Assembly (NCBI GenBank): GCA_963697675.1
Contig: CAVOOW010000006.1
Location: 1,203,518 to 1,267,517, forward strand
Length of the DNA stretch: 64,000 nucleotides
Direction: 5' to 3'
From: an uncultured Actinomycetota bacterium
Lineage (GTDB): Bacteria > Actinomycetota > Actinomycetes > JACCUZ01
In this document: positions 1 to 64,000 of the stretch, piece after piece
How positions within the stretch are numbered: the stretch's first letter is position 1
How the letters are laid out: each line of letters opens with the position of its first letter
Notes under the pieces: model-generated
Told to the model about the DNA's origin: nothing
What the model saw: the letters and a program-made list of their open reading frames with translations, nothing else
The model's database searches: none
Made by a program: the position numbers and the translations under genes

Positions 1-1
1 G

Positions 2-502
2 GGCACCGGGTGGCCGTGGGCGCTGGCCGCCGTCGACCACGGACGCGCTCTGCTCGCCGCGCCCGGGGACGCGCCCGCGCTGTTCGAGAGCGCCTTGGCA
101 CATCACGCCCACCCTGGCGGCCGACCGTACGACCAGGCTCGGACCCACCTCGCATACGGGGAGTTCCTGCGCCGCAACCAGCGTCGCGTCGACGCGCGCA
201 CCCACCTGCGGGCAGCGTTGGAGACCTTCGAGGACCTGCGCGCGGAGCCGCTGGCCGCGCGAGCAACCCAGGAGCTTCGCGCCTCCGGGGAGACGGCCCG
301 CAAACGTGACCCGTCGACGCAGCTCAAGCTCACCCCGATGGAGCGCCAGGTCGCCGAGCTGGTAGGCCAAGGGATGTCGAACAAGGACGTCGCCGCCCAG
401 TGCTGGGTGTCGCACCGGACCGTCGCCTTCCACCTGCGCAACATCTTCACCAAGGCAGGAGTCACCTCCCGCGCCCAACTCGCCCAGCTCGACCTGGCAT
501 AG
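2..502 (+). CDS. LuxR-family transcriptional regulator, C-terminal fragment (gene continues upstream of window)
   Basis: Frame-2 translation is open from base 2 and ends in a LuxR-type HTH (LTPMERQVAELVGQGMSNKDVA...VSHRTVAFHLRNIFTKAGV). No start codon lies within the window. Confidence 0.7.
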   Translation, partial: GTGWPWALAAVDHGRALLAAPGDAPALFESALAHHAHPGGRPYDQARTHLAYGEFLRRNQRRVDARTHLRAALETFEDLRAEPLAARATQELRASGETARKRDPSTQLKLTPMERQVAELVGQGMSNKDVAAQCWVSHRTVAFHLRNIFTKAGVTSRAQLAQLDLA

Positions 503-563
503 CGGCAAAGGCCGGGACGAGTAGCACCATGGATGTGCCGCATCTTGTGGCCAGTCGCGATGA

Positions 564-1574
564 TCAGCGGACTTCAAGCACGGAGGGGCCAGCTGCTACC
601 AGCTCACCGACGACCGGGAACCCGGGGACTTCCCCTGCGATGAGCAGGCCGCCAGACGTCTGGGCGTCGGCGAGCAGCAGCAGCTCCTCCTCGGTGACGG
701 ATGACGTCAGACGCGGCCGCACCCAGTCGAGGTTGCGTCTGGTACCGCCGCTCACGAACCCGTCGCGTAACGCCTCGCGTGAATCGTCGAGGTAAGGCAC
801 TTTCGACGAGTCGACCACGGCGGTGAGTCCGCTTGCGCGGGCGAGCTTGAAGAGGTGGCCGAGCAACCCGAACCCGGTGACATCAGTGGCGCACCGGGCG
901 CCGAGAGCGAGCGCCAGCTCGGCGGCCTCCTTGTTCAGCGTCGTCATCGCGGCCACCGCCTGTGGGAAGTTCTCGCCTGTGGCCTTGTGCCGGCTGTTGA
1001 GGACGCCTATGCCGAGAGGTTTGGTCAGGGTCAGCGGTAGTCCCGCCACACCCGCGCTGTTGCGCAGCAACCGTTCGGGGTGAGCCAGGCCGGTGACCGC
1101 CATGCCGTATTTGGGTTCGGGGTCGTCGACGCTGTGGCCGCCCGCGAGATGGCATCCCGCGATCCGGGCGACCTCCGCACCGCCGCGCAGCACCTCGGCG
1201 GCAAGGCCGAGGGGCAGAACGTCGCGGGGCCACGACAGGAGGTTGACCGCCACCAACGGCATTCCGCCCATCGCGTAGACATCGGAGAAGGCGTTCGCGG
1301 CCGCGATTCGGCCCCAGTCATAGGCATCATCTACAACCGGGGTGAAGAAGTCTGCCGTCGCGACGACCGCTTGGTCACCGGAGATGCGCACGACCGCGCC
1401 GTCGTCACCATCCTCGAGGCCCACAAGTAACTCTCCGTGCCCGAAGATCTCGGACGGCAGTGGGCCTAGGTCGGCGACCATTTCTTCGAGCTCACCCGGC
1501 GGGATCTTGCACGCGCATCCGCCGCCATGGGCGTAGGACGTGAGACGACCAGCCGGTCGCTGTTCCCCGGTCAC
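564..1574 (-). CDS. selD: selenide, water dikinase (selenophosphate synthetase), Cys-type
   Basis: HGGGCACKIPP motif near the N-terminus and an AIR-synthase-like body. The ORF extends to 1661, but the GTG at 1574 gives an E. coli-like N-terminus. The active-site residue is Cys, not Sec. Confidence 0.8.
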   Translation of the reverse strand: MTGEQRPAGRLTSYAHGGGCACKIPPGELEEMVADLGPLPSEIFGHGELLVGLEDGDDGAVVRISGDQAVVATADFFTPVVDDAYDWGRIAAANAFSDVYAMGGMPLVAVNLLSWPRDVLPLGLAAEVLRGGAEVARIAGCHLAGGHSVDDPEPKYGMAVTGLAHPERLLRNSAGVAGLPLTLTKPLGIGVLNSRHKATGENFPQAVAAMTTLNKEAAELALALGARCATDVTGFGLLGHLFKLARASGLTAVVDSSKVPYLDDSREALRDGFVSGGTRRNLDWVRPRLTSSVTEEELLLLADAQTSGGLLIAGEVPGFPVVGELVAAGPSVLEVR

Positions 1575-1621
1575 CTCGTGACCATAACGCCGCTCGGCGG
1601 TCCCGGGACTGGAGATCTGTT

Positions 1622-2993
1622 TTGGCTCCCTTCGCGCTCTTCGACCAGTCCGCATGGGCACGTACAGTCTCTGTCGTGGCCACGGAGGCGCCCGGCAACG
1701 CCCACGACGCCCGAAGCGCTGTGCCCCGCACCGATCTCGTACTTGCCGACCCGCGTCTCAACGAGGCAATGCGGCGACTGGGTAGCACGACTGTCAAGGC
1801 GGCCGTCCACGAGGCCCAGGACCAGGCCCGCCGCGGCGACATCGCCGCCGCTGCAGTGGCTGATGCGGCCGTCGCCGCCCTCCCCGAGACCGCCTGCTCC
1901 ATGCAGCGGGTGATCAACGCCACGGGCGTGCTGCTGCATACGAACCTCGGTCGTGCCTCGTTGTCCCAGGCTGCCATCGACGCCATGGTGGCCTCCGCCG
2001 GGCCAACCGACATCGAGCTCGACCTCGCCACCGGGCGGCGGGCCGGGCGAGGCAGGGGGGCGCTGGCCGCGCTAGCCGCAGCCGTGCCGGACGCAGAGGC
2101 AGTGCATGTGGTCAACAACGGCGCCGCCGCACTTCTGCTGGCAGCGACGGTGCTCGCGCCCGGGAAGGAGATCATCGTCAGCCGCGGAGAACTGGTCGAG
2201 ATCGGCGACGGCTTCCGCATCCCGGATCTGCTGGCCAGCACGGGCGCGAGGCTGCGCGAGGTCGGCACCACCAACCGCACTACGTTGGCCGATTACGAAC
2301 AAGCGGTCGTGGCCGAGACCGGATTCGTGCTCAAGGTGCATCCCTCGAACTTCGTTGTGTCGGGCTTCACCTCGGCGGTACCGGTGGAGGCGCTGGCTGC
2401 GCTAGGGCCACCGTTGGTGTGCGACATCGGCTCCGGGCTGCTGGCCAGGAACCCGGACCTGCCGGACGAGCCGGACGCCAGAACCACGCTGCGGGCCGGC
2501 GCTGCACTGGTCACTGCGAGCGGCGACAAGCTGCTTGGTGGCCCGCAGTGCGGCCTGCTTTTCGGCCGCGCCGAGATCGTGGAAACCCTCCGCCGTCACC
2601 CGGTGGCCCGCGCGCTCCGGGTCGACAAGCTGACGTTAGCGGCTCTTGAGGCGACGCTGCGGGGTCCGACGACACCAACCGCGTTGGCGCTGGTCTCGAC
2701 CTACAGGCGATCTGTATGACCGGGCCGAGCGCCTGGCGGCCGCGCTCAATGGCGCGGGCCATGACGCCGTCGCTGTCGAAACGGAGGCGGGCGTCGGCGG
2801 CGGAGGCGCGCCGGGGGTGATCCTGCGCAGCGCTGCCGTCAGCCTGCCCGAGACCTACGCTGCTCGGCTGCGCTCGCACCGGCCGGCCGTACTCGGGCGC
2901 CTCCGATTCGGTCGGTGCTTCCTCGACCTGTACGCCGTGCCGCCCGGTGACGATCAAGCCATGCTCGAGGCGGTCATGACATGCCGGACGTGA
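1622..2993 (+). CDS. selA: L-seryl-tRNA(Sec) selenium transferase, apparently frameshifted near 2695-2720
   Basis: The N-terminal 365 aa (1622-2719) contain RVINATGVLLHTNLGRA. The SelA C-terminal domain (DLYDRAERLAAAL...GGGGAPGVILRS...FLDLYAVPPGDDQAMLEAV) continues in the +1 frame to 2993. Combined length is ~457 aa, about that of E. coli SelA. Confidence 0.7.
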
Positions 2994-3075
2994 CGCAGGC
3001 CCGCCTGCTCAGCGCACACGTCCGAGCAGGATCCGGTCGCCAGATTCGGGACACTGCCTGGCTACGATCGGGCAT

Positions 3076-3171
3076 GGAGGCGTGTGTGTTCCTGGTGGGC
3101 GCCCCGGTCTTCAACACCGGTGAGCGGCGGCATCCGTCGCTGGCGGGTTCGATTCCCGTCCGCCTCCGCCA
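3076..3171 (+). tRNA. selC: tRNA-Sec (anticodon UCA)
   Basis: 96 nt including a 3' GCCA. GGAGGCG/CGCCTCC acceptor stem, anticodon stem CCGGT/ACCGG with loop CUUCAAC (UCA at 3111-3113), an 8-bp long variable arm and a T-loop TTCGATT. It lies between selA and selB. Confidence 0.85.
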
Positions 3172-3259
3172 CGCCCATTCGCGGCCCTCGAACCAGGCCT
3201 GTTGGACCGCACCCCATGTCGTCATCGGACGCCGAACGCGTCAGAGCCGTGATGCTCTT

Positions 3260-5017
3260 ATGCACGTCATAGCCACTGCCGGGCATGTCGACCATGGCAA
3301 GTCCACGCTGGTGCGTGCGCTGACCGGGATGGAGCCCGACCGCTGGGCCGAGGAGCGGCGCCGTGGCCTGACCATCGACCTCGGGTACGCCTGGACGACG
3401 CTTCGATCCGGCGAAACCCTCGCGTTCGTCGACGTACCGGGTCACCAACGCTTCATTGCCAACACCCTGGCCGGCATTGGCCCAGCTCCCGCGGTGCTCT
3501 TCGTGGTCGCCGCCGACCAAGGCTGGCGCCAGCAGTCCGAGGAGCATCTCGGCGCCGTCGACGCCCTAGCTATCACCCATGGGCTGCTCGCCGTCACGCG
3601 CTGCGACCTCGCCGATCCAGAGCCGACCATGATCGAGGCGCTCGAGATCTTGGCGCAGTCAAGTTTGGGCGAGGTCGAGGCGGTCGCTGTTTCCGGCTCG
3701 ACCGGAGTTGGGCTCGACGAGCTCCGAGCCGCCCTCGGTCGACTTGTGGCGCGACTGCCTGCACCCGAGGCCTCGGGCCGCGTCCGGCTGTGGATAGACC
3801 GCGCCTTTACCATCCGCGGCAGCGGCGTCGTGGTCACGGGCACGCTCGGCGCCGGTCGCCTCCGAGCCGGTGACGAGTTGCAGCTTCGCGACAGGATCGT
3901 ACGAGTGCGCGGCCTGCAGTGCCTGGGCCGGCCGAGCACTGAGGTCTCCGCAGTCGCCAGAGTCGCGGTCAACCTGCGCGACGTCGCCCTCGACGACGTG
4001 CGGAGAGGCGACGCACTCCTCACACCCGGCGCCTGGCGGACGACCAGAGAGCTCGACGTCCGGATGTCGCGAAACCCACGTGACATGCCTGGCGAGCAGT
4101 TGCTGCATCTAGGAACCGCCGCGCTACCCGTCCACCTGCGACCCCTCGGAAGTGACACCGCACGACTGATCCTGCGCGACGAAGTCGCGCTCGGGACAGG
4201 TGATCGAGGTGTGCTGCGTTCACCTGCCACGCCGGTGACCGGTGCGGGCGTGCTCATTCTCGACGCGGACCCGCCAGCTATCCGCCGACGTGGCGCGGCC
4301 CGCGCTCGGGCCGCTGCTCTCGAGCAGGCGACCGGCCTGCTCGAGCTCGCGGCCGAGGTCGAGCGGCGAGGAGCTGTCCGGCGAGCCGAGCTGGTTGCCC
4401 TTGGAGTGCCGCTCGACGACGTCGAGGAAGTTCATGTCGCCGGCGACTGGTTGGTCGCACGTCGCCAGTGGGCGGAATGGTGCCAGGCACTTGGGGAGGC
4501 GGTGGACACCCACGCGCGCAACGAACCTCTTGCGACAGGCCTGCCGCACGAGGCTGCCCGCCGAGCGTTGGCGTTACCTGATATCCGACTACTTCAACCG
4601 CTTCTGGAATCGACCGGGTTGGAGAGCGCCGACGGCCGGGTCCGTCGCCCGGGGACGGTACCCCGGTTGGGGGCAGCCGAGTCCGGGCTGCAACAACTCG
4701 AGCAACGGCTATCCGTCGACGCATTCGATGCTCCCGAGCGGCACGACATCGAGGCCCTCGGCCTTGGCCCGCGAGAACTCGCAGCCGCAGCGGGCGCCGG
4801 GCGCATCCTGCGCCTCCCCGGCGAGGTTGTGCTCCTCCCTGATACGCCGGCGCGCGCGATGCGGATTCTTGCCGAGCTCTCGCAACCGTTCACGACCAGT
4901 GCCGCCCGCCAGTCGCTCGGCGCGACCCGACGGGTGACAATTCCGCTGCTCGAACACCTTGACGGCCTGGGGTGGACGCGACGCCTCGACGCGTCGCGCC
5001 GGGAAGTCGTCCGGTGA
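3260..5017 (+). CDS. selB: selenocysteine-specific elongation factor
   Basis: Starts [17 protein letters not shown] (GTPase P-loop), ~585 aa with C-terminal winged-helix-like region. The ORF's in-frame upstream extension overlaps the tRNA-Sec and was trimmed. Confidence 0.85.
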
Positions 5018-5041
5018 CGTCGCGAGCCCTATCGGCGGCTG

Positions 5042-5929
5042 TTAGCCCTCAAGGAAGACGCCGTTGCGCTCGCGTCCCATCATGGCGTAGCCGAGGTTGG
5101 TGTTCGCTGCGTGGGACTTGAAGCTGAACCCAAGTCCGGATCCACTGAACGACCCAGTCGAACGCGCGCGAGCGAAACTGCCTAAGAACGCCGCCGGGTC
5201 GGTGGGCGGCACGGTGGAGCCCTTGCCGCGAGGTTGCCGGTGCTCGATGGCCTCCCACTTGACAGTGAAACTGACGGTCGCGGGAACCATGTTCGGTCCC
5301 CCGAACTGGAAGCTGTCGATGACCGAAACATCGCGGGCTTCCAGGGTCGCGCGTCGCCCGTCATGACTCACCTTGAAGGCGTCCTGGGGGATCGGAACCA
5401 CCCAGAACAACCCTGACGGCTGAACGCCACCGTTGTAGTCGTGCACCTGAGAGCCCGAACCGGGCTCGAAGAGATCAATTCAAACGAAACCGAATGCGCC
5501 GTGTTGCGCCGTGCCGTCCGCGGCGATGTAGCGCCCACGGAAGGCACGCATGTCGGTCTCCAGGTTGTACTGCTTGCCGTCGCTACCCGTGGCCGTCCCG
5601 GCGTGGAAGGCCAGGCTGGTGAAACCGGATCGGTCGGTGATAGCGCTGGGGTCAACGTCTAGACCCTGCAGCGTGAGCCCGCTGTATGGCAACGTGATCT
5701 CCGGTGACCCCGGCGCCCAGACGTGTATCCCGGGTAGCCCGGGGTCGAAACCGCCAGGGATCGGCTGCGGCTGCGGCAAAACGCCGCTCCGTTCGTGAGC
5801 CTGCGCGGGAGTGGCGACGCCAACGCTGGATCCAACAACCGCCGCGGCACCGGCAAACGCTCCGTACTTCAGGACGTCTCTGCGGCCTGGCTTGTCTGGG
5901 GATACCCCGGCATTTGCGCTGACACCCAT
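5042..5929 (-). CDS. Tat-signal secreted protein of unknown family with in-frame TGA (candidate selenoprotein; Sec codon at 5480-5482)
   Basis: Two same-frame ORFs (5480..6145 and 5042..5446) are separated only by TGA. GGAGGG SD lies 4 nt before the ATG at 5929; twin-arginine signal (SPDKPGRRDVLKYGAFAGAAAVV...ATPAQA). GC3 is high on both sides of the TGA; a hairpin follows 12 nt downstream. Confidence 0.5.
5451..5467 (-). promoter_or_regulatory. candidate SECIS-like hairpin (GAGCCCG-GUU-CGGGCUC) 12 nt downstream of the in-frame UGA
   Basis: Perfect 7-bp GC-rich stem with G/U-containing apical loop inside the coding sequence. Its position matches where bacterial SECIS elements sit. Confidence 0.4.
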
Positions 5930-6382
5930 ATCGCCCTCCGGCGTAGGACGGCCGCTCATCAGGGCGACCGCGAGGGGTTGCGACGCCTTCAGAGTTCTCC
6001 TGGCGCCGGGGGGTGTCAAGGCCCTGGCGACGGCGGCCGGAAGGTTCAGCGTCGTAACCGGCATAGCTCGCCTTTTGGCGCGGACCCGGGCAACCCAGCC
6101 ACGGCGTGCAGCACGTGAGAGCGTTCTCGGCCACGTCCACGGCATTCAAGGAGAAAGACGCCTGATACATCTGTTCGCGGGCGCTCCCGTGTGTTGCTCT
6201 TGACTCGTACCGGCACCTGCTGGCATGGAGTCTGGTCGCGTTGGGGTGATGGAATCGGCGGCCTGCACGGGGCTCTCAGGTGCGATCACTTCGGGCCGGG
6301 CTCTGCGATGAGCGGCCACTCTCGCTACCCGAGTCGACGGATCAACGTGACATCGGATCCAGGAGCCTTTGCGGGAGGACAC

Positions 6383-7513
6383 GTGACTTACGAACGGGCG
6401 CTGACGGACGTTGTAGATGAAGTGATAGCACCCGGTGCCGTCGAGGTGGATCGCTCCGGGTCGTTCCCCCGCCGCCAGATCGAGGCGCTGGGGGCGGCAG
6501 GACTGCTGGGCCTGACCGTGCCCGCGGAGTTGGGCGGTGGTGGGCAAGGGATGCGGGCCGCGGCAATTGTCGTCCGCGAGTTGGGAGCCGCGTGCGGCTC
6601 GACGGCCATGATCGTGATGATGCACTACAGCGCGACCGCGGCCCTGGTTGCTGGAAACCGACAGGAAACGTTGCGTGAGATTGCCACCGGCCGGCATCTG
6701 ACGACGTTGGCGTTTTCCGAGTTTGGCTCCCGGAGTCACTTTTGGGCCCCGGTCAGCACCGCGACGGCTGAGGGCGACGACGTGCTGCTTGATGCACAGA
6801 AGAGCTGGGTGACGGCTGCCGGGGAGGCCGACAGCTACGTCTGGTCCAGCCGGCCGCTTGCCGTCGCCGGGCCGATGACGTTGTGGCTTGTCCCGTCCAA
6901 CGCTGAAGGTCTGCGTGTGCCGTCACCCTTTGACGGGCTCGGGCTTCGCGGGAATGCGTCATCCCCGGTGACGGCCGACGGTGTCCGCGTGAAATCTGCA
7001 GCGATGCTCGGTGCTGACGGTGCAGGATTGGATCTTGCGTTGTCGACAGTGCTCCCACTTTTCCTTGTCCTGAACGCGTCGGCCAGCGTCGGCCTGATGA
7101 AAGCCGTAGCCGCCGAGACCGCCGAGCACTTGCAGAAAACTCAGTTACAGCACCTCTCGCAGTCGTTGGCGCAGCAGGCCGGACCGAGGGCGCATCTGGC
7201 GCAGCTGCGCATCGAAGCCGACCGCAGCCGTGCGTTTGTCGATGACACCATCACCGCGGTGGAGGACGGTCGCCAAGACGCGATGGTCCAGGTGCTGGGA
7301 GTAAAGGCCGCGGCGGCTGAGGCCGCCGCGTATGCGGCCGACCTCGCGCTGCGCGCATGCGGTGGGTCGGCGTTCCGCAAGGAGTCACCAATCGAACGCC
7401 GGTTCCGCGACTCGCGGGCCGCGCGAGTCATGGCCCCGACGACGGAAGCGTTGCACGACTTCGTCGGTCGGGTCCTGTGCGGACTTCCGCTGCTCGATGA
7501 AGCGCCGGCGTGA
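6383..7513 (+). CDS. acyl-CoA dehydrogenase family protein
   Basis: ACAD-like sequence (C-terminal ...GGSAFRKESPIERRFRDSRAARVMAPT). GTG start with GGGAGG SD. Its stop overlaps the start of the next gene. Confidence 0.7.
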   Translation: MTYERALTDVVDEVIAPGAVEVDRSGSFPRRQIEALGAAGLLGLTVPAELGGGGQGMRAAAIVVRELGAACGSTAMIVMMHYSATAALVAGNRQETLREIATGRHLTTLAFSEFGSRSHFWAPVSTATAEGDDVLLDAQKSWVTAAGEADSYVWSSRPLAVAGPMTLWLVPSNAEGLRVPSPFDGLGLRGNASSPVTADGVRVKSAAMLGADGAGLDLALSTVLPLFLVLNASASVGLMKAVAAETAEHLQKTQLQHLSQSLAQQAGPRAHLAQLRIEADRSRAFVDDTITAVEDGRQDAMVQVLGVKAAAAEAAAYAADLALRACGGSAFRKESPIERRFRDSRAARVMAPTTEALHDFVGRVLCGLPLLDEAPA

Positions 7514-8367
7514 CCGCCCCGTTCACGCTGGCAGCCGTCGCCTACGACCCGAAGGTCGTGACCATCTGGGACGGTTTCCGCCACTGGCTGCTCGGTCAGG
7601 GCATCGAGTTTGACTATGTCCTGTACTCGAACTATGAACGCCAAGTCATCGCCCTGCTCGAGGGCAGGGTCGACGTGGCATGGAATTCCCCACTCGCCTG
7701 GGTGCGCTCCCGTCGCCTCGCAGAAACCCGACACGTTCCGGTGCGACCGGTGGCCATGCGCGACACCGACTGTGGACTTACGTCGGTTGTCGTGGTTCGG
7801 GGGGACTCGACGGTGGAATCCGTGCCACAGCTACGCGGCCTGGCGGTGGCCACCGGTGCGATCGACTCGCCCCAGGCCACGCTCCTGCCTTTGTCCCTGC
7901 TGCGCGCCGCCGGGCTACAGCCGTACGTCGATGTCCAGGTCCATCGGTTTGACGTAGGTGTGGGGCTCCATGGTGACCACATCGGCGGCGAACGAGACGC
8001 CGCACGCGCACTCGCGGCCGGCGACGTCGACGCAGCATGCATCTCGGATTCGAGCCTGCTCCTGTTGGCTCAGGAGGGAACGCTGCCATCCGGCTCGGTC
8101 AGAGTCGTCGGGCAAACCGCACCGTATGACCACTGCAACATGACCGCTGGGCCATCGGCCGACTCGGATCTGCTCCAAAGGTTCTGCGAGCTCCTATTCA
8201 GCATGTCCTATGCCGACCCGAAACTGCGACCGCTGTTGGACCTCGAAGGTCTCAAGGAGTGGCGGCGCCCACGTACCGAGGGCTACAACGCGCTCGAGCG
8301 CGCCGTCGACGAGGCGTCCTTCTACGACACTCGGGGAGAAATTCGTGCAGACGAGTATCGACCTTGA
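7510..8367 (+). CDS. PhnD/SsuA-like substrate-binding-fold protein without signal peptide
   Basis: Periplasmic-binding-protein type II fold sequence; no N-terminal signal or lipobox. Translationally coupled to its neighbours. Confidence 0.55.
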   Translation: MTAPFTLAAVAYDPKVVTIWDGFRHWLLGQGIEFDYVLYSNYERQVIALLEGRVDVAWNSPLAWVRSRRLAETRHVPVRPVAMRDTDCGLTSVVVVRGDSTVESVPQLRGLAVATGAIDSPQATLLPLSLLRAAGLQPYVDVQVHRFDVGVGLHGDHIGGERDAARALAAGDVDAACISDSSLLLLAQEGTLPSGSVRVVGQTAPYDHCNMTAGPSADSDLLQRFCELLFSMSYADPKLRPLLDLEGLKEWRRPRTEGYNALERAVDEASFYDTRGEIRADEYRP

Positions 8368-9523
8368 CCAGCTCGGACTGGACGGCGGCGGGCAGCTGCT
8401 GCTCAGCCGGGCGCTCGCGGGCCTTCCCACCGGTTCGCGTCTCGCCGTTCGTGGCAAACACCCAGCACTCCGGGTGCACCTGGCAGCCTGGTGCCGCGCA
8501 CAGGGTCACGCCTTTCATGACAGCCCGGAGCGACCCGCGATAGTAAAGGGCACAGCGCAGGACAGTCGCTGGCGTGGCGCCGCGCGCGCCGGTGATCCAT
8601 TCGGACCACCGGACGCGCACGCCGACAAGCACTGGGGCCTTGCCGCCCGCGGTGCTCTGGTCGAACCCGGGGGACCCCCGCTCGTCACCGACCTGGTCGA
8701 CCGGGAATGGGTCTGGGCCGACATCGCACCACGGTTGTACGCGGCCGCGGCAGCCGGCCAATGGGATCCGACAGCCGCCGTGGACTGGATGGCACCGCTG
8801 ACGATCCCAGATGACATCGAGACGGCCACCGTCCAGATCATGACGTTCCTGGTCGAAAACGAGCAGGCAGCCTTGATCATCCCCGCACGCCTGCTCGGCC
8901 GGCTCCACCCTCATTTCCGTGAAGTGATGCAGCTCCTCGCTGTTCAGGCAGCCGATGAGGCGCGCCACGTCGAAGTCTTCACCCGTCGTGCGCTGTTGCA
9001 CCGCGAGGAGATGGGGGTATCCGGGGCAGGCGGCCGCGCATCCTTGCAAACGCTGCTCGACGAGCCGGACTTCACCCTTTCGGCCTTCCTGCTGTCAGTG
9101 CTCGGGGAGGGCACGTTCCTCGACCTCCTACGGTTCCTGCACCAGTACGCGCCCGATCCCATCACCGCCCGAATCGCCAGGCTGGTTCTACAGGACGAGG
9201 CGCGCCACGTTGCCTTCGGCGTTGCCCACACCGCCCACGTCGCGCGCGCCGACCCCGCCTTCCTTGGCCGGTTGCGCACCGCTGTGGAACGACGTCACTC
9301 CACGCTGCTCGACACCGCGGGACTGAACCAAGACGTGCGCGACTCCCTCGTCATCGTCGCGGCTGGGTCCTGGACACCCGACGCAGTCAGCCACGGCTGG
9401 AACGCAGTCCAGCAGCTGCAACGAGCCATGGACGAGGGGCGTCGGCGCCGACTCGCCCACATCGGGTTCCCACCAGATGAGGCCGCTGAACTATCCGCAA
9501 TGCACACCCGCAACTTCATGTGA
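8345..9523 (+). CDS. DUF2249-like (TusA-fold) N-terminal domain fused to ferritin-like diiron-carboxylate domain
   Basis: Two DEARH (E-x2-H) motifs (DEARHVEVF and QDEARHVAFG) typical of diiron carboxylate proteins. N-terminal ~70 aa resemble DUF2249. GTG start with GGGAGA SD overlaps the upstream gene. Confidence 0.55.
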   Translation: MQTSIDLDQLGLDGGGQLLLSRALAGLPTGSRLAVRGKHPALRVHLAAWCRAQGHAFHDSPERPAIVKGTAQDSRWRGAARAGDPFGPPDAHADKHWGLAARGALVEPGGPPLVTDLVDREWVWADIAPRLYAAAAAGQWDPTAAVDWMAPLTIPDDIETATVQIMTFLVENEQAALIIPARLLGRLHPHFREVMQLLAVQAADEARHVEVFTRRALLHREEMGVSGAGGRASLQTLLDEPDFTLSAFLLSVLGEGTFLDLLRFLHQYAPDPITARIARLVLQDEARHVAFGVAHTAHVARADPAFLGRLRTAVERRHSTLLDTAGLNQDVRDSLVIVAAGSWTPDAVSHGWNAVQQLQRAMDEGRRRRLAHIGFPPDEAAELSAMHTRNFM

Positions 9524-9649
9524 CGTCCGTTTCCAAGCGTCGGACAAGGCCTTGGCTGGCTGGGCTCGACGTCATCGGTCCTACGCATTACCTCCCGTGG
9601 AGACTGACAGCAGCCGGTGCTCGGCGTACCTTCACGGCGAGGAGGAGTC

Positions 9650-10033
9650 ATGGTCGACACGACACATCCCAGCGCCATCGACTGCCTGCTCGTCGCCGTC
9701 CGCGCCGGCCTGGACCGGGTCCAGCCAGCCGAGCTCGCCGACGCGATGGCGGCCGGCGCCATCGTCGTGGATATCCGCCCGGTCGAGCAGCGCCACCGCG
9801 ACGGTACTCTGCCCGGTGCGTTGGTCATCGACCGCAACGTCCTCGAGTGGCGACTGGACCCGAGCAGCCCGCACCGCATCCCCGAGGCGACCAACGCAGA
9901 GCGGCGGATCATCGTGGTTTGCAACGAGGGGTTCAGCTCCAGCCTGGCCGCTGCCACGCTGCGCCAACTCGGCCTGCCGCACGCCACCGACCTTGACGGC
10001 GGCTTCCAGGCGTGGCGGCGCACCGTTCCGTAG
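9650..10033 (+). CDS. rhodanese-like sulfurtransferase (single domain, active-site Cys)
   Basis: IVVCNEGFSSS active-site loop; GGAGGA SD before the ATG at 9650. Confidence 0.7.
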   Translation: MVDTTHPSAIDCLLVAVRAGLDRVQPAELADAMAAGAIVVDIRPVEQRHRDGTLPGALVIDRNVLEWRLDPSSPHRIPEATNAERRIIVVCNEGFSSSLAAATLRQLGLPHATDLDGGFQAWRRTVP

Positions 10034-10058
10034 ATGTGCCATAGCGGCGAGGGCCCAG

Positions 10059-10826
10059 CTACAGCGTCTGGCCGCCGTCAGCGACCAGAGCGTGCCCGGT
10101 GACGAAGGAGGCTGCGTCGGAGCACAGCCAAAGGACAGCTGCGGCGATTTCGTCGGGCTTGCCCATGCGGCCGATCGGTTCTTGGGCGATCACCTTGTCG
10201 CGCCCTTCGGCGGTGTCGCCGGTGAAGCGGTCCATCATTTCGGTGTCGATGATGCCGGGACAGATGGCGTTGATCCGGATACCTGACGTCGCGTAGTCGA
10301 GTGCGGCGTCCTTGGTCAGCCCGACCACGCCATGTTTCGCGGCGGCATATGCGGCGCCGCGTCCAAAGACCTTGATCCCGGCGCCGGAGGAGGTGTTCAC
10401 GATCGAGCCTCCGCCGTGTTGCAGCATCAGCGGGATCTCATACTTCATGCACAGAAAGACCCCGCGGAGGTTGATGGTGATGATCCGGTCCCATTCCTCC
10501 TCGGTGATGTCGGCGGTCGGCTTTGGCTGCTGTTCGGCGCCGGCGTTGTTGAAGGCGTAGTCCAGATGCCCGAAGACCTCGACTGTCTGGTTCAGCGCGG
10601 CCCGGACATCCTCGCCGCGGGTCACGTCGCAGCGAACGGCGAGGGCCTGGCCGCCGAGGTCCTCGATCATGCGGGCGGTCTCTTGGTTGCCGTGCTCGTC
10701 GATGTCCGCGACCACGGTGTTGACGCCTTCGCGGGCGAAGGTCAGTGCGGTGGCACGGCCGATACCGCTGGCGGCGCCGGTCAAGAACACGACCTTGCCG
10801 TCGAGGTTTCCGTTCGTGGCAGTCAT
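10059..10826 (-). CDS. SDR family oxidoreductase
   Basis: [10 protein letters not shown] Rossmann motif and NAG / YxxxK pattern; 255 aa. Confidence 0.8.
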
Positions 10827-10851
10827 CTGCGCTCTCCTGTCTTTGTCAGCA

Positions 10852-11885
10852 CGGGTTCACGGGCGGAGAAGGACCTTGATCGCCTGCCGGGAGTCCATGG
10901 CCTGGTAGCCGGCGGCGGCGCTGCTCGAGCGGCAGCTCCAGGTCGAAGACCCGGCCGGGACGGATGCGTCGGTTCCAGATCCGGTCCATCAGGTCGGGCA
11001 GGAAGCGGCGGACCGGGGCGGGGCCGCCGTGCAGGTGGACGTGGGAGAAGAACAGCTCCTCACCGGCCAGGGACACGTCGTGGGTGACGCCGACGTAGCC
11101 GACGTGCCCGCCGGGGCGGGTGGCATCGGATGGCCTGCATCATCGATTCCTGGGTGCCGACGGCCTCGATCACCGAGTGCGCGCCGAGCCCGTTGGTGAG
11201 GTCCTTGATCGCCTCCACGCCGGCGTCGCCGCGTTCGATCACGATGTCGGTGGCGCCGAACTCCAGCGCGAGTTGCTGGCGCGGCTCGTGTCGGCTCATC
11301 GCGATGATCCGTTCCGCGCCGAGCTGTTGGGCGGCCAGCACCCCGAGCAGCCCGACCGCGCCGTCACCGACGACGGCGACGGTCTTGCCCGGGCCGGCTT
11401 CGGCGGCGACGGCGGCGAACCAGCCGGTGCCGAGGACGTCGGAGGCGGCCAGGAAGTCCGGGACCAGGTCATCGTCGGGGACCTCGGGGGTGGCGACCAG
11501 GGTGCCGTCGGCCAGCGGCACCCGCATCCGCTGCGCCTGGGCGCCGTCCGGGGCGGCGGGCTCGCGGTGGACGCAGGAGGTGTGGTAGCCGGCGCGGCAG
11601 ATCTCGCAGGTGTTGTCGGAGGCGAAGAACGAGCCGACCACGAACTGGCCGGGCCGAATCGTGGTGACCGCGGATCCGACCTCTTCCACGATGCCGGCGT
11701 ACTCGTGTCCCATCGGCGAGGGCTCGGTCGATCGGGTCCGACGCCCCGGTAGGGCCACAGGTCCGACCCGCAGATGCAGGTCGCCGACAGCCGGATGACC
11801 GCATCCGTCGGCGCCAGGATCGTCGGCTCCGGTCGGTCCTCGACCCGGACATCGCCGGGGGCGTACAGGACAGCTACTCGCATGA
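10852..11885 (-). pseudogene. Zn-dependent alcohol dehydrogenase (formaldehyde-dehydrogenase-like), at least 3 frameshifts
   Basis: N-terminus MRVAVLYAPGDVRVEDRPEP...CICGSDLWPYRG in one frame, GHEYAGIVEEVG...core in a second, C-terminus ELFFSHVHLHGGPAPVRR...LELPLEQ in a third, then AAAGYQAMDSRQAIKVLLRP* in a fourth. Confidence 0.6.
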
Positions 11886-11947
11886 TCAGGTGTCTCCTTA
11901 GATGCCGTGAGGAATCTGCGCCGGGGACGCTCAGCCCGAGCGTCGGG

Positions 11948-12498
11948 TCACGATTCGGTTGGGTCAGCCACGTTGATCCAGACCGTGAACTGGTTCCCGG
12001 CGGAGGCGATCTTGTCCAACCCACGATCCACCGATCCGAGCCGGACCAGGCCCGGCGGCGGGACGGACTGGCCGAGGTCGTCGTAGAAGATGGCGATGTC
12101 GCCGGTCGGCGGCCAGTAGTAGATGCCGGCCAACGTCGGGATCGATGACCCGGCTCGGCGCCGGATGCGTCGATCCGGTAGGGCAGTCGCCCGGACTTTG
12201 CCTGTCCCATCGGGTCGTGCAGAGTCAGGCTCAGCGGCAGCATCGCGGCGAACTCGCGCGCTGCTGGCGTGCCGTCCAGGGTTGCTGTCGCGAGCTCGTC
12301 GCCGACCCGCAGCACGACCCGCGCGGAGCCGGTCGAGGCTGCCGGATGCGCGTGCGACGCGTGCGCGGCGGTCGGTCGCGGCGATCGTCGAGCCGGACTG
12401 CCGAGCTCGGCAGCCGAGCAGCCGGTCAGCACGGCGGCCAGCGACGCGGCAGACGACGGCGGCGCCGACCGGCGACGGGAGCGGAGTCGGGATGTCAA
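11948..12498 (-). pseudogene. cyclophilin-like fold lipoprotein, frameshifted
   Basis: N-terminal lipobox-like LTGCS and VVLRVGDELATATLDGTPAAREF in one frame; C-terminal GIYYWPPTGDIAIFYDD...VWINVADP in another. Confidence 0.5.
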
Positions 12499-12610
12499 TG
12501 TTCATGTCCCCAAGTAAAGCCGCGCCAAACGCGCTGAGAAAGTCACTGTTGATGGGTGTACTGACAGGGCATCGCTCACCACCGGTACACGCCTCGTACT
12601 GTCGATCGAC

Positions 12611-13507
12611 GTGGACAACCGAACCGAAGTCCGCGAGTTCCTCACCTCGCGGCGAGCCAAGATCACTCCCGAGCAGGCCCAGGTACCTCAGGCCGGGACA
12701 ACGCCGCGTCCCCGGGCTACGGCGCAGCGAGGTCGCCGCCCTGGCCGGGATGAGCGTCGAGTACTACGCCAAGCTGGAACGCGGCACGCTTGGCGGTGTC
12801 TCGGCCGGCGTCCTCGACGCGATCGCCCGCGCCCTGCAGCTCGACGACGCCGAACGGGCCCACCTGTTCCACCTCGCCCACGCCGCCGACGGCACCACCG
12901 CCGCCATGCGGCCCCGCCGCCGCACCGCAACGCAGTGGACGGTCACGGCCGAGCCTGCAATGGACCCTCGACTCCATCACCACCGGACCGGCGATCGTCG
13001 GGAACAACAGGTCTGACCTGCTCGCCACCAACCACCTCGGCCGCGCGCTGTACGCCGACCTCTACGCCGACCCGACCAAGCCACCGAACTTCGCCCGGTT
13101 CACGTTCCTCGACACCGCCGCCCACCGGTTCTACCCCAACTGGGACCTCGCCGCCGACATGACCGTCGCCAACCTGCGCACCGCGGCCGGCCAGGACCCG
13201 CACGACAAGGGCCTCCACGACCTGGTCGGCGAGCTGTCCACCCGCAGCGACGAGTTCCGCCGCCGCTGGGGCTCCCACAACGTCCGCACCCACGGCAGCC
13301 GGCACCAAAGCACTTCCACCACCACGTCGTCGGCGACCTCACCCTCGCCTACGAAAGCCTCGACCTCAGAGCCGAACCCGGCCTCACCATGACCATCTAC
13401 ACCGCCGAACCCGACTCACCCACCGCCCACGCACTCGCCCTGCTCGCCTCCTGGGCCGCCACCCAAGAACTCGCCCCGTCCGAGCGCAGCGAACCTCTGC
13501 GCAGCTA
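12611..13507 (+). pseudogene. XRE-family HTH transcriptional regulator (Streptomyces-type, ~290 aa), multiple frameshifts
   Basis: MDNRTEVREFLTSRRAKITPEQA, then RVPGLRRSEVAALAGMSVEYYAKLERG, then ...LATNHLGRALYADLY...HDKGLHDLVGELS, then ...HFHHHVVGDLTLAYESLDL... spread over three frames. Confidence 0.55.
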
Positions 13508-13680
13508 ATGGGGCGACAAGACCCGGGCGATCGAATGTGATGTCGCCGCCGTCGCGGATATGCGGCCGACGGTGCCCGGAGCCGATACTTCCGCTGGCGG
13601 CCGTGGCGATCCGCGCCAGCGCGACAGATCTGAGGGGCGCCAGATTACCGCTCGCCGACGTGGGGCCGCTAACGCCGCGA

Positions 13681-14760
13681 TCAGTGTCGGTCGACTAACA
13701 GGACTTCGATGGCGTTGTTTCCGTAGCCCAGCCGGTTCCACGGTGGGACGTCGGGCTGTACGTTGCCGGCGGCGTCGGTCGCCCGGGCGCGCAGGGTGTG
13801 GCGTCCGACGTCGTTGCTGTCCCAGACGAACGACCAGTCCTGCCACTGGTAGGGACCCTTTGGCGGGTCCAGCTGCGCGGGGTGCCAGTCCCCTTCGCCG
13901 GTGAGGCTGATGTCGACCTGCGTGACGGGCCCGGTGCCTGACCAGGCTTTTCCACGAACCGTGTAGGGCCCGAGGGGAAGGATGGCGCCGGGAGCGGGGT
14001 CTGTGATGCGGGCACGCACGCGCATGAGGCGCACGGCCTCGTGCGGGCGATCCGGCCACTGGTAGATGTAGTGGCCGGTCTGGAACTCGCCGGTGTAGGC
14101 CTCGGTCAGCACGTCGATCCGCCTCAGCCACTTCACCGAGGCGACGGCATACCAGTGGGGCACGATGAGCCGGAACGGGGCGCCGTGATCGGGCCTGAGC
14201 GGTTCGCCGTTCATCTCGTAGGCGATCAGGATGGCCGATGACGGATCGCTTGCTTCGGAAAGCGGCAACGCGCGGACGAAGGTGAGGTCGTTCTGATTGG
14301 TCTCCGGGAGGATCGCCTGAAGGTGGTACGAGCCGTGATCGGCACCTTCGAACCGGACGTCAACACCCTGGGTCGCTGGCTGCGCTAGCGCGAGTACGTC
14401 GCTCAGCAGGGCGCCGGTCCAACGTGCCGTCGACACGGCGTAGTCGCCCCACGGTTCCCCGGTCGGAAGCGGTCTCATGTCCAGGCGTCCGTTGCCTGCA
14501 CACTCCAGCGTGACCGCCTCATCGTTGGCCGGCAGCGCGCGCAGGTCATCGAGGGTGAGGGTCGTGGGGTTGCCCACGGCACCGCCGATTTCCAAGGTGC
14601 CGTCGTGCGTGGGCAACGCGAAGTTGCTGCGGACGTAGTGAAAGTCGGTGGGGGTGATGTCCCCGACCAGGGCTTGGGGCGGTGCCTCGGCGTTGTAGGG
14701 GGCGGGATTGATCATCTCTAGTGCGGCGCGTGCCGACTCCAGATCGCCTGCGACGGTCAT
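13681..14760 (-). CDS. sulfite-oxidase-family molybdopterin oxidoreductase
   Basis: Oxidoreductase molybdopterin-binding domain plus Mo-cofactor dimerisation domain (HYVRSNF...LECAGNGR...PFRLIVPHWYAVASVKWLRRI). Start is the ATG at 14760; the longer ORF upstream is an antisense artefact. Confidence 0.75.
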   Translation of the reverse strand: MTVAGDLESARAALEMINPAPYNAEAPPQALVGDITPTDFHYVRSNFALPTHDGTLEIGGAVGNPTTLTLDDLRALPANDEAVTLECAGNGRLDMRPLPTGEPWGDYAVSTARWTGALLSDVLALAQPATQGVDVRFEGADHGSYHLQAILPETNQNDLTFVRALPLSEASDPSSAILIAYEMNGEPLRPDHGAPFRLIVPHWYAVASVKWLRRIDVLTEAYTGEFQTGHYIYQWPDRPHEAVRLMRVRARITDPAPGAILPLGPYTVRGKAWSGTGPVTQVDISLTGEGDWHPAQLDPPKGPYQWQDWSFVWDSNDVGRHTLRARATDAAGNVQPDVPPWNRLGYGNNAIEVLLVDRH

Positions 14761-14819
14761 GGGCGCTGTCTTCCTCTCGATTGATCGTGGTGTTGATCGT
14801 CGCCGCGGGCGCTGCGGCG

Positions 14820-15686
14820 TCAGAAGTCGGAATCGTCGAAGCTCGGCTCGCGGCCGTCGTTGAAGGCTCCGATTCCTTCGACGCGGTCGGGGTGGACAGC
14901 GGAGCGCCAGTGGGCGTCCATCATGATCGCGATCGCCTGCTCGATCGGTTGCCCTTCGCCGAGGTGGACGGCGCGTTTGACGGACTGCACCGCCGTTGGT
15001 GAGTTGCTGGCGATCTTGTCCGCGATGCGTCGGGCGGCGAGCATGAGCTCGCCGGGGGAGTGGATCTCGTTGACCATGCCGAGGCGGTAGGCCTCCTGCG
15101 CCGGAACTGGGTCGCCGGTCATGAGCATCTGCAGGGCCTTGCCGCGGGGCAGCAGACGCGGCAGCAGAGCCGGTGAGCCGCCGCCGGCAGCCAGGCCGAG
15201 CATGGCTTCGGGTTGGCCGAACGTCGCGGTCTCGGAGGCGATGATGAAGTCGGTGCTCTGAGCCAGCTCGCAACCGCCGCCGTAGGCGATGCCGTTGACC
15301 GCAGCGAAGATCGGCTTGCGCAGCTGTCGCACGGTGTAGAGGGTGCGGTCGAAGGCCTGGCGCTGTCGCAGCCAGTCCTCCTTGGTCATGCTCTTGCGCT
15401 GTCGCAGGTCGCTGCCGACGGAGAAGGCCCGGTCGCCGGCTCCGGTCAGGACCACGACCCGAACGGCGGTGCGCACCGCGATCGTCTCCACGACCTCGGT
15501 CAGCAGGGCGCCCATCTCCGTGGTGATCGCGTTGTCGGCATGCGGTCGGTTGAGCGTGACCACCGCAACCTGGCCGCCCGCGAGGTAGTCGAGGAGTACG
15601 GGAGCCTCGGTCTCGACGACATCTTGAGGGGGCGGTCCGAAATCGAGGGCCGCCCATCGGTCCGTGCCGGATGAGCTCATCGCCAC
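14820..15686 (-). CDS. enoyl-CoA hydratase/isomerase family protein
   Basis: Crotonase-fold motifs (VVLTGAGDRAFSVGSDL, AAVNGIAYGGGCELAQSTDF). Confidence 0.8.
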   Translation of the reverse strand: MAMSSSGTDRWAALDFGPPPQDVVETEAPVLLDYLAGGQVAVVTLNRPHADNAITTEMGALLTEVVETIAVRTAVRVVVLTGAGDRAFSVGSDLRQRKSMTKEDWLRQRQAFDRTLYTVRQLRKPIFAAVNGIAYGGGCELAQSTDFIIASETATFGQPEAMLGLAAGGGSPALLPRLLPRGKALQMLMTGDPVPAQEAYRLGMVNEIHSPGELMLAARRIADKIASNSPTAVQSVKRAVHLGEGQPIEQAIAIMMDAHWRSAVHPDRVEGIGAFNDGREPSFDDSDF

Positions 15687-15714
15687 GCCTTCCTCTCACT
15701 TCGCTGCCGACCGT

Positions 15715-17055
15715 TCATGTGTCCAGCTCCGCTAGCCAGCGCAAGGCCTTCAGACCAGGCGCGAAGAAGTACTCCCCGCCCCGCGTCACCACGAACGGAG
15801 GCAGGTGCTGCAGCCTGCGTCGGATCGGGCGCTGGGGAATCGTGAAACCGCCGGACTCGTCGTTCGGCCCGACGAGGGGGTCCTTCTCGAGTGGGGCACC
15901 GATGAAGATGCCGTCGTTGAGCCACTGAGTCTTGACGAACTCGAACTGTCGCTTGAGATGCGCCCCGGCGAACACGAAGACGATCCCTCGGTCGGCGCCG
16001 TCGTCGTCGAGTGCACCCTGGGGCAGCATGGGCCCGTAGCTCGTTCCACGCCGGATCATGCGGTGCAGCCTGACGTCCACGCTGCCGACCTCGTCCATGG
16101 CGTCACGTGGGTTGGCGCGCCGCGCATGGGCACCCACGGGGCACTTGAACCCGCGCGGGTCATCAGCGAAGACGAAGTCGTTGTTCCGCTGCGCGTCGGC
16201 ACCGAGATCGGGGTCATCGTGCTCGGGTGCGAGGGCGAGCGGGGCCCCGCTCTGCCAGCGCCCGACCATCTTCGCGCCGAGCAGATCCTCCTCGTCTCGG
16301 CTTGCCGCCCGGTCGCGCAGGTAGCCGCGGTAGGCCGCCACCTTCGTGTGCAGCTTCCGCAAGACGACGTACGTGCCGTTACGACCCAGAACCTCCGGCG
16401 TCGGCATGGGAGGCAGCTCACCGGTCTCATCCGGGTAGCCCAGGATGATCTCACCGGCCTTGAGGGGCTGCTCCCGCGGACTCCTGGAGGGCCTACCGCT
16501 TCCTTCGACCGCAGGCTGGCCGATGCCGTCCTTGAAACCGAAGGAGGTCCGTCCAGTGGCAAGCTGGTAGCAGTCCTGGCGCCAGATCACCTCCACCCCC
16601 GGCAGCTCACGATGGGCCTCCCGCGCCCTTTCTGCGGCAGCGTGAAGCCGAGCAGCGTCAGAGGAGAGGACCGCGATGGCCACGTGAACGTCGGCACTGC
16701 CGAGCGGTGCCTCCCAGCGTTCCGGGGCGCTGGCTCCCACGTCGCCGAGCAGGCCGGCGCGCGCCGCCATTCCTTCACGGAACTCGGGGGCGAAGCTCTC
16801 CAGTGACGTTTGCGGGACCCCGAGCGCCTCGAGGCCGTGGTAGGTGAACCCCACGGTGACCGACGTGTCGTCGCTGCCATGAGACGCCCGTGAAGTGCTG
16901 GCGATCCGATGCAAACTCCGGACGAGCTCGCGGCCATCGGTCCGATCCGCGATGCGCAACAACAGGTACCTGCCGACGTAAGGCGAGGGACGCTCGAACA
17001 GCGCACCAGCCTGGATGTCGTCGAGCTCAAGGTGGGGAACGGTCGCCTCGGTCAT
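15715..17055 (-). CDS. Dyp-type peroxidase
   Basis: FGFKDGIGQP motif with a GxxDG heme pocket; ATG at 17055 preceded by GGAGG. Confidence 0.75.
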   Translation of the reverse strand: MTEATVPHLELDDIQAGALFERPSPYVGRYLLLRIADRTDGRELVRSLHRIASTSRASHGSDDTSVTVGFTYHGLEALGVPQTSLESFAPEFREGMAARAGLLGDVGASAPERWEAPLGSADVHVAIAVLSSDAARLHAAAERAREAHRELPGVEVIWRQDCYQLATGRTSFGFKDGIGQPAVEGSGRPSRSPREQPLKAGEIILGYPDETGELPPMPTPEVLGRNGTYVVLRKLHTKVAAYRGYLRDRAASRDEEDLLGAKMVGRWQSGAPLALAPEHDDPDLGADAQRNNDFVFADDPRGFKCPVGAHARRANPRDAMDEVGSVDVRLHRMIRRGTSYGPMLPQGALDDDGADRGIVFVFAGAHLKRQFEFVKTQWLNDGIFIGAPLEKDPLVGPNDESGGFTIPQRPIRRRLQHLPPFVVTRGGEYFFAPGLKALRWLAELDT

Positions 17056-17077
17056 GGCCTCCGTGTGCCTTCCGTCG

Positions 17078-18208
17078 CTAGTGGTGCTCAGGGGGCTCGG
17101 GCGGGTGCGGGTTGGGCGCCGCCAGGTACGGGAACGTGTCCGTGGCCGGCCGGGTAGCGGAGTCGACGCCATCCCGGATCGTGGGGCCATGTCCAGAGTT
17201 GACGAGCTGGGTGAAGATCGTGTCCATGACGTCGTCGTTCAAGGCCCGTCCTCCGCACGTCTGGTGCGGGTGACCGCGGCGGGCCGCGAGCTCGATCTCG
17301 AGGAACGAGCCTCGTTCGAGATAGGGCTTTGTGACGTCGACGACGAGGAAGTCGGCGAGGACCAGGTCCGTCAACGGATGGTTGCCGTTCTCGTCCGTGG
17401 GCCAGTCCACGTTTCCGTCCAGGCCGTCCCAGAAGGCAAGGTTGGCGTTCAGACGCGCGCGGTAGGCACCCTCATAGGCGTCGCCGAGGTGGAACGCGTC
17501 CTCCATGTTGTACAGGTCGCGGATCTCCAGGTCCCGGTTCACCGGGTCGAACTCCTTCGGCGCGAGCATCATGTTCTTCACCTCGGGTCTGCCGACGCGC
17601 TCGATCCGAACATTGAGCTTCCCTCGCGTGAGCGTCTCGGCGACGACACCCACGAGGCTGGCGCCACCAAGGAGCCGTGAGTCCATCTCGATGACGACAC
17701 TCAGCACGTTCTTGCCGTCCAGGAAGATCGAGCCGGGGTCGGTGAACGCCAGCTCGTGGGTCGCGAGCGTCGTCAGGGCCGCACGTGCATCCATGATGAA
17801 CGGGTCCCACCGGGTGCCGGCGAAGACGCGCATGTGGGCACCGGCACCGCCCCGCGCGTCGTTCACGCGGAACGAGACCGGCTCTCCGGTCGGGGAGGTG
17901 CAAGTGCCTTCCTGGACAGGCACGCCGGCCACGGGATTCGGAGCGGAGAAGACGCAGTCGAGGACGTACTCCTCGTCGCCGGGGACGAACTGCCACGCAT
18001 GACCGTCCGTCGGCGGTCGGCTGAGTGGTCGCAGCCGGAAGCGGTACAGGAGCCCCTCCGAGAACAGGTCGGAGGGCTTGGCCATCGGAAGCGTGTTCAC
18101 GACAAGCACGAGACGATCCGCCTGCTCAGGGCTCGGGAACGCATACACGTCAGTGATGTCCGCGATCGGGTCGGCGAGGGCGCGCGGCCCTGAGATGTGG
18201 TCCGACAT
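17078..18208 (-). CDS. DUF4331-like hypothetical protein
   Basis: N-terminus MSDHISGPRALADPIADITDVYAFPSP recalled as DUF4331-family. Lies 22 nt upstream of the DyP gene, suggesting an operon. Confidence 0.5.
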   Translation of the reverse strand: MSDHISGPRALADPIADITDVYAFPSPEQADRLVLVVNTLPMAKPSDLFSEGLLYRFRLRPLSRPPTDGHAWQFVPGDEEYVLDCVFSAPNPVAGVPVQEGTCTSPTGEPVSFRVNDARGGAGAHMRVFAGTRWDPFIMDARAALTTLATHELAFTDPGSIFLDGKNVLSVVIEMDSRLLGGASLVGVVAETLTRGKLNVRIERVGRPEVKNMMLAPKEFDPVNRDLEIRDLYNMEDAFHLGDAYEGAYRARLNANLAFWDGLDGNVDWPTDENGNHPLTDLVLADFLVVDVTKPYLERGSFLEIELAARRGHPHQTCGGRALNDDVMDTIFTQLVNSGHGPTIRDGVDSATRPATDTFPYLAAPNPHPPEPPEHH

Positions 18209-18238
18209 CGGACGTGCTCCCTGTCCCTACCACCCGTC

Positions 18239-18787
18239 CTAGTCGCCGGCCTCGTCGAGCAGCGGCCGCATCGCTGGATGCTCGAGGAGCTCGGCGGCCG
18301 CTGGATGGTCGAGAACCTGCTGGAACGCCGCGTTCACGCGTTGGGCCTTTCGGATCTCCAGGACCGTGCCGCCGTAGTTCCGGGCGTATGCGCCTGCCGT
18401 CTGCTCGGCGTCCAGGATGAACTTCTTGAGGGCGGCCAGGTCCGGCAGCCCGTCATAGCCGTTCACGTGGCGGAAGATGACGTCGAACAGGGCGAGAGTC
18501 GCCCCGGAGGAGAAGAAGTCCTCCATGTACGCATCCCAGGGGCCGTCGAAGCTGGTGATGAACGCGAGACGGGTGTCCTCGTCGAAGAGGATGAAGCGCG
18601 CCTCGTGAATCGTCTGGACGGCCATCCCGTAGTCGCCGGGCCGGTAACCAGGAGTGTCCTGCAGGTCCTGGAGCGCGCTCCGCAGCGACGGTCCCTGACC
18701 GGGCTTCACATGGAAGAACAAGCTGAACTCGCTGGTGGGACCGACGCTCAACCCCGGGTGAGACGATCCCGACACGGACCCGACCAT
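18239..18787 (-). CDS. hypothetical protein (first gene of the minus-strand operon)
   Basis: 182 aa from the ATG at 18787, with GGAGG 5 nt upstream; no recognisable motif. Confidence 0.45.
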   Translation of the reverse strand: MVGSVSGSSHPGLSVGPTSEFSLFFHVKPGQGPSLRSALQDLQDTPGYRPGDYGMAVQTIHEARFILFDEDTRLAFITSFDGPWDAYMEDFFSSGATLALFDVIFRHVNGYDGLPDLAALKKFILDAEQTAGAYARNYGGTVLEIRKAQRVNAAFQQVLDHPAAAELLEHPAMRPLLDEAGD

Positions 18788-19044
18788 CGGTGCCTCCAAG
18801 GGGATTAGTGAACGCGCCGCCTGAACGGGGGGCGTGCCCGAACGAGTCCGCTTGCCGGTTCCGGAACGCGCTCTAAGCGGAACGAAACCTATGCTCCGCC
18901 GAACCGCCGCACCTCATCCGCTCCGGGTGAAGCAAGTCCACACGGTCAGCCGCGTGGGCCGACACATAAGCGCGATTCAGGGTTGTGACCTGCGGCAATA
19001 GGCGAAAATGCAGGCCATCCGAGGGTGGAGACGACCCCCATGGA

Positions 19045-19076
19045 GGGGCCGTCATCAGGTGCGGGATGACGGCCCC
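19045..19076. terminator. 12-bp perfect GC-rich hairpin (GGGGCCGTCATC...GATGACGGCCCC) followed by TTGCTTGG
   Basis: Inverted repeat read directly from sequence. It lies just 3' of the phosphoesterase gene stop. Confidence 0.5.
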
Positions 19077-19091
19077 TTGCTTGGGATGAGA

Positions 19092-20843
19092 TCAGGGGGT
19101 CTTGATGCCGGCCGCTCTCAGTGCGTGGCGCAGGTCGTGCACCCGAGCGTCCCGGTGGTAGGTCGCATCCAATGGCTTGAGGTGGTAGGTCCTCTCGATG
19201 GTGGCCAGGATCGATGTTGTGTCGTATGACGTGCTGTCGACCGCTGAGTGCTTCAGCGAGCGGGCGATGACCAGTGCCGGTATGCGCGTGCTGGGTCCGT
19301 ACACGTCATGCGGACCGGGCGTTGCCAGCTTGCCCTGTCCGGGGGGCCGCACGTGGTCCCATTGCCCGCCGAACTCGTCGTAGGTCACAACCACAAGTGT
19401 GTTGCGCGCTTGCGGGCCGTTCTCGATCGCCTTCAGCAGGTCGACGAGGTGGGCCTCGCCATTCTCGGTGCTGGCGTAGCCGGGGTGCTCGTTCTCTGCT
19501 CCGTAAGGCTTGACGAATGACACGGAAGGAAGCGCGCCGTTTTGGGCTGCCGCGAGGAAGGCTTGCTCATCTTGTAGGTGTGCCCTGCCGGGTTGGCCTT
19601 CGCCGAAGTTCGCGAAATAGTTGAGCGGCTGGTGGTGGAACTGGAACAGGTTGCCGGCGCAGTACGGGTAGGTGTCGCTGGCCTTGTGGTCAGGGTCGGT
19701 GCAGGTGCCGGGTGTGCTGCCATTGGTCCAGCCAGGGCCGGCGACGTTGCCGGCCGCGTTGTCCCAGCCGCCGGAGTACCAGTTCCACGAGACGCCCTTG
19801 GCGCTGAGCTCGTCACCGATGTTCGGATAGACGGCGTCGTCGATGGCTGGCAGTCGCTTGGCGTCCGCCGTGCCTGGGGAGTAGGGCTGGCTGAACGGCT
19901 GAACGGTGTTCACCGCGACGTCCCCGCAGGCGCGGCCACCCGTCGTACCGAAGACAACCGTCGGGTCGGGACAAGCCTGAGTCAGCGCGTTGTCGGCAGG
20001 TGTCGGGTTGGCATACAGCGGTGTCGCGGCAGGCATGCCGTTCGCGTCCAGGACCGAGTGTGCCTGCGCCGCGGCGGTCCAACCTGTCCATACCGGCGCG
20101 CGTGCGGCGACGAGGAACTGGTGGTTGAGGAACGACCCGCCGAAAGCTCCCTGGAAGAAGTGGTCGGCAACGACGTACTTGGGTGCGCCCGGGCCGTGCA
20201 GGTACTCATAGACCGGCAGGCCCTTGGTGTCGTAGTAGCCCTGCGTCAGGCCAGCAGCGTCGCTGCCAAGCGTGTAGCGGTCCATCCGCCCACCGTCGAG
20301 CTGGAACTGCTCGTTGTAGAAGCGGTGCACGATGTCTCGGGTGCAACCGCCGGGGAGTGCTCCGGGCGAGTCCTTGAGCACACCATTGGCCGCGAAGACG
20401 TTGGCTGGCGGGCAGGTCTTGTCCTCTGGCGCGATGTAGGCGTTGATGTTGAACGGTGAGTTCGTGAAGTGCGAATCCGCGGTGGTGCCGTCGGTCTTCG
20501 TCACCGTGCCGCAGTCGCCGGGCAGCGGGGGCGACGTGAGGTTGACGTCCAGCTGAAGAAGACAGCCGAAGGGCGCCCCGTTGGCGTCCACCTGCGTGCT
20601 GCGGGCAGCGTAGCCGTGGCTGCCGATGCCATTGACGGACTTGCCGTTGACCTTGCCCCAACCACCGAAGAGGTTGTCAAAGCTGTGGTTCTCCTCGTAG
20701 ATGACCACGAGATGCTTGAAATGCCCCATCGCCGATGGTCCGGGCTTGGCCCTCGGCACCGCGCTGGCTGGTCCGCTGGTCAGGCCGAGTGCCGTGCTGG
20801 CCGTAACTGCGGCGACCGCCGTCACCGCGAGAATGCGTCGCAT
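19092..20843 (-). CDS. secreted phosphoesterase family protein (phospholipase C / acid phosphatase-like)
   Basis: Signal peptide MRRILAVTAVAAVTASTALG; VIYEENHSFDNLFGGW motif; GGGAGGA SD before the ATG at 20843. Confidence 0.7.
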   Translation of the reverse strand: MRRILAVTAVAAVTASTALGLTSGPASAVPRAKPGPSAMGHFKHLVVIYEENHSFDNLFGGWGKVNGKSVNGIGSHGYAARSTQVDANGAPFGCLLQLDVNLTSPPLPGDCGTVTKTDGTTADSHFTNSPFNINAYIAPEDKTCPPANVFAANGVLKDSPGALPGGCTRDIVHRFYNEQFQLDGGRMDRYTLGSDAAGLTQGYYDTKGLPVYEYLHGPGAPKYVVADHFFQGAFGGSFLNHQFLVAARAPVWTGWTAAAQAHSVLDANGMPAATPLYANPTPADNALTQACPDPTVVFGTTGGRACGDVAVNTVQPFSQPYSPGTADAKRLPAIDDAVYPNIGDELSAKGVSWNWYSGGWDNAAGNVAGPGWTNGSTPGTCTDPDHKASDTYPYCAGNLFQFHHQPLNYFANFGEGQPGRAHLQDEQAFLAAAQNGALPSVSFVKPYGAENEHPGYASTENGEAHLVDLLKAIENGPQARNTLVVVTYDEFGGQWDHVRPPGQGKLATPGPHDVYGPSTRIPALVIARSLKHSAVDSTSYDTTSILATIERTYHLKPLDATYHRDARVHDLRHALRAAGIKTP

Positions 20844-21169
20844 GTCATTCCTCCCGTGATGTGAGTACCGGTGGGTCGTTCGCGACGCTAGCCATCGATT
20901 AGCCGAATGGGAACGCACAAAAACGACAACTCCGTGAACGGTGGGCGACACGTTCGCCGACCAGTCGGGACGCCGCGGGCGACCACATCGCCCGATCAGC
21001 GGCGACGTCGCCGCTCCCGCGCCCACGCCGAGATACCAAGATCAACACCCCCGTTCGGCGTCGTCTGCCGACCTATGCGGAGGGAGATGCGTGGATCATG
21101 TTCCGGCCGGGCCAACGCGAGTAGCGTTCGCGCGTCAGAGCTGTCAGCCGTGGGCGGAGGGCGGGCGGA

Positions 21170-22087
21170 GTGCGCATCGGGGCGGTGTTCCCGACCGGGG
21201 AGATCGGTGGTGATGCCGCCGCGATACGTGCCTGGGCACAAGGGGTGGAAGAGCTGGGGTACGACCACATCTTCGCCTTCGACCACTTGTTCGGCTTTCG
21301 CGACAACCCTGCCCAGACGGCGGTCAGGCCGCAGACCGCGGCAGGCGCTGGGACGCGCCGCTGCTGTTGTTCAGCTTCCGCGCGGGGATCACCGAACGAG
21401 CGGAGCTCGCCACCGGTGTTCTTGGCGCCCCGATACGTCAGACGGTTCTGGTGCGTCAGCAAGCGGCTGGAGCTCGACGTCCTCAGCGGTGGCCGGCTGC
21501 GGCTGGGGCTCGCGGTCGGCAGCAAACGACGCGAGAGCGATGCCTCGAACGAGAACTACGAAAACCGCGGGCGCAGGATCGAGGAGCAGATTGCCGTACT
21601 GCGCGCGTTGTGGACCGAGGAAGCGGTCACCTTCGCCGGCGAGTGGCAGCGCCTTGACGGGGCGGGCCTAACGCCGCGCCCGGTACAGCGCGCGATCCCC
21701 ATCTGGCTGGGCGGGATGTCAGACCGGGCGATCGAACGCGCCGCCCGCCTGGCCGACGGTTGGATGCCGCTGCCGATGGAGCCCGACGAGGAGGCAAGGG
21801 CAATTGTCGAGCGGTTCCGCCGACATGCCGACCGATGTGGGCGCGCCCCAGACAGTCTCGGTCTCGAGGCCTGTCGTCTCGTTCCGGAGGTGCCGACCGA
21901 GCGCTGGCGGCAGCTCAGGGACGGGCGGCAGCAGCTCGGGGCAACCCACTTGACCGTCCTGACCTACGGTGCCGGTCTGGGATCGGCAGACGAGCACGCT
22001 GTCGGCTCTCGAAAGCATCAAGTCCGTCCTGGACCACTGAACCGTTCTCGGCGATGGCGAAACGTGGTCAAGCAATTCGGAAATTGA
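21170..22087 (+). pseudogene. LLM-class (luciferase-like) F420/flavin-dependent oxidoreductase, two frameshifts
   Basis: Frame A carries the N-terminus and ELDVLSGGRLRLGLAVG...; the middle block FSFRAGITERAELATGVLGAPIRQTVLV sits in another frame (21367-21470). Confidence 0.55.
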
Positions 22088-22210
22088 TCCGCGCGGGACT
22101 GGCCAGCGCATCTCGTGACCATCGCGGCAAGGGTCTTCAACGGTGGCGCTCCAAGATCGCGATTCAGGGCTTTGACCTGCGGATATACGCGAAAATGCAG
22201 GTCATCCGAG

Positions 22211-22285
22211 GGTGGAGACGAGGGGACTCGAACCCCTAACCCCCGCCTTGCAAAGGCGGTGCGCTACCAATTGCGCCACGTCCCC
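22211..22285 (-). tRNA. tRNA-Ala (anticodon UGC), CC encoded, no full CCA
   Basis: Cloverleaf read manually: acceptor GGGGACG/CGUCUCC with the G3:U70 alanine identity pair; anticodon loop UUUGCAA. Confidence 0.85.
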
Positions 22286-22371
22286 CAGGCCGGCGGCACC
22301 CGGCCACCGGTGGGTAGATCCGCGACCACCGAGGTCGTCGCGTGCAAGTCCAAGGTTATGCCGTGCCCGAC

Positions 22372-22497
22372 CTAGCGGACCCGGTCGGTCGCCTCGGCCC
22401 ACAGGTCTTGCTCGGCGTTGCGGTCGGCCGCAACCTTGCGCAGGGCCAGAGCCCCGCCGATGGCGGCAACGGCCACCACGAGCAGCTTCTTGGACAT
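22372..22497 (-). CDS. DLW-39 family small membrane protein
   Basis: MSKKLLVVAVAAIGGALALRKVAADRNAEQDLWAEATDRVR (41 aa) between tRNA-Ile and tRNA-Ala, its usual actinobacterial position. Confidence 0.7.
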   Translation of the reverse strand: MSKKLLVVAVAAIGGALALRKVAADRNAEQDLWAEATDRVR

Positions 22498-22530
22498 TTG
22501 CTCCTCCTGCGGTCTGCGGGCGTGCGGGAG

Positions 22531-22604
22531 TGGGCCTAAGTGGACTTGAACCACTGACCTCTGCCTTATCAGGGCAGCGCTCTAACCGGCTGAGCTATAG
22601 GCCC
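22531..22604 (-). tRNA. tRNA-Ile (anticodon GAU)
   Basis: Acceptor GGGCCUA/UAGGCCC; anticodon loop CUGAUAA; canonical D and T arms. Confidence 0.85.
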
Positions 22605-22651
22605 GCGTGCCGCGAAAGACTACCCCACGGCGTGATCAGCAGGCGCGCCCG

Positions 22652-23145
22652 TTACACGTCCTCGGTGAGAGTGACGTGCAGGCCGCCGACCAGGCTCGCA
22701 GCCAGGTTGTAGAGGAACGCCGCCAGGGTGCCGAGCGCCGTCATCAAGATCACGTTGATGCCGACGAGCAGTGCGGTGAGGGAGAACACCTTGCTGAACG
22801 CGATGTAGTCCAGGATGTTGACGCCCTGCGCGTTGTCACTCGAGCGCGTGACGCTCTCGACGGTCTGGCCGACCGAGTCGAAGACCCCCATCGAGTCGAG
22901 CACCGACCACAGGATGCTGACGGCGACCAGGGTCACGATCGCCAGGCCGATGGCCAGCAGGAACGACAGCTTCATGACCGACCAGGGATCGACCCTGCCC
23001 AGGACGAGGCGGGCCTTGCGCGCCTTGGTCACCTTCGACGGCGCGGGCGCCGGCCGAGCCGCGGCGACCTCGGGGACGGGTGGCATCATCGCGGTCGGCT
23101 GGCTGCCGCCGCCCCACTCGCCGCGCTGCGGAGCGCTTGGCGTGC

Positions 23146-23149
<4 letters not shown>
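22652..23149 (-). CDS. DUF3566 membrane protein (Rv0007-like)
   Basis: Pro/Ala-rich N-terminus then two transmembrane segments. Sits between gyrA and the tRNAs. Confidence 0.65.
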
Positions 23150-25731
<2,582 letters not shown>

Positions 25732-25789
25732 AGGTGCTGTCTCCTTGCAGTGCGGGTACGGCGTCGCGCGCGGGCGTCGACTGCCTGGT

Positions 25790-27886
25790 CTAGATGTCGA
25801 GGAATCGGACGTCCTTGGCGTTGCGCTGGATGAACTTGCGCCGTGACTCGACGTCCTCGCCCATCAGCGTCGTGAACATCTCGTCGGCCTGGGCAGCGTC
25901 TTCGAGGGTGACCTGCAGCAGGATGCGACGCTCCGGATCCATCGTGGTCTCCCACAGCTCGTCGTTGTTCATCTCGCCGAGACCCTTGTAGCGCTGGACG
26001 CCGTCGTCCTTGGACATCTTGCGGCCCGCCTCGAGGCCGGCCGCCGTGAGCACGTCGCGCTCGCGGTCGGAGTAGGCGTATTCCGGCCTCGCCGGTCGCG
26101 ACCACTTCAGCTTGTAGAGCGGTGGCTGCGCGAGGAACACGAAGCCCTGCTCGACGACCGGGCGCATGTAGCGGAACAGCAATGTCAGCAACAGGGTGCG
26201 GATGTGCTGACCGTCGACGTCAGCGTCGGCCATCAGGACGACCTTGTGATAGCGCAGCCGGTTGATGTCGAACTCGTCGCCGTTGATGCCGGTGCCCAGC
26301 GCCGAGATGATGGCCTGCACTTCTTGGTTCTGCAGGACGCGGTCGATGCGCGCGCGCTCGACGTTGAGGATCTTCCCGCGGATCGGCAGGATCGCCTGCG
26401 TCTTCTGGTCGCGGCCCTGCTTGGCCGGGCCACCAGCCGAGTCACCCTCGACGATGAACAGCTCGCACTCTTCGGGGTTGGTCGACTGGCAGTCGGCGAG
26501 CTTGCCCGGCAGGCTGCCGCCGCCGAGCAGACCCTTGCGGCTGCGGGCCGCGTCGCGGGCCTTGCGTGCAGCAAGTCGTGCGAAGCCGGCGCTCTGCGCC
26601 TTGCGGGCAATCTCCTTGCCCTCGCTCGGGTTCTTCTCGAACCACTCGCCGAGGCGGTCGTTGACCACCTTCTGCACGAAGGACTTCGTGTCGGTGTTGC
26701 CGAGCTTGGTCTTGGTCTGGCCCTCGAACTGCGGGTCCGCGAGCTTGACGCTGACGATCGCGACCAGGCCCTCACGGACGTCGTCGCCGGTGAGGTTCGC
26801 GTCCTTCTCCTTGAGGATGCCCCAGTCGCGGGCGAACTTGTTGATCAATGTCGTGAGCGCCGCGCGGAAGCCCTCTTCGTGCGTCCCGCCCTCGTGGGTG
26901 TTGATCGTGTTGGCGAACGTGTGGACGGACTCGGTGAAGCCGCTGTTCCACTGCATGGCGACGTCGAGCGACATGCCGCCGTCGATGTAAGCGGACTCCG
27001 CCTCGAACGACACGACAGTGCGGTGCACGGCCTCTTTGCGCGCGCCGAGGTAGTTGACGTAGTCGACGAGGCCGCCGTCATAGCGGTAGACCACCTCGGT
27101 CTGCGTCGTCTCCTCGATCTCGTCGGCGTCGCTCTCCTCCGTCGAGGCGGCGCGCTCGTCCTTCAGAACGATAGTGAGGCCCTTGTTCAGGAAGGCCATC
27201 TCGCGCAGCCTCGTCGACAGGGTCTCGAAGCTGTAGTCGGTCGTCTCGAAGATGTCGCCGTCTGCCCAGAAGGTGATCTCGGTCCCGGTGTCGTCGACCG
27301 GACCGCCCTTCGCGAGCGGGGCATCTGGCACGCCGTGGCTGTAGGACTGCGTCCACAGGTGGCCCTCGGTCCGGATCGCGACGTCGAGCTTGGATGACAG
27401 CGCGTTCACGACGGAGACGCCGACGCCGTGCAAGCCACCGGAGACCTTGTAGCCGCCGCCGCCGAACTTGCCGCCGGCGTGCAGCACGGTCAGCACGACC
27501 TCGACCGCTGGGCGTCCCTCGCTCTCGACGATCCCGACGGGGATGCCACGGCCGTTGTCGCGCACCCGGACGCCGCCGTCGGCAAGGATCGTGATCTCGA
27601 TGCGGTCGCAGTGCCCGGCCAGAGCCTCGTCGACCGAGTTGTCGACGACCTCGGTGACAAGGTGGTGCAGGCCGCGCTCGCCGGTGGAGCCGATGTACAT
27701 GCCGGGGCGCTTGCGGACGGCCTCGAGGCCCTCGAGGACCTGGATCGCGCTGGCGTCGTAGGTCGGCGAGTCGTCGCCCATGCGCGAACCCATCAGCGCG
27801 TCCGGAGCAGGCAACTCGACGGGGGTGAGAGGCGGCGACTCCTGTGGATCGGTCTGCTGCTCAACTGGCTCGGCAGGCTGGGACAC
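25790..27886 (-). CDS. gyrB: DNA gyrase subunit B
   Basis: 698 aa; GHKL ATPase, Toprim (EGDSAGG) and [10 protein letters not shown] motifs. Confidence 0.95.
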
Positions 27887-28138
27887 AGGTCACCTTTCCT
27901 CGTGGTGCGCAGCAGTCGAGACCCGCGTTCGGGGGTCTGGGGGCGGCTGTTCGCGCCAAGGTCGCATCGGGGTGCGAACTAGCCTCCATCCTACCTGTCC
28001 GGGAGCCCTGGAACGGCCATCAGGGCCCTCTGGGGACAACGGAGCCGTGCGAATACGGGTAGGGGTGACCCTCCCCACGCGGGAGCACCGCTCACGAGGC
28101 TCTCCGGCCGTCCGCCGCCCGACGCGGCAAGTCGGCGG

Positions 28139-28777
28139 TCACCCGTACGTGTCGCGAGGCCCACGGCCCTTGATCCGGAGCGCGCCACGCTTCCAGGACG
28201 GCGCGGAAGGGCCCAAAACGGTCACCTTGTGGACGGTGCCCTCGCCCAGCTCGGCTGCGAGCTGGCGAACCAGGGTCGGAGCGAGCATCCGCAGCTGGGT
28301 GGCCCAGGCGGTGGTGGCGGCGGCGACGACCAGCTCACCGTCCGCGAAGGACACCGGGGAGCTGTGCTCGGCGATCTGCGGTCCCACGATGGCCGGCCAA
28401 CGGCCCATCGCGCCCCCGACGGCAGCGTCGGTCTCCCACCCGCGGTCGGCGACGAGCCGGTCGAGGGAGGACTCGAGCAGCTGCGGGTCACGGTCGTCCG
28501 GGTGGGCGCCGCTGCGGGCGGAGGTGTCGGCGCGGCGGCGGCGACGGGGGTTCTCGGCGGCGCCGTCGGGACCACTCGCCGCGCTTCGGCCGGCGGCACC
28601 GCCGGCCCGCGTGTCCAAGCCCCGTCGCTTGGCTTCGGCCTTCGCCGCAGCGAGTGCGCCACGGGCGACCTCGATGCCGCTCCGCCCGCCGGTGCTCACG
28701 GCGGCGGACTTCCGCGGACCTGACCCGGCCTCCTTCGCGGCAGGGTCGTCTCCAGCACGGAGCTGCTCGTCGGTCAC
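28139..28777 (-). CDS. DUF721 (DciA-like) protein
   Basis: Conserved recF-gyrB intergenic gene of actinobacteria; C-terminus ...[13 protein letters not shown]...[22 protein letters not shown]. Confidence 0.7.
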
Positions 28778-29910
28778 CGCACCCGCCGTACCTCTCCACC
28801 CATGACATCCACGCGAGCGCCCGCGAGCGCCTCAGGGACATCGTCGGGCACGGCCGCGGTGACGAGCACCTGCTCGGCCCCGGCCACCAGCCCGGCCAGG
28901 CGCTCGCGGCGCTGCGAGTCGAGCTCGGCGAACACGTCATCGAGGATCAGGACGGGTTCGCCGTCGTCATCGGTGTCGCTGCTCAGCAGGTCGTAGGCCG
29001 CCAGCCGCAGCGCCAGCGCGAACGACCACGACTCCCCGTGGCTGGCGTAGCCCTTGGCCGGCATCGGTCCCAGCTTGAGCAGCAGGTCGTCTCGGTGCGG
29101 GCCGACCAGCGAGACGCCGCGCTCGAGCTCGTTCTTTCGCAGCTCGGAGATCGCATTGAGCAGCGCCCCGGACAGCATGTCCCGGTCGGCGACCAGCGGC
29201 ACACCGTCACCCAGCGAGCACCGGTACTCCAGGGCCGCTGGACCGCCCGAGTCGGCGACCGCGTCATAGGCCTTGTCCACCAGCGGGCGCAGCGCGTCGA
29301 CCAGCTCGATCCGCGCGGCCAGCAGCTCGGCCCCCGTGGTCGCCAGGTTCGAGTCCCACACCTCGAGCGTGCGCAGGTCGCCCTTGCCGGCGCGGATGCT
29401 CGCTCCGGCCGACTTGAGCAACGCGTTGCGTTGCCGCAGCACCCGGTCGTAGTCGGCGCGGACGCCGGCCAGCCGCGGCGTACGTACGACAAGAAGGTCG
29501 TCGAGGAACCGGCGCCGCTCGCTCGGGTCGCCCTTGACCATCGCCAGGTCCTCGGGGGCGAACAGCACGGTGCGCAGGATGCCCAGCACATCTCGGGGCC
29601 GTGGCACGGGCGAGCGGTTGACCCGCGCCCGGTTGGCCTTGCCGGGGGAGATCTCGACCTCGACGAGCATGGCCCTCGTTCCCCGCGTCACGTTTCCGCG
29701 GACCACCGCCCGCTCCGCATTCAGGCGTACGAGCGGCGCGTCTGCGGCCACCCGGTGCGAGCTCAGCGTCGCGAGATAGCCGACGGCCTCGACGAGATTG
29801 GTCTTGCCCTGTCCGTTCGGCCCGACCAGCGCTGTGACGCCGGGATCGAGGGGCAGCTCGACCTCGGTGTAGGACCGGAAGTCGCGCAGCGACAGATGAG
29901 TCAGGCGCAT
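28774..29910 (-). CDS. recF: DNA replication/repair protein RecF
   Basis: Walker [14 protein letters not shown]; ABC signature. Confidence 0.9.
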
Positions 29911-29953
29911 GTGGTCGGGCGGCCGCCGGTGCTCGGAGCGCTCCTTGGGGGGC

Positions 29954-30856
29954 TCATGCCGGGCTCTCGACCTCGCCCTTCGCGACCTTGGTCACCGCGT
30001 GCCCGCCGAACTGGTTGCGCAGCGCCGCGACGGCTTTCATCGCCGGCGAGTCGTCCTGCCGGGACGTGAACCGGGCGTAGAGAGCGGCGGTCATGACCGG
30101 CGCCGGCACGGCGTGGTTGATGGCCTCCTCGATCGTCCACCGCCCCTCGCCCGAGTCCTCGACGTAGCCACGGATGTCGGCCAGCTTGGGATCGGCCTCG
30201 AGGGCCAGGACGAGCAGGTCGAGCAGCCACGACCGGATGACGGTGCCCTGGGTCCAGGACTTGATGACCCCGGGCACGTCCTGCACGACGTCGGCGGCCT
30301 CGAGCAGCTCGAAGCCTTCCGCGTAGGCCTGCATGAGGCCGTACTCGATGCCGTTGTGCACCATCTTGGCGAAGTGGCCGGCACCGACTGGTCCGGCATG
30401 CACGAACCCCGAGTCGCCCTCGGGCTTGAGCGCATCGAAGATCGGTTGCACTGCCGCGACGTGCTCGGGCTCGCCACCCACCATGAGCGCGTAGCCGTTC
30501 TTGAGTCCCCACACTCCGCCGGACACACCTGCGTCCACGTAGCCGATGCCCATCGTGGCGAGGTGCGCGGAGTGGAGCTTGTCGTCGGTGAACCGTGAGT
30601 TGCCGCCGTCGACGACGATGTCGCCCGCGGCGAGCAACTCGCCGAGGTCGTGGACGGTGGCGCGGGTCGGCTCACCTGACGGGACCATCACCCACACGAC
30701 CCGCGGTGCCTCGAGCTGGGCCACCATGTCCTCGAGCGACGACGAATCGCTGACGTCAGGATTGCGGTCGTAGCCAACGACGGTGTGCCCGGCCTCGCGC
30801 AACCGCTCGCGCATGTTGCCGCCCATCTTGCCCAACCCGATGAGACCCAGCTTCAT
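29954..30856 (-). CDS. gnd: 6-phosphogluconate dehydrogenase (decarboxylating)-like, short form
   Basis: [18 protein letters not shown]-binding motif; 300 aa. Lies between dnaN and recF as in Streptomyces-type origins. Confidence 0.75.
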
Positions 30857-30922
30857 AGGTGTCGCCTCCCTGGCTACGCGAAAATATCCCTTACTCCTAA
30901 AGGGTTTTTCCCCACATCTTCC

Positions 30923-32065
30923 TCAGCCTGAAAGTCGCACCGGCATGAGGAGGTATCGGTAGTCGTCGCCGGCAACGGCATCGGCGTCGGCCTTGCCGGC
31001 CAGCACCGCGGGTCTGGTCGGCACCGTGAACCGCAGCTCGGCATGCGCGGTCGCGAGCGCCCCGAGCCCGTCGAGCAGGTAACCCGGGTTGAAGGCGATC
31101 GAGATGTCGTCACCCTCGAGCCGGGCGTCGAGGGACTCGGATGCCTGAGCCTCGTCACCGGTGCCGGCCTCCAGGGTCAGCTCCCCAGCGGCAAAGCTCA
31201 GCCGGATCGGGGTGTTGCGTTCGGCCACCAGAGCGACACGGCGCACCGACTCGATGAGCGCGTCGGTCTCGACGGTGGCGACGCCCTGCGACTCGGCGGG
31301 AAGCAACGAGCGGTATTTGGGGAACTCGCCGTCGAGCAACCGTGACGTCGTGCGCCGCCCGGCGCCCTCGAAGCCCACCAGCCCCTCGCCCGCTCCACCG
31401 GTGGCGGAGGCCAGCGCGAGGGTCACCTTGTCGGCGCTGGCGAGCGACTTCGCGGTCTCGGACAGGGTGCGCGCAGGCACGAGAGCGACGACCGACAGGC
31501 CGGTCTGCTCGGGAGTCCAGGCAAGGTCACGAACCGCCAGGCGATAGCGGTCGGTGGCCGCCATGGTGATCTTCTCGCCCTCGATCTCCAGCCGGACACC
31601 CGTCAGCACGGGAAGCGTGTCGTCGCGACCGGCCGCGATCGACACCTGGGCGACCGCGGCCGCGAAGGCATCACCGCGCAGGGACCCCGACGCGCCCGGC
31701 ATCGCCGGCAGGGCCGGGTAGTCCTCGACAGGCAGCGTGAGCAGCGTGAACCGTGAGCTGCCGCAGGTCAGGACCACCTTGGACGCATCGGTGGCGACGT
31801 CGACGGGGCGGTCGGGCAGGCTGCGGGAGATGTCGGCGAGCAGCCGGCCGCTGACCAGCGCGACACCGGGTTCGCCGATGTCGGCAGCGATCTCGACCCT
31901 GGCCGAGACCTCGTAGTCGAAGCTGGACAGCACGAGGCCACCACCGCTCTCGCGGGCGTCGAGCATCAGACCGGCGAGCACGGGCACCGGGGGTCGGGCC
32001 GGCAGGCTGCGCGCGGCCCACGCCACGGCGTCTGCAAGAACGTCTCGCTCCACCCGGAACTTCAC
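30923..32065 (-). CDS. dnaN: DNA polymerase III beta sliding clamp
   Basis: 380 aa; position and MKFRVERDVLADAVAWAAR N-terminus. Confidence 0.9.
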   Translation of the reverse strand: MKFRVERDVLADAVAWAARSLPARPPVPVLAGLMLDARESGGGLVLSSFDYEVSARVEIAADIGEPGVALVSGRLLADISRSLPDRPVDVATDASKVVLTCGSSRFTLLTLPVEDYPALPAMPGASGSLRGDAFAAAVAQVSIAAGRDDTLPVLTGVRLEIEGEKITMAATDRYRLAVRDLAWTPEQTGLSVVALVPARTLSETAKSLASADKVTLALASATGGAGEGLVGFEGAGRRTTSRLLDGEFPKYRSLLPAESQGVATVETDALIESVRRVALVAERNTPIRLSFAAGELTLEAGTGDEAQASESLDARLEGDDISIAFNPGYLLDGLGALATAHAELRFTVPTRPAVLAGKADADAVAGDDYRYLLMPVRLSG

Positions 32066-32482
32066 CGGTCACCGCCTCCTGCGTTGTCGTGCGCGATCTC
32101 GTGCTGGTCAGTGCTGCGGTTGCTGGCCCTGCGGTCGGTCATCCCCAGGTCGGCTGGAGCTGACTTGGAAGATTGATCTAACTCCATAGATAGCTGTAGT
32201 GGTCTTACTAGGTGCGGTGCATGGTGGGGATATCCCACGTTCGCCCTGCTCAGACCGTAGTCCAGGGTGGGGACAGACTGGGGACGGCGGTGGGCACGGA
32301 CCCCGTGCTCCTGGGGACGACGCGGTCCGTCCACTGCGATCCACAGGGCCGCACACCGGTTGGGCCCCGATTTCCACAGGCTTGTCCCCAAGGTGTGAAC
32401 GCAGGTCCCGGCGTGGTCAGCCCGCACGGGCTGATTTCCCCGCCCGTGATCAGCCCGGACGGGCTGATTTCTCCGCCCGTGA
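32066..32482. promoter_or_regulatory. candidate oriC (dnaA-dnaN intergenic) with degenerate DnaA boxes and an AT-rich unwinding stretch
   Basis: TTGTCCCCA (32382-32390), TTTCCACAG (32371-32379), GATCCACAG (32338-32346), GGGATATCCC. An unusually AT-rich segment at ~32160-32225 in a 70% GC background. Confidence 0.55.
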
Positions 32483-32497
32483 TCAGCCCGCACGGGC
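32415..32497. repeat. 33-bp tandem repeat x2.5, each unit holding a CAGCCCG-N3-CGGGCTG hairpin; overlaps the dnaA stop
   Basis: Units 32415-32447, 32448-32480 and 32481-32497 (partial) read directly from sequence. Confidence 0.8.
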
Positions 32498-34009
32498 CTG
32501 GGACTTGATGCGGTTGGTGAGCTCGGTGACCTGGTTGTAGACGCTGCGGCGCTCGGCCATCAGCTGGCGGATCTTCTTGTCGGCGTGCATGACCGTCGTG
32601 TGGTCGCGACCGCCGAACTGCTGTCCGATCTTGGGCAGCGACAGGTCGGTGAGCTCACGGCAGAGGTACATCGCGATCTGCCGGGCATTGACGAGTACGC
32701 GCGAGCGCGACGTGCCGCAGAGCTCCTCCATGGACTGGCCGAAGTAGGCCGAGGTCTGCGCCATGATCGTCGCCGAGGTGATCTCGGGCTGGCTGCTGTC
32801 CGGGATGAGGTCCTTCAGGACGATTTCAGCCAGCGCCAGGTCGACGCCCTGGCGGTTGAGGCTGGCGAAGGCGGTGACCCGGATGAGGGCGCCCTCGAGC
32901 TCACGGATGTTCGTCGAGATCTTGCTCGCGATGAACTCGAGCACCTCGGGGGGTGCGGCCAGCCGCTCCTGCGCGGCCTTCTTGCGCAGGATGGCGATGC
33001 GCGTCTCGAGCTCCGGCGGCTGAACGTCGGTGATCAGACCCCAGTGGAACCGGTTGCGCAGCCGGTCTTCCAGGGTGACCAACTGCTGGGGAGGTCGGTC
33101 ACTGGAGATCACGATCTGCTTGTTGGCGTTGTGCAGCGTGTTGAACGTGTGGAAGAACTCCTCCTGGGTCTGTTCCTTGTTCTCCAGGAACTGGATGTCG
33201 TCGACGAGCAGGATGTCGACGTCGCGGTAACGCCGGCGGAAGCCTTCGGCGCGGCCGTCGCGGATGGAGTTGATGAAGTCGTTGGTGAACTCCTCGGAGC
33301 TCACATAGCGCACCCGGACCCCGGCATAGAGACTCATGCCGTAGTGCCCGATCGCGTGCAGCAGGTGGGTCTTGCCCAACCCGGAGTCGCCATAGATGAA
33401 CAGCGGGTTGTAGGCCTTGGCCGGCGCTTCGGCGACCGCGACGGCGGCGGCGTGGGCGAACCGGTTGCTGGACCCGATGACGAACGTCTCGAACAGATAG
33501 CGCGGGTTGAGCCGGGTGGGCTCGCTCTCCCGCCGAGATCCGGGCTCGCGGCCGGTGCCGGCCACCACGGTCTCCTCGTGGCGGTCGTCGCCGCGGCGGA
33601 TGTCCTCGAGTCGTCCCTGGTCTGGCCCGCCGTCGTCGGGTTGGGCGCGTGCCGTGCTCGGCTGCCGGCCATGGTCGGCTCCGTCGCCGAGCGCGCGGCT
33701 GCTCTCGTTGTCGGCATCGGTGCTGGTGTCCAGGCTGGGATCGACCACGACCGCCAGCCGGATGTCCTGGCTGAGCTGCTCGGCGAGCACGGCGGTGATC
33801 ACCCCGCGCAGCCGTGACTCGATGATGTCCTTGGCGAACTCGTTGGGCACCGCGAGCAGGGCGGTGTCGTTGACGACCGCATCGAGTCGGCTGAGCCGGA
33901 TGAAGGCCAGGTTCTGGCTGGGCAGCGATCCGCCGAGCGATTCGAGGCAGCGCGTCCACACCTCCCGCAGCTCGTCTCCGGTGGGGGCGCCACCATCCGC
34001 GATCGTCAT
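32483..34009 (-). CDS. dnaA: chromosomal replication initiator DnaA
   Basis: Walker [17 protein letters not shown]-terminal HTH. The ATG at 34009 gives 508 aa; the 678-aa ORF extension was rejected. Confidence 0.9.
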
Positions 34010-34344
34010 GGGGGCGATTTCCTCCAATTCCGTGACACCGTTGTTTGTCACGGTTTCCACCCTCTCGTGCGTTCTGGCCGTGTCGGCCGTCTGATCGAGC
34101 GGGTCCGGATCACCGTCGGTGACAGCCAAATCGCCCCTGGGTAACGCTCCAATTTGTCCGCGATGTCCCACTCCGACCTTCCCCGTCCACATGGTCATCC
34201 ACAGCCTGTGTACACAGGTGCCCTGAGGCCGGTCACGAGTCAACGCGGCGCTGCCCGGAGGGCAGCGGATCGTGCACGGCTCGGGTAGGGAAGTCGCCCG
34301 ACGACGGGCGACGCTAACAACCCGGTGGGCCGGGCAGCAAGCGG

Positions 34345-34353
34345 TTGTCCACA
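34345..34353 (+). promoter_or_regulatory. perfect DnaA box TTGTCCACA upstream of dnaA
   Basis: Exact Streptomyces-type consensus. A second box TTGTCCACT is at 34615-34623. Confidence 0.5.
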
Positions 34354-34843
34354 ACGCGCAGGACATTTTTTGTCGGGTCGGGCGTGTCGCGTCACGGCAT
34401 CGCCGGCGGCCCGGCAAACTGAACGGTTGACCCATCGGTGATTCCCGGGCCGTGCGGGCCCTGGGGACACCTGGGCGGGTGTGATCGCGTTTCCGGGCAC
34501 CGGGCGACCCGGCTCGCATCGCGCTGCCCTGCCGGTTTGACCGCTCCTACCGCCGCCCCGTACCGTGGCTCGGTCGAGTCGCCGACGGCTCGATGCTGCG
34601 TGCCTGCATCCAGGTTGTCCACTGTGCGCGAGACAGTGAACGGTTTCGCACGGGTGCGGGGAAAGTTGTGGCTTCCAAGGCTCGGATCGCCCGCGGCCGC
34701 TGATGTTCGCCGAGCAGCCGTTAACCAGTTCGTCGCCAGGCGCGGCACAATGTCTGAGCATCGAGTTTCTGACGGCAACTGCCGGAAGCACGCAACGCCC
34801 GAACGACCGTAAGCCCGTAGTACCCAATGCCAGGAGCCTCCGA

Positions 34844-34981
34844 GTGAGCAAGCGCACTTTCCAACCGAACAACCGTCGCCGGGCTAAAACCCACGGCTTT
34901 CGCCTGCGCATGCGCACGCGCGCTGGACGCTCGATCCTCGGCGCTCGCCGCACCAAGGGCCGCACCCGGCTCTCGGCCTGA
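34844..34981 (+). CDS. rpmH: 50S ribosomal protein L34
   Basis: [29 protein letters not shown]...; GTG start with AGGAG SD. Confidence 0.95.
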
Positions 34982-34986
34982 GCGAC

Positions 34987-35394
34987 GTGCTGCCGGCAAC
35001 GGCCCGGCTTCGTCAGCGCGCCGAGTTCACTGCGACCGTCCGGCGCGGCCGCCGCGGCCGGTCCGGGTTGCTTGCTGTGCACGTTGATCGCTCCCCGGAG
35101 CGCGGGCAGCCGGAAGGCTTGGCCCGTGTCGGTTTTGTCGTGTCCCGGGCCGTGGGTCCCGCCGTGGTCCGAAATCGGGTTCTGCGCCGGCTACGCCACC
35201 TGATGGCGGCCCGGCTCGACCAGCTTCCGGTCGGCAGCTGCGTCGTCGTGCGTGCCTTCCCGTCCTCGAGCCTTGCCAGCTCGGCTGCTCTTGGTGCGGC
35301 GCTGGACCGGGCGCTCGGCCAGGCCCTGAGCGCGTCCGACAACCGACCACACACCAACAGCTCGGTGAAGGAGGGCCAGGTGGCCGGCCGGTGA
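34987..35394 (+). CDS. rnpA: ribonuclease P protein component
   Basis: Basic 135-aa protein immediately after rpmH ([13 protein letters not shown]...). Confidence 0.85.
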
Positions 35395-35657
35395 TAGCCC
35401 GCGTGCTCGTGCTGCCGATCCGGCTCTACCAGCTGCTGATCTCACCGATGCTGGGGCCGCGCTGCCGGTTCTACCCGTCGTGCTCCGCGTACGCCGTTGA
35501 AGCACTGCAGCGCCACGGCGCGCTGCGCGGCAGCTGGCTTGCCGTGCGCCGGCTCGGCCGTTGTCACCCGTGGAACCCCGGGGGTCCCGACCCCGTTCCC
35601 CCAGCGCGTCCGGACACCGCCCGGACACCGCATCCTCCGCATGGAGTCCGTTCGTGA
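35391..35657 (+). CDS. yidD: membrane protein insertion efficiency factor YidD
   Basis: [14 protein letters not shown]...[20 protein letters not shown] motif. Confidence 0.85.
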
Positions 35658-36637
35658 AGATTCTCGAACCGCTGTATGACGCCGTCACCTTCATCATGTT
35701 GGCGTTTCATTCCTTGTTCAAGTCGATGGGCGTTGACCCGTCCAGCGGCCTGGCCTGGGGTGGCGCGATCGTGGGCCTGGTCGTCGTCATCCGCATCCTG
35801 CTGATCCCGTTGTTCGTGAAGCAGATCAACGCGCAGCGTGGGCTGCAGATGCTGCAGCCGGAGATGAAGAAGCTGCAGGCGAAGTACAAGGGGAAGAGCG
35901 ACCCCGAGAGCAAGAAGAAGCAGCAAGAAGAAATGATGAAGCTCTACAAGGACAACGGGACCAACCCCCTTGCGAGCTGCCTCCCGATCCTGCTTCAGGC
36001 GCCGATCTTCTTCGCTCTGTTCCGGGTCCTGAACGGCATCGGACACCAGCCCGAACCCATCCCGCGTGGCCTGCTCAGCATGCAGGAGGCGGAACAGGCA
36101 GCAGCTGCGCAGATCTTCGGGGCTCACCTGTCCGACAAGTTCATCGGCGCCGACAGCCTCAACGTGCAGATCGTCTGTGCCGTGATGATCGTGGCGATGT
36201 CTGCGTCGACGTTCCTGACGCAGAAGCAGCTGATGAGCAAGAACATGCCTGCCTCGGCGATGGACAACCCGTTCGCCCAGCAGCAGAAGATCCTGCTCTA
36301 TGTCTTCCCGTTGATCTTCGCGGTCAGCGGGGTCAACTTCCCCGTCGGTGTCCTGCTCTACTGGCTGACCACCAACCTGTGGACGATGGGTCAGCAGTTC
36401 TACGTCATCCGCCGGAACCCGGCCCCTGGATCGCCGGCGTTTGACGCCCTGGAGAAACGCAAAGCCGAGAAGGCCGCCCGCGCGAAGCACGAGGCCGTCG
36501 CTGCCGAGGCAGTCGGCACCACCACCGCCGTTGACGAAGCGGGCGAGCAAGGTGCCGAGGCCACCGGCACCGATGGCCCGACACGAACGCCTCGCCAGCG
36601 GCAACAGCCTCGTCGGCAGCCGAAGCGCAAACGCTAG
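35654..36637 (+). CDS. yidC: membrane protein insertase YidC
   Basis: GTG start overlaps the yidD stop (GTGA). Contains the conserved YidC/Oxa1 membrane core; lysine-rich C-terminus. Confidence 0.85.
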
Positions 36638-36697
36638 CCGCGCGACCCCGCACCTTTTCGACCGCAGCACAGTCAACCTCGAAGGACGACATCACCG

Positions 36698-37342
36698 ATG
36701 ACCGAGCCGACCGGCGACGCACCCGACACCGCTGATCACGACAACGGCGTCACCGACAGCAGTGCCCCCGAAACCGATGCGACGAGCAGTTCCGTTTCCG
36801 AGGACGACAGCGGCGCCGGCGATTCGGGCACCCCTCCGGTCGAGGGTGGGACCGCGCCCAGCCGTGCGCGCCGGGGCGAGCCTGACCTCGCGGTGTTGGA
36901 ACGAGAGGGCGAGATCGCGGCCGACTACCTCGAGGAGCTGCTGGACATCGCCGACCTCGATGGCGACATCGACATGGATGTCGAGCGAGACCGCGCTTCC
37001 GTTTCTGTGGTCGGTGGAGACCTCGACCACCTGGTCGGCGACGAGGGCGTGGTGCTGGAGGCGCTTCAGGAGCTGACTCGGCTCGCCGTGCTGACCGAGA
37101 CGGGCGAACGTTCGCGCCTGATGCTTGATGTCGCGGGCTACCGCGCCGGCCGGCGGGCCGTTCTCAGTGAACTCGGTCGCGCGACGGCTGAGCAGGTCAA
37201 GAGCTCCGGGGAGCCGGCCCGCCTCGACCCGATGACACCGTTCGAGCGAAAGATCGTTCATGACGCCGTCGCCGCCGCCGGGCTGCGCAGCGAGTCCGAA
37301 GGTGAGGAACCGCAACGACGCGTCGTCGTCCTGCCGGCATGA
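36698..37342 (+). CDS. jag: Jag/KhpB-like R3H-domain RNA-binding protein
   Basis: Conserved position after yidC; C-terminal R3H-like region. Confidence 0.75.
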   Translation: MTEPTGDAPDTADHDNGVTDSSAPETDATSSSVSEDDSGAGDSGTPPVEGGTAPSRARRGEPDLAVLEREGEIAADYLEELLDIADLDGDIDMDVERDRASVSVVGGDLDHLVGDEGVVLEALQELTRLAVLTETGERSRLMLDVAGYRAGRRAVLSELGRATAEQVKSSGEPARLDPMTPFERKIVHDAVAAAGLRSESEGEEPQRRVVVLPA

Positions 37343-37361
37343 ACACCCTCGGGGACGCCGT

Positions 37362-38132
37362 ATGAGCGATGTTTCACGTGAAACATCGGCGCCGGACCTA
37401 GGTCAGACACGCGGCGCCGAGCCGGTCCTTCATGGGGTCGCCTCCGACTACGGGGACCTGCCCGAGGCCCCCCCGGCGGCCGCAGGAGTGTTCGGCAGCC
37501 GACTCGAGGCCGCCACCACATATGCACGGATGTTGGCCGGCGAAGGACTCACGCGAGGACTTCTAGGGCCGCGCGAGGTCCCCCGACTCTGGGATCGCCA
37601 CCTGCTCAACTGCGCCGTGATCTCCGAGCTCGTGGCTCCTGCAGCGACCGTCACCGACGTAGGCTCGGGGGCCGGTCTCCCCGGCATCCCGCTGGCCTTG
37701 GCCCGGCCCGACCTGCACATCGAACTGCTGGAACCGTTGCAACGTCGGGTGGTCTTCCTGCAGGAGACCGTGACCGCCCTCGGGCTCGATCGCGTCCAGG
37801 TGGTGCGGGGTCGCGCAGAAGACGCGGTCCGCCCCGGCGGCGTTGACGTCGTGACGGCACGTGCGGTCGCGCCGCTGTCTCGGCTGGCGGCGTGGTGTCT
37901 ACCGCTGCTTCGGCCAGGCGGTAGTCTCATCGCGCTCAAGGGCAGCCAGGCATATGCGGAGTTGGCTGCCTGCGCGGACGACCTGCGTCGGCTGGGCGCC
38001 GTCGACTCGGAGGTCGTGACCTGTGGTGTCGGCCTGCTGGATGCGCCGACGACCGTGGTGCGCGTGGTCCTGGGAGATGCCGGTGTGCCCCGAGTCGGGC
38101 GCCCTGGACGAGGAGGAAAGAGGCGCCCGTGA
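37362..38132 (+). CDS. rsmG: 16S rRNA (guanine527-N7)-methyltransferase
   Basis: MSDVSRETS...LLNCAVISELVAP...DVGSGAGLPGIPLA SAM-binding motif. Confidence 0.85.
   Translation: MSDVSRETSAPDLGQTRGAEPVLHGVASDYGDLPEAPPAAAGVFGSRLEAATTYARMLAGEGLTRGLLGPREVPRLWDRHLLNCAVISELVAPAATVTDVGSGAGLPGIPLALARPDLHIELLEPLQRRVVFLQETVTALGLDRVQVVRGRAEDAVRPGGVDVVTARAVAPLSRLAAWCLPLLRPGGSLIALKGSQAYAELAACADDLRRLGAVDSEVVTCGVGLLDAPTTVVRVVLGDAGVPRVGRPGRGGKRRP
37370..37385. promoter_or_regulatory. parS: parS site 1 (TGTTTCACGTGAAACA, perfect 16-bp palindrome) inside the rsmG 5' end
   Basis: Exact match to the actinobacterial/Bacillus parS consensus; encodes the VSRET peptide. Confidence 0.85.
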
Positions 38133-39445
38133 TCGAGACGTTGCGTGACGGCACCGGGCGCCCCACCGGCCTGGGCTGGCCCGAGCCGCCTGCCGCGAAC
38201 CACGGCGACGGTGCTCCCAACCGCCCCTCCGGTGGCGGATGGCCCGATCAGTCGGCCGGGCCGCCGGTGGTTGTTTCACGTGAAACATCGACGGCAGGCG
38301 ACAGCGACACCGATGCGGCGGTCGTGGGTGAGACCGGCGTCGCGACGGCAGTCGAGGTCGCTCCGACCGGCCGCAACGGCCCTCCTGCCGATCACCTGAG
38401 CGTCGGGGCAGAACAGGTCGAAACGGAGCCGGTCGACCTGACCCCGCAGCACGCACCGTTGGCTCTTGGAGCCGAGGTACCCATCGCCGAGGAGTTCTCC
38501 GTCATGGACGACGTTTCACGTGAAACGGAGGACACGCCGATCGCTCAGGCGGCCGAAACTGCCGTACAAGTGCTCTCCGGCCGGGTGGGCGAGCCGCTGC
38601 CACGGCCCGCCAGGACCCGCGTGCTGACGGTGGCCAACCAGAAGGGTGGCGTCGGGAAGACGACCACCACGGTCAACATCGCCGCGGCCCTCGCCCTGCA
38701 GGGGTTGAACGTCCTGGTCGTCGACCTCGACCCGCAGGGCAACGCCTCGACGGCCCTCGGCGTCGACCACCACGCCGAGGTCCCGTCGGTCTACGACGTG
38801 CTGATCGACGGCCGTGCCATGCACGAGGTCGTCGCCCCGGTCGAGGGGATCCCCGGACTGTGGTGCGCGCCGGCCACGATCGATCTCGCCGGTGCCGAGA
38901 TCGAGCTGGTTTCGTTGGTGGCGCGAGAGTCCCGGCTGGCGAAAGCCATCGAGGGCTACGCCGCGTGGTGCAGCGAGCAGGAGGTGACCGGGCTACCCCG
39001 CCTGGACTATGTGCTGATCGACTGCCCGCCGAGCCTCGGCCTGCTCACCGTCAACGCGCTCGTCGCGGCACCGGAGGTCCTTGTCCCGATCCAGTGCGAG
39101 TACTACGCCCTGGAAGGCGTCGGCCAGCTGGTGAAGAACATCGAGATGATCAAGGCACATCTCAACCCGGGGCTCCACGTCTCGACCGTGTTGCTGACGA
39201 TGTACGACGCCCGCACCCGGCTCGCGGCGCAGGTGGCCCAGGAGGTGCGCACGCATTTCGCGACAACGGTGCTGCGCACGACGATCCCTCGCTCCGTGCG
39301 GATCTCCGAAGCGCCGAGCTATGGGCAGACGGTGATGACCTACGATCCCGGGTCAACGGGCGCCTTGTCCTACCTGGAAGCCGCGCGGGAGATGGCCGTC
39401 CGGGGCGCCGAGGACCGCGCAGCGACGAGCGAGGAGACGCCATGA
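38129..39445 (+). CDS. parA: chromosome partitioning ATPase ParA (long N-terminal extension; real start may be further in)
   Basis: Deviant Walker [21 protein letters not shown]. Confidence 0.85.
38272..38287. promoter_or_regulatory. parS: parS site 2 (TGTTTCACGTGAAACA)
   Basis: Perfect palindrome inside the parA N-terminal extension. Confidence 0.85.
38513..38526. promoter_or_regulatory. parS: parS site 3 (GTTTCACGTGAAAC)
   Basis: Perfect 14-bp core inside parA. Confidence 0.8.
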
Positions 39446-39518
39446 GCGAGCCTGCGAGCTCATCGTCGGCACAGCGTGTTCTGCGAGCGCGGCTGACGAG
39501 CGTCAGCGAGGAGGGCGC

Positions 39519-40607
39519 ATGAGTGAGAAGAAGCGTGGACTGGGCCGCGGCCTCGGGGCACTGATCCCGACGGCACCGAGCAAGGACGACGTGCGTCCGG
39601 CGCCCTCGCCGGTCGACGTGCTGATTCCTGACCGCAACGCCGCGGAGCGGGATGCGGCCGATCGCGACGGCGGTGGGTTGTCCGCGGGCACGGCGCCGGA
39701 CCAGGAGCCCGCCCCCGTCGCAGGCGCGCATTTCGCCGAGCTGCCGTTGTCCTCGATAAGTCCGAACCCCCGTCAGCCCCGGGAGGTCTTTGACGAGGAC
39801 GCGATGGCCGAGCTGGTGGCCTCGGTGCGCGAGGTCGGCCTGCTTCAGCCGATCGTCGTGCGACCGGCCGGCCCGGATCACTATGAGCTGATCATGGGGG
39901 AGCGGCGCTGGCGCGCGGCGGGAGCCGCCGGCCTGTCGAGCATCCCGGCCATCGTGCGGGCCACCGATGATGACGTGATGCTGCGCGACGCGCTGCTGGA
40001 GAACCTGCACCGCGCCCAGCTCAACCCGCTCGAGGAGGCTGCTGCCTACGACCAGCTGCTGACCGACTTCGGCTGCACGCACGACGAGCTCGCCGGTCGC
40101 ATCGGTCGCTCCCGGCCACAGATCTCGAACACCTTGCGCCTGCTGAGGCTGCCGCCCTCGGTGCAGCGGCGGATCGCGGCGGGCGTGCTCTCGGCCGGCC
40201 ACGCACGCGCGGTGCTGGGGCTCGACGACCCTGCGGCCCAGGAGCGGCTGGCCCAACGGATCGTGGCCGAAGGGCTCTCGGTGCGCAGCGTCGAGGAGAT
40301 CGTCGCCGTCGGTGGAGAGGCCGCCCGCGACCGTCCGCGGCGCCCGAAGAAGCCGGTGGCTCCGAAGCTCGAGATCCTGGCGACCCGGCTGTCCGAGCGC
40401 TTCGAGACTCGGGTGAAGGTCGATCTGGGCCGGTCGAAGGGTCGCATCGTCGTGGAGTTCGGGTCCATCGACGACCTGGAGCGCATCGTGGCGCTGATGT
40501 CGCCCAGCGATGAGTCCGGGGATGCGCCCGATGATGCGCCCGATGGTGCGCCCGGTGATCCGTCCGGCGACGCCCCCGGCGCCGAGCACCTGGGCTCACC
40601 GACCTAG
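39519..40607 (+). CDS. parB: chromosome partitioning protein ParB
   Basis: ParB-box [11 protein letters not shown], and an acidic C-terminus. Confidence 0.9.
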
Positions 40608-40769
40608 ACGCGACCCGGTCGACATGGCGGTTTGTCGACAAAGCGCCTCGGCCGATCACCGAGCCGGTGCGACCATGGTTGCGTACGCCTTCGCCTGCTC
40701 TGGTCTGGTGCCTTGCGGCTTACTAGGATGCCCTCGGGCGTCTGACCCTGATTCGGGGCGGGAGCGGGG

Positions 40770-41483
40770 TTGTCCCCGGATCCGCTGGTCAATTCCGGGT
40801 CGGCGCCACCTTTGGAGGAATGGGTGTCGCGACGACTGGCGAGCCTCACGCTCGACAACCTCGACGATCTGCCCCGCCGCTGCCGGCGTTGCGTGTTCTG
40901 GGAGCTGGACCCGCTGGCCCGAGAGGTGGCTGAGGAAGCCGGGGACGTCGCCCTGGAGAAGGAGGCCTGGGTTTCGGCCACCCTGCTCGAGTGGGGCTCG
41001 TGCGGGAAGCTGCTCTACGTCGATTCGACACCGGCCGGATACCTGCTCTACGCGCCGCCCGTCTACGTGCCGCGCAGCGTCGCCTTCCCGACCTCACCGG
41101 TCTCCGGTGATGCCGTCCTGCTGATGACCGGCCGGGTCGTGACGGAGTTTCAGGGCGGCGGTCTCGGCCGGATGCTGCTCCAGGCGGCCGCCAAGGATCT
41201 GACCCGCCGCGGCGTGCGTGCCATCGAGGCGTTCGGCTCCCTCGTGCCTCAGGCCGATGCCGAGGAGGAGCCGGATGCGCAACGCAAGCCACCGCATGGA
41301 TCGTGTGTCGTGCCGGCCGATTTCCTGCTCGCGGTGGGCTTCAAGACGGTCCGGCCGCACTACCGCTATCCGAGGTTGCGACTCGACCTCAAGAACGCGC
41401 TGTCCTGGCGCGAGGACGTCGAGGTCGCGCTGGAGCGCCTGTTGGGGTCGATGAACCCGGAGCCGGTGTTCCGCCCGGTGTGA
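40770..41483 (+). CDS. GNAT-like acetyltransferase-fold protein (Rv3916c-like)
   Basis: Conserved neighbour of parB/cwlM; EFQGGGLGRMLL acetyl-CoA-binding-like motif. Confidence 0.5.
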   Translation: MSPDPLVNSGSAPPLEEWVSRRLASLTLDNLDDLPRRCRRCVFWELDPLAREVAEEAGDVALEKEAWVSATLLEWGSCGKLLYVDSTPAGYLLYAPPVYVPRSVAFPTSPVSGDAVLLMTGRVVTEFQGGGLGRMLLQAAAKDLTRRGVRAIEAFGSLVPQADAEEEPDAQRKPPHGSCVVPADFLLAVGFKTVRPHYRYPRLRLDLKNALSWREDVEVALERLLGSMNPEPVFRPV

Positions 41484-41531
41484 GCTGCCATCGCGACGCG
41501 CGGCGCGCGACGCGCGGCGCCGGAGCAGGGG

Positions 41532-42761
41532 TCAGCGGGTGGCCGGGGAGCGAAGCCCGGGGATGCGCAGGATGCCGGTGTCCGCATCTTCGTCGGGAGG
41601 CAGGTAGAGCCGCTGCACCGCTGCGACGATCGCCTCGGCGAGCACGTCACGGAAGGCGGGGTCGGACAGGCGGGCCGCGTCCGAGGGGTTGGTGAGGTAG
41701 CCCAGCTCGATGCGCACCGCCGGCATCCGGGTGCGGCGAAGCAGGTCCCAGGTCTTGGGGTGCGTACGCAGGTCAACGAGGTCCGTACGCGCGCAGACCT
41801 CTCGTTGCACGAGATCAGCGAAACGCTCGCCGACGACCGAGTGGTGGCCGATGCGGTCGTTGCCGAAGTAGTAGGTCGAGCAGCCCGCGGCCATCCGACT
41901 GCTGTGGGCGTCGACGTGCAGCGAGATGACCAGGTCCGCCCCGGCAGCATTGGCGAAGCTGGCTCGGTCCACCTCGTCGAGATCACCGTCGGGGCCGCGG
42001 GTCAGGAACGCCGAGCTGCCGGTCGCGGTGAGCCGGCCCTCCACGCGGGAAGCCAGGTCGTAGACCAACACGGCCTCGCCCAGCTGGTGCCCGCCCACGC
42101 CGCTGTCCTGCCCACCATGGCCCGGGTCGATGATCACCAGCTTGCCGGACAGCGTCGGACCGGCCCGGGTGATCGCTTCGGTCTCGCGCATGGCCTGCGG
42201 CTGGCCGCCCACCACCGTCCGCGCCAGCTGGAGGAGGGCCTTGAGCGTCGTCGGACCGCAGGTGCCGTCGGCGGGGATGCCGATGTTGCGCTGGAACTCC
42301 CGCAGCGCCTGCTCGGTCTCCACGCCGAACAGACCGTCGACCCGTCCGCAGTCGAAGCCCATGTCGAGCAGCCGCTGCTGCAATGCACTGACGTCGTCGC
42401 CGGCCAGCAGCCGGGCGGGGATGTAGGAGAGGATCCGATCGCCCAGCCGCCAGCGCGCTTCGTCGAGGGCCTGGTAGGTCGTCCCGCCGACAACGCCGTC
42501 CACGGTGAGACCGCGCTGCTGCTGGAACGTTCGTACGGCGCGGTCGGTGTCCTCGTCGAAGGACGCTGTTCCAGTGCCCGCCAGGGGGCCGAGCGGATCC
42601 GGCCGCAGCTGCAGCAGCTCCAGGCGTGCCAGCTTTGCCCGGATCTCTGCCACGGCGGGCCCGGTGTCGCCGCGTCGGTAGGCACGCTCGAGGGACAACG
42701 AGTCGATGCTCCTGATTCGGTTCGGAGAGGATCCGGTCTCGGCGGTTGCCAAACGCATCAC
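41532..42761 (-). CDS. cwlM: N-acetylmuramoyl-L-alanine amidase with two peptidoglycan-binding domains (CwlM-like)
   Basis: Two PGRP-binding repeats followed by amidase_3 (LVIIDPGHGGQDSG). Confidence 0.8.
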   Translation of the reverse strand: MMRLATAETGSSPNRIRSIDSLSLERAYRRGDTGPAVAEIRAKLARLELLQLRPDPLGPLAGTGTASFDEDTDRAVRTFQQQRGLTVDGVVGGTTYQALDEARWRLGDRILSYIPARLLAGDDVSALQQRLLDMGFDCGRVDGLFGVETEQALREFQRNIGIPADGTCGPTTLKALLQLARTVVGGQPQAMRETEAITRAGPTLSGKLVIIDPGHGGQDSGVGGHQLGEAVLVYDLASRVEGRLTATGSSAFLTRGPDGDLDEVDRASFANAAGADLVISLHVDAHSSRMAAGCSTYYFGNDRIGHHSVVGERFADLVQREVCARTDLVDLRTHPKTWDLLRRTRMPAVRIELGYLTNPSDAARLSDPAFRDVLAEAIVAAVQRLYLPPDEDADTGILRIPGLRSPATR

Positions 42762-42925
42762 CGGGCGCGCCGATGCTACCGCGCGGATCTACCCCGCTCG
42801 ACCACGGTCAATGCCTTGTTGACGGTGCCGAATTCTCCGCTTCTCAGCGGAAATGATCGCGAACCTCGGGCGATTGTCCGCTTCGGTCGGAGCGGACGGC
42901 TCCTGGGTGGGGCGGCGGCTGACGA

Positions 42926-43252
42926 CTAGATGAAGGCTTCGAGGTCCTTGAGCAGCAACGCCTTGGGCTTGGCGCCGACGATCGTCTTCACGACCTGGCC
43001 GCCCTGGTAGACGTTGAGCGTCGGGATCGAGACGACGCCATACTCCGCGGCGGTTGCCGGGTTCTCGTCCACGTTCAGCTTCACGATGGTGATCTTGTCG
43101 GCGTGCTCACCCGCGATCTCCTCGAGAATCGGGGACACCTGGCGGCACGGACCGCACCACTCTGCCCAGAAATCCACCAAGATCGGCTTGTCGTGCTGAA
43201 GCACGTCAGCGGTAAAGGTGGCGTCGGTGACCGACTTTGTGGTGTTGCCCAC
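42926..43252 (-). CDS. trxA: thioredoxin
   Basis: [10 protein letters not shown] active site; 108 aa. Confidence 0.95.
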
Positions 43253-43328
43253 GGTGTTTCCCTTCAGGTGATGATCTGCCGGGCGGGTGTCTCCCGGCCG
43301 GTCCAGGTTGGGGTGTTTCGCGCCGGGA

Positions 43329-44357
43329 TCAGGCGTTCACGATGGCGGCTTGGACTGGGTCACCGGTGAGGACGGCGTCCTCCAGCGAGGTGAGATAGCG
43401 CTCGGCGTCGAGTGCGGCGGCACACCCGGTGCCGGCCGCGGTGATCGCCTGACGGTAGACGTGGTCCACGACGTCGCCGCACGCGAACACACCGGCGAGA
43501 TTCGTCCGGGTCGTCGGAGCGTCGACCAGGATGTAGCCCTCGTTGTCGACGCGGAGCTGACCCGCGAACAACTCGCTGCGCGGGTCGTGCCCGATGGCCA
43601 CGAACAGTCCCGTCGCATCGAGGGTCGACTCCTCGCCGGTGACGACGTTGCGGATCTTGACGCCGGAGACCTTCTTGTCACCGAGTACGTCGACGACCTC
43701 GCTGTCCCACACGAACCGGATCTTCTCGTGGGCGAAGGCGCGCTCCTGCATGATCTTGGAGGCACGCAGGCTGTCGCGGCGGTGCACGATCGTGACGGAC
43801 CGGGCGAAGCGGGTGAGGAACGTCGCTTCCTCCATAGCGGTGTCACCGCCCCCGACCACGACGATGTCCTGGTCGCGGAAGAAGAAGCCGTCGCAGGTCG
43901 CGCACCACGAGACACCGTGACCGGCAAGGACCTTCTCGTTGGGGACGCCCAGCTCTCGGTAGCCGGAACCGGTGGCCACGATCACGACGCGGGCCAGGTG
44001 TTGGGTTCCTGCGCCGTCGGTCACGACCTTGATCGGGCCGGTGAGGTCGACATCGGTGACGTCGTCAGCGACCAGCTCGGCCCCGAAACGCTCGGCCTGC
44101 TTGCGCAGGTGGTCCATGAGGTCGGGTCCCATGATGCCGTCCGGGAAGCCAGGGAAGTTCTCTACATCGGTGGTGTTCATCAGCGCGCCACCAGCTGTCA
44201 CCGAGCCCTCGAACACCAGCGGTGCCAGATTGGCACGCGCGGCGTAGATGGCCGCTGTATAACCAGCAGGGCCGGAGCCGATGATGATCACGTTGCGGGG
44301 GTCGCTCACGACGGTGTCAGAACCTCTCGGGAAGTCCGGATGGGACGCAGGAGTCAA
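43329..44357 (-). CDS. trxB: thioredoxin-disulfide reductase (real start probably the GTG near 44312)
   Basis: [19 protein letters not shown] motif, CATC redox centre and an NADPH-binding site. Confidence 0.9.
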
Positions 44358-44463
44358 CCGATCCTAGGCGTGCCGCATTCCCAGGAGCAGCGCACACGCA
44401 GACCGGCGAACAGGCAGTCGTCACGTACGGGCAGGTCATACCCACCACCCGCTTGTTCAGGCG

Positions 44464-45381
44464 TCAGGGCAGGGCGACGCGTTGGTAGTCGAGCCAGGTT
44501 CCGGTGGGGCAGTCGGGTGCGACCGCGTACGCGTTGACGAACGACGGGTCGTCCGGGTCGGGCAGCACGATGATGGTCGCCGGCTTGCCCTCGAAGCGGC
44601 CGATGTCGACGGCCAACGGCGTCACCGGACCGTTCGCGAGGTTGGCGACGCACTCGGCCAGGGCGGCCCCGTTCCGCAGCCGCCCGGGGTCGGCCGCCGC
44701 CGCGACCGGCGCTTCCGCCTTCGGCGTCGAGGAGCTCGTTGGTGACTGGCTGCTCGTTGGTGACTGGCTGTCCGCTGCGGCGTCACCACCGGAGTCGAGC
44801 GCGGTCCTGGAAAGCAGTCCGGGCACGGCACTGCGCAGCGAGCTCGAGGTGTAGTCGCGGCCGCTGCTCGTGACGCTGTACTTACCGGCCGCGGTGGCCT
44901 TCTCCCGAGAGGCCTGGCCGCTGCCGCTGCCGCCGGCGGCACTGTCGGCACTGTCGGCACTGGTCCCGCCCCCGCCGATGGCCCTGATGCCGCCGTAGCC
45001 GAGCGCACCGACGGCCGCGATCAGGACAAAGACCGCGGCGGCCTGCAGGACGCGGGTCCTCCAGGGCTGGCGTACGGGCGTGGTCAGCGCCGTCAGCGGA
45101 GTCACCGTCGCCGACGCTGTGGCCGAGGTGGGTGCCAGCGGCGCTGCTGCGACGGCCAGTGCGTCGTCAAGACGGCGTACGACGTCCTCGGGTGCGGCGA
45201 CGTCCGCGTCCGCACCAACAGCACGCAGCGCCGCTCGTACGTCGTCGAGGGCTTGGCTTTGCGCGCGGCACTCGGCGCAGCCGTCCAGGTGCTCGGCCGC
45301 TGTGGTGACCTGCTCCTGATCGAGCAGACCTTCTTGGAGGTCGGCCAGCAGGTCGAGGTCGAGGTGGGAATGCGTGCTCAT
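44464..45381 (-). CDS. anti-sigma factor (zinc-finger, RsmA-like) cognate to the upstream ECF sigma
   Basis: N-terminal HLDGCAECRAQ anti-sigma zinc motif. Start is translationally coupled to the sigma gene. Confidence 0.7.
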   Translation of the reverse strand: MSTHSHLDLDLLADLQEGLLDQEQVTTAAEHLDGCAECRAQSQALDDVRAALRAVGADADVAAPEDVVRRLDDALAVAAAPLAPTSATASATVTPLTALTTPVRQPWRTRVLQAAAVFVLIAAVGALGYGGIRAIGGGGTSADSADSAAGGSGSGQASREKATAAGKYSVTSSGRDYTSSSLRSAVPGLLSRTALDSGGDAAADSQSPTSSQSPTSSSTPKAEAPVAAAADPGRLRNGAALAECVANLANGPVTPLAVDIGRFEGKPATIIVLPDPDDPSFVNAYAVAPDCPTGTWLDYQRVALP

Positions 45382-46094
45382 CGGTGCGGGTCACCTCCTT
45401 CGGCGGGTGCGGTGGCGATGTTGTGCTCTGGTGGGACGCGCGCCACGTCGAACGGGTTCCCCGCGACGCGGACCTGATCGGAGGTGTCAACCGGATCGAG
45501 ACGGCCGGCCAGGTCGGGCCGCAGGAGCGGGACAAGGCGCGCGCGGCCGCGGGCGCATCGGCTCTTCACCGTGCCAACGGCGCAGTCGAGGATCGTCGCG
45601 ACCTCGTCGACGGGGTAGCCGTACATGTCGACCAGGACGAGGGCGGCGCGCTGGTCGGCCGGCAGCGTCGCCAGGGCGGCGTCCAGGTCGAGCGCGAGCT
45701 CGCGCGCGGCCAGCGGGTCGCGGCGCCGGTCGGGCACGTCGTAGTCCGGCAACGGGTCGGCGGGACGGCTGGCCTTGCGACGAACCCGGTCCAGGCAGGC
45801 ATTCACGACGATGCGGTGCAGCCAGGTCGTCACGGCGGCCTCGCCCCGGAAACCCGGTCCGGACGCGGCGTCCGCGCTGGCGTCGGCTCGTGGGCCCGAG
45901 GCGCGCAGGGCCGAGACGAGGGCGTCCTGCACGGCGTCGGCGGCTTCCTCGCGGTCACCGAGAGTGCGCAGCGCCACGGCCCAGAGCCGGTCACGGTGCC
46001 GGCGCACGACCTCGCCGAAGGCATCGGGGTCGCCGGCGGCATGGGCGGCCAGCAGTTCCGCGTCGGAGCGGGTGTCCGCCGAACCGTGGGTCAC
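45378..46094 (-). CDS. sigM: ECF RNA polymerase sigma factor (SigM-like)
   Basis: Sigma-70 region 2 (LWAVALRTLGDREEAADAVQDALV) and region 4 (PADQRAALVLVDMYGYPVDEVATILDCAVGTVKSR). The 283-aa ORF was trimmed to the GTG at 46094. Confidence 0.75.
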   Translation of the reverse strand: MTHGSADTRSDAELLAAHAAGDPDAFGEVVRRHRDRLWAVALRTLGDREEAADAVQDALVSALRASGPRADASADAASGPGFRGEAAVTTWLHRIVVNACLDRVRRKASRPADPLPDYDVPDRRRDPLAARELALDLDAALATLPADQRAALVLVDMYGYPVDEVATILDCAVGTVKSRCARGRARLVPLLRPDLAGRLDPVDTSDQVRVAGNPFDVARVPPEHNIATAPAEGGDPHR

Positions 46095-46325
46095 GTCGAG
46101 CCTCTCTGCGCCGGCCCCCGGTGTGGGCACGTCCAGCGCCAGCGTAGGACACCTTTGTCCGATTACTGCCTCATCGACGGCCTGGGCGCGGCAGTTGAGC
46201 GACTGCGGACGGGTTGTCGGAAACTGCATGATCGACTTGGTTTTGCGGGGCGCTGACCTGCGGCGATGGGGGGCCGTGCCAGGTTGTGCATGATCGACTT
46301 TGAAGTGGGGGGTGGTGAGGGGTGG

Positions 46326-47879
46326 TTAGGAGCCGCGGACGGTGACCTCGGCGAGCTGGCCGCGAAAGCCGCCGTTGACGGCAGGGAGCTTGGTCAGCCA
46401 GAGCAGTACGTAGCGGCCTCTGGTGGCCTTGTCGAAGGTCAGCGGCGTGCGGCCGACGATGTCAGTGCCCGTTGTCGCCTTCGAGTAGTCGGCCAGCGCG
46501 TCGCCCTCGTCATTCGCGACGCGGACCTGCAGGTCGGTCCCCGCTCCGACGGCCGTCACGGTCACCGATGACACGTCCTTGCGCGAGCCGAGGTCGAGCA
46601 CGAGCCCGACGCCCTTCTTCAGCCCGCCCGGGCCGAACTGCTGGCGATAGATGTTCGTGTTCCACACCGTGGTGACATTGCCGTCGAAGGCCTGGTCGGC
46701 CCGGTCGGTGTTCTCCTCGCCGTCACCCTCCGGCTCGGGGTCGAGCGTCGTGGCGCCCTTGATGCCCAGCTTGCTCGCTCCGCTGGTGGGGGGCGAGGAT
46801 GCCGATGTCGTCGGATCGGGCGGATCGTCGGTCAGCCCCGCGAAGTTCGAGTTGAACAGCTGGTAGCCGGCCAGACCGAGCCCCACCAGCAGCACGAGTC
46901 CCACCAGCAACGACAGTGGGCCGACCACCCGCCCCCTCGGGGCAGCCTCGTCGTCGTACGGCGAGAGATAGGGACCCGGCTGCGGCGGCGGGGTGTCGTC
47001 GCCGTGCAGACCGCCGCGCGGTTCGACCACGGGGATGCGGCTCGTCGCGGCCGTCGAGGTGAGCCGCCGAGCCAGCTCGGCCGGCGTGCGCACCGGCTCG
47101 CCGGCGTTGCCCGCGCCGTGCCGTGCCGTGCCGAGGGTCGCGGTGACGAGCGTGTCGAGGTCGACGGGCACGCCGGCCCGCACCTGCCGCGGGCTGCATA
47201 CCCGGTCGCCGTCGTAGGGCGCTGCGGTCACGGCGGAGGGCTCCGCGCCCGGCCATCTGCCGGTGAGCGCGGTGTAGAGGATGGCAGCCGCGCCTTGCGT
47301 GTCGCGCATGGCGGCATCGGCATCGTCGACGGCGACCAGGCCGCGCACGGCGGCGTCGACGGCCAGGCCGGCGACCTTGATCTGTCCGTGGCTGGTCCGC
47401 AGCACATGCTCGGGGGTCAGGCAGAGATGGGACAGCCCCTCGCGGTGGGCGGCTTCGAGGGCGTTGGCGACCTCGGTCGCGAGATCGCAGGCGTGACCGG
47501 CCGTCAGTGGGCGGTCGGCGATCAGGTCGGCGAGGCTGCTGGCGGTCACCCACTCGCTCACGACGTAGACGACTCCGTCGGTGTCGTTCGCATCGAGGAC
47601 CCGGAGGAAACGAGCGTCGGTGACGGCAGCCGCGCGGCGGGCGGCGCTCAGGACGCGCTGCGCTCCTGCGCTGTCGCCCTGCAGCAGGCACAGTCCGACG
47701 GCGCGGTCGAGCAGCTCGTCGTGGGCCCGCCAGTACGTCGTGCCCTCCGCGGCGTGCCCGAGCGCCTGTTCGAGCAAGTAGCGGTCAACGAGCCGGGTGC
47801 CCGGGTCGAGGGTGTGAGGTCCGTCGTTCGCGGGTGACACACAACTCCTCGCACGTAGGGCCGATCCCGTTAGGAACAA
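46326..47879 (-). CDS. Ser/Thr protein kinase-like protein with TM helix and extracellular beta-rich domain (MviN-associated pseudokinase-like)
   Basis: Kinase-fold N-terminus, then a TM segment (LLVGLVLLVGLGLAGY) and a C-terminal secreted domain. Lies next to murJ. Confidence 0.6.
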   Translation of the reverse strand: MFLTGSALRARSCVSPANDGPHTLDPGTRLVDRYLLEQALGHAAEGTTYWRAHDELLDRAVGLCLLQGDSAGAQRVLSAARRAAAVTDARFLRVLDANDTDGVVYVVSEWVTASSLADLIADRPLTAGHACDLATEVANALEAAHREGLSHLCLTPEHVLRTSHGQIKVAGLAVDAAVRGLVAVDDADAAMRDTQGAAAILYTALTGRWPGAEPSAVTAAPYDGDRVCSPRQVRAGVPVDLDTLVTATLGTARHGAGNAGEPVRTPAELARRLTSTAATSRIPVVEPRGGLHGDDTPPPQPGPYLSPYDDEAAPRGRVVGPLSLLVGLVLLVGLGLAGYQLFNSNFAGLTDDPPDPTTSASSPPTSGASKLGIKGATTLDPEPEGDGEENTDRADQAFDGNVTTVWNTNIYRQQFGPGGLKKGVGLVLDLGSRKDVSSVTVTAVGAGTDLQVRVANDEGDALADYSKATTGTDIVGRTPLTFDKATRGRYVLLWLTKLPAVNGGFRGQLAEVTVRGS

Positions 47880-48009
47880 CGACCAGAGGACCCCCGAGTG
47901 TCCGGGTCACGCACGGCGCGGCCCATCGGATCATCAGCGTTGCAAGGTCCATGGTAGGTCCGACGGGATGGCGTCAGCGCCACGCGTGCAGAGACCCGGT
48001 TGCGCCTGA

Positions 48010-48504
48010 CTATCCGTCGACGGCCTTACCGGTCGCGTGGCGCTCGATGTGTGCCCAGTCCTTGATCGGCCCGATGCGGAAGATGATCAGCGTCGTGGCG
48101 TTGCGGGACACGGTCAGGTGAACGGTGCCGTCCTCGTCGACCTTGAAGTCGTCGGTGTGGATGACGTCTGCGGGGTTCTCGGAGGCGGCGGCGGCGACCG
48201 CCGCGTTGTAGGCCGATTGCACGCTCTTGCTCGTCTGCCAGTCTTCCGACGCCTGCAGCGCAGCGAAAGACCCCTGGTCGGCGACGGTCATCGCGGTGGT
48301 GCCGATCGAGATCGCGTCGAAGAGGGCCAGCCCCGCGACGGCGAAGAACACCACGATCCGGGTGAGCCAGCCGAGGACGATGCCGCCCTGGTCGTTGAGC
48401 GTGCGGGCCTGCGGCGTGCGGTGCTCAGTTGTGCGGGCTTGCGGCGTGCGGTGCTCAGTTGTGCGGTTTTTGAGCAGGGAAGACGGTGACCGGGCCATAC
48501 CCAC
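48010..48504 (-). CDS. hypothetical membrane protein with tandem peptide repeat
   Basis: One TM helix; N-terminal TTEHRTPQAR x2 encoded by a 30-nt tandem repeat at 48401-48468. Confidence 0.4.
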   Translation of the reverse strand: MGMARSPSSLLKNRTTEHRTPQARTTEHRTPQARTLNDQGGIVLGWLTRIVVFFAVAGLALFDAISIGTTAMTVADQGSFAALQASEDWQTSKSVQSAYNAAVAAAASENPADVIHTDDFKVDEDGTVHLTVSRNATTLIIFRIGPIKDWAHIERHATGKAVDG

Positions 48505-48553
48505 CTAGGTCGGCTGTCGAGGACCCCGCCTTGAGTGATCCGAACATGGTGGC

Positions 48554-50230
48554 TCAGTGCGCGAGGCGGCTGCGCACGGTCGCCCGCATCGTGGCCAGCT
48601 CGTCGATGTGCAGAACCTGTCCGACGGTGAGGTACCCCAGGAGCAGCACGATGCCTCCGACGCCCACCGCGACGGCCGAGCCGGCGAAGCCCTCGCCCAG
48701 CCAGTCCGTCAGCGCCCGGGAGAAGCCCCAGGCCGCGATGCCGCCCGGCAGCACGGCCAGCACGAGACGGACGAACGTGCGCGTGACCCGGCGCCCGTCG
48801 AGATCGCCGAGCCGCCGACGCAGCACGGCCGTGCTGAGCGTGAGTCCGACCAGGTAGGTCGCCGCGTAGGCCAGCGCGAGGCCGATCAGGATGTACTTGT
48901 CGGGCAGCGTCTGGTAGGCGACCAGCGCCAGCGCGACGTTCACGGCTGCGATGAGGGTCTGGAGCAGGAACGGGGTGCGCGTGTCCTCCTGGGCGTAGAA
49001 CCCGCGCAGCGCGACGTACTGCGCGGAGAAGGCCGGTAGCCCGAGGGCGAAGGCCGCGGTCACCGTCCCGATGAATCGGGCGTCGTCGGAGGACACGTTG
49101 GAGGCGAACAGCATGCCGGTGAGGTCGGGACCCAGGGCGACGTAGACCGCCGCGGCGAACACCGTGCCGACCGCAGTCAGGCGCCAGCCTGTCGACAGGT
49201 CGTCGCGCAGCGCGTCCATGCGCCCGTCGGCCACGGCCCGGCTCATCCGGGGCAGCAGGCCCGTGACGACCGACACCGTGAGGATCGAGTGCGGCAGGAT
49301 GAAGATCAGGTAGGCACTGCTGTAGACGGTCAGGCCGTAGTTGTCGCCGCCGTCCGCCGTGGCGGCGTTGGTGGCCAGGTTGACGATGACCCCGTAGGCC
49401 AGCTGGTTGACCAGCACGAAGAGGAAGGTCCACTTGGCCAGCTCGCCGGCCTTGCCGAGCCCGTGACCGCGGAAGTCGAAGCGCGGGCGATAGCGGAACC
49501 CGGTGCGTCGCAGAACGGGGATGAGGACGAGCGCCTGCAGTGCCACGCCGAGCGTTGCCGAGCCGCCGAGCAGCGCGATGCCCCCGGGGGTGAGCGAGGT
49601 GGGATCGGCCGTGTCGACGGAGAAGAACGCGATGAACAGCAGTGCGCCGGCGATCGCGACGATGTTGTTGATGGCCGGCGCCCACATCATCGGTCCGAAG
49701 CTGCCACGCGCATTGAGGACTTGACCCACGATGGTGTAGACGCCGTAGAAGAAGATCTGCGGCAGGCACCAGAACGCGAATGCCGTTGCGACGGCGACGT
49801 CCGCACTCGTGTAGTTGTCCCCGGTGTAGATCGCCATCAGCACCGGGGCCAGCGCAGTCGCCACGATCGTCACGACCAGCAGGACCAGCCCGGCCAGCGT
49901 CAGCAGCCGGTCGGTGTAGCCCTTCCCCCCATCGGGGTTCTTCATCGCGCGCACGACCTGCGGCACGAAGACGGTGTTCAGTACGCCGCCCGCGAGCAGG
50001 ATGTAGAGGATGTTGGGCACCGTGTTGGCCACGGTGAAGGTGTCTGCGGTGAAGTGGACACCGATCGCCGCGGCCAGCGCCGCGTTTCGCACGAAACCGA
50101 GTGCGCGGGAGACCGTGGTGCCTGCGGCCATGACCGTGCTCGTGCGGAGCAGACCCGCGACGGATTCGTCAGGTACCTGAGCTCCGCTCTGCTGGCCGGC
50201 GTCTCCGTCGGCGGAAGACGTGTGGGTCAC
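48554..50230 (-). CDS. murJ: lipid II flippase MurJ/MviN
   Basis: Polytopic membrane protein (VMAAGTTVSRALGFVRNAALAAAIG...). GTG start overlaps the stop of the upstream gene (GTGA); the 805-aa ORF extension was rejected. Confidence 0.8.
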   Translation of the reverse strand: MTHTSSADGDAGQQSGAQVPDESVAGLLRTSTVMAAGTTVSRALGFVRNAALAAAIGVHFTADTFTVANTVPNILYILLAGGVLNTVFVPQVVRAMKNPDGGKGYTDRLLTLAGLVLLVVTIVATALAPVLMAIYTGDNYTSADVAVATAFAFWCLPQIFFYGVYTIVGQVLNARGSFGPMMWAPAINNIVAIAGALLFIAFFSVDTADPTSLTPGGIALLGGSATLGVALQALVLIPVLRRTGFRYRPRFDFRGHGLGKAGELAKWTFLFVLVNQLAYGVIVNLATNAATADGGDNYGLTVYSSAYLIFILPHSILTVSVVTGLLPRMSRAVADGRMDALRDDLSTGWRLTAVGTVFAAAVYVALGPDLTGMLFASNVSSDDARFIGTVTAAFALGLPAFSAQYVALRGFYAQEDTRTPFLLQTLIAAVNVALALVAYQTLPDKYILIGLALAYAATYLVGLTLSTAVLRRRLGDLDGRRVTRTFVRLVLAVLPGGIAAWGFSRALTDWLGEGFAGSAVAVGVGGIVLLLGYLTVGQVLHIDELATMRATVRSRLAH

Positions 50231-52416
50231 TCGGCAACTCCATGGGCCAGCGGCGAGGGCGGCGCCCGCCGTGCGGCGCGGCCACGTCGGAACAGGCGGA
50301 CGAGTGCCGCCAGGAACAGCACGCCGGCCGCCCCGCCGGTGATGAACAAGGCGACCGTGCCGAACTGGGTGATCCGGATGCTGATCGGCACTGGACCGTT
50401 GGGCAGCGCGGTGCCCCCGCGGGTCAGCAGCGTCGCGTCGACGACGACGTCGCCACCCGCGACGGCCGTGGCGTTGACGAAGACCTGCTGCTTGCGTCCG
50501 GCACCGATGTGGATCGGATTGGGCGGCGGGTCGAGCCGCAGTCGTGGTTGCCGGGGTTCGAGCCGTAGCACGACGATGACTTCCTGTTTGACGCCGTTCG
50601 AGATCGTCAGCGGGATCTTGCCGCTGTTGCTGCTGAACGTATAGCTGCCGGGCTGCACGCGGATCGAACCGAGCTGGTCGTTGACGATCGACTGTTCGCG
50701 GAAATAGCGGTTGACCCGGTCTTCCTCCCGGCCGCGCCACCAGGTCGACTCCAGGCGCAGCAAGCCCGTCTCGAGGCTGGGGACGATCTGTTCGGGCTTG
50801 GTGAGCACTGCCGCGAAGGTCGAGATCCTGGAGTGCTGGGAGCCCAACGCCGTCAGGTAGGGCGCCGACAGCTCGTGGGCCCGTTCCGACGCCGGATAGC
50901 GCACGCCTCGCCGTTCCACCTCGGCCACCGGGGCGTTGCGCATGTCCGCGAGCGAGGTGCCTGTCATCCAACTCGCGCCCGCTGTGCCCGCGACGAGCCG
51001 GTCCAAGAACTCCTGCGGAGGATCCCAGCGTCGCGGTGGCGCGACCAGGATCACGCGGCTCGGGCCGGCGCTGGGCAGCTCGGCGGTGATCATCGCCGTC
51101 TCTGCGAGGAACCGTTGGGCGGCGAGCAGCGGGTTGTGAGGGGCGTCGCCGAGCAGGCTGGTCAGCACATGGTCGGCGAGGACGGCGTTGACAGAACCCG
51201 ACGGCGTACGGAGGTCGCTGTGACCGCCCGGCGTGTAGTTGAGCTCCAGTCGTGGTGGCAGTGCCCGGTCGTCGAGGACGACTGCGCGCGTGCCGGTCGA
51301 GGCCAGCAGCGCGAGGGTCGGCCGGTCGGTGAAGCCGTCGATCGGCCAGGCGACGTCGCTGGTGACCGGCCGGCCAAGGACACGCTCGGCCTCGATCGTG
51401 CCGGTGTTGCGGGCGTTCTGGACGTCGGAGCTCAGACCACCCCGACGCAGCGCTGTGATGTCAGGATCGGCGTAGGGCAGCGCGACGACCTCGCTGGTCG
51501 CCGTCGCCGTCTTGACCTGCTCGAGCCAGTCGGCGGCCGAGACGGTTCCGCCGCCGGCCTTGGTGCGGCTGCCGGCCACCACGCGGTAGCCGTTGGGTGC
51601 GCTCATGTCGGCTGCGCTGTCGAGCAGATCCGGGTCGACCACCCAGGTGAGCGGCAGTTGCTGGCCGAGCAGCTCACCGGCCTGGCTCAACCGTTGCAGC
51701 CGGCCGTCCGGCGCGAAATCGGTGGCGAGGGAGTCGTCGGCGTAGGTGCCGTCGGACAGCCGGGTCGGATGACCGACCAGGGGCCACAACCAGGTGAATC
51801 CGGTCGGGCGCACCTCGTTGCGCCGCGGGACCCACGGCAGGAAGGTCCGCGTGATCGCCACCGGGCCTACCCCGTCGCGGTGAGTCGCGGTGACCTCGAC
51901 GACGAGGACGTAGACCCCGAAGTCGGTCAGCTGGTCGAGGTCGTTCAGGTTGGTGGCGATGTCGAATGTCCCGCTCGACCCCGGGGGCAACAGGTCCGCG
52001 ACCTGTTCAGACGCGATCTCCGGGCCGTCCTTGCCCGTGGTGAGGCCCGTCGCCACACCGGCGAGCTCGTTCCTGCTGTTGACGGGCGTGCGGGACAGGC
52101 GGAGCGCGACGCTCACCTTGCGGAGCCGCTCCGGGCCGCCTTGCACGGCGCCTGCCACGTGCAGCACGGCCCCGGGCGTGCCGACGGCCGGGTCGAGCGT
52201 GGTCAGCGTCAACGTCGCGAGCGGCGTGGCGGCGACGGCCGGTGCCACAGCACCTCCCGACGCGACCAGGAAGCCCAGCAGCAGCACCACGACCACCAGC
52301 GCCGGGACCCGGTGGCACCGGACCGGCGGTCTCCGATGGCCCAGGCCGTTCCTTCTTGCGGGTCCCACGCCAGTCCTTCTTGCGTGTCTGACGCGATGAC
52401 CTCGTGCGTGTCTCAC
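50227..52416 (-). CDS. large membrane-anchored extracellular protein (Rv3909-like)
   Basis: N-terminal TM helix and ~700 aa without recognised catalytic motifs; conserved partner of murJ. Confidence 0.55.
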
Positions 52417-52916
52417 GCGGTGTCCGCGAGCAGACCGGCCGCGGTCTCGGCCAGCCGCCGCTCGCCGGCGTAGGCCAGATGGGCCCCGAGCTCATCGAGC
52501 GGCACCCACGCCACCTCGTCGACCTCGATGTCCTCGTCGGAGAGCTCTCCACCTGAGGCGACGAGCAGGTAGTGGTGCACCGTCTTGTGGACCCGCCGGT
52601 TCTCGGCGACGAACCAGTAGTCGATCGTGCCGAGCGCAGCGATGACCGTGCCGCGGATGCCGGTCTCCTCCTCGACCTCTCGTACCGCGGCGTCTTGTGC
52701 GGTCTCGCCCTGCTCGACGTGGCCCTTGGGCAGCGACCAGAGCAGGCGGCCGCGGCGGTCACGGCGGCCGATGATCGCCACCTGTGGCCGCGCTCCCGAC
52801 CGGTCGACGACCAGCCCGCCGGCGGAGGTCTCCTCGACCTTGCGCAGGCCCGGGCGGCCTTCCCCGGGGTCGCTGCGGCGGGCGCCGCGCCGACGGGGTG
52901 CGGGAGTCGAGGGCAT
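52413..52916 (-). CDS. NUDIX hydrolase (MutT4-like)
   Basis: Nudix box [22 protein letters not shown]; start trimmed to the ATG at 52916. Confidence 0.8.
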
Positions 52917-52990
52917 CGCTTGATCGTATCCAGCCGAGACGGCCCTGCCCGTGCGGTGCAGTCGGCGGCACGCGACGTACCCTGCCTGCC

Positions 52991-54451
52991 GTGCCTGTTG
53001 AGACGCCCGCCCCCCGCGACGGCCTGCAAGAGGTACGGCGCCGGTTGATCGCGGAGCTGATGCGGCGTGGCGCGATCTTCGACGAGCTCGGCCGGCGGTT
53101 CCAGGACGCCGGTCACGAGCTGGCTCTGGTGGGCGGCACCGTGCGCGACATCCTGCTCGGCCGTCCGTCACCGGACCTCGATTTCACCACCGATGCCCGG
53201 CCGGAGCAGATCACCGCGCTGCTGCGCGGTTGGGCCGACGCCTGGTGGGAGGTAGGTGCGGCTTTCGGAACGGTCGGCGGCCGCAAGGGGGACGCCGTGA
53301 TCGAGGTGACGACCTACCGCGACGAGGTCTACCGGCACGACTCGCGCAAGCCCGAGGTGACTTTCGGCGACTCCCTGGAGCACGATCTGGTGCGCCGTGA
53401 CTTCGCTGTCAACGCCATGGCGGTCACGCTGCCGGAGATGACCTTCGTCGATCCGCACGACGGGCTCGGCGACATCGGGCGCCGCGTGTTGCGCACGCCG
53501 GGTCGCCCGGAGGACTCGTTCAACGACGACCCGTTGCGCATGCTGCGCGCTGCCCGGTTCTCGGCAACGCTCGGCTTCGACGTCGACCCCACCGTGGTGT
53601 CGGCCATCACCGAGATGGCCGGTCGCATCTCGATCGTGTCGGCGGAACGCGTGCGGGACGAGCTGGTCAAGCTCATCTGCGCCCCGCAGCCGCGCCGCGG
53701 CCTCACGCTGCTGGTCGACACCGGGTTGGCCGACCACATCCTGCCCGAGCTGCCGAAGCTGGCGCTCGAGATCGACGAGCATCACCGGCACAAGGACGTC
53801 TACGAGCACACGCTCACGGTGCTCGAGCAGGCCATCGACCTCGAGGAGCCGGGCGCCGCACCCGACTTCGTGCTGCGGTTCGCCGCGCTGATGCACGACG
53901 TGGGCAAGCCCAAGACCCGTCGCTTCGAGCCCGACGGCGGGGTCTCGTTCCACCACCATGAGGTCGTCGGCGCGAAGCTGACCGCCGCCCGGATGCGGGC
54001 CTTGCGGTTCCCCAACGACGTGACCGCGGATGTCTCCCGGCTCGTCGAGCTCCACCTGCGATTCCACGGATACGGCACGGGGACGTGGACCGACTCCGCC
54101 GTACGCCGCTATGTCGCCGATGCCGGCCCGCTGCTGGACCGCCTGCACAAGCTGACCCGGTCGGACAGCACCACCCGCAACCGACGCAAGGCGATGCAGC
54201 TGTCGGCGGCCTACGACGACCTCGAGGAACGGATCGCCCGGCTGCGTGAGCAGGAGCAGCTGGAAGCGATCCGGCCGGATCTGGACGGCAACGCGATCAT
54301 GGCCATCCTCGGGGTGCCGCCCGGTCCGGTGATCGGGCGGGCGTGGGCCCATCTGAAGGAGGTGCGTCTCGACCAGGGGCCGTTGCCACCCGAGGCGGCT
54401 GAGGCCGAGCTGCGCCGCTGGTGGGCCGACCAACCCGAGTCGCCCCCCTGA
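52991..54451 (+). CDS. cca: CCA tRNA nucleotidyltransferase
   Basis: [20 protein letters not shown] polymerase-beta head and HD domain ([11 protein letters not shown]); GTG start. Confidence 0.85.
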
Positions 54452-54470
54452 CCCCCCGCGTTGACCATGC

Positions 54471-54508
54471 GGAATCGACCACGTTCAGCATGCTGGCGGA
54501 CGGTTCGC
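54471..54508 (+). repeat. 38-bp repeat copy A (GGAATCGACCACGTTCAGCATGCTGGCGGACGGTTCGC)
   Basis: Identical at 37 of 38 positions to the inverted copy at 55950-55992. Confidence 0.8.
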
Positions 54509-54569
54509 CATGCCTGCACGCCCGGCAAGGCGTCCTTTCACCTGGCACAGCAATCCGCCTCACCGGCGG

Positions 54570-55871
54570 TCACGCGAGTTCGGCGGAGGAAGTCGTGGCC
54601 GGGCTGCGGGAAGCCCGGCCGAAGACCAGGGCGGTAATCGCATAGCCGCCGGCGACAACGGCGAAGACGGCCGGAGAGTTGCCGTCGGCGGGCAGGGCCA
54701 GCGCCCCGAAGGCCGCGGCTGAGACGAAGGACACGTTGAACAGCACGTCGTAGAAGGAGAACACGCGACCCCGGTAGGCGTCGTCGATCGACTCCTGCAC
54801 GATCGTGTCGACGCAGATCTTCGAGCCCTGTGCGGCGACGCCGACCACGAAGGCGCCGACGAGCAGCATCCATTCCTGTAGGGCCACGACGTAGACCGCC
54901 GACGCCGCAGCTGCGAACGCGAAGCAGGTCGTGATCCACGTCGTCTTGCGCACGCGATGGGTGATCTCAGGTGTGATCACGGCCGCGAGGAAGAAGCCGA
55001 GTCCTGATGCGGCGAACGCTGAGGCCAGTCCGGCGAGACCCGCGTCGACGTCGTCGGGGTCGTTGAAATAGCTGCGGAACAGCAGGATTCCCGAAATGGT
55101 CGAGATGCCGTAGAAGAAGCGGTGCGCGGCGATCGCCGCCAACGCCCGGCCTGCCGCTCGGTGCGTCCACACGTGGTGCGCCCCGTCGACCAACCCGCGG
55201 GCCACGCGACGTACCGCTTCTCGTGTTTGTGCCGGCTCGTCCGCGAGGTCGGGCCCCAGCAGGTCGCGGTCCATGCGAGCCGCAACCATGGCGGAGATGA
55301 CGTAGCCGAGCGCTGCGACGACGATCACCTGCGCGTCGGCCGCGCTGCCCTCGCCGAAGAGTTTCTTGAGGCCGAACCCGATGCCGGCGCCGCCGATCGC
55401 GACGATCGTGCCGCTCGTGGTCGACACGCTGTTGGCCATGACGAGCTCCGCGCGTACGACGACGTGCGGCAGGGCCGCGGACAGGCCGGCGAGGAAGAAC
55501 CGGTTGACCGACAGGCAGGCCAGGACTGCGACATAGAGGGTCGGGCCGGTGACCTGTGCCGCGACGAGCGCCCCGACGCCGAGCACCATCGCGGCGCGCA
55601 GCAGGTTGGAGAACACCAGAATCTGCCGGCGCCGCCATCGGTCGAGCAGGACTCCGGCGAACGGTCCGACCAGCGAATAGGGCAGCAGCAGTGTCGCGAA
55701 TGCGGCCGCCACACTGGTCGCGGAGGTCTGCTTCTCCGGCGAGAAGAAGAACAGGCTGGCGAGTGCCGCCTGGAAGGCGCCGTCGGCGGCTTGCGAGGTC
55801 AGCCGGGTGCCGTAGAGCCGTCGAAAGTCACGATGACGTACGACGGCGCGCAGGTCGCCGGCAAAAGACAC
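54570..55871 (-). CDS. MFS transporter
   Basis: 12-TM major-facilitator architecture; 433 aa. Confidence 0.8.
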   Translation of the reverse strand: MSFAGDLRAVVRHRDFRRLYGTRLTSQAADGAFQAALASLFFFSPEKQTSATSVAAAFATLLLPYSLVGPFAGVLLDRWRRRQILVFSNLLRAAMVLGVGALVAAQVTGPTLYVAVLACLSVNRFFLAGLSAALPHVVVRAELVMANSVSTTSGTIVAIGGAGIGFGLKKLFGEGSAADAQVIVVAALGYVISAMVAARMDRDLLGPDLADEPAQTREAVRRVARGLVDGAHHVWTHRAAGRALAAIAAHRFFYGISTISGILLFRSYFNDPDDVDAGLAGLASAFAASGLGFFLAAVITPEITHRVRKTTWITTCFAFAAAASAVYVVALQEWMLLVGAFVVGVAAQGSKICVDTIVQESIDDAYRGRVFSFYDVLFNVSFVSAAAFGALALPADGNSPAVFAVVAGGYAITALVFGRASRSPATTSSAELA

Positions 55872-55900
55872 CCCGCCAGGCTATGCGCCCTCCCCTGAGG

Positions 55901-55992
55901 GGAATCGACCACGTTCAGCAGGGCCGCGGACGGTTCGCAAGGCGTGCGGGCCTTGCGAACCGTCCGCCAGCATGCCGAACGTGGTCGATTCC
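55901..55992. repeat. 92-bp palindrome formed by two head-to-head copies (B, B') of the 40-bp repeat
   Basis: Left arm 55901-55943, centre GTGCGG, right arm 55950-55992. Lies between ino1 and the MFS gene. Confidence 0.8.
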
Positions 55993-56008
55993 GGAACCCG
56001 AGCTGGGG

Positions 56009-57088
56009 CTAGCGGTCGACCTCGCCGCGGATGAACTTCTCGACGAGGTCGCGCGCGGTGTCGTCGTCGTGCTGCTCGGGCGGGGACTTCATGAAGTAGG
56101 ACGACGCGGAGAGCAGCGGTCCGCCGATGCCGCGGTCCAGGGCGATCTTCGCGCACCGGATGGCGTCGATGATCACACCGGCCGAGTTGGGCGAGTCCCA
56201 GACCTCGAGCTTGTACTCGAGGTTCAGCGGCACGTCGCCGAAGTTGCGGCCCTCGAGCCGGACGTAGGCCCACTTGCGGTCGTCGAGCCACTGCACGTAG
56301 TCCGACGGTCCGATGTGTACGTTGCGCGCGCTGAGCTTGTTCTCCATGTTGGACGTGACGGCCTGGGTCTTCGAGATCTTCTTCGACTCGAGGCGGTCGC
56401 GCTCGAGCATGTTCTTGAAGTCCATGTTGCCGCCGACGTTGAGCTGGTAGGTCCGGTCGAGGATCACGCCCCGGTCCTCGAACAGCTTCGCCAGCACGCG
56501 GTGCGTGATGGTGGCGCCCACCTGCGACTTGATGTCGTCACCGACGATCGGAACGCCGGCGTCCTCGAACTTCTTCGCCCACGCGGGGGTTCCGGCGATG
56601 AAGACCGGGAGTGCGTTGACGAATCCCACGCCGGCGTCGATGGCGCACTGCGCGTAGAACCTCGCCGCGACCTCGGACCCCACTGGCAGGTAGCAGACCA
56701 GTACGTCGACCTGTGCGTCCCGCAGGACCTGAACGACGTCAACCGGCTCCTCGTCGGACTCGGTGATCGTCTCGCGGTAGTACTTGCCGAGCCCGTCGTG
56801 GGTGTGACCGCGCTTGACCGTGATGCCCGTGGGCGGCACGTCGGCGATCTTGATGGTGTTGTTCTCGCTCGCGAGGATTGCCTCCGCGAGGTCCTGGCCG
56901 ACCTTCTTGGCATCCACGTCGAAGGCGGCGACGAACTTCACATCGCTGACGTGGTAGTCGCCGAACTGCACGTGCATGAGGCCGGGCACGCGGCCCTGCG
57001 GGTCGGCATCCTTGTAGTACTCGACGCCCTGAACCAGCGACGCGGCGCAGTTGCCTACGCCGACAATGGCCACTCGAACGGAACCCAT
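56009..57088 (-). CDS. ino1: inositol-3-phosphate synthase
   Basis: [29 protein letters not shown]-binding N-terminus; 359 aa. Confidence 0.9.
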
Positions 57089-57136
57089 GCGTTGCTCCTT
57101 TGATCTGACTCGGTTGTTGATCGTGCTCGGGCGAAG

Positions 57137-57718
57137 CTAGGTAGTGCGGTCTGCGGGGTGCTCGATGGTGCTGGTGTCCTGGCGCTCGCTCTCGATGAGC
57201 TCGTTGAGCCACCGGACCTCACGCTCGACGGACTCGAGCCCGTGGCGCTGCAGCTCGAGGGTGTAGCTGTCGACGCGCTCCCGGGTTCGCGCCAGCGCCG
57301 AGCGGAACCCGTCGATGCGCTCCTCGAGACGCGACCGGCGCCCTTCGAGAATGCGCATCCGGGTGGCCGCGTCGGTGCGGGCGAAGAAAGCGAAGTGCAC
57401 GCCGAAACCGTCGTCCTCCCAGGAGGACGGGCCGCTCTCGGCGACGAGCTCCTGGAACCTTTCCTTACCCTCGGCTGTGAGCCGGTAGACGATGCGCGAC
57501 CGTTTTCCTGCCAGCGGCGCGGCAGCCCCGGCGACCTCCTCGGCGATCCAGCCCGCCTGCAGCAGGGTCTTCAGGCACGGGTAGAGCGATCCGTAGGAGA
57601 AGGCACGGAACGATCCGAGGACCGCGTTGCAGCGCTTGCGCAGCTCGTATCCATGCATCGGGCTCTCGTGCAGGATGCCGAGGACGGCGAACTCCAGAAC
57701 GACTGGCCGCTTGGCCAT
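57137..57718 (-). CDS. PadR-family transcriptional regulator
   Basis: Winged HTH (HGYELRKRCNAVLGSFRAFSYGSLYPCLKTL). Confidence 0.85.
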   Translation of the reverse strand: MAKRPVVLEFAVLGILHESPMHGYELRKRCNAVLGSFRAFSYGSLYPCLKTLLQAGWIAEEVAGAAAPLAGKRSRIVYRLTAEGKERFQELVAESGPSSWEDDGFGVHFAFFARTDAATRMRILEGRRSRLEERIDGFRSALARTRERVDSYTLELQRHGLESVEREVRWLNELIESERQDTSTIEHPADRTT

Positions 57719-57744
57719 CCGCCCTCCCTCCAGAGTTCACCCGA

Positions 57745-57774
57745 TATATCGAGTCGATACATCGAGACGATATG
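57745..57774. promoter_or_regulatory. tandem AT-rich palindromes TATCGAGTCGATA / CATCGAGACGATA in the PadR divergent promoter (operator candidate)
   Basis: Inverted-repeat half sites TATCGA/TCGATA read from sequence; an AT-rich island in a GC-rich intergenic region. Confidence 0.4.
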
Positions 57775-57910
57775 CAGAGATCGGCCGATCGGCAAGTCGA
57801 AGCGCGAAATCGCTCGCCGGTGCCGGCGGCGGTCCTGGTCGTCCACGGGCGGGGAATCTTCCGTCAGCAACAGCAAACGGCGGCGGCCCACGTCGCCGTA
57901 CGCTTGACGG

Positions 57911-58324
57911 GTGTGGTCCCAGCGGGCGGTGATCGACTACTCCCTGGCGCGGCGGGCGACGCTCACCGAGCTGTTCACGCGTGGGGTGACCTCCCTGGAC
58001 GACGCGTGCGACGCCCACCCCTACCTGCTGCGGGCGGCGCGCTTCTACGGGGAGCCGACCCGCCAACCGTGCCCGGTCTGCCGGCGCGTGAACCTGACCC
58101 ATGTGACCTACGTCTACGGCGACGAGCTCGGCCAGTACTCGGGACGCATCAAGTCGACCACGGAGCTCGAGGCGATGGCCCGCGAGCACGGGGAGTTCAA
58201 GGTCTATGTCGTCGAGGTCTGCCAGGAATGTTCATGGAACCACCTGGCCCTCTCCTACGTCCTCGGTGATGGGACCCCGCGCAAACCGCCACGTCGGCGG
58301 CACACCGTGGAGGACGACGACTAG
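57911..58324 (+). CDS. conserved hypothetical protein (Rv0049-like)
   Basis: 137 aa; CPVCRR...CQEC putative Cys4 pattern; conserved position between PadR and the PBP. Confidence 0.5.
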   Translation: MWSQRAVIDYSLARRATLTELFTRGVTSLDDACDAHPYLLRAARFYGEPTRQPCPVCRRVNLTHVTYVYGDELGQYSGRIKSTTELEAMAREHGEFKVYVVEVCQECSWNHLALSYVLGDGTPRKPPRRRHTVEDDD

Positions 58325-58461
58325 GCCAGATCGGGACGCCGAGGCAGGAGTTGGACGATCGCAACGATGGAAGCCGACTGAGCAGGCGCTTGGGAGGGTA
58401 GGTCTCCGGTCGCCGTTAGGCTGGGCAGTCGCCCGCGCCCTACCCGCCGCGAGACCACGAC

Positions 58462-60621
58462 GTGAAACCCGCCGACTGGGGCAGCACCAGCTTCAGTGAT
58501 CCCCACGACCGGACGAGGACAGTGAGAGTCGACTACCCACGCCAGGCACACGACGGCTTCCGTCGCTTCATCCCCTCCTTCCGGCAGCTGCTCGCGCTCG
58601 GACTGATCGGCTTCCTCATGCTGGTGGCGGCCTTCAGCGTCGCTTACGCCAAGACGAGCATCCCCACCCCGAACGAGATGGTCAGCGCGCAGACGACGGT
58701 CGTCTACTTCCACGACGGCAAGCATGAGATCGGGCGGTTCGGCAGCCAGAACCGGATCAACGTCAACCTCGACCAGGTGCCCGACTTCGTGCAGAAGGAG
58801 GTGATCGCGGCCGAGGACCGGTCGTTCTACCGGAACAAGGGGATCTCGCCGACGGGCATCGCCCGAGCGTTCTGGAACAACCTTCGGACCGGCTCGACCC
58901 AGGGCGGGTCGACGATCACCCAGCAGTACGCGAAGAACGCGTACCTGTCGCAGGAACGCACGTACACCCGCAAGCTGAAAGAGTTCTTCATCGCCGTCAA
59001 GCTCGCCCGGCGCGATGACAAGGACAAGATCCTGCAGGACTATCTCAACACGATCTACTTCGGCCGCGGCGCCTACGGCATCCAGACGGCCTCGCAGGCC
59101 TACTTCGGCAAGGACGTCAGCCAGCTCACCATCGCCGAGGGTGCCGTGCTGGCCTCCGTGATCCGGTCCCCGGCCGGCTACGACCCCGTCGCGCATGCCG
59201 ACCGGCTGGAAGGCCGGTTCAACTACGTGCTGGACGGCATGGTCAGTGAGAAGTGGCTCTCCCCGACGCAGCGCGAGGGCCTCCAGGTGCCTCCGACGGT
59301 GGCGAAGGGCAAGCCCAAGGGCGGCACCAACTACTTCCTCATGGACACGGTCCGCAAGGAGCTCAAAGCGAAGGGGTTCACCGACGCCGAGATCGACCTC
59401 GGTGGCTTCAAGGTGATCACGACGTTCGACAAGCGCTCGCAGACGGCGGCCGTGAAAGCGGTGCGCCAGGAGCGCCCGACGATCAAGGCGAAGGGCGTGC
59501 ACATCGGTCTGTCGGCGGTGGAGGCAGGCACGGGCCGGGTCATCGCGATGTACGGGGGTGAGACCGCGGGCAATCTCAACGAAGCGACTCAGGCTCGCAT
59601 CCAACCGGGCTCGGCCTTCAAGGCGTTCGCGCTCTCGGGGGCGCTCCAGGACGACATCAGTCTCAAGAGCCGGTTCCAGGGCACCAGCCCCTACAAGGTC
59701 CCGGGGACGGACGCTGAGGTCAACAACGAGTTCAATCAGTCGTACGGCGCGAACGTCGACCTCGTCAAGGCAACCGAGGACTCCATCAACACGGCCTACG
59801 TCGACCTGGCGGTGCAGATGGGACCGCAGAAGGTCGTCGACGCGGCTATCGCCGCGGGCATTCCCGAGGACACGCCGGGGCTGAACGCCAACCCGGTCGT
59901 ACCCCTCGGGACGGCCTCGGTGCACAACATCGACATGGCCAGCGCCTACTGCACCATCGCGGCGCAGGGCCAGCAGTCGGCATGGCACACGGTCGACGAG
60001 GTGAAGACGCCGAACGGCGGCACGCGTTACAAGGCAGCGCCGAAGAAGACACGCGTCTTCCCGAAGGACGTCATGGCCGACGCGACCTATGCGTTGCAGC
60101 AAGTCGTGCGCAGTGGCACCGGCACGGAGGCGGAGAAGCTCGGCCGACCGGCGGCAGGCAAGACCGGCACCGCGGCGCTGCGACCCGACACGACGACCTC
60201 GGCCTGGTTCGTCGGCTTCACCCCGCAGCTGTGCGCAGCGGTCGACTTCTACAAGGGCACCGGCAGGGCCGACCTCGACGGCGTCGGCGGGTTGCCGACG
60301 TTCTTCGGCGGTGAATACCCGGCGCGCATCTGGACGGCGTTCATGACCGCGGCGATGGAGGGCAAGAAGGTCGAGGACTTCCCGCCGCGCGCCGACGTCG
60401 GCCAGACACTGAACCCGAAGCCGACCAAGAAACCGACTCCCACGCCGACACCGACGACGCCGACACCGACGCCGACGCCGACGACGACCACGCCGACACC
60501 GAGCGAGTCGCCGACGTTGACTCCGTCGACTCCGAGCCCGTCCGACACGCTCACCGTGTCGCCGTTGGGTCAGGATGCGTCACCAGGTCGTCCTGCACAC
60601 AGCAGCGACGGCGAGCCATAG
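58462..60621 (+). CDS. ponA: class A penicillin-binding protein (transglycosylase/transpeptidase) with Pro/Thr-rich C-terminal tail
   Basis: GT51 motifs (EDRSFYRNKGIS, RKLKEF), transpeptidase SxxK/KTG (GKTGTA), and a PT-repeat linker at 60400-60560. Confidence 0.85.
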   Translation: MKPADWGSTSFSDPHDRTRTVRVDYPRQAHDGFRRFIPSFRQLLALGLIGFLMLVAAFSVAYAKTSIPTPNEMVSAQTTVVYFHDGKHEIGRFGSQNRINVNLDQVPDFVQKEVIAAEDRSFYRNKGISPTGIARAFWNNLRTGSTQGGSTITQQYAKNAYLSQERTYTRKLKEFFIAVKLARRDDKDKILQDYLNTIYFGRGAYGIQTASQAYFGKDVSQLTIAEGAVLASVIRSPAGYDPVAHADRLEGRFNYVLDGMVSEKWLSPTQREGLQVPPTVAKGKPKGGTNYFLMDTVRKELKAKGFTDAEIDLGGFKVITTFDKRSQTAAVKAVRQERPTIKAKGVHIGLSAVEAGTGRVIAMYGGETAGNLNEATQARIQPGSAFKAFALSGALQDDISLKSRFQGTSPYKVPGTDAEVNNEFNQSYGANVDLVKATEDSINTAYVDLAVQMGPQKVVDAAIAAGIPEDTPGLNANPVVPLGTASVHNIDMASAYCTIAAQGQQSAWHTVDEVKTPNGGTRYKAAPKKTRVFPKDVMADATYALQQVVRSGTGTEAEKLGRPAAGKTGTAALRPDTTTSAWFVGFTPQLCAAVDFYKGTGRADLDGVGGLPTFFGGEYPARIWTAFMTAAMEGKKVEDFPPRADVGQTLNPKPTKKPTPTPTPTTPTPTPTPTTTTPTPSESPTLTPSTPSPSDTLTVSPLGQDASPGRPAHSSDGEP

Positions 60622-62016
60622 TGCCCGACAGGATGGACGCCGTCGCCCCTTCGCGCGACGACGACCTCGTACGCCTCGGTAGCGAGGTGATCGGCGGCCC
60701 ACTCGGTCACCACGCCCGCACCGACTTGCATCGGTGGTGGACGCCGATGCGAGTCGTGCTCGTCCTGGTCTTCGCAGTGAGTGCCCTCGGTGTCATCAGC
60801 AAGCAGCCGTGCCGGGCCGACGGCTGGACCGCTCCCGCGCAGTACACGCACGCGTGCTACAGCGACATACCGGCGCTCTACTTCGCGCGCGGGCTTGCGG
60901 ATGGTCAGTTCCCCTACATCGACCAGCCGCGTGCGGAGCAGGTCGAGTATCCCGTGCTGACCGGGCTCGCGATGTGGATGACGGCGAAGCTGGTGCCGTC
61001 CCACGACAGCCCGACGAAGCGCGCGCGCTGGTACTTCGACCTCAACGTGATCGCCCTCGCGGTGGCGCGCCGCGGTGGCCGCCGCGGCAACGCTGCGCAC
61101 CGCCGGGCGGCGCCCGTGGGATGCGGCGCTGTTCGCGGGCGCGCCGATGCTCGCGCTGACCGGCACGATCAACTGGGACCTGTACGCCGTCGCGCTGCTC
61201 GCCCTGGGGATGCTGGCGTGGTCGCGCGAACGGTCCTTGGCCGCGGGTGTCCTGATCGGTCTCGCCGCGGCCGCGAAGTTCTATCCGCTGTTCATCCTCG
61301 GACCGTTGCTCGTGCTCTGCCTGCGTGCGGGGAAGATGCGCGAGTTCTACGTCGCGCTCGGCGGCGCGGTGGTCGCGTGGCTGGCGGTCAACCTGCCCTT
61401 CATGCTGGCCGACTTCGACGGTTGGTCGCGCTTCTACGTGCTGAGCCGGGAGCGAGGCGTCGGCTTCAGCTCGATCTGGTTCGTGCTGAGCCAGCAGGGC
61501 TACACGCTGTCGGAGTCGCGTCTCAATCTGGTGGCCGGAAGTCTGTTCGTGCTGGCCTGCGCGGTGATCGCGGCACTGGCCCTGCGGGCGCCGCGGCGCC
61601 CGCGACTGCCGCAGCTCGTGCTGCTGGTCGTGGCCGCATTCCTGTTGACCAACAAGGTCTATTCACCGCAGTACTTGCTGTGGCTCATCCCGCTCGCCGC
61701 CCTGGCGCGACCGCGATGGCGCGACCTGCTGATCTGGCAGGCCGGCGAGGCGATCCACTTCGTCGGCATCTGGATGCTGATCGCGGGCTACCCGCCAGGC
61801 AACGCGAATCGCGCGCTGGGTGAGGACGGCTATGACGTCACCGTTCTCGCGCACATCGCGGGGACTGTGTGGCTGATGGCCATGGTCGTGCGCGACATCC
61901 TCCGCCCCGAGAACGACCCCGTACGCCTCGATGGCTCCGACGACCCCGCCGGTGGTGTCCTCGACCACGCCCCCGACGCCTTCCCCGCCGCGAGCCGATC
62001 CCCGGCCGTCAGTTGA
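60621..62016 (+). CDS. DUF2029/GT87-like polytopic membrane protein (Rv0051-like), apparent frameshift near 61070-61100
   Basis: The N-terminal 150 aa lie in the frame of ORF 60621; the remainder (MLALTGTINWDLYAVALLALG...) lies in the frame of ORF 61075. The junction is in the GC-rich stretch gcggtggcgcgccgcggtggccgccgcgg. Confidence 0.6.
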
Positions 62017-63322
62017 CCACGTTTGGTAGGCGGGGCGTCGCGTCAGCAGGCATGCACGCCTGCTGAGCGCGACAGTTCGCCTCGTGAGGCGGTTCGCGGT
62101 TCGTGCGGCCACCGGGTTTCCACAGCCGCCGTCATGTGGGCGACGGGCAGGTGGCCTGTGTACAGCCGAGTTCGGTGCCTTCGTACGCGGCACCCTCGTC
62201 CAGGTGGACGTCACCCAGGAACTGGATATCACCCAGGCTCTCGCCGGTCTGGCACCCGGCCTTGCCGCGCATGCCGCGACGCAACGCGGCGTGTTCACTG
62301 GCGACCAAGCCCGTGACGCGCACTACAGCGACGGTGAGATACAGCGGCTGCGCCGGTCCAAGCGACGACCCGAGCAGTGGCTCTCGATCCGGCGCGGCGT
62401 CTACGTCGTCAAGCAGTGGTACGACGGGTTGCGCGCCCTTGGAACAACACCGGGTGAAGCTTGCTGCATTGGCGCTGGTGCTGACCGAGCCTGCGGTGCA
62501 GAGTCACGTCTCGGCCGCGGTCGAGCTCGGACTCGAGATGCTCGAGCCTGACCTGTCGCGAACTCCATGTCACCAGGGCAGAGCTGAAGGGCTCGCGACA
62601 CGAAGCCGGGGTCCATCACCACGCCGGCGGAGCTGCCTGTGGGCGATGTGCTCCAGACGTACGGACGGGTCAGTGTCACGGGAGCCGCGCGTACCGCCGT
62701 CGACATCGCACGCGAGAGCGAACGTCTCGAGCAAGGTGTTGCCGTGTGTGACTCCGCCCTGCGCGGTGGTGTCACGCGGGAGGAGCTCACCGAGGTCATG
62801 ACGCGGTGTCGCAGTTGGCCGGGTGCGCGGCTGGCCTCACGTGCGGTGTCGATGGCCGACGGTCGAGCGGACAACCCCGGCGAGTCGTGGTCGCGCGTCA
62901 TCCTCGTGGCGAACGGGCACGCACCGACCGATCTTCAGCGCGAGTTCTTCGACGACCGCGGGCGTGCCGGCATCGGTGACTTCTTCTGGGAAGAGGAGAT
63001 GGTCGTCGGCGAGTTCGACGGGAAGCTGAAGTACGCCGTTGCGGAAGGTGCCACAGCCGACGAGGCGGCGCGCGCCATCATCGCGGAGAAGCGTCGCGAG
63101 GATCGGCTGCGGGCAATGGGGCTGGAGTTCGTGCGCTGGGGTTTCGGCGAGCTCTACCGGCCGCGACTGTTCGTGGCCAAGGTCGCTGCCGCCACGTGCG
63201 CGCGGTGCGGCCCGGTGGCGTTGAGCTAGTCGGAGAGTCGACCACTTCAGCAGGCGAACGGTCGCCTCAACAGGCGTGCACGCCTATTGGCGCGACGCCC
63301 CGCCTACCAAACGTGGTCAACT
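62011..63322. mobile_element. REP13E12-like ~1.3-kb unit with ~75-bp imperfect terminal inverted repeats (outer 32 bp identical)
   Basis: Left end AGTTGACCACGTTTGGTAGGCGGGGCGTCGCG at 62011-62042; its exact reverse complement ends at 63322. The inner arms stay ~75% similar (CAGCAGGCATGCACGCCTGCTG core). Confidence 0.6.
62084..63229 (+). pseudogene. DUF559 endonuclease-like protein, frameshifted
   Basis: N-terminal AbiEi-like region (RGVFTGDQARDAHYSDGEIQRLRRS...RRGVYVV) in one frame; DUF559 C-terminus (GDFFWEEEMVVGEFDGKLKY...RLRAMGLEFVRW) in another. Confidence 0.55.
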
Positions 63323-63356
63323 GCGGGGCGGTGCGGGGCGGCGGCGGCGGCGCGGG

Positions 63357-63908
63357 CTAGCGGGCGGTGATGCGGTCGGGGCGCAGGGTGGTCATCCGGA
63401 CCTCGCAGCAGAGCTCGTCGCCGATGGCGGGTGGGCGCACCGTCGTCGGCATCAGCAGCAGCGACACCTGCATGTGCGGTGGTTCGGCGAACCAGCGCGC
63501 GCGACCGGCCCAGCGGAACGGCGAGAGCGACCGGTTGGCCGCGGCCAGCGATCCGACGGCGAGCTCCTTGGCGCGGCCGACCGGCCCGCGCACGGTTCGC
63601 GGCGCCTCGAGAGCAACCCCGTGCGCCGTACCCCCGCTGACCACCACGAGCCAGCTGTCCCGAAGCGCCTTCCGCTGCCGGTAGCCGTACCGCGTCCCCG
63701 CGGCCAGCCGGTGCACGTCGAGCACTGTGCCGCGGGCGGTGAACGCGCTTCGGTCGCCCAGCCACAGCGAGGTCCCGACCCGCGGCCGGAACATGGTCGT
63801 CGGGAATGCCGCGCGCAGCTCGGCCAGCTCGGTCGCCGTCAGGTGGCTGACCCACGCGACGTCGGTCGGCAGGCCCGCGGCCGTCAGGCGGCGCAACCAG
63901 TCGCCCAC
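63357..63908 (-). CDS. hypothetical protein
   Basis: 183-aa ORF with coding-like GC3; no recognisable motif. Confidence 0.35.
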   Translation of the reverse strand: MGDWLRRLTAAGLPTDVAWVSHLTATELAELRAAFPTTMFRPRVGTSLWLGDRSAFTARGTVLDVHRLAAGTRYGYRQRKALRDSWLVVVSGGTAHGVALEAPRTVRGPVGRAKELAVGSLAAANRSLSPFRWAGRARWFAEPPHMQVSLLLMPTTVRPPAIGDELCCEVRMTTLRPDRITAR

Positions 63909-64000
63909 CTCGCTGGCGGGGTCGCAGCCGCCGTGCCGGTCGATCGGCAGGTGGAAGGCGAAACCCTCCAGCCGTACGCCGTTCAGCAGCTCGCGTACGT

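Follow-up and report, generated by a model that had tools for sequence, protein, structure and literature searches.

In the window, the whole stretch of 64,000 nucleotides analysed here, the reading frame of selA is divided by a single extra base, which is probably an indel of the consensus or of the assembly and not a mutation of the organism. If so, the real gene would encode an ordinary 438-aa SelA within a complete selD, selA, tRNA-Sec and selB cluster, the Sec pathway would be working, and selA would be broken only in the deposited contig. The window corresponds to the replication-origin region of an actinobacterial chromosome, and several of its proteins occur unchanged in the protein collection, all on one NCBI/ENA contig of 1,669,237 bp, with closest relatives that all come from soil metagenomes; as to assembly type and technology, we infer that the contig is probably metagenome-assembled and derived from long reads.

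The whole selA span extends from 1676 to 2993 on the forward strand with a single frame change, and comprises the following elements:

1676 to 2704, forward strand: 5' part of selA, 343 codons, with the N-terminal tRNA-binding domain and the PLP core domain (Pfam, TIGR00474)
2705, forward strand: extra nucleotide in selA, the A of TAC-A-GGC, located by DNA alignment with the orthologues L015, L016 and L017
2717 to 2719, forward strand: premature TGA, four codons past the shift
2706 to 2993, forward strand: 3' part of selA, 95 codons and the stop, with the C-terminal domain in the +1 frame

The first open reading frame (1622-2719, forward strand) terminates in ALALVSTYRRSV followed by the stop, and the second, open from 2646 to 2993, reads through GDLYDRAERLAAAL, GGGGAPGVILRS and LDLYAVPPGDDQAMLEAV. 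The original prediction, that selA is split and that its C-terminal domain lies in the +1 frame, was reproduced in its ORF ends, coordinates and frames. The start codon is likely GTG at 1676 rather than TTG at 1622, because the orthologues begin at the aligned VATEAPG. Between the shift and the TGA at 2717-2719, the out-of-frame codons are AGG CGA TCT GTA, and the 3' part stays open up to the stop position that is common to the orthologues.

In the first ORF, the Pfam SelA profile (PF03841, length 367) is matched over positions 1-258, and in the second over 279-365; the first ORF also contains a complete Se-cys_synth_N (PF12390) match (1-40 of 40, E = 1.4e-9). With the NCBIfam selA equivalog TIGR00474, whose cut-off is 268 bits, the ORF as deposited scores 371 bits over model positions 3-337 of 455, and removal of one base raises the score to 406 bits over positions 3-453 of 455, a full-length equivalog match. 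The core domain contains the PLP lysine motif TASGDKLLGGPQCG, whose Lys is encoded at 2528-2530 (SGDKLLGG) and which aligns to the corresponding motif of Escherichia coli SelA. The repaired protein has 438 aa, the same length as its relatives P0001 and P0002, and aligns to residues 11-461 of E. coli SelA (PDB 8uzw), on which the break falls in the linker where the C-terminal domain begins. The window shares with known bacterial SelA proteins (TIGR00474/PF03841; E. coli 8uzw, Aquifex 3w1h) the Se-cys_synth_N domain, the PLP core SGDKLLGGPQ, the C-terminal domain and the selD, selA, selC and selB context, whereas it differs from them in that its frame, as deposited, is broken at 2705, so that the annotated product would be devoid of the C-terminal domain. 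Judged on its sequence, the gene belongs to the SelA family by every criterion save continuity of the frame, which does not run uninterrupted through the C-terminal domain owing to the shift at 2705 and the TGA at 2717-2719.

The other components of the Sec machinery, selB, selC and selD, are clustered with selA:

564 to 1661, reverse strand: selD (selenide, water dikinase) in its Cys form, GGGCACK; TIGR00476 375 bits, model positions 1-307 of 311; Pfam AIRS and AIRS_C
3076 to 3171, forward strand: tRNA-Sec (selC), anticodon TCA, intact; ARAGORN; Rfam RF01852 70.4 bits (gathering threshold 47)
3260 to 5017, forward strand: selB, Sec-specific elongation factor, intact; Pfam GTP_EFTU, D2, Beta-barrel_SelB and SelB-wing_3; TIGR00475 260 bits
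5042 to 5929, reverse strand: candidate client selenoprotein, full length, with a TAT-type signal, a TGA at 5480-5482 and a hairpin at 5451-5467

The selD gene is also intact, its exact start codon being uncertain. In the window and in its closest relative, L017, tRNA-Sec is located between selA and selB (2993-3260), and in the more distant L018-L021 it lies upstream of selA, the stop of which overlaps the start of selB. The sel cluster is placed in a variable region beyond tRNA-Ile and tRNA-Ala, with a GC3 below that of the core. At the matching position, the relative L028 carries chromate-resistance genes. Farther along the window, the interval 8210-10033 of the forward strand encodes an uncharacterised 437-aa protein, with a weak AurF-like di-iron match only, followed by a single-domain rhodanese (9617-10033); a role of this pair in sulfur or selenium trafficking is possible.

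The candidate selenoprotein beside selB displays the TAT-type signal RRDVLKYGAFAGAAAVVG, and its in-frame TGA is found in the context GFV-U-IDLFEPGSG. A hairpin with a 7-bp GC stem (GAGCCCG/CGGGCUC) begins 12 nt past the TGA, with a folding energy that is not significant alone (z = -1.0). Homologues of this protein present a TGA at the corresponding codon (L022), ORF calls that end exactly there, or a Cys (P0135, TGC), a pattern typical of Sec/Cys protein families. Neither Pfam nor NCBIfam provided a match, and the candidate looks like a member of an uncharacterised Sec/Cys family of exported proteins. The JGI calls at L022 (JGI 3300080684) and P0121-P0128 place a W at the in-frame TGA; apparently, an alternative code was used there, which would introduce a spurious Trp at the Sec position of full-length "proteins".

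The comparison of selA with its orthologues, which the original prediction had proposed as a check, reduces the split to one extra base. The three intact orthologues L015, L016 and L017 share 89-90% nucleotide identity with the window and exhibit one internal indel relative to it, the extra base at 2705, which is also the only indel over window positions 1504-3173 in the comparison with L017. Where the window reads TAC-A-GGC, the orthologues read TAC/TGC-GAC; the lesion is, consequently, an insertion together with an adjacent substitution, although the extra base cannot be assigned unambiguously within AGG. The insertion does not extend a homopolymer and is situated where the gene varies most, in the linker before the C-terminal domain, where one relative shows a 6-aa in-frame deletion. 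An Asp (GAC) occupies the position of the lesion in all 22 members of the two closest SelA protein clusters (clustered at 90% identity), none of which is more than 92% identical to the SelA of the window. The closest intact proteins, P0001 (92% aa identity) and P0002 (90%), are encoded by single 438-aa ORFs from soil metagenomes; in the scan of genome contigs, the best match of the repaired SelA was that of Mycolicibacterium pulveris, at 68% identity. A search of the plasmid collection for a record near-identical to the window yielded none.

Substitutions in selA were assigned to branches by parsimony, with L018, L019 and L021 as outgroups. The window branch accumulated 25 synonymous and 12 non-synonymous changes, and the branches of the intact L015 and L017 carried 20 and 14, and 19 and 14, respectively. 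Pairwise dN/dS amounts to 0.14-0.17 before the shift and 0.22-0.32 after it, and between two intact orthologues it is 0.25 before and 0.22 after the same position. Neither the branch counts nor the pairwise dN/dS reveal a trace of relaxed constraint in the selA of the window, and neither indels nor stops were found in the gene besides the lesion at 2705, so that selA lacks both marks by which a pseudogene would be recognised, relaxed constraint and additional lesions.

Frame disruptions are also found elsewhere in the window, where Pfam fragments in differing frames reveal that the genes of a Zn-dependent alcohol dehydrogenase (ADH), a Cyclophil_like2 protein, an MmyB-like regulator and an LLM oxidoreductase are disrupted:

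10846 to 11883, reverse strand: Zn-dependent ADH, four one-base insertions
11948 to 12500, reverse strand: Cyclophil_like2 protein, five one-base insertions and two deletions
12611 to 13490, forward strand: MmyB-like regulator, four one-base insertions
Intergenic spacer of the ADH/cyclophilin-like/MmyB block: two one-base insertions
21170 to 22087, forward strand: LLM-class (luciferase-like) oxidoreductase, -1 and +1 shifts that take it out of frame from about 21300 to about 21468
60618 to 62016, forward strand: GT87 glycosyltransferase, isolated +1 shift at about 61060-61070

Two metagenome contigs, L028 and L029, which were found with the repaired ADH (97% aa identity) and are about 93% identical, contain the ADH/cyclophilin-like/MmyB module in intact form, adjoined by gyrA in L028. 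In a three-way alignment with both, a 2.4-kb block of the window (10923-13313) comprises 15 one-base insertions and two one-base deletions that are specific to the window, and no in-frame stops are found in the block once the indels are removed. The substitutions on the window branch are predominantly synonymous, with 15 synonymous and 7 non-synonymous changes in the ADH gene (4, 3 and 15 at codon positions 1, 2 and 3) and 31 and 12 in the MmyB gene (6, 3 and 34), a third-position bias that matches that of the intact relatives. The ADH and MmyB genes together, therefore, bear eight insertions without an excess of first- or second-position substitutions, and eight frameshifts under such conditions in two genes are not the product of neutral decay. 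About half of the insertions of the block do not extend an identical neighbouring base, and A, C, G and T were inserted at roughly equal frequency despite a GC content of 69%. Moreover, substitutions specific to the window show a 2.5-4-fold enrichment at distances of 1-10 nt from indels, which indicates that many of the lesions are complex (a substitution plus an indel) and lie in locally variable stretches; local GC content showed no relation to the indel sites. The genes that flank the block, an SDR (10059-10826) and a sulfite-oxidase-like gene (13681-14850), are intact. Most likely, polishing of the assembly was omitted or went wrong in the interval 10923-13313, and the dense indels there are almost certainly artefacts.

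The LLM ORF remains open despite its two shifts, with about 55 residues being read out of frame. The GT87 shift falls inside a GCGGTGGC near-repeat, and tblastn searches with homologues from Tsukamurella and Nonomuraea confirmed it; a Pfam search of the N-terminal GT87 fragment alone returned no match. This gene adjoins that of a class A PBP (58462-60621), as in Tsukamurella, in a conserved region outside the so-called island, and its shift shows that errors of frame reach the conserved core region too. The interval 22211-34519, the chromosomal origin region, carries on its minus strand tRNA-Ala, tRNA-Ile, the gene of a DUF3566 protein, gyrA, gyrB, dciA, recF, a gnd-like gene, dnaN and dnaA. 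The region from 22.6 to about 60 kb also includes yidC, jag, rsmG, parA, parB, trxB, sigM, murJ, the CCA-adding enzyme, ino1 and ponA, and about 38 kb of core genes are frame-intact.

In bacterial mutation-accumulation studies, base substitutions outnumber small indels by roughly a factor of ten. The window totals about 18 insertions versus 3 deletions, all of 1 nt, and the corrected tally of 18 of 21 replaces an earlier one of 20 of 23, on which a binomial test against p = 0.45 had given p = 4e-5. In curated bacterial pseudogenes, the insertion to deletion ratio is about 0.76-0.94 and the mean indel size is much larger (PMC6054270). The contig carries one-nucleotide, insertion-biased indels that are accompanied neither by neutral substitutions nor by stops and that are inconsistent with neutral decay.

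Several lines of evidence favour an artefact as the origin of the extra selA base. This gene has one indel, the removal of which restores a collinear 438-aa protein and a full TIGR00474 match; the constraint on it is not relaxed; and its partner genes, as well as the TGA-containing client gene, are intact. The insertions of the ADH/cyclophilin-like/MmyB block are unlike those of evolutionary decay, and the selA lesion resembles them in that its inserted base extends no homopolymer, is accompanied by an adjacent substitution and lies where the sequence is locally hypervariable. The GT87 and LLM shifts, and the insertion-biased tally of 1-nt indels when set against bacterial pseudogenes, point in the same direction. 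The selA insertion would, then, belong to the same class of errors as the other one-base insertions of the contig. Indel and complex errors, apparent frameshifts and inflated pseudogene counts are documented to arise when variants are collapsed or a consensus is built from long reads (PMC8445201, PMC8103633). The indels of the window are similar to such errors in that they affect single bases, often with an adjacent substitution, in variable stretches, and in that the genes hit are otherwise conserved and intact in relatives, but they differ in their strong bias towards insertions and in their very uneven distribution, with a 2.4-kb hot block. The writing of both alleles of a merged SNP into the consensus was also considered; it fits several sites by eye, but AGGC is not neatly produced from GAC/GGC, and it was kept as an idea only.

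Nevertheless, some observations count against an artefact. The selA insertion is isolated and outside the dense block, the frame-intact core of about 38 kb implies that errors are unevenly spread, local GC gives no account of where the indels are, and the linker of SelA tolerates real variation. It is possible, albeit clearly less probable than an error, that the strain itself underwent the frameshift, as a real and very recent mutation. In that case, SelA would lack the roughly 95 residues of its C-terminal domain, Ser-tRNA(Sec) would not be converted to Sec-tRNA(Sec) and the UGA of the client gene would end translation, a first step in losing the Sec trait that would be ordinary in kind. Loss of this trait via gene inactivation is a known evolutionary pattern. 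Consistent with a real mutation, the truncated ORF is devoid of TIGR00474 positions 338-455, selA is located in the variable region by tRNA-Ile/Ala with its lower GC3, and the contig, the core genes of which are mostly frame-intact, is not uniformly error-ridden, the selA insertion standing isolated on it. However, the normal constraint on selA, the absence of a second lesion and the intactness of selD, selB, selC and the TGA gene argue against it, as does the fact that a non-templated one-base insertion with a neighbouring substitution is uncommon among spontaneous mutations, and about 17 other lesions of identical kind are present on the contig, mostly in genes that are otherwise undecayed. 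The consensus or assembly indel is, hence, the reading retained here as the probable one.

A real frameshift could also be bypassed by a programmed or leaky +1 shift at the rare AGG codon (UAC AGG C), through which some full-length SelA would be made and a leaky Sec pathway would be kept alive for the TAT-exported selenoprotein, but this seems very improbable. AGG is indeed rare here (4.4 per 1000 codons and 4.9% of Arg codons), at known +1 sites (prfB, Ty1) the A site is occupied by a rare codon or a stop, and a shift anywhere within about 2637-2716 would yield a near-normal protein. The selA of the window resembles genes with programmed +1 frameshifting of the prfB, Ty1 and Ty3 type in needing a +1 shift and in having a rare AGG at the site, but differs from them in that its shift is not conserved and in that a slippery P-site codon and an upstream SD-like element are lacking: the shift is absent from the 22 close relatives and from all of the more distant orthologues examined, the P-site UAC is unable to re-pair in the +1 frame (ACA), and the upstream TTGGCGCTGGTCTCGACC does not contain a GGAGG-like (Shine-Dalgarno) stimulator. 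Programmed +1 frameshifting in selA was rejected on the grounds that the shift is not conserved and no slippery site is present.

An old and ongoing joint decay of selA, the Sec machinery, the selenoprotein and the genes of the island is hardly credible. The original prediction had offered the right pair of options, a sequencing indel or an inactivated selA, and this part stands; its further proposal, a joint decay of the Sec pathway and the selenoprotein along with other frameshifted genes of the island, finds no support in the data. Several genes of the first 22 kb are certainly frame-disrupted, which is what joint decay would predict, but selA has one lesion and normal constraint, and no damage is seen in selD, tRNA-Sec, selB or the TGA gene. 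In the same way, the disrupted neighbours, which had been taken as further instances of decay, combine many one-base insertions with a third-position bias and with neither in-frame stops nor an excess of first- or second-position substitutions, and a frameshift of the same type is found outside the island, in GT87. Pseudogenisation of sel genes is comparable to the case of the window insofar as a disrupted selA would abolish Sec synthesis, but differs from it in that selA, selB, selC, selD and the UGA client of the window are not further degraded.

The assembly of an active enzyme from two polypeptides, the core and the C-terminal domain, is next to negligible in probability, since no relative has a split SelA, even though both halves are open and conserved. 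A separate start for the C-terminal part was sought and rejected, TTG 2646 being the sole candidate before the conserved part, with no ribosome-binding-site-like sequence upstream.

The selA frameshift is not a new biological feature but an artefact or else a recent loss-of-function mutation of an ordinary kind. Taken at face value, it would lead to Sec synthesis being scored as lost and to several healthy genes being labelled as pseudogenes. Caution is advisable with respect to insertion-type errors on this contig, at 10.9-13.3 kb, 21.3-21.5 kb, about 61.07 kb and, possibly, 2705, and the Sec trait should not be scored as lost in this organism. The analysis suggests, instead, that the Sec system, together with its client selenoprotein, works, and that selA is probably broken in the assembly alone.

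Follow-up and report, generated by a model that had tools for sequence, protein, structure and literature searches.

The window analysed here is a stretch of 64,000 nucleotides and contains a group of selenocysteine genes shortly before the genes of interest. The selD gene (564-1661, minus strand; Pfam AIRS) is followed on the plus strand by selA (1622-2990; Pfam SelA), which is apparently frameshifted near 2692-2712, a tRNASec gene (3076-3171) detected by both ARAGORN and Rfam, and selB (3272-5017; Pfam SelB-wing). The next gene, on the minus strand (5042..6145), encodes a candidate TAT-exported selenoprotein. It is a single frame with only one in-frame stop, a UGA codon at 5480-5482, and a hairpin at 5451-5467. 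Homologues of the candidate stop exactly before the UGA codon, a JGI homologue has a 'W' at the site that is TGA in the DNA, and a homologue with Cys exists. This gene sits between selB and the gene cassette described below.

Four genes on the plus strand were confirmed where a first-pass annotation had placed them: an ACAD-fold flavoprotein gene (6383..7513), a PhnD/PtxB-fold binding protein gene (7510..8367), a TusA-fold/diiron protein gene (8345..9523), and a single-domain rhodanese gene (9650..10033). The first has a GTG start codon 5 nt after GGGAGGA. The GTG start codon of the second overlaps the upstream TGA as GTGA. The third starts with GTG after GGGGAGA and overlaps the binding-fold ORF, whose stop codon is 8365-8367, by 23 nt. 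Both start/stop overlaps claimed earlier (7510/7513 and 8345/8367) are therefore real. The rhodanese gene has a likely ATG start at 9650 after AGGAGG (ribosome-binding site and ATG at 9640-9652), 126 nt past the end of the diiron ORF at 9523, and its GC3 is 0.86, as compared with 0.75-0.77 for the three upstream genes. Thus, the observation was confirmed in part; the translational coupling proposed for all four genes holds for the first three and, given the 126-nt gap, not for the rhodanese.

Is this arrangement common in other genomes? Only three of the four genes were found to form a conserved unit. Of 106 evaluable loci, 103 have the binding-fold gene next to that of the diiron protein, and in 85 of 91 an ACAD-like gene is located no more than 2.7 kb away. 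The order of the cassette genes and their translational coupling are retained across phyla. The cassette occurs in Actinomycetota, Gammaproteobacteria, Nitrosomonas, Dehalococcoidia, Melainabacteria, and metagenomes, and most of its hosts belong to aerobic soil lineages. Its homologues amount to 5603 matches in a redundant database and to 1269 clusters at 50% identity. At 141 of 142 related loci, no homologue of the rhodanese (PF00581 at 9e-15, 55 bits; active-site loop CNEGFSS) is encoded in the 6-10 kb around the cassette, and its lone recurrence is on a 92%-identical contig (L073). It is a local, lineage-specific neighbour outside the conserved cassette, and the co-occurrence expected of all four genes does not extend to it. 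Beyond the cassette genes, the flanks are unrelated from locus to locus, with no other conserved neighbour. Among the conserved neighbours there are no transporter, permease, ATPase, or ligase families, and genes for sulfur assimilation, sulfonate transport, or flavin reductases are not conserved in the vicinity either. Neither a CoA-activating enzyme nor a flavin reductase accompanies the ACAD-like gene. None of the three cassette proteins is a selenoprotein, and the literature search found no experiment or paper giving the cassette any function.

The ACAD-like protein matches PF02771, PF02770, and PF00441 (N, M, and C domains), all above the gathering thresholds, and SCAD at 3e-35. Its best NCBIfam match is NF049984, the Rv1679 family, with 370 bits against a cutoff of 600; the next family reaches 128 bits, while a true NF049984 member from M. 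vanbaalenii reaches 631 bits. The YEGT motif of SCAD aligns to MAPT, meaning that the catalytic glutamate is gone, and the position of the IVD/LCAD-type helix-G base is occupied by Phe. MAPT is kept in 41-42 of 48 sequences, the Rv1679 type included. Since the catalytic glutamate is missing family-wide, this is not a case of fatty-acid beta-oxidation, as had been argued from the window alone. On the other hand, the description as a DszC-like flavin enzyme is not supported, as the protein is nearer in score to true ACADs (SCAD 125 bits) than to DszC (53 bits). The protein is a sister subtype of the Rv1679/FadE16 family without either of the canonical catalytic carboxylates. It resembles 3-sulfinopropanoyl-CoA desulfinase, DszC, and SfnB, which are non-dehydrogenase ACAD folds, in having lost the canonical glutamate base, and there is secondary HMM similarity to them, although it scores 60-97 bits with their models against cutoffs of 430-850.

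The mycobacterial Rv1678-Rv1681 cassette is represented by the models NF049986 (membrane protein), NF049984 (FadE16-type ACAD), NF049985 (SBP-like), and NF049973 (radical SAM 'MoeX'). The Rv1679 and Rv1680 families are the best by far for the first two genes of the cassette (370 and 226 bits), although both scores are below the cutoffs of 600 and 400; a true member of NF049985 scores 495 bits. Both types have the MAPT substitution as well as the invariant motifs RDTD, DS, HGD, and HC, and they agree in gene order and in translational coupling. In contrast, the mycobacterial cassette has an Rv1681-type radical SAM enzyme where the window has the TusA-fold/diiron protein, and the Rv1678-type membrane protein is absent from the window, in which the TAT-signal protein and the sel genes lie upstream. 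The first two genes of the cassette are a sister subtype of the uncharacterised Rv1679/Rv1680 pair. The third partner is modular: the window has a diiron protein, the paralogue has a radical SAM enzyme, and Miltoncostaea has DUF2515 plus rSAM/SPASM.

The binding-fold protein matches PF12974 at 5e-29 (101.7 bits against a gathering threshold of 27). Its AF2 model has a pLDDT of 90.7, and Foldseek retrieved PhnD, PtxB, HtxB, AioX, and ArrX at E values from 1e-22 to 1e-16 (PhnD, 7e-22). Phosphite, arsenite, and arsenate are the ligands of these structural relatives. Among the named NCBIfam relatives, the closest after Rv1680 is a putative selenate-binding protein (TIGR04553), which has the same type-II binding-protein fold. 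Weak matches to NMT1/THI5 of Pfam were also seen for some homologues. The protein had been called leaderless, and this was borne out: no signal peptide was found, and the first strand begins as early as residue 5, in contrast to a genuine periplasmic relative with its 24-residue leader. The protein is intracellular and cytoplasmic, while the PtxB/PhnD group has signal peptides and transporter genes. The roles of the ligand-site residues are known for PtxB (PMC5700983). In the HMMER alignment, Y42, S120, H154, and C209 correspond to Y55, S130, H160, and the capping Y208 of PtxB. Thus, the ligand-site Tyr, the first Ser, and the His are all retained, but the STS oxyanion motif has become S120-P-Q(H) with an invariant Asp just before it, a 7-8 residue insertion follows the His, and an invariant Cys209 stands in the place of the capping Tyr. 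H154-G-D and H208-C209 are invariant in the family, and the number of invariant His, Cys, Asp, and Trp residues is unusually large for a simple binder.

The third protein consists of a TusA-fold N-domain (about residues 1-72), a conserved linker containing WGLAARG, and a ferritin-like diiron domain. The AF2 model (pLDDT 75; 83-88 in the N-domain) shows a beta-alpha-beta-alpha-beta-beta N-domain and a helical bundle, and Foldseek retrieved ADO (TM 0.75-0.78 on target length), VlmB, and R2lox. The fusion reported from the sequence is supported by the model and these matches, with the metal site being predicted. The predicted diiron ligands E171/E173, E205xxH208, E255, and E285xxH288 are invariant, and the two DEARH motifs (D204-H208 and D284-H288) are indeed present and invariant in 52 homologues. 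The four-helix-bundle core, the E...ExxH...E...ExxH ligands, and the D-E-x-R-H motifs are shared with ADO, VlmB, R2lox, AurF, and MiaE, and AurF, R2lox, and MiaE give weak sequence matches. However, the identity to ferritin-like oxidases is just 14-20%, below every family threshold, and the TusA-fold domain and the WGLAARGxxxE linker are unique to this family. The label DUF2249 found no HMM support: the Pfam search gave no PF10006 match at E <=0.01, and only weak matches to TusA (E 0.003) and AurF (E 1e-4; PF11583, 21.8 bits against a gathering threshold of 29.6) below the Pfam thresholds, while PF01206 is precomputed on several homologues. The position of the CPxP cysteine, required for the relay of a persulfide, reads G15-A/G16-H/Q17 in 48 of 52 sequences, and the sole conserved cysteine is C50 in a WCR motif. 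The more than 5600 homologues of the diiron protein are all unnamed or 'ferritin-like'.

I surveyed 98 evaluable loci with a 6-10 kb flank each (1.03 Mb of flank in total). In 12 of them, in addition to the window, sel genes or tRNASec were found within about 10 kb, while the rough chance expectation is less than one locus in 98. The linkage takes at least five different arrangements in two phyla. Two Streptomyces species have selD-selA-selB-ACAD-SBP-diiron contiguous on one strand. Three metagenome contigs (L102, L127, and L138) have fdnGHI-fdhE-selA-cassette-selB-tRNASec, and L102 additionally carries selD as well as a putative selenate ABC binding protein that is a genuine TIGR04553 member. 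Another locus (L038) reads grdA(selenoprotein A)-SBP-diiron-selD-selA-selB-tRNASec; the ACAD gene is missing from this locus and from one other sel-linked locus (L021). In Steroidobacteraceae, tRNASec lies 46 nt upstream of the cassette. About 88% of the cassette loci have no sel gene within 5-10 kb, for example, those of Motilibacter, Micromonospora avicenniae, and Plantactinospora soyae. The earlier interpretation, an organosulfur or, in parentheses, organoselenium oxidation or sulfur-relay pathway, is partly supported; the parenthetical organoselenium is the better lead, because the cassette is repeatedly found within or beside sel gene clusters.

For the hand-over of reduced selenium to selenophosphate synthetase, a problem above all in aerobes, the known candidates (Sec lyases, rhodaneses, and YedE/YedF) are non-specific or typical of anaerobes. 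I propose, with a probability of roughly one half, that the cassette is an accessory selenium-utilisation module that captures and redox-processes a selenium species for or alongside SelD. The gene structure, the conservation, the active-site substitutions, the folds, and the sel linkage are established, whereas the substrate, its reaction, and the connection with SelD are inferred. The binding-fold protein would use the half of the PtxB/PhnD oxyanion constellation that it keeps (Tyr42, Ser120, and His154). The invariant Cys209, after His208, replaces the residue that caps the non-oxygen substituent of the ligand, and therefore the protein could hold a selenium oxyanion or a selenophosphate-like ligand against a reactive thiol. 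Alternatively, the thiol may carry selenium covalently. Redox chemistry may come from the flavoprotein, which is unable to perform alpha,beta-dehydrogenation, and from the O2-activating diiron domain, with the cysteine-less TusA-fold domain as a possible docking module. In the paralogous Rv1679-Rv1681, the radical SAM enzyme would act in place of the diiron protein. The rhodanese of the window could feed the same pathway from outside the conserved system. The selenate-binding relative and the oxyanion ligands of the structural relatives speak for this proposal. Several points speak against it: most cassette loci have no sel gene close by, two sel-linked loci lack the ACAD gene, none of the three proteins is a selenoprotein, and no published function supports it. 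Moreover, oxygen-labile selenide would be an unusual companion for a diiron enzyme that activates O2, the oxyanion motif STS is kept just in part (S-P-Q, with an Asp before it), and the selA of the window is apparently frameshifted. A precedent for assigning such a role from the gene neighbourhood is YedE/YedF: the TusA/SirA-fold YedF was linked to SelD by comparative genomics, and its domain is also encoded next to selD, selA, and selB (PMC5322559). YedF, however, keeps CPxP and has a DsrE-like CGxC domain as its fusion partner, whereas the domain in the window has lost the Cys and has a diiron ferritin-like partner; YedE/YedF is typical of anaerobes, while the cassette is found mainly in aerobic soil lineages.

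A bolder form of this proposal may be considered, although I hold it to be rather doubtful: the cassette might be a so far unrecognised system of aerobes, dedicated to mobilising selenium and delivering it to SelD. In this system, the Cys of the cytoplasmic PtxB-like pocket would carry selenium, and the diiron and radical SAM proteins would be the O2-dependent and O2-independent versions of one step. If true, this would bear on the old question of what serves selenophosphate synthetase as its physiological selenium donor and would provide the first function for M. tuberculosis Rv1679-Rv1681. Its position within the sel operons of several unrelated lineages makes the cassette a concrete, testable candidate for a missing part of selenium handling.

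Could the genes instead serve sulfur? In the four-gene version, the binding-fold protein holds a sulfonate or another organosulfur compound, the DszC-like flavoenzyme and the diiron protein oxidise it, and TusA and rhodanese relay the sulfur. The TusA fold of the third protein, the rhodanese 126 nt downstream, predicted to be catalytically competent, and the secondary similarity of the ACAD-like protein to 3-sulfinopropanoyl-CoA desulfinase, SfnB, and DszC agree with this, as do the DoxX-like membrane protein that accompanies a paralogous cassette and a sulfite-oxidase-like gene 4 kb downstream in the window; moreover, sulfur and selenium chemistries overlap. Nevertheless, this pathway is improbable. 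The rhodanese is missing almost everywhere else and differs in GC3, the relay cysteine of TusA has given way to G-A-H, and the recurrent neighbours are sel genes, not genes of sulfur assimilation, sulfonate transport, or flavin reduction.

I also give a low probability to a maturation or biosynthetic trio without chalcogens. The binding-fold protein would then be a substrate or scaffold, for instance for a protein-derived cofactor on the invariant His, Cys, and Trp residues or as a THI5-like single-turnover enzyme, to be modified by the flavoprotein and the diiron protein (radical SAM in the paralogue), with the sel adjacency due to co-regulation or hitch-hiking on mobile islands. In its core, the Rv1681-type partner is similar to radical SAM maturases that modify peptides, and the modular third partner, the many invariant residues, the weak NMT1/THI5 matches, and the autonomy of the cassette, with neither transporter nor ligase, fit such a trio. 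However, it leaves unexplained the recurring sel clusters in at least five arrangements and two phyla as well as the insertion of the cassette between selA and selB, and no precursor-peptide gene is conserved nearby.

An ordinary beta-oxidation acyl-CoA dehydrogenase with a phosphonate ABC-transporter binding protein and an unrelated ferritin, as the Pfam domains and database names would have it, is extremely improbable, being contradicted by the family-wide loss of the catalytic Glu, the lack of a signal peptide and of a permease or ATPase nearby, the translational coupling and colinearity across phyla, and the altered STS motif. The present analysis thereby corrects the routine mis-annotation of these proteins as 'acyl-CoA dehydrogenase' and 'phosphonate ABC transporter substrate-binding protein' (or 'phosphonate transport system substrate-binding protein').

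The link to the uncharacterised Rv1679-Rv1681 may be of wider interest, as MoeX has been discussed as a urinary TB biomarker. M. tuberculosis has the paralogous cassette and is not known to use selenocysteine, which speaks against the selenium proposal. In its favour, the paralogous cassettes adjoin genes for a TrsS-like radical SAM (seleno)protein, an ArsM-like methyltransferase, and deiodinase-like and AhpD-like proteins, and a near-threshold TIGR04282 arsenosugar-type transferase is encoded beside them.

All four plus-strand ORFs of the operon proposed in the first-pass annotation were found in the window (G+C = 0.69). Gene 1 (6383-7513) is an ACAD-like ORF with all three ACAD Pfam domains, whose GTG start lies 5 nt past GGGAGGA. 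Gene 2 (7510-8367) encodes a PhnD-fold protein (PF12974, 5e-29) and starts with a GTG overlapping the gene-1 stop codon as GTGA. Gene 3 (8345-9523) encodes a TusA-fold/diiron protein; its GTG start follows GGGGAGA, and its first 23 nt overlap the end of gene 2. These two start/stop overlaps are real. Gene 4, a plus-strand rhodanese gene (PF00581, 9e-15), has its credible start at ATG 9650, preceded by AGGAGG and separated from the gene-3 stop by 126 nt. Thus, the rhodanese is not translationally coupled, and that part of the proposal does not hold. Since no terminator or structured RNA was found in this gap (fold z-score -0.04), gene 3 and the rhodanese gene may be locally co-transcribed. No riboswitch or leader was detected 5′ of the operon: at Rfam gathering thresholds the window as a whole yielded nothing but tRNAs, and 5900-6500, when scanned permissively, gave just a chance-level match. 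The operon observation is largely right as a sequence feature, the conserved unit being a three-gene cassette with the rhodanese as a local neighbour.

Is this arrangement conserved in other genomes? Homologous cassette loci (L-numbers) were gathered from a scan of one genome per species (69 loci), a metagenome scan (80), and look-ups of named genomes (8). By tblastn, the PhnD-fold gene adjoins the diiron gene in 103/106 loci with enough sequence, and in 85/91 loci the ACAD-like gene is found no more than 2.7 kb away. The usual order is ACAD-SBP-diiron (SBP, the binding-fold protein) on one strand, almost without exception. In the genome scan, the hosts include many Actinomycetota, Acidimicrobiia, Steroidobacteraceae, Luteimonas, Pseudoxanthomonas, Nitrosomonas, Dehalococcoidia, Melainabacteria, one Kofleriaceae MAG, and one Planctomycetota MAG. 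A search of the 69 genome loci for a rhodanese homologue up to 6 kb from the cassette found none at E ≤1e-3; at E ≤1e-8, only 1 of 142 loci has one, on a contig sharing 92% identity with the window. The four-gene proposal had been staked on all four genes occurring together elsewhere, and for the fourth gene this fails. ORF clustering and a Pfam tally of 103 immediately flanking genes revealed no further conserved neighbour. Since the linkage of the SBP, ACAD, and diiron genes is kept and that of the rhodanese gene is not, the conserved unit is the three-gene cassette. In GC3, the rhodanese gene (0.86) is like the downstream SDR gene (0.85) and unlike the three cassette genes (0.75-0.77). More broadly, selB and the cassette (3272-9523) show 0.75-0.77 and the rhodanese, SDR, and ADH genes (9617-11758) 0.85-0.88; this step suggests a compositional boundary after the cassette.

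The closest relative in the genome collection (L006, a Streptosporangiaceae MAG, 76% identity) has an internally deleted SBP-like gene at 5737-5966; the remnant corresponds to residues 8-59 and 247-283 and is flanked by intact ACAD and diiron genes. Ferritin-like homologues lacking the TusA domain (about 40% identity) occur in Dehalococcoidia MAGs (L057-L069, around 6000-8900), with conserved OsmC-like and MetE-catalytic-domain-like genes behind them. They have no ACAD or SBP partners and were rejected as cassette members and kept out of the inference; they are a distinct, likewise uncharacterised subfamily.

In the window, selenocysteine genes lie directly upstream of the cassette: selD (564-1661, minus strand), selA (1622-2990, plus strand), tRNA-Sec (3076-3171), and selB (3272-5017). 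The reading frame of this selA breaks near 2692-2712: a Streptomyces SelA aligns in one frame over its residues 2-338 and in another over 345-437. This is either a frameshift with gene decay or a sequencing error. In Streptomyces afghaniensis and S. tibetensis, tRNA-Sec is followed by contiguous selD-selA-selB-ACAD-SBP-diiron genes on one strand. In three metagenomic loci (L102, L127, L138), the cassette separates selA from selB: the cluster has genes for formate dehydrogenase-N subunits (NCBIfam confirms beta and gamma), then fdhE (scored in L127), selA, cassette, selB, and tRNA-Sec. A Sporichthyaceae locus (L038) has glycine-reductase component C-beta and selenoprotein A followed by SBP-diiron-selD-selA-selB-tRNASec, and L021 is similar. 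In Peristeroidobacter and Steroidobacter, selD and selA are on the opposite strand and tRNA-Sec lies 46 nt 5′ of the ACAD gene. Elsewhere, tRNA-Sec is found 150 nt 3′ of the cassette (L019) or 3.7 kb upstream (L091), and selD 5.5 kb away (L083). The presence of at least five structurally distinct arrangements argues for independent linkage events.

In summary, among the 98 loci that have 4 kb or more of flanking sequence (1.03 Mb altogether), 12 carry sel genes or tRNA-Sec there, as does the window; a doubtful SelB-like match in L031 was not counted. In most loci, no sel gene is close by. By my own rough arithmetic, assuming at most 3 sel loci per 5-Mb genome, chance would give fewer than one locus in 98, even if every genome were Sec-using. 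The cassette proteins themselves contain no selenocysteine; in-frame stops in 69 loci are natural C-terminal stops or frameshifts only. These results point to an uncharacterised, widespread, diiron-partnered variant of the mycobacterial Rv1679-Rv1681 type that is linked by genome location to selenocysteine gene clusters. No paper describing this link was found in the literature searched, no mention of the cassette was found in the comparative-genomics papers on selenium metabolism that were read, and no functional work was found on the combined selenium, ferritin, ACAD, and TusA themes. The SirA/TusA-fold protein YedF has been linked to SelD by comparative genomics (PMC5322559).

A candidate TAT-exported selenoprotein gene (5042-6145, minus strand, about 368 codons) lies between selB and the cassette. 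Two minus-strand ORFs, 5042-5446 and 5480-6145, form one frame broken by a single TGA (5480-5482), and a perfect 7-bp SECIS-like hairpin with a GUU loop (5451-5467) follows twelve nt past it. The N-terminus carries a TAT signal, and no Pfam or NCBIfam model matches the protein. Six homologues in the protein database stop exactly before the TGA codon, while "full-length" JGI homologues have a "W" at the site, which is TGA in the DNA (L161), and a near-identical downstream sequence; one homologue (P0405) has Cys there. Together, these features form the standard signature of a candidate new selenoprotein family. In the two Streptomyces species (L156/L158), a conserved run of seven small genes, one MauE/DoxX-like, lies at 100-3550, 5′ of the tRNA-Sec/selDAB-cassette operon; the entire region could be a selenium island, complete with its own selenoprotein, that was gained by horizontal transfer.

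The gene-1 product matches the Rv1679/FadE16 family of NCBIfam best (370 bits, cutoff 600; the runner-up family scores 128 bits). The first-pass annotation had called it DszC-like, but it resembles genuine ACADs (125 bits) more closely than DszC (53 bits). In alignment, the catalytic "YEGT" of short-chain ACADs is replaced by "MAPT", and the alternative base position of IVD/LCAD is occupied by Phe. MAPT is common to essentially all cassette homologues and true Rv1679-family members, which upholds the earlier view that fatty-acid beta-oxidation is not involved. With both base sites changed, the gene-1 product is an ACAD-fold flavoprotein to which canonical dehydrogenation is not available.

The binding-fold protein has no signal peptide, as had been noted. 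Its top NCBIfam match is the Rv1680 SBP-like family (226 bits, cutoff 400), and the second is TIGR04553, "putative selenate ABC transporter substrate-binding protein". The AF2 model (pLDDT 90.7) matches PhnD, PtxB, HtxB, AioX, and ArrX (E 1e-22 to 1e-16). Among 51 sequences of both subtypes, the invariant residues include Y12, W20, D35, Y42, W58, R84, D85, D87, D119, S120, H154-G-D156, E161, H208-C209, R240, E246, and W251. The pocket was mapped by combining a HMMER alignment to Te_PtxB with published ligand contacts (PMC5700983). Y55, S130, and H160 of PtxB correspond to the invariant Y42, S120, and H154, and T131 and S132 are changed to P and Q. The capping Tyr208 of PtxB contacts the non-oxygen substituent of the ligand (PMC5700983); its counterpart is the invariant Cys209, and His208 aligns with Asp205 of Pm_PhnD. 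Beside the cassette of L102 (13250-16087) lie selD, a PhnC-like ATPase gene, and a gene for a true TIGR04553 protein, which exceeds the family cutoff at 369 bits. Thus, one locus encodes both periplasmic and cytoplasmic PhnD-fold proteins. This TIGR04553 protein has a 24-residue leader and an SSTSG motif; in contrast, the leaderless cassette SBPs have (I/A)-D-S-(P/A)-(Q/H) at that position and an extra HGDxxxxE insertion.

The AF2 model of the gene-3 product (pLDDT 75) predicts an N-terminal TusA-type domain (beta-alpha-beta-alpha-beta-beta), in agreement with the first reading, followed by a linker and a helical bundle. The linker, WGLAARGxxxExGGP, is highly conserved although modelled with low confidence. 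By Foldseek, the bundle is nearest to aldehyde-deformylating oxygenase (TM up to 0.78, target length), the azoxy synthase VlmB, and R2lox. The two DEARH motifs noticed earlier, D204-E-A-R-H208 and D284-E-A-R-H288, are invariant on this ferritin-like bundle, as are E171/E173 and E255. The DUF2249 label has no HMM support; the Pfam matches are sub-threshold ones to TusA (E 0.003) and AurF (E 1e-4). G-A-H occupies the position of the TusA CPxP cysteine, the sole commonly conserved Cys being C50 of "WCR". The family has 5603 matches at E ≤1e-3 in a redundant database and forms 1269 clusters at 50% identity; names, where given, do not go beyond "ferritin-like", and no close solved structure was found.

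Genes 1 and 2 of the window are a sister subtype of Rv1679 and Rv1680. A Mycolicibacterium vanbaalenii plasmid (L070, NZ_CP126902.1) encodes the Rv1678 membrane protein, Rv1679 ACAD, Rv1680 SBP-like protein, and Rv1681 radical SAM protein in that order, overlapping and above the NCBIfam cutoffs; the window has the TusA-fold/diiron protein instead of the Rv1681-type partner. A Miltoncostaea oceani plasmid (L071, NZ_CP064357.1) has a window-type ACAD-SBP pair (60% identity) followed by DUF2515 and rSAM/SPASM genes; the "hypothetical" protein after the pair was considered as a diiron homologue and rejected, being DUF2515. The ACAD-SBP pair is thus the core, its oxidative or radical partner being exchangeable. 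No functional literature on Rv1678-Rv1681, fadE16, or moeX was found.

It is established that the cassette is a tightly coupled, autonomous set of three genes, with a flavoprotein lacking the ACAD base, a cytoplasmic PtxB-like pocket having Cys in the ligand-cap position, and a predicted diiron site of the O2-activating type fused to a cysteine-less TusA fold, and that it is repeatedly found in physical linkage with the selenocysteine machinery. I put the probability that it is a selenium-linked accessory module, as a general claim, at about 0.5; any specific chemistry is considerably more doubtful. In the binding-fold protein, a selenium species, for example selenite, thiol-bound selenium, or an anion resembling selenophosphate, might be held against Cys209. 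Redox conversion would fall to the flavoprotein and the diiron enzyme, docking of the partners to the TusA-fold domain, and the product would serve SelD. The radical SAM protein of the paralogous cassette may perform an equivalent step without O2. Against a selenium module stand the majority of loci without a sel gene nearby, the missing ACAD gene of L021 and L038, the half-conserved oxyanion motif, and the oddity of O2 activation beside oxygen-labile selenide. The sulfur-relay model of the first-pass annotation is supported only in part: it did gain its TusA-fold/diiron protein, but the rhodanese is not conserved, the TusA cysteine is missing, and the cassette neighbourhoods contain no sulfur genes, so that it seems unlikely. 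A trio for maturation or biosynthesis, independent of chalcogens and working on or through the binding-fold protein, would suit the modular nature of the third partner and the abundance of invariant His, Cys, and Trp in that protein, but leaves the sel linkage unexplained and is improbable. Beta-oxidation plus a phosphonate transporter, as the database names would have it, is contradicted by the data and scarcely credible.

The surroundings of the paralogous cassettes were also inspected. Around the M. vanbaalenii cassette (L070, 336-11856) lie AhpD-like, deiodinase-like, glutaredoxin, MFS, CcdA, and disulfide-oxidoreductase genes, together with an ArsM/DVU_1556-like methyltransferase and a TrsS-like radical SAM "(seleno)protein" that reaches 335 bits, short of the cutoff; the region is a redox- and metalloid-flavoured island. 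The region 5′ of the Miltoncostaea pair (L071, 1-8850) has DoxX, AhpD-like, Rv1681-like radical SAM, GT2, and DUF2064 genes, the last a near-threshold match to the TIGR04282 arsenosugar-type transferase (126 bits vs a cutoff of 134). In the window itself, a zinc-type alcohol dehydrogenase gene (10846-11758, minus strand) appears truncated or split into 232-aa and 76-aa ORFs, and a sulfite-oxidase-family molybdoenzyme gene (13681-14898, minus strand) lies 4 kb downstream of the cassette.

Follow-up and report, generated by a model that had tools for sequence, protein, structure and literature searches.

The window analysed here, a 64-kb stretch of actinobacterial DNA, contains a minus-strand run of five ORFs (18787..13681) in the order g1, DUF4331, DyP, crotonase and sulfite oxidase:

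18239..18787, minus strand: g1, 182-aa protein of an unnamed family, with an ATG start and GGAGG 6 nt upstream
17078..18208, minus strand: g2, cytoplasmic DUF4331 protein of 376 aa (PF14224, 99.7 bits)
15715..17055, minus strand: g3, class V (C-type) DyP haem peroxidase of 446 aa (TIGR01413)
14820..15686, minus strand: g4, crotonase/enoyl-CoA hydratase family protein (PF00378, 181 bits)
13681..14760, minus strand: g5, sulfite-oxidase-family (SUOX) molybdoenzyme of 359 aa (PF00174 and PF03404)

The intergenic gaps from g1 to g5 measure 30, 22, 28 or 34 (depending on whether g4 starts at GTG 15686, giving 288 aa, or at ATG 15680, giving 286 aa) and 59 nt, and a purine-rich Shine-Dalgarno sequence precedes each of the five starts. 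A consensus scan of positions 13300-19200 returned neither a sigma-70-like promoter nor an intrinsic terminator, a result that constitutes weak evidence in an actinobacterium of 68% GC and that favours an operon. On the strength of the short gaps, of a Shine-Dalgarno sequence before every start and of zero internal promoter or terminator matches, a single transcription unit is the best reading of the sequence. The preliminary description had already depicted a five-gene minus-strand operon with gaps of 22-59 nt, a Shine-Dalgarno sequence before each start and the same family assignments, and our measurements, profile matches and synteny data agree with it on all these points.

The conservation of the cassette is far beyond chance. 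In 73 of 80 loci, each from a different species, g1 to g5 are found in the same order, on one strand and within 6 kb, with median intergenic gaps of 21-41 nt and median protein identities of 76-87% across the cassette genes, the most conserved being g4 (87%). The genes flanking the cassette differ between loci, and this combination of preserved order, short gaps and non-conserved flanks further supports the operon. The conserved order is carried by Actinomycetes, Thermoleophilia and Acidimicrobiia, as well as by single Chloroflexi and Acidobacteria MAGs, and the cassette is almost unchanged across many soil Actinobacteria. No further gene family is conserved beside it in the 80 loci, the best being a PLDc_N/SHOCT membrane protein (21/80).

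A single promoter, under the control of a conserved palindromic operator, would drive expression of all five genes. The region upstream of g1 presents the following features:

18914..18930, minus strand: 17-bp palindrome TCACCCGGAGCGGATGA (TCAYCC-N5-GGRTGA), candidate operator, 127 nt upstream of the g1 start
18886..18891, minus strand: TAGGTT, a -10-like hexamer (TAnnnT), 22 nt downstream of the palindrome
18788..18885, minus strand: leader of roughly 100 nt, with the Shine-Dalgarno sequence GGAGG at 18797-18793

The palindrome is a single site in the window. Of 81 upstream regions, 52 contain its core pattern, where shuffling predicts 0.45, and in 56 of the 80 loci a copy with at most one mismatch is situated no more than 300 nt from g1, the remaining 24 being devoid of it; its half-sites are invariant and its loop is free, with no covariation. 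The TAGGTT hexamer is presumably a promoter element, and most of the aligned upstream regions have a CCTAnnGT box at the equivalent position. The leader, for which there is no Rfam match, has boxes that are conserved in part, as well as a stem-loop (GCTGGA..TCCAGC in many loci) that is clade-specific. In relatives, the same palindrome precedes genes for small membrane stress proteins, for an arylsulfatase and for anion and sulfate transporters, and the operator would presumably answer to a sensed signal.

The peroxidase, g3, scores 121 bits against TIGR01413 (cut-off 100.5), and its closest solved relative, aligned over its full length, is DrDyP from D. radiodurans (PDB 8RE3/8RE2, E = 9e-118), whose gene product DR_A0145 is 43% identical to g3 by tblastn. 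EfeB/YcdB structures are weak matches, and DyP2 (4G2C) is a distant one. The GXXDG motif (FGFKDG, D176), the proximal H310 and the distal R335/R336 are all invariant in the clade. DrDyP is a cytoplasmic enzyme whose physiological substrate is not known; when purified alone it shows no activity at pH 7.5 and its haem is six-coordinate and low-spin, and the published work studies the DyP by itself, the neighbouring genes not being mentioned (PMC10820274). The inactivity of the lone enzyme at this pH, together with the g1 homologue that precedes its gene, suggests that this type of DyP needs partners.

The candidate for such a partner is g1, for which we found no family match in Pfam or NCBIfam, no solved relatives and, in a profile comparison, no homology to the DyP. 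The AF2 model of g1 (pLDDT 57) consists of a ferredoxin-like (ABM-like) body and a highly conserved C-terminal helical tail, AFQQVLDHPAAAELLEHPAMRPLLDEAGD, that resembles STI1 DP-type helical repeats; an ABM-like fold is probable on the basis of this model, and a haem-ligating role seems unlikely, since g1 has no invariant His or Cys. A g1 homologue is located upstream of 38 of the 44 plasmid-borne DyPs at least 41% identical to g3, whereas not one of the 16 less related DyPs has such a neighbour. These homologues are themselves distant from g1 (26-38% identity); they share the strand of the DyP and usually lie 5-200 nt upstream of it. The pairing is seen in Rhodococcus, Streptomyces, Kitasatospora, many Alphaproteobacteria, Acinetobacter, Deinococcus and Nostoc, the Nostoc ORF upstream of the DyP belonging to the g1 family as well; the small protein sits beside this DyP clade in at least five phyla. 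DUF4331 homologues come after the same DyP in Streptomyces, Bradyrhizobium, Sinorhizobium and Rhizobium, and in two rearranged cassettes (L015 and L058) DUF4331 is displaced and g1 still adjoins the DyP. The pairing of DyP, Mo enzyme and crotonase emphasized in the preliminary description is indeed present here, but it is specific to the actinobacterial cassette, and the evolutionarily deeper link, spanning five phyla, is that between the DyP and g1 (and DUF4331). Together, the cassette and its recurring g1-DyP core point to an undescribed multi-protein peroxidase system.

No solved relative was found for g2 either. Its AF2 model is weak (pLDDT 56) and comprises only an N-terminal b-sandwich, and the matches of a Foldseek search with so low-confidence a model are meaningless. 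The N-terminal M-S-D-H of g2 is invariant, as are H4, D17, D20, ERxGRPE and GGR, and the Sinorhizobium homologue (499 aa) bears a C-terminal extension. Our literature search found no paper mentioning DUF4331, in line with the earlier view that this protein and the 182-aa g1 are uncharacterised.

The crotonase, g4, has an N-terminal extension of roughly 35 aa and falls below the cut-off of every NCBIfam equivalog. Its best PDB match is a short-chain enoyl-CoA hydratase (5Z7R), with both catalytic Glu motifs aligned (GGGCELA and GQPEA); it looks like an ordinary short-chain hydratase, with no sulfur-specific signature. The molybdoenzyme, g5 (PF00174, 161 bits; PF03404, 47 bits), is made up of the Mo and dimerisation domains only, without haem domain, Tat signal or signal peptide, and its best PDB matches are the chicken and Arabidopsis sulfite oxidases. 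It keeps the Mo-Cys (TLECAGNGR) and the equivalents of R138, R190, W204 and Y322. Since K200 is replaced by Thr and the equivalent of R450 is shifted by one residue, its substrate may not be sulfite. Its scores against the SorA, SorT and SoxC equivalogs (163/600, 150/570 and 168/420 bits) are all far below the cut-offs.

We tentatively propose that the cassette encodes a cytoplasmic multi-component DyP system, coupled to a haem-less plant-type sulfite oxidase and to an acyl-CoA step under a single operator-controlled promoter, a reading that we regard as possible rather than established. At its core, a class V DyP would work with the small ABM-like g1 and, in many lineages, with the cytoplasmic DUF4331 protein, both of them acting as accessory subunits or chaperones, perhaps within a physical complex, in substrate or ligand presentation, in activation of the resting low-spin haem or in metal handling. 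The molybdoenzyme would oxidise sulfite to sulfate and deliver the electrons to O2, yielding H2O2 that the DyP would consume on the spot; alternatively, the electrons might pass directly to the oxidised DyP haem. Sulfite would thereby be detoxified without release of peroxide or, equivalently, peroxide would be reduced at the expense of sulfite, and the crotonase might hydrate or eliminate on an acyl-CoA that serves as organic co-substrate or product of the peroxidase, or as a source of sulfite.

Several observations are consistent with a coupling between the molybdoenzyme and the DyP. The former has the Mo-Cys and five of six sulfite-pocket residues, and lacks haem domain, cytochrome partner and signal peptide, while the latter is the only haem protein of the operon. 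The plant haem-less sulfite oxidase is reported to produce H2O2 that is scavenged by catalase (PMC3365070). In Sinorhizobium, moreover, the Mo enzyme found with the g1-DyP-DUF4331 core is of another kind, namely a Mo-hydroxylase that has 2Fe-2S and cytochrome c subunits. We infer the coupling, then, from co-transcription and from the absence of another acceptor. Most versions of the core outside the Actinobacteria lack the sulfite oxidase and the crotonase, and these two may hence represent a passenger pathway. The acyl-CoA link of the core is suggested by g4 and by its neighbours in other genera: 3-hydroxyacyl-CoA dehydrogenase (Deinococcus and Brucella), oleate hydratase (Brucella), thioesterase and patatin-like lipase (Sphingomonas), and an acetoacetate-decarboxylase-family protein with an SDR (Rhizobium).

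These same neighbours, joined by TetR regulators and a divergent 'catalase family protein', also lend some weight to a role in oxidised-lipid or acyl-chain metabolism, which we deem unlikely on balance. Here, fatty-acyl hydroperoxides or other hydrophobic peroxides would be the target of the g1-DyP core together with DUF4331 or a mini-haem protein of catalase-like type, the hydrophobic substrate being bound by g1 and, elsewhere, by SRPBCC domains; the crotonase would feed the products into beta-oxidation, and the sulfite oxidase would be an accessory that disposes of sulfite or provides electrons. Such a role would suit the resemblance of the g1 model to ABM proteins that bind polyketide-like ligands, the presence of both hydratase glutamates in g4 and the fusion of the Bradyrhizobium DUF4331 protein to a lipid- or hydrophobic-ligand-binding SRPBCC (Polyketide_cyc2) domain. 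However, it leaves the role of the Mo enzyme unexplained, no lipid gene other than g4 belongs to the conserved actinobacterial cassette, it has no linked source of hydroperoxides such as a lipoxygenase, and the match of the catalase-like proteins to Pfam Catalase is marginal (22.5 bits, under the cut-off). Redox or trafficking of metals in the manner of EfeB-EfeO appears improbable. Class V DyPs include Mn-oxidising enzymes, such as DyP2, and the EfeB/YcdB DyPs are genetically tied to metal-binding partners, so that the DyP might oxidise Fe2+ or Mn2+, or handle haem iron, with g1 as a chaperone, the sulfite oxidase and crotonase co-regulated yet functionally separate, and DUF4331 binding metal at an ATCUN-like X-X-His site that removal of the initial Met would expose at its N-terminus. 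M-S-D-H, D17 and D20 are indeed invariant between the DUF4331 proteins of actinobacteria and those of rhizobia despite an identity of only 35%, the Pfam model begins at residue 2 of the Bradyrhizobium homologue (L087), and the Sinorhizobium cluster is flanked by HupE/UreJ (Ni/Co permease family) and two hemA copies. Nonetheless, the putative site, read by inspection of the sequence, presupposes Met excision, DUF4331 has no homology to EfeO or to any solved metal-binding protein, the cassette lacks a transporter, and neither the near-obligate g1 partner nor the acyl-CoA neighbours are accounted for.

Some bacterial DyPs of classes P and B are encapsulin cargo, and the preliminary description had raised this prospect for g3. 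On this reading g3 would be packaged into a protein nanocompartment through a C-terminal targeting peptide, with the other genes as co-cargo or accessories. The strikingly conserved tail of g1 could in principle be a docking peptide, but it is like STI1 DP-type repeats and unlike encapsulin targeting peptides. The 446-aa class V g3 ends in LKALRWLAELDT, without a Gly/Ser-rich tail of the SLGIGSLK type, no scanned ORF of the window matches Linocin_M18 and no shell-like gene is conserved beside any of the 80 cassettes, all of which renders packaging very improbable. Finally, no known pathway combines these five activities and literature searches returned nothing, in accordance with the earlier remark that this is not a textbook pathway, and one might imagine five unrelated genes lying together by accident and forming no functional unit. 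The synteny of the cassette in species-level genomes, with its constant order and strand, short gaps and differing flanks, refutes chance adjacency, to which we attach practically no credence.

The proposed sulfite-coupled DyP system shares traits with several known ones. Encapsulin-DyP nanocompartments also unite a DyP with a dedicated co-encoded protein partner, but the cassette has neither shell gene nor targeting peptide, and its DyP is of class V rather than P. EfeUOB likewise ties a DyP (EfeB/YcdB) to a non-haem accessory protein (EfeO); EfeB, however, belongs to class I, is exported by Tat and is linked to a permease, and g1, like DUF4331, shows no homology to EfeO. The ABM or dimeric alpha+beta-barrel proteins (ActVA-Orf6, IsdG/MhuD, LsrG and WhiE-ORFI) have no significant sequence match to g1, whose model is of low confidence, which has an additional C-terminal helical region of roughly 60 residues with an STI1-DP-like repeat, and which lacks conserved catalytic or haem-binding residues. 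The gene for DrDyP is directly preceded by a g1-family gene, as in the cassette, but in the Deinococcus operon the places of DUF4331, crotonase and sulfite oxidase are taken by 3-hydroxyacyl-CoA dehydrogenase and a catalase-family protein, and the native motif of DrDyP is GXXDM, as opposed to the canonical GXXDG of g3. SorAB, SorT-SorU and SoxCD have in common with g5 a SUOX-fold Mo domain, a dimerisation domain and genetic coupling to a haem protein that accepts, or in the case of g5 would accept, the electrons, although they are periplasmic (Tat-exported) and rely on c-type cytochromes, whereas g5 lacks a signal peptide and a cytochrome c partner. Among the closest matches is the plant peroxisomal enzyme (Arabidopsis, PDB 1OGP; E = 1e-39), of which g5 reproduces the haem-less two-domain layout, even if g5 resides in a bacterial cytoplasm, is paired with a DyP instead of a catalase and departs from it at K200 and at the R450 equivalent. 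Plant sulfite oxidase uses O2 and makes H2O2 that is removed by a haem enzyme, and this is the very logic proposed here for g5 and the DyP.

The five genes at 18787..13681 of the window form an operon-like, highly conserved cassette, in which a predicted DyP-type peroxidase is accompanied by a protein of no named family, a DUF4331 protein, a crotonase and a sulfite-oxidase-family (SO) Mo enzyme:

18787..18239, minus strand: g1, 182-aa protein of unnamed family
18208..17078, minus strand: g2, DUF4331 protein, 376 aa
17055..15715, minus strand: g3, DyP peroxidase, 446 aa
15686 (GTG) or 15680 (ATG)..14820, minus strand: g4, crotonase, 288 or 286 aa
14760..13681, minus strand: g5, SO-family Mo enzyme, 359 aa

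From g1 to g5 the intergenic gaps are 30, 22, 28-34 and 59 nt, and a purine-rich Shine-Dalgarno sequence precedes every start (GGAGG, GGGAG, GGAGG, GAGAGGAAGG and GAGAGGAAG, respectively). A consensus scan inside the block returned no sigma-70-type promoter and no intrinsic terminator, which is weak evidence at the GC content of the window (66-73%). The genes thus combine a single strand, short gaps, a kept order and an absence of internal signals, and these features, together with synteny in relatives, agree with the preliminary description of a five-gene minus-strand operon with gaps of 22-59 nt. Its family calls for DyP, SUOX, crotonase and DUF4331 are likewise upheld by Pfam and NCBIfam HMM scores, and g1, which it had left as an unknown protein, matches nothing in either collection.

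More than 3000 g1 homologues were found, with at least 79% identity throughout the best matches listed; relatives were scanned with one genome per species (194), and 80 loci were kept with 10-kb flanks. These loci belong to Nocardioides, Kribbella, Leifsonia, Arthrobacter, Jiangella, Actinomycetospora, Angustibacter, Solirubrobacter and other Thermoleophilia, and to Acidimicrobiia, and take in many soil metagenome-assembled genomes (MAGs) and single bins labelled Chloroflexi and Acidobacteria. With the window proteins as tblastn queries, the order g1-g2-g3-g4-g5 was recovered on a single strand and over a span of less than 6 kb in 73/80 loci, a degree of synteny that rules out five chance neighbours. 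Median gaps in relatives are 26, 21, 24 and 41 nt, and median identities to the window proteins reach 81% (g1), 76% (g2), 79% (g3), 87% (g4) and 78% (g5). Among the seven exceptions, the locus or contig is cut short in L025 and L057, the g5 match is missing from L014, L015 and L058 are rearranged, with DUF4331 displaced and g1 still adjoining DyP, and L010 and L072 are a pair of partial copies on the same contig. Clustering of the flanking ORFs of the 80 loci revealed no further conserved neighbour; the commonest families were a PLDc_N/SHOCT small membrane protein (21/80 loci) and a LAL regulator (11/80), and the phosphoesterase found upstream in the window recurs in 0/80. With surroundings as variable as these, the cassette is a unit complete in itself. 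For metabolic enzymes compared across actinobacterial classes, identities of 75-87% are unusually high and suggest strong constraint, lateral spread, or both.

The cassettes of an Acidobacteria MAG (L004) and a Chloroflexi MAG (L069) are 73-93% identical to the window at the protein level, and reflect lateral transfer or else actinobacterial contigs that were placed in the wrong bin. In L010 and L072 (contig DATFGA010000006.1), in L031 and in the Streptomyces locus L088 (g1 at 5282 and 11917), the cassette or g1 is present twice or in partial copies within ~10-15 kb, which hints at a duplication or recombination event, or at mis-assembly of a MAG.

A main result of the wider comparison is that g1 and DyP travel together across five phyla in a near-obligate pairing in which DUF4331 is recurrent. 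Annotated records were consulted for distant g1 homologues (26-38% identity) carried by plasmids and chromids. A g1-like gene annotated as 'hypothetical protein' lies directly upstream of a ~460-aa DyP in Rhodococcus koreensis, Sphingomonas, Brucella anthropi and Ketogulonicigenium, and the same order is seen in Microvirga, Methylorubrum and Bradyrhizobium; the DyPs paired in this way are g3 orthologues (42-64% identity). When two tblastn searches were cross-tabulated, a g1 homologue was present in the same orientation, in most cases 5-200 nt upstream, in 38/44 records with a DyP at least 41% identical to g3, and in 0/16 records with more distant DyPs, while 38 of the 39 g1-bearing records showed a g3-type DyP. 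For Nostoc, one of six apparent exceptions, the 183-aa upstream ORF belongs to the g1 family (hhalign, 99.5% probability). The Nostoc downstream ORF, considered as a relative of the Deinococcus catalase-family protein, proved to be unrelated.

The genes around this pair differ between lineages. The order in D. radiodurans, which is part of the cross-tabulated set, is TetR, 3-hydroxyacyl-CoA dehydrogenase, g1-like gene, the D. radiodurans DyP (DrDyP) and a catalase-family protein. DUF4331 is added to the pair in four further lineages, of which Streptomyces has g1-DyP-DUF4331 and Rhizobium DyP-DUF4331-ADC-SDR. Bradyrhizobium carries g1-g1'-DyP-DUF4331, where an SRPBCC (Polyketide_cyc2) domain, which binds hydrophobic ligands, is fused to the C-terminus of DUF4331 (L087:8592-10100). 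Sinorhizobium carries g1-DyP-NIPSNAP-g1'-DUF4331-TPR; a three-subunit Mo-hydroxylase (cytochrome c, 2Fe-2S and Mo-hydroxylase subunits) comes next, and two hemA copies flank the cluster. The Sinorhizobium cluster also holds HupE/UreJ, and its 499-aa DUF4331 homologue (L089:8001-9500) has a C-terminal extension. A divergent 330-385-aa 'catalase family protein' sits beside g1-DyP where DUF4331 is absent (L081-L086 and L091, on plasmids or chromids of Rhodococcus, Sphingomonas, Brucella, Ketogulonicigenium, Microvirga, Methylorubrum and Deinococcus). This protein, which falls below the Pfam Catalase model or goes unmatched by it and bears a distal ..AHAKSH.. motif, may be an alternative third component. 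The conserved association across phyla is therefore that of DyP with g1, joined by DUF4331 or a catalase-like protein, and the crotonase and sulfite oxidase are actinobacterial additions to this core.

The peroxidase itself, g3, scores 121.1 bits against TIGR01413 (cut-off 100.5), and DyP_N is its sole, weak Pfam match (31.5 bits). Its GXXDG motif (FGFKDG, D176), the proximal H310 in GAHARRANPRD and the distal R335/R336 in RRGTSYG are invariant in a clade alignment (A4) that is aligned to DrDyP, and the catalytic motifs are intact. In the PDB ranking, the DrDyP structures 8RE3/8RE2 match over the full length (E = 9e-118), followed by fungal D-type enzymes (1e-38 to 1e-45), DyP2 and AnaPX (1e-22) and, barely, EfeB/YcdB (5e-3). 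By these scores g3 is classed as a putative class V (subfamily C) DyP-type peroxidase, nearer to class C/D structures than to A/B. The published account places DrDyP in the 'unexplored class C' (class V) and gives it a six-coordinate low-spin haem and no activity at pH 7.5 (PMC10820274); the DrDyP papers make no mention of neighbouring genes. An encapsulin link, through a C-terminal targeting peptide and a shell gene, had also been suggested as a point to check for this peroxidase and is not borne out: the g3 C-terminus (...LKALRWLAELDT) lacks such a peptide, no shell domain was found among those window ORFs that were scanned, and no shell-like gene or other extra neighbour is conserved in the flanks of the 80 loci.

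The Mo enzyme g5 combines PF00174 (Oxidored_molyb, 160.8 bits) with PF03404 (Mo-co_dimer, 46.7 bits) and aligns best to chicken and Arabidopsis sulfite oxidase and to SorA. It retains the Mo-ligand Cys and the equivalents of chicken R138, R190, W204 and Y322; Thr stands in place of K200, and the Arg of WNLRG has moved by one position (WNRLG). No haem domain, cytochrome partner or Tat signal was detected for g5, and its scores fall far below the bacterial equivalog cut-offs (SorA 163/600, SorT 150/570, SoxC 168/420 and MsrP 47/207 bits). By architecture, g5 is a plant-type haem-less SO, predicted to reside in a bacterial cytoplasm. The crotonase g4 (PF00378, ECH_1, 181 bits) resembles short-chain enoyl-CoA hydratases; its GGGCELA and GQPEA align to the catalytic motifs of 5Z7R, with both hydratase glutamates present. 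No equivalog could be assigned to it, the best being EchA19 (216 bits, cut-off 400) and all 25 listed families scoring below cut-off.

Neither g1 nor g2 gave a significant match in PDB searches (phmmer/hmmsearch). For g1, a Pfam scan of 29 diverse members yielded scattered sub-threshold matches alone, and an exhaustive profile search gathered 1053 cluster representatives (~1000 clusters at 50% identity). A ferredoxin-like b-a-b-b-a-b fold of the ABM (dimeric alpha+beta barrel) superfamily is a candidate for g1. In an alignment of members 30-44% identical to one another, the last ~30 residues (AFQxVLDxPxAAxALxHPALKPLLDxAAD) are far more conserved than the body, and show weak similarity to the STI1 DP-domain; this tail looks like a docking element. 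A haem-ligating role for g1 is argued against by its alignment, in which no His or Cys is invariant, and the notion of g1 as a detached DyP half-domain was rejected because hhalign detects no homology between the g1 family and the DyP clade. The cluster representatives include distant relatives of ~400 aa (P0339, P0340, P0357, P0374, P0384 and P0385), in which a hydrophobic linker connects two g1-like domains in tandem and the C-terminal tail is missing. The g2 product matches PF14224 with 99.7 bits (gathering score 27), and its homologues are annotated as DUF4331 family. Its AF2 model is poor, with an N-terminal beta-sandwich as the single confident part, and a fold search was uninformative. 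The M-S-D-H N-terminus, D17 and D20 are invariant across the DUF4331 proteins of the core lineages and, once Met is removed, this N-terminus would constitute an X-X-His (ATCUN-like) metal site.

Upstream of g1, a candidate shared operator is found:

18914-18930, 17 bp: palindrome TCAYCC-N5-GGRTGA, sole copy in the 64-kb window

Its core occurs in 52/81 g1 upstream regions against 0.45 expected, and when a single mismatch is allowed, 56/80 loci have it no more than 300 nt from g1; a TAnnnT box follows after ~22 nt. Its half-sites do not vary, nor is there any compensatory change between them, which fits a protein operator and not an RNA helix. A riboswitch was rejected: no Rfam family reached an E-value of 1 or below in 13300-19300, and RNAalifold on the upstream alignment picked out the invariant palindrome alone, with no covariation. 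Elsewhere in relatives (L018:4574, L024:4564, L030:6174, L013:5632, L010:1327 and 19657, among others) the palindrome precedes genes for the PLDc_N/SHOCT membrane protein, a SulP permease, an MFS transporter, a ClC channel, a Na+/H+ exchanger, an arylsulfatase, DUF2252 and ATP-grasp, a recurrence that points to a regulon sharing one putative regulator. The half-site GGGATGAGG is similar to the MalT box of E. coli. A LAL/LuxR-type (MalT-like) regulator adjoins g1 upstream in 7 Nocardioides loci only and is missing from the window, and so is not the general regulator. The leader (18788-18885 in the window; about 9900-9990 in L016, L026, L040-L042, L063, L067 and L072), which covers the ~100 nt that follow the -10-like box, contains a stem-loop and a GGCTCGTTCGGGC-like box and matches no Rfam family. 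This stem-loop reads GCTGGA..TCCAGC in many loci and has another sequence elsewhere. The leader might serve to stabilise the mRNA end, or act as a second operator or a cis-regulatory RNA.

The cassette lies ~14 kb from dnaA, and its surroundings in the window include the chromosomal origin region:

21026..19092, upstream of g1: phosphoesterase (phospholipase C / acid phosphatase-like), 644 aa, apparent signal sequence
22652-36637: chromosomal origin region, with DUF3566 within it
25863..23146: gyrA
27889..25790: gyrB
29991..28774: recF
origin region, listed between recF and dnaN: 6-phosphogluconate-dehydrogenase-like gene
32068..30923: dnaN
34546..32483: dnaA
35501-36637: yidC

The phosphoesterase gene ends in a GC-rich hairpin (~19075-19045), ~300 nt from g1. 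Just downstream of the cassette the genes look broken up, with a Zn-dependent alcohol dehydrogenase in at least 2 frames (11060-11947 and an ORF at 11296-12498) and an MmyB-like XRE regulator in three (12123-13016, 12790-13392); these split genes at 11060-13400 are either pseudogenes or assembly frameshifts and, unlike them, the five cassette genes are intact. A sulfur-related rhodanese-domain gene (9608-10033, plus strand), located 3.6 kb past g5, is not conserved with the cassette, and a selenocysteine synthase (SelA) gene (1544-2719, plus strand) occupies the start of the window.

We infer that g1 and DUF4331 serve the DyP as accessory subunits. The idea of a missing partner fits because lone DrDyP lacks activity at neutral pH, and the DyP can be proposed as the acceptor of the SO because a haem-less SO needs one and DyP is the sole haem protein encoded. 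H2O2 might be relayed from SO to DyP, or SO electrons might pass straight to the oxidised DyP haem. In its full form, which we regard as unlikely, this reading would make g1 and DUF4331 obligate subunits that activate a dormant class C DyP, in a cassette complex that takes electrons from the haem-less SO. The product would then be a multi-component cytoplasmic peroxidase of a new kind, and the cassette a sulfite-dependent peroxide reductase or, equivalently, a peroxide-dependent sulfite oxidase. A role in lipid or organic-hydroperoxide chemistry would provide a likely context for the crotonase, and is kept as the main rival because acyl-CoA and lipid enzymes recur beside the core, which in other phyla adjoins 3-hydroxyacyl-CoA dehydrogenase, oleate hydratase, thioesterase, patatin and ADC with SDR. 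A metal-redox system, by analogy with EfeB/EfeO, might also be considered and is the weaker rival of the two.

Every domain family in the cassette but g1 is already known. Our literature searches found nothing on DUF4331, nothing on DyP, sulfite oxidase and enoyl-CoA hydratase together, nothing relevant on related topics, and no description of the cassette, the g1 family or the g1-DyP partnership; a Frankia paper treats an EfeB-type DyP and SorA separately. What would be new here, as read from the genes, is a DyP system with obligatory partners and its coupling to a Mo enzyme. The roles of DyPs, and above all of class C, are a standing physiological question that the cassette makes directly testable. 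The almost unfailing presence of g1 beside this DyP clade in Actinomycetota, Pseudomonadota, Deinococcota and Cyanobacteriota offers a testable explanation for the inactivity at neutral pH of lone DrDyP, the best-studied close relative, namely a missing subunit or activator, and two uncharacterised families (DUF4331 and g1, the latter with no Pfam entry) gain a functional anchor. The cassette is common in soil metagenome bins, and its conservation and frequency there therefore make it a trait of likely ecological relevance, possibly spread horizontally. It is also a candidate electron or peroxide sink for haem-less bacterial sulfite oxidases. If the cassette complex did accept electrons from the SO, a Mo enzyme and a DyP would be redox partners, a combination not described before. 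Plant SO is haem-less, like g5, and its H2O2 relay with catalase would be the model for a route from g5 to DyP.

Follow-up and report, generated by a model that had tools for sequence, protein, structure and literature searches.

The spacer between dnaA and dnaN in this uncultured actinomycete is very probably the chromosomal replication origin (oriC), laid out on the known actinobacterial plan, and the conspicuous 33-bp repeat at its dnaA end is a lineage-specific variable-number tandem repeat (VNTR) lying outside the origin machinery. We analysed a 64-kb stretch of DNA, referred to below as the window, in which the elements of the origin, their arrangement and their conservation can be read directly from the sequence; DnaA binding, unwinding and helicase loading we infer from characterised origins. 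An earlier note on this DNA had put forward an oriC candidate at this position, a proposal that is well supported by gene context, by the density of DnaA boxes, by the layout of an unwinding module and by signs of purifying selection. Actinobacterial origins are known to lie between dnaA and dnaN and to comprise two box arrays, DnaA-trios and an unwinding element (PMC12500396; PMC4285127).

The genes of the origin region run in the order dnaA-dnaN-gnd-recF-gyrB on the minus strand, and beyond dnaA the plus strand carries rpmH, rnpA, yidD, yidC, jag, rsmG, parA and parB. Matches to NCBIfam identify dnaA (TIGR00362, E 1e-155), recF, gyrB and dnaN, which encodes the DNA polymerase III beta clamp (30923–32065, minus strand; TIGR00663, E 4e-87) and starts with GTG at 32065 behind a ribosome-binding site, AGGAGG, at 32075–32080. 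The version of dnaA in the list of open reading frames, 678 aa long with a start at 34519, is over-extended. The TIGR00362 alignment begins only at its residue 188 and a GGAGG precedes an ATG at 34009, so DnaA is more likely a protein of about 508 aa, encoded on the minus strand at 32483–34009; the region around this start can be aligned with sister contigs. With the dnaA stop, TGA, at 32483–32485, the spacer spans 417 bp (32066–32482). Four open reading frames crossing it had no Pfam match and were treated as spurious products of high GC content. A BLAST search of the spacer against plasmids returned no match and thus nothing that points to a mobile or plasmid-derived origin. An Rfam scan of 31000–36000 gave just a sub-threshold AsdA match within the dnaA coding sequence, unrelated to the repeat, a scan of 31500–35200 for consensus promoters and terminators gave 0 sites, and exact-protein look-ups with DnaN and DnaA from the window found no match.

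To place the spacer among its relatives we assembled a set of 15 that are close, together with about 60 actinomycetes at a greater distance. Scanning a genome collection with DnaA gave 80 loci, the nearest of them in uncultured Actinomycetota metagenome-assembled genomes (MAGs; L001–L005) with DnaA identities of 80–82%. A protein search gave 17 DnaA sequences at 91–97% identity, from which eight contigs were taken (L082–L089), and one further relative, L081, was added through a metagenome scan with the repeat unit. Within the spacer, 266 bp (32140–32405) form a conserved core of fixed length, in which ten sisters show just one 1-nt indel. Pairwise identity across this core is 79–91%, versus 76% at dnaA third codon positions in the ten-sequence alignment, and its central 98 bp are 91% identical among the ten sisters. 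The boxes and the AT-rich block are kept even in L001–L005. That the core would be under strong purifying selection is well supported by these comparisons. On its dnaA side it is bordered by a hypervariable linker (32406–32482) that reaches from the dnaA stop to the first conserved origin element and is filled here by the repeat; this linker is 8–132 nt long in the ten sisters, with a mean pairwise identity of 23%, and is absent or unrelated in L001–L005. A second variable linker, on the dnaN side (32081–32138), is 33–79 nt long and 46% identical in the sisters.

Eleven DnaA boxes were mapped in the spacer. The near-consensus boxes reported in the earlier note are all present on the plus strand, as TTGTCCCCA at 32382–32390, (A)TTTCCACA(G) at 32370–32378 and (C)GATCCACA(G) at 32337–32345, and six further boxes that had escaped it lie on the minus strand. 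Clustering of boxes, which the note had named as a test of its proposal, falls within the dnaA-dnaN spacer: the TCCMCA core occurs eight times in 32087–32386, the densest 300 bp of the window, versus 0.25 expected from a background of 0.83 per kb (Poisson P of about 3e-10, or about 6e-8 after correction for the number of windows). Four plus-strand boxes pointing back toward dnaA make up a dnaA-proximal array (32327–32390), namely TTGTCCCCA, ATTTCCACA (32370–32378), CGATCCACA (32337–32345) and CCGTCCACT (32327–32335), with spacings of 12 and 10 bp inside its pairs. Read on the dnaA-sense strand these are TGGGGACAA, TGTGGAAAT, TGTGGATCG and AGTGGACGG, and alignments A1 and A2 show no variation in the TGGGGACAA..TGTGGA cores. 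A second array (32268–32320) occupies the minus strand in the opposite orientation, toward the unwinding element, and consists of TCGTCCCCA (32312–32320), CCGTGCCCA (32291–32299), CCGTCCCCA (32279–32287) and CTGTCCCCA (32268–32276), spaced by 21, 12 and 11 bp. The last of these is invariant in 16 of 16 aligned sequences and is a box used in work on the Mycobacterium tuberculosis oriC; that species uses TCCCCA-type boxes (oligonucleotide in PMC2607554). A single plus-strand box, TCATCCCCA (32139–32147; TGGGGATGA on the dnaA-sense strand), lies beyond the unwinding element and faces the box pair described below; its CTGGGGA is invariant in the ten sisters, and L001–L005 have TGGGGA or TGTGGA. 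The 10–12 bp spacing of the boxes agrees with the box arrays of 10–12 and 22 bp that Tandem Repeats Finder (TRF) detects in the spacers of relatives.

Between the second array and the far-side box lies the part of the origin that would open. The earlier note had drawn attention to a 60-bp AT-rich stretch, and 32163–32222 is indeed the lowest-GC 60 bp of the 64 kb, at 43% GC versus 69% overall, although by a modest margin, the next-lowest windows having 45–50%. Its suggested role as an unwinding element is well supported by conservation and by the layout of box pair, spacer and AT-rich DNA. We predict the element itself at 32162–32211, a stretch of 50 bp with 40% GC that takes in the window's lowest-GC part, directly follows the box pair and is nearly invariant in the sisters. 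The pair (32216–32233) consists of ATATCCCCA at 32225–32233 and, directly adjacent, a degenerate CCATGCACC at 32216–32224. It stands where about 60 relatives have a TTnTCCMCA GTnTCCACC pair, and it agrees with the pairs of Frankia and Streptomyces coelicolor (PMC8287927 supplement). A GC spacer, GCAC, follows at 32212–32215, and then an array with a period of 3 that resembles DnaA-trios, CTA GTA AGA CCA CTA CAG CTA (32191–32211), which has A in the third position of six of its seven triplets and is invariant in the ten sisters.

This arrangement closely resembles the basal unwinding system (BUS). Its published rule allows a box no more than 2 mismatches, limits the spacer, which comprises a second, weaker box and about 4 GC-rich nt, to 16 nt (most commonly 13), and asks for three or more consecutive trios (PMC8287927). 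Here ATATCCCCA is oriented toward the trios and differs from TTATCCACA at 2 positions, CCATGCACC and GCAC together amount to 13 nt, the commonest published length, and AT-rich DNA begins immediately past the trio-like array. A trio is defined as 3'-NAN-5' on the bound strand, that is,.T. on the box strand. When the strict rule was scripted on both strands of the spacer nothing passed, as the array holds two consecutive canonical trios (CTA GTA) versus the three or more of the rule. Among modules from actinomycete spacers, 4 of 61 passed the trio rule. The family consensus of the array is CTA nGA CGA CGA CnA, with A in the third position in 52–89% of sequences, and its recurring triplets, CGA and CTA, correspond to 3'-GCT and 3'-GAT on the strand expected to be bound by DnaA, so that the invariant of the period is the third-position A and not the middle base. 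The whole module of box pair, GC spacer, period-3 array and AT-rich stretch is present in about 60 actinomycete spacers. Because it has only two canonical trios, we describe it as working like a BUS and not as a member that passes the rule, and we conclude by analogy that it would work in this way. With published BUS (PMC6669920, PMC8287927, PMC10721633) it shares the orientation of the box, the adjacent second box, the 13-nt spacer whose last 4 bases are GC-rich, the period-3 array and the AT-rich DNA; it differs in having two consecutive canonical trios where the published search rule wants at least three. The same layout is found in the predicted module of Frankia CcI3, TTATCCCCA GTATCCACA CCCC CTACTACTA, and in that of S. 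coelicolor.

The repeat beside the dnaA stop has a different history. The earlier note had counted 2.5 copies of a 33-bp unit, and TRF recovers the same structure at 32412–32497 with a period of 33 and 2.6 copies (92% matches, score 151). Copy A (32465–32497, minus strand), GCCCGTGCGGGCTGATCACGGGCGGAGAAATCA, contains the last four dnaA codons and the TGA stop; copy B (32432–32464) and the partial copy C (32412–32431) follow on the same strand, in register across relatives. Each unit starts with the final 15 nt of dnaA, which comprise four codons and the stop. The unit is found nowhere else in the window, and the array lies wholly outside the origin core, inside the hypervariable linker. It is limited to relatives whose DnaA is at least 95% identical and is missing at 80–93%, having been found neither in L001–L005 (80–82%) nor in L085, L086 and L087 (91–93%). 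Among its carriers the copy number is 1.4 (L082, L089), 1.8 (L081, L088), 2.4 (L084), about 2.5 (L083) and 2.6 (the window). This variation in copy number, the absence at 80–93% DnaA identity and the position outside the core speak against the suggestion in the earlier note that the repeat is a structured element of the origin.

The relatives also indicate how the array arose. Where the repeat is missing, dnaA ends in GCC CGT GCG GG(C/A) TAG CC, and this ancestral ...GGCTAGCC end is kept in the last copy of L082, L084 and L089 as well as in L085 and L086. Its survival in the last copy places the insertion of the units between GGC and TAG. The DnaA C-terminus, SQARAG, is unaltered by the insertion because the first unit brings a new in-frame TGA. 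In the sequence of events that we propose, 33-bp units would have been inserted after the final codon of dnaA (GGC), ahead of the ancestral TAG stop. A unit would comprise a new 20-nt segment with the new TGA stop and 13 nt copied from the end of dnaA. The array would then have grown, shrunk and become homogeneous, with slippage or gene conversion between direct repeats as the likeliest cause. The unit linkers are identical inside L084 and unlike between lineages, which points to ongoing expansion, contraction or conversion (concerted evolution). A dispersed element of the REP or MITE type was considered and rejected, since the unit occurs only here in the window and its first 15 nt are the dnaA end; moreover, a metagenome scan of the whole collection gave one match, at the same locus in a sister strain. 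The array shares with slippage-type VNTRs, which arise through slipped-strand mispairing at quasi-palindromes or short direct repeats, a copy number that differs among near-identical relatives, units homogenised by lineage, absence in the outgroup, a unit bounded by a 13-nt direct repeat, and inverted repeats inside it. Unlike them, it runs across a stop codon with no change to the protein and sits right beside a replication origin. We read it as a recent, lineage-specific VNTR that duplicates the dnaA end, apparently neutral and without a conserved place in the origin. Every lineage at or above 95% identity has one or more stable hairpins, and the units are homogenised; this persistence and homogenisation, a possible sign against neutrality, could instead reflect weak selection. 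An unrelated 45-bp repeat of 2.3 copies occupies the corresponding linker of L010. Apart from these, the tandem repeats detected by TRF in 76 spacers are all of short period and mostly correspond to the 10–12 or 22-bp DnaA-box arrays.

Its hairpins raise the question of whether the array acts on dnaA transcription. The claim that every unit forms a hairpin stands for the two that span junctions (−13.8 and −13.5 kcal/mol, with z scores of −3.7 and −2.3, in copies B and C) and fails for the copy that carries the stop codon, where the fold (−8.9 kcal/mol, z of −0.2) is no better than in shuffled sequence. Tandem 3' stem-loops might terminate or pause transcription, or shield the dnaA mRNA from 3' exonucleases, and so limit read-through into the origin. 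Such a role would draw on two stable GC-rich hairpins right after the stop codon, on a z of −3.4 for the whole array against shuffled sequence, and on the retention of at least one junction hairpin in every lineage that carries the repeat. We nevertheless consider it unlikely. What follows the hairpins on the dnaA-sense strand is CACGGGCGG, without a U-tract, and the terminator scan had returned 0 sites; intrinsic termination by mycobacterial RNA polymerase depends on a U-tract, and the requirement applied here was a U-rich tract of 7–9 nt directly after the hairpin (PMC3993855). The hairpin overlapping the stop codon is at chance level. Furthermore, only 8 nt separate the stop from the first origin element in L085 (93% DnaA identity) and about 7 nt in L003, so that insulating the origin from dnaA read-through is dispensable. 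The sequence behind the hairpins on the opposite (plus) strand, UUUCYCC, is not conserved (TCTCCTC in L081, CTGTTCTG in L084). The array thus has in common with intrinsic terminators its GC-rich stem-loops of 8–9 bp directly after a stop codon, but it differs from them in lacking a U-tract on the dnaA-sense strand and in not being kept downstream of dnaA in close relatives, and the terminator array envisaged in the earlier note is not borne out. On the VNTR reading the hairpins would be a by-product of the quasi-palindromic unit, and at most a 3' stem-loop on the dnaA mRNA. It is scarcely credible that the units serve as iteron-like sites at which DnaA or a lineage-specific regulator modulates origin firing or dnaA expression. 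The period of 33 bp, about three helical turns, would set the units on one face of the helix, every unit has a palindrome, TGATCA, with CGGGC on its flanks and, on the plus strand, a weak box-like sequence (ATTTCCCCG or TTCTCCGCC), and the array immediately adjoins the origin. However, its copy number varies from 1.4 to 2.6, and it is missing from relatives with an otherwise near-identical origin core. Within the unit, conservation is lowest in the box-like linker (L084, for instance, has CAGAACAGTCA), and the locus holds no extra regulator or candidate gene for a binding protein.

The location of the origin itself was also weighed against an alternative. The earlier note had proposed GC skew as a test, and the GC-disparity minimum does fall elsewhere, at 13497. 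Skew is weak and positive on both sides of the spacer (+0.013 on the left, +0.029 on the right) over 64 kb, too short a stretch for such a test, and the position of the minimum therefore decides nothing. None of the GC, AT, RY and MK disparity curves of the window has an extremum at the spacer. That the spacer is not singled out by skew would suit an origin elsewhere or a bipartite one, with the intergenic region between rpmH and dnaA (34010–34843) as the origin or its essential second half. This region holds the only perfect TTGTCCACA of the window (34345–34353) together with the densest strict-consensus cluster, its blocks TTGTGGACAA and TGTGGATGACCATGTGGACGG show no variation among sister contigs, and bipartite origins split by dnaA are known from other phyla (PMC4285127). 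It nonetheless contains no module of box pair, spacer, period-3 array and AT-rich DNA, and its lowest-GC 40-bp window has 45% GC. Its conserved box lies just before a promoter-like TTGCTG...TAGCGT, read in the alignment (the promoter scan gave 0 sites), an arrangement that fits autoregulation of dnaA. The unwinding module, by contrast, is in the dnaA-dnaN spacer of all of the roughly 60 relatives, and actinobacterial origins that have been characterised form one continuous stretch between dnaA and dnaN (PMC4285127, PMC12500396, PMC2607554). An upstream or bipartite origin is, on this evidence, highly unlikely.

Within the origin in the dnaA-dnaN spacer we noted a further conserved motif that is not a DnaA box. 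It occupies 32245–32253 on the minus strand, reads CTGAGCAGG here and CTGACCAGG in the sisters, has CTGACCTGC as its class-wide consensus, and starts a fixed 20 nt upstream of the box pair. Among 60 actinomycete origins the motif occurs with at most 1 mismatch in 36 and with at most 2 in 46, all at an offset of −20 or −21, against a background rate of 2.5e-4 per position. It forms part of a wider conserved block, CTACGGTCTGAGCAGG (32245–32260), that follows the second array on the dnaA-sense strand, and its conservation across several actinomycete orders is on a par with that of the boxes. A literature search for CTGACCTGC returned only irrelevant primer matches. We tentatively raise the possibility that the origin holds an apparently undescribed component, in which this 9-mer, alongside the 'deviant' trios (3'-GCT-5' / 3'-GAT-5'), would be a candidate site for a novel origin factor of actinobacteria, or else a DnaA site of a special, low-affinity kind. 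That the 33-bp hairpin VNTR modulates origin firing or dnaA expression differently from strain to strain is less likely than this reading of the 9-mer.

By analogy with characterised origins, DnaA would bind TTGTCC(A/C)CA-type boxes in two arrays that are opposed and helically phased (32268–32390), as well as the co-oriented box pair at 32216–32233. From the pair, a DnaA-ATP filament would be expected to extend across the 4-nt GC spacer and the period-3 array into 32162–32211, where the stretch with 40% GC would melt for helicase loading, and the box at 32139–32147 would close the far side of the origin. As in the origins of Streptomyces, Mycobacterium and the Kocuria-Micrococcus group, boxes of the TTGTCCACA family stand in two arrays with a single AT-rich unwinding stretch amid DNA of high GC content (PMC4285127, PMC2607554, PMC12500396). 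The origin described here is compact by comparison, with a core of 266 bp and about 11 boxes; that of Streptomyces extends over about 950 bp, and that of M. tuberculosis has 13 boxes. It departs from the actinobacterial type in having more TCCCCA than TCCACA cores, and its unwinding element is on the dnaN side, whereas in M. tuberculosis the site of opening was located about 500 bp upstream of dnaN (PMC2607554).

These results probably pin the origin of this uncultured lineage of actinomycetes to a 266-bp core, annotated at the level of single bases. Mapping of this kind is of use for orienting MAGs and for estimating growth rates from peak-to-trough ratios of coverage. The hairpin repeat, which appears to be evolutionary noise in a linker, is consequently unsuitable as a signature of the origin. 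Two testable points may concern actinobacterial origins generally: one is the occurrence of trio arrays outside the canonical rule, the other a CTGACCTGC motif at a fixed distance.

A 9-mer with the consensus CTGACCTGC lies at 32245–32253 on the minus strand and recurs at the same position in about 60 of the relatives' dnaA loci (L001–L081). Its start is held at a constant 20–21 nt upstream of the two adjacent DnaA boxes that adjoin the AT-rich unwinding element, and it is present in origins from several actinomycete orders, including those of Nonomuraea, Kribbella, Knoellia, Jiangella, Planktophila and Frankiales metagenome-assembled genomes (MAGs). Across all 80 loci, 17 of the 31 exact occurrences of CTGACCTGC fall at this single site. 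Comparison with the MtrA, AdpA and DnaA-box consensus sequences returned no match, and we found no description of the 9-mer in the literature. The 9-mer is a non-DnaA-box element.

On the other side of the box pair, a period-3 array occupies 32191–32211, with orthologous arrays in L001–L081. Across these actinomycetes, the array's triplets are mostly CGA or CTA, which correspond to 3′-GCT or 3′-GAT on the strand that DnaA is predicted to bind. The published trio rule, which demands at least three '.A.' trios, is passed by only 4 of 61 modules. The authors of a survey of the basal unwinding system suspected the existence of 'deviant trios' (PMC8287927), and the CGA/CTA arrays may be such elements.

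In L010, a Frankiales MAG locus, a 45-bp unit repeated 2.3 times is unrelated to the 33-bp tandem hairpin repeat of the window; it spans 39–140 of the extracted spacer, just past the dnaA stop, in the same dnaA–origin linker. Three further relatives' loci (L059, L060 and L067) have 12–19-bp tandem repeats in the dnaN-side linker. Origin-flanking linkers therefore seem prone to tandem duplication. A lone palindrome, TCAGCCCGCCCGGGCCGA (46619–46636, plus strand), differs by one mismatch from the hairpin core of the 33-bp repeat and is probably an unrelated GC-rich hairpin. Ranked by AT content, the stretch 30876–30935 at the dnaN–gnd junction comes second among all 60-bp windows of the sequence, with 45% GC.

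The mechanically called dnaA open reading frame (32483–34519) is overlong by about 170 codons, its true start being likely the ATG at 34009; gene callers likewise picked over-long, differing starts in the sister contigs (514–563 amino acids). AsdA is a Salmonella antisense RNA of dnaA. Rfam gave a sub-threshold match to it at 33306–33394 (plus strand), scoring 33.4 bits where the gathering score is 52. The match falls inside the dnaA gene, where the conserved AAA+ region is encoded, and is most likely due to conservation of the protein-coding sequence rather than to an RNA gene.

Upstream of dnaA, the rpmH–dnaA intergenic region (34010–34843) holds a second conserved DnaA-box cluster at 34150–34625. 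It includes TGTGGATGACCATGTGGACGG (about 34183–34203) and a perfect DnaA box, TTGTCCACA (34345–34353), adjoining a TTGCTG...TAGCGT sequence that resembles a promoter. All of these are invariant across the sister contigs. The cluster probably has a role in dnaA autoregulation.

What the first reader, a model, noticed from the sequence alone, without database searches (positions are those of the whole stretch)
54471..55992. MFS transporter gene bracketed by three copies of a 40-bp repeat, two forming a 92-bp palindrome
Copy A (54471-54508) and inverted copy B' (55950-55992) differ at 1 of 38 positions and flank the MFS gene as inverted repeats. Copy B (55901-55943) sits head-to-head with B', giving a long hairpin between ino1 and the transporter. 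The repeats create small artefactual ORFs (ESTTF[GS]MLADGS). This may be a MITE/REP-like element family or the footprint of a cassette insertion between cca and ino1.
Basis: seen in the sequence. Interest (0 to 1): 0.5.

Follow-up and report, generated by a model that had tools for sequence, protein, structure and literature searches.

The report
Mobile hairpin repeats flanking resident transporter gene
The three repeats are two copies of a previously undescribed family of about 92-base hairpin-forming mobile DNA elements from uncultured soil actinobacteria; they landed on either side of a transporter gene that was already there, and their likely helper is a nearby DNA-binding nuclease gene carrying the same ends.

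The parts
54471..54552 (+). Copy A: a solo, decayed family-1 long terminal repeat. It has the X-arm terminus GGAATCGACCACGTTCAGCATGCTGG, a degenerate apical hairpin and the inner segment ...CACCTGGCACAGC. Its terminus faces the cca stop codon and its inner end faces the MFS stop codon.
   Evidence: Exact 38-mer. In-register match to the terminal repeats of the gene-carrying units through about position 82. Covariance-model hits at 54489-54544 (27 bits) and 54471-54557. No stable fold.
54459..54469 (+). Remnant of a family-2 terminus (CGTTGACCATG, compare CAGTTGACCACG) lying just outside copy A, between it and the cca stop codon.
   Evidence: In the closest relative L070 the same position reads TGACCCCCCGCAGTTGACCACGTTTGG..., an intact family-2 terminus, while the window reads TGACCCCCCGC-GTTGACCATGC|GGAATCG. 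Similar remnants occur in L002 and L076.
54570..55871 (-). MFS transporter gene (433 aa), a resident and vertically inherited gene, not cargo.
   Evidence: Pfam MFS_1. Ortholog series from 98% to 68% identity. Conserved position between ino1 and cca.
55901..55992 (-). B/B': one complete 92-bp family-1 hairpin element. B' (55950-55992) is the X arm and B (55901-55943) is the Y arm. It lies 16 nt after the ino1 stop codon and 29 nt before the MFS start codon.
   Evidence: I2; folds; covariance model 103.6 bits on the minus strand; X/Y arm asymmetry shared with other copies.
52784..54451 (+). cca-type tRNA nucleotidyltransferase / poly(A) polymerase-family gene, convergent with MFS. The start codon is uncertain.
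   Evidence: Pfam PolyA_pol, PolyA_pol_RNAbd and HD. Orthologs are 486-519 aa in relatives.
56009..57088 (-). ino1 (myo-inositol-1-phosphate synthase).
   Evidence: Pfam Inos-1-P_synth. The identical protein occurs on contigs L043-L045.
62002..63331 (+). Decayed IS-like unit: 66-nt terminal inverted repeats (62002-62067 and 63266-63331, 88% complementary) around a pseudogene for the AbiEi-HTH/Vsr-like nuclease.
   Evidence: pseudogene.
62009..62100 (+). Element C: a family-2 one-ended terminal repeat. Its first bases, CAGTTGA, overlap the stop codon of the GT87 glycosyltransferase ORF 61075-62016.
   Evidence: 35 bits; GT87 Pfam hit.
62222..63193 (+). Pseudogene of the AbiEi-HTH/Vsr-like nuclease, with a frameshifted middle and in-frame stop codons. 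It is 65% identical overall to P0235, 78% over the C-terminal 189 residues, and 42% identical to the L002 ORF.
63234..63324 (-). Element D: a complete hairpin element of chimeric make-up. One arm is family-1-like (GAGTCGACCAC-TTCAGCAGG); the apical stem and the other arm are family 2.
   Evidence: 64 bits.

Best explanation
B+B' is one complete copy, and A a decayed solo-end copy, of a family of short non-coding, hairpin-forming mobile elements (MITE/REPIN-like). The family lives in a lineage of uncultured soil Actinomycetes. The two copies were inserted separately, or exchanged as a block by recombination, into the two short 3'-end intergenic gaps on either side of an MFS gene. That gene has sat between ino1 and cca since before the elements arrived. 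Anatomy of a full element: a roughly 20-bp terminal stem with an invariant core (GACCACGTT...AACGTGGTC, fixed 60-nt spacing), a small asymmetric bubble with distinct X and Y sides, a roughly 18-bp apical stem that differs between families but stays paired, and a 6-nt loop. Shown: dispersal to at least 37 sites; insertion polymorphism; placement 2-35 bp after stop codons; no target-site duplication; replacement of one family by another at the same slot; chimeras; and solo-end variants. The elements share their terminus and first ~75 nt with the 66-101-nt terminal inverted repeats of a 1.2-1.4-kb IS-like unit. The single gene of that unit encodes an AbiEi-type winged-helix DNA-binding module fused to a Vsr-like PD-(D/E)XK nuclease. 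A decayed copy of the unit lies 6 kb away at 62002-63331. Inferred: this protein recognises the invariant core and cuts there, mobilising its own unit and, in trans, the hairpins and solo ends. Also inferred: incoming copies target existing hairpins at gene 3' ends, which would explain same-slot replacement with leftover 9-11-nt termini. The hairpins may incidentally act as 3'-end structures for the upstream genes. In my estimate the claim that this is a mobile element family and the MFS gene is resident has probability about 0.95; the claim that the nuclease is the partner has about 0.5.
For: Dispersal: 42 metagenome contigs, 43 sites, 37 distinct flanks, mean identity 86%. Related families occur in Jiangellaceae, Sporichthyaceae and other Actinomycetota MAGs.

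Structure: 89.8% of cells are paired, against ~30% when the partners are slid; 22 pairs show double-sided changes; 0 of 500 shuffles reach the observed values.

Context: 15 convergent, 25 tandem and 3 divergent sites, with stop codons 2-35 bp away. Neighbouring genes hit 108 different housekeeping Pfam families, and no transposase recurs.

MFS is resident. Empty slots occur in L062-64 (13-bp MFS|cca spacer, 116-bp ino1|MFS spacer without an element) and in L066.

Family swap: between the window and L070, ino1 is 349/352, MFS 1257/1305 and cca 983/1008 identical, yet the slots are only 88/137 and 61/118. Further swaps are seen at L023/L055 and L031/L049 and at the GT87 slot. Remnants of family-2 termini lie outside family-1 copies in three cases.

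The unit: long terminal inverted repeats in five lineages. An independent context between ftsZ and ftsQ has 30-bp palindromes GCATCGACCACGT..ACGTGGTCGATGC on both sides of a 52%-identical homolog. The protein subfamily changes with the repeat family: 74-99% identity with family 1, 42% with family 2.

Against: No transposition or cleavage has been demonstrated, and no clean filled-versus-empty pair between near-identical genomes defines the exact junction. The nuclease gene was seen in only two kinds of genomic context, and at the GT87 slot it looks vertically inherited. In this dense region other genes (MFS, and the deaminase in relatives) are also bracketed by X-arm-outward copies without being mobile, so bracketing alone is weak evidence. 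The window's own nuclease copy is a pseudogene flanked by family 2, whereas A and B/B' are family 1, and no intact family-1 partner is visible in the 64 kb. A 30%-identical homolog on a Tsukamurella plasmid has no flanking repeats. The rest of the source genome could not be searched, so a RAYT or another transposase bounded by these termini is not excluded. The concordant swap of both slots around MFS could be a single homologous-recombination import and not element-driven replacement.
Confidence: 0.72

Rival explanations
1. REPIN/RAYT-type system. The hairpins would be mobilised by a single-copy Y1 (IS200/IS605-like) REP-associated transposase located elsewhere in the genome. The AbiEi/Vsr-like gene would be just another locus that the elements have colonised on both sides.
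For: The size, the long imperfect hairpin, the extragenic and convergent-gene location, the lack of target-site duplication, the vertical persistence and the family turnover all resemble REPINs as described in PMC3116915 and PMC3337134. Bracketing of non-mobile genes (MFS, deaminase) shows that bracketing can arise without a functional link.
Against: No GTAG or CGTC terminal tag, the feature of the two REP superfamilies (PMC3733652 abstract; sequences). No Y1 transposase among the 78 neighbouring genes or in any locus. The nuclease homolog in an unrelated locus (ftsZ/ftsQ) again carries the same core on both sides, and the terminal repeats of the units extend 66-101 nt, beyond the hairpin element.
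Confidence: 0.17
2. Host-selected structural or regulatory sites. The hairpins would be transcription terminators, mRNA 3'-end stabilisers or binding sites for an AbiEi-like regulator. They would be kept by selection and spread or homogenised by recombination and gene conversion, not by transposition. The palindromes flanking the AbiEi-like gene would be its operators.
For: The elements are strongly placed just after stop codons. In relatives without the element the ino1|MFS gap holds an ordinary GC-rich hairpin instead. AbiEi antitoxins are autoregulators that bind inverted repeats (established knowledge of AbiE systems). Concerted family identity across neighbouring slots would fit gene conversion.
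Against: No U-tract, and the consensus scan finds no terminator. Solo-end copies such as A no longer fold yet persist. Identical 92-bp length and 86% identity across 37 unrelated loci, the chimeras, the leftover termini and the presence/absence polymorphism are signatures of copying, not of independent origin. Palindromes lie downstream as well as upstream of the AbiEi-like gene, and the protein carries a nuclease domain with invariant catalytic-type residues.
Confidence: 0.08
3. Composite transposon or gene cassette. A and B' would be the terminal inverted repeats of a mobile unit that carried the MFS gene in between cca and ino1.
For: A and B' are inverted, 37/38 identical, and extend to 66 nt at 86%. 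That geometry matches the bona fide gene-carrying units.
Against: The MFS gene is between ino1 and cca in all relatives down to 68% identity, including those with no repeats and a 13-bp MFS|cca spacer. Its identity series tracks that of its neighbours. In L070 the same gene at 98% identity is bracketed by the other repeat family. The core does not fit an integron attC site (GTT on the left and AAC on the right, the reverse of R''/R').
Confidence: 0.03

Closest known systems
REPINs and their RAYT transposases (Pseudomonas, enterobacteria)
   Same: Elements of roughly 70-110 nt that form a long imperfect hairpin. Extragenic, often between convergent genes, with tens to hundreds of copies. Distinct families exist per lineage. 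A rare or single-copy protein gene is itself flanked by inverted copies of the repeat. No target-site duplication.
   Different: No GTAG or CGTC tag. The arms are not themselves small REP palindromes. The flanked gene is not a Y1/HUH transposase but an AbiEi-type HTH fused to a Vsr-like PD-(D/E)XK nuclease. The host is high-GC Actinomycetota, where REPIN/RAYT systems are not described in the papers found.
Bacterial MITEs derived from insertion sequences (e.g. Correia elements, RUP, MITEAba12)
   Same: Short, non-coding, with terminal inverted repeats and stable secondary structure. Intergenic, with insertion polymorphism. A larger element shares the same ends. Associated with local gene-content variation.
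   Different: No target-site duplication was detected. The larger element encodes no recognised DDE, serine or tyrosine transposase. The elements replace one another at the same slot. A recurrent solo-end class exists alongside the hairpin class.
Vsr-like (EDxHD) homing endonucleases such as I-Bth0305I (PMC3239194, PMC2677866)
   Different: Not inside an intron or intein. Fused to an AbiEi-like DNA-binding module. Bounded by long inverted repeats and accompanied by dispersed non-coding derivatives, which homing endonuclease genes do not have.
AbiE type IV toxin-antitoxin / abortive infection systems (AbiEi antitoxin, Rv2827c)
   Same: The N-terminal ~180-200 residues match AbiEi models (PADLOC E = 1e-20; Foldseek E = 7e-6 to 6y8q and 1zel). 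AbiEi proteins bind inverted repeats.
   Different: No AbiEii nucleotidyltransferase toxin next to it; the neighbours are GT87, an alanine-racemase-like gene, FtsZ and FtsQ. A nuclease domain is fused instead.

Membership tests
MITE | Short (under ~500 bp), non-coding | tested here: met
   Constant length of 92 bp; the only reading frames are artefactual.
MITE | Terminal inverted repeats | tested here: met
   A roughly 20-bp terminal stem, 95% paired across 37 copies.
MITE | Many dispersed copies with different flanks | tested here: met
   37 distinct sites in metagenome contigs. Neighbouring genes hit 108 Pfam families. Only 4 copies are visible in the 64-kb window; the whole-genome count is unknown.
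MITE | Insertion polymorphism (filled versus empty orthologous sites) | tested here: met
   Empty slots in L062-64 and L066; filled slots in the window, L070, L072 and L065.
MITE | Target-site duplication | tested here: not met
   No consistent direct repeat flanks 13 full copies or the five gene-carrying units. The junctions could not be checked against a near-identical empty site.
MITE | Autonomous element with the same ends that encodes a transposase | tested here: inconclusive
   A 1.2-1.4-kb unit with the same ends exists. Its protein is an AbiEi-HTH/Vsr-like nuclease, which is not a known transposase type.
REP / REPIN-RAYT | Conserved GTAG or CGTC tetranucleotide tag at one end of the palindrome | tested here: not met
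   The termini are GGAATCGACC and (G)CAGTTGACC.
REP / REPIN-RAYT | Two inverted repeats forming a long hairpin, in an extragenic location | tested here: met
REP / REPIN-RAYT | Cognate Y1 (RAYT) transposase gene flanked by the repeats | tested here: inconclusive
   None in the window neighbourhood or in 87 loci. The rest of the source genome was not available.
Integron gene cassette / attC | attC site with R'' (RYYYAAC) on the left and R' (GTTRRRY) on the right | tested here: not met
   The elements read ...CACGTTYRGC on the left and GCYRAACGTG... on the right, which is the opposite order, and the R positions are not purines.
Integron gene cassette / composite transposon carrying MFS | The bracketed gene is absent from this position in relatives | tested here: not met
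   MFS lies between ino1 and cca in every relative from 98% down to 68% identity.
Intrinsic (rho-independent) terminator | GC-rich hairpin followed by a T/U tract | tested here: not met
   No terminator-like site in 54300-56200. The hairpin is followed by CCCTCAGGGG, or by GGAACCCGAG on the other strand.
AbiE toxin-antitoxin system (for the associated protein) | AbiEi-type antitoxin fold or domain | tested here: met
   PADLOC AbiEi E = 1e-20; Pfam AbiEi_4 in 27 of 34 members; Foldseek 6y8q and 1zel.
AbiE toxin-antitoxin system (for the associated protein) | Adjacent AbiEii nucleotidyltransferase toxin gene | tested here: not met
   The neighbours are GT87, an Ala_racemase_N gene, FtsZ and FtsQ.
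Vsr-like homing endonucleases (for the associated protein) | Vsr-like PD-(D/E)XK catalytic fold | tested here: met
Vsr-like homing endonucleases (for the associated protein) | Encoded within an intron or intein, or next to its cleavage target in a host gene | tested here: not met
   Intergenic and bounded by long inverted repeats.
Vsr-like homing endonucleases (for the associated protein) | Site-specific DNA cleavage activity | not testable with these tools
   Requires biochemistry.

The most novel reading that the evidence does not exclude
A new kind of repeat/partner system. A single-copy gene for an AbiEi-type DNA-binding domain fused to a Vsr-like PD-(D/E)XK nuclease, bounded by 66-101-nt hairpin-containing inverted repeats, would act as the transposase or homing enzyme. 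It would copy its own non-coding derivatives (92-bp hairpins and solo ends) to gene 3' ends by cutting at the invariant GACC/ACGT core. It would also overwrite resident elements of rival families at the same sites. That would be a RAYT-independent analogue of REPINs in Actinomycetota, with competing families and gene-content change at the element borders.
Probability: 0.4. Interest if true: 0.8.

Novelty: new variant of a known kind. Interest (0 to 1): 0.6.

Why it matters
Short dispersed palindromes are well studied in proteobacteria (REP/REPIN with RAYT; MITEs with DDE transposases), but I found no comparable family described for high-GC actinobacteria. This work defines such a superfamily with a testable anatomy: an invariant 9-bp core, an asymmetric bubble and a covarying stem. 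It also shows that competing families replace one another at identical slots within genomes that are 96-99% identical in the flanking genes. It nominates a partner enzyme of a type not known to mobilise DNA repeats (AbiEi HTH plus Vsr-like nuclease). If the link holds, it adds a new enzymatic route to REPIN-like elements, explains a large group of unexplained 'AbiEi-domain' hypothetical proteins in actinomycetes, and gives markers for strain-level genome plasticity, because deaminase, IS30 and synteny breaks sit at element borders. For annotation, it warns that a gene bracketed by inverted repeats need not be cargo.

Tried and rejected
1. A strict two-block pattern scan of 185,579 species-representative genomes found nothing, so neither the source genome nor exact family 1 is represented there.
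2. Rfam gave only sub-threshold miRNA-hairpin noise on the palindrome.
3. BLAST against plasmid and phage collections found nothing. The three viral-contig pattern hits were chance, with no hairpin between the cores.
4. L003 against window 42753-42926 was tried as a filled-versus-empty site, but the intergenic DNA is too diverged to define a junction.
5. An integron attC reading was rejected on the orientation and composition of the core.
6. I tested whether the AbiEi-like gene is commonly next to the elements. It is at one slot only among ~50 sites, so it is a rare gene, consistent with a single-copy partner but not evidence in itself.
7. Neighbour enrichment for transposases or RAYT found none.
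8. The IS30-like gene in L045 was considered as the mobiliser. It was rejected because its own ends are unrelated to the repeat termini and it interrupts a family-2 element.
9. The wider AbiEi/Vsr-like superfamily was tested on a Tsukamurella plasmid homolog (30% identity): no flanking repeats.
10. An exact look-up of the window's MFS protein returned nothing, so homologs were used instead.
11. Literature searches for a described actinobacterial family, or for an AbiEi/Vsr fusion linked to repeats, found none.
Full report
**1. The observation**

- The 38-mer of copy A (54471-54508) recurs inverted at 55955-55992 with one mismatch; none were expected in shuffles.
- Its first 16 bases occur exactly three times in the 64 kb.
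- B (55901-55943) and B' (55950-55992) are 43-nt arms, 88% complementary, around a 6-nt loop. This is the longest hairpin in the window.
- It folds at -93 kcal/mol as RNA (z = -9.8) and at about -49 kcal/mol as single-stranded DNA on either strand (z = -12.8).
- Copy A on its own does not fold better than shuffles.
- Pfam confirms the genes: a cca-type nucleotidyltransferase (+), convergent with an MFS transporter (-), followed on the same strand by ino1 and a PadR regulator.
- The ESTTF[GS]MLADGS frames are by-products of the repeat.

**2. A dispersed family, not a local curiosity**

A two-block pattern taken from the three copies found nothing in 185,579 species-representative genomes. It found 42 soil-metagenome contigs.
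- The matches are 43 element sites at 37 distinct genomic positions.
- Most are 92-bp elements of constant length with ends GGAATCGACCACGTTCAGCA...TGCTGAACGTGGTCGATTCC. Copies are on average 86% identical.
- A looser pattern, keeping only the shared core (GACCACGTTY, 57-63 nt, RAACGTGGTCRA), found related families in MAGs of Jiangellaceae, Sporichthyaceae and unclassified Actinomycetota, five of them in one MAG.
- I call the window's type family 1 and the CAGTTGACCACGTTTGG... type family 2. The two are 62% identical.
- Both share the invariant 9-bp core, the same core-to-core spacing and a GGCRTGCAYGCC apex, but have different stems.
- On an oriented alignment of 37 copies, the hairpin I read from the sequences is 89.8% paired, against ~30% when partners are slid. 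There are 22 pairs with changes on both sides, and no shuffle reaches the observed values.
- The two arms are consistently different in a small bubble: the X side is ...CAGCATGCYGGCGG and the Y side ...CAGCAGGTGWACGG. In the window B' is X, B is Y and A is X.
- A covariance model built on this alignment finds exactly four significant elements in the window: A, B/B', C (62009-62100) and D (63234-63324).

**3. Where the elements sit**

- Of 43 classifiable sites, 15 lie between convergent genes, 25 between tandem genes (always abutting the upstream gene's stop codon) and 3 between divergent genes. The nearest stop codon is typically 2-35 bp away.
- The 78 neighbouring genes hit 108 different Pfam families of ordinary chromosomal function, and no transposase or RAYT recurs.
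- No target-site duplication is evident.
- The consensus scan sees no canonical terminator or promoter at the window copies.
- Rfam, plasmid, phage and viral-contig searches were negative.

**4. The MFS gene is resident, not cargo**

- The MFS protein has a smooth ortholog series from 98% to 68% identity.
- In every relative examined the order PadR-ino1-MFS-cca(convergent)-NUDIX-DUF6049-MurJ holds.
- In the 87% relatives (L062-64) the MFS|cca spacer is 13 bp, and the ino1|MFS spacer is 116 bp with an ordinary small hairpin and no element. The 68% relative (L066) is also empty.
- The repeats are therefore the newcomers, and the cassette reading is refuted.
- What does vary is extra genes in the 92-94% relatives. 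One is a cytidine/dCMP-type deaminase between ino1 and MFS, bracketed by an element on each side. The other is an ECF sigma factor plus a 232-aa gene between MFS and cca.

**5. Same-slot replacement**

- In the closest relative (L070, also L043-L045), ino1, MFS and cca are 349/352, 1257/1305 and 983/1008 identical to the window. The two slots, however, are non-homologous at 88/137 and 61/118.
- L070 carries family-2 versions with the same architecture as the window: a full hairpin after ino1 and a one-ended copy with its terminus toward cca.
- Just outside the window's copy A, next to the cca stop codon, a family-2 terminus survives. The window reads TGACCCCCCGC-GTTGACCATGC|GGAATCG; L070 reads TGACCCCCCGCAGTTGACCACGTTTGG.
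- The same kind of leftover occurs in L002 (CAGTTGACC, overlapping a stop codon) and in L076 (GTGGTCAACTG).
- Family swaps at orthologous gene ends are also seen for L023/L055 and L031/L049. Element D in the window is a chimera of the two families.
- Other plasticity at the borders: an IS30-like transposase gene interrupts the family-2 element in L045. L006 and L034 are 98% identical up to the element's end and unrelated beyond it.
- The concordant swap of both slots around MFS may be one recombination import. MFS at 96.3% is slightly more diverged than ino1 at 99.1%, which fits that idea. The leftover termini, however, show replacement in situ at some earlier time.

**6. What copy A is, and the larger unit**

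- About a quarter of copies lack the second terminus. After the apical hairpin they continue with a different, recurrent sequence (...CCTRGCRAAGC...).
- Aligned in register, these one-ended copies, including A through about position 82, match the terminal inverted repeats of a 1.2-1.4-kb unit. That unit brackets a single ORF and was seen in five lineages:

| Locus | Terminal repeat length | Complementarity |
|---|---|---|
| L002 | 94 nt | 96% |
| L073 | 82 nt | 85% |
| L076 | 85 nt | 86% |
| L077 | 101 nt | 76% |
| window 62002-62067 / 63266-63331 | 66 nt | 88% |

- The 92-bp hairpins equal positions 1 to ~75 of this terminal repeat joined to the inverted 17-18-nt terminus. This also explains the X/Y asymmetry.
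- At the slot next to the GT87 glycosyltransferase gene the ORF is flanked by family 1 in L002, L073-75 and L076. In the window it is flanked by family 2, the ORF is a pseudogene, and it is only 42% identical to the L002 protein, although the neighbouring genes are 84-89% identical.
- The decisive independent case is a 52%-identical homolog on ten contigs of another organism. It lies between ftsZ and ftsQ-murC-murG and is flanked on both sides by 30-bp palindromes, GCATCGACCACGT...ACGTGGTCGATGC, with the same core inside 101-nt inverted repeats.
- No other copy of the gene occurs in any fetched locus.
- A 30%-identical homolog on a Tsukamurella plasmid has no such repeats, so the association is specific to this subfamily.

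**7. The protein**

- By sequence only an N-terminal AbiEi_4 winged helix is recognised (27 of 34 members). PADLOC AbiEi models cover residues ~6-180 (E = 1e-20).
- There are no PDB or NCBIfam sequence matches.
- The AlphaFold model is confident (pLDDT 92, pTM 0.86).
- Foldseek matches the AbiEi antitoxin and Rv2827c for the first ~200 residues (E about 7e-6).
- The alignment has invariant D241, G249-E250-x-D252-G253, K256-Y257 and E275-K276-x-R278-E279-D280, compatible with a PD-(D/E)XK active site.
- No AbiEii toxin gene is adjacent.

**8. Interpretation**

Shown:
- a mobile, hairpin-forming, non-coding element superfamily;
- two insertions of it bracketing a resident MFS gene;
- same-slot turnover between families;
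- a larger unit with the same ends that encodes a DNA-binding nuclease.

Inferred:
- that this nuclease recognises and cuts the invariant core and mobilises the unit and its derivatives;
- that incoming copies target pre-existing hairpins at gene 3' ends;
- that the hairpins serve as 3'-end structures.

The main rival is an unseen RAYT-type or other transposase elsewhere in the genome, which could not be excluded because only 64 kb of the source genome and short metagenome contigs were available. Bracketing by itself is weak evidence, since MFS and the deaminase are bracketed too. The argument therefore rests on three things: the second, unrelated genomic context; the length of the terminal repeats; and the co-variation of protein and repeat family.

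**9. Comparison and novelty**

In form and ecology the elements are closest to REPINs and to IS-derived MITEs. They fail the REP tag test and the MITE target-site-duplication test, and the candidate partner is neither a Y1 nor a DDE enzyme. I found no description of such a family in Actinobacteria, nor of an AbiEi/Vsr-like fusion tied to repeats, within the limits of the searchable library. I therefore file it as a new variant of a known kind. The nuclease link, if confirmed, would be of high interest to mobile-DNA specialists.

Noticed in passing
window 62002-63331: A second gene in the window is bracketed by elements of the same superfamily (C and D). It is a decayed 1.3-kb IS-like unit with 66-nt terminal inverted repeats around a pseudogene for an AbiEi-HTH/Vsr-like nuclease. 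Element D is a chimera of families 1 and 2.
   Followed up: yes
L045:1135-2438 (relative with an identical ino1 protein): An IS30-like transposase gene (HTH_38 + rve) is inserted inside the family-2 hairpin element downstream of ino1, breaking it after ...GGTGAACAGTCG. The hairpins are therefore themselves insertion targets for an unrelated IS.
   Followed up: partly
L025:787-1440; L059:5248-5991; L061:264-884; L072:2336-3064: Relatives with 92-94% identical MFS carry an extra cytidine/dCMP-type deaminase gene between ino1 and MFS, bracketed by a full element and a one-ended element. The window and L070 have a single hairpin there, and more distant relatives have neither the gene nor an element.
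   Followed up: partly
L059:7338-8610; L071:1985-3189: An ECF sigma-70 gene plus a 232-aa gene (weak SecDF_P1_head hit) lie between MFS and cca in some relatives, exactly where the window has copy A. In L071 this pair is flanked on both sides by a different ~50-nt hairpin-like repeat (TTTGTGGAC...CACCCGACACGCCGTA.GAGTGGTGTGTC.GAGTCCACAA), possibly another small repeat family.
   Followed up: no
L006:978-1070 vs L034:3693-3784: The two contigs are 98% identical up to the right end of a family-1 element and unrelated beyond it, a synteny or gene-content break exactly at the element border.
   Followed up: partly
L065:7305-7396: In a 79%-identity relative a diverged superfamily member occupies the MFS|cca slot and overlaps the last codons of MFS. 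The 87% and 68% relatives have 13-19-bp empty spacers there, suggesting independent colonisation of the same slot.
   Followed up: partly
window 62009-62016 and L002 (reverse-complement orientation, bases 1054-1062): The first bases of the family-2 terminus (CAGTTGA) supply the stop codon of the upstream GT87 glycosyltransferase ORF. The same 9 bases persist in L002, where family 1 has replaced family 2.
   Followed up: partly
window 54540-54572 and L070:1770-1800: The last ~10 codons and the stop codon of the MFS gene differ between the window and its 98% relative, so the replaced segment at the MFS|cca slot reaches into the gene's 3' end.
   Followed up: no
L077-L086 (ten contigs from different metagenome samples): A 1.37-kb unit with 101-nt terminal inverted repeats is inserted between ftsZ and ftsQ in the cell-division cluster of another actinobacterium, on the opposite strand. 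This is an unusual place for a selfish insertion.
   Followed up: partly
L087 (Tsukamurella tyrosinosolvens NZ_LR134465.1, 375292-376206): A 30%-identical homolog of the AbiEi/Vsr-like protein is annotated as hypothetical. It sits among housekeeping-type genes on a 413-kb 'plasmid' and has no flanking repeats.
   Followed up: yes
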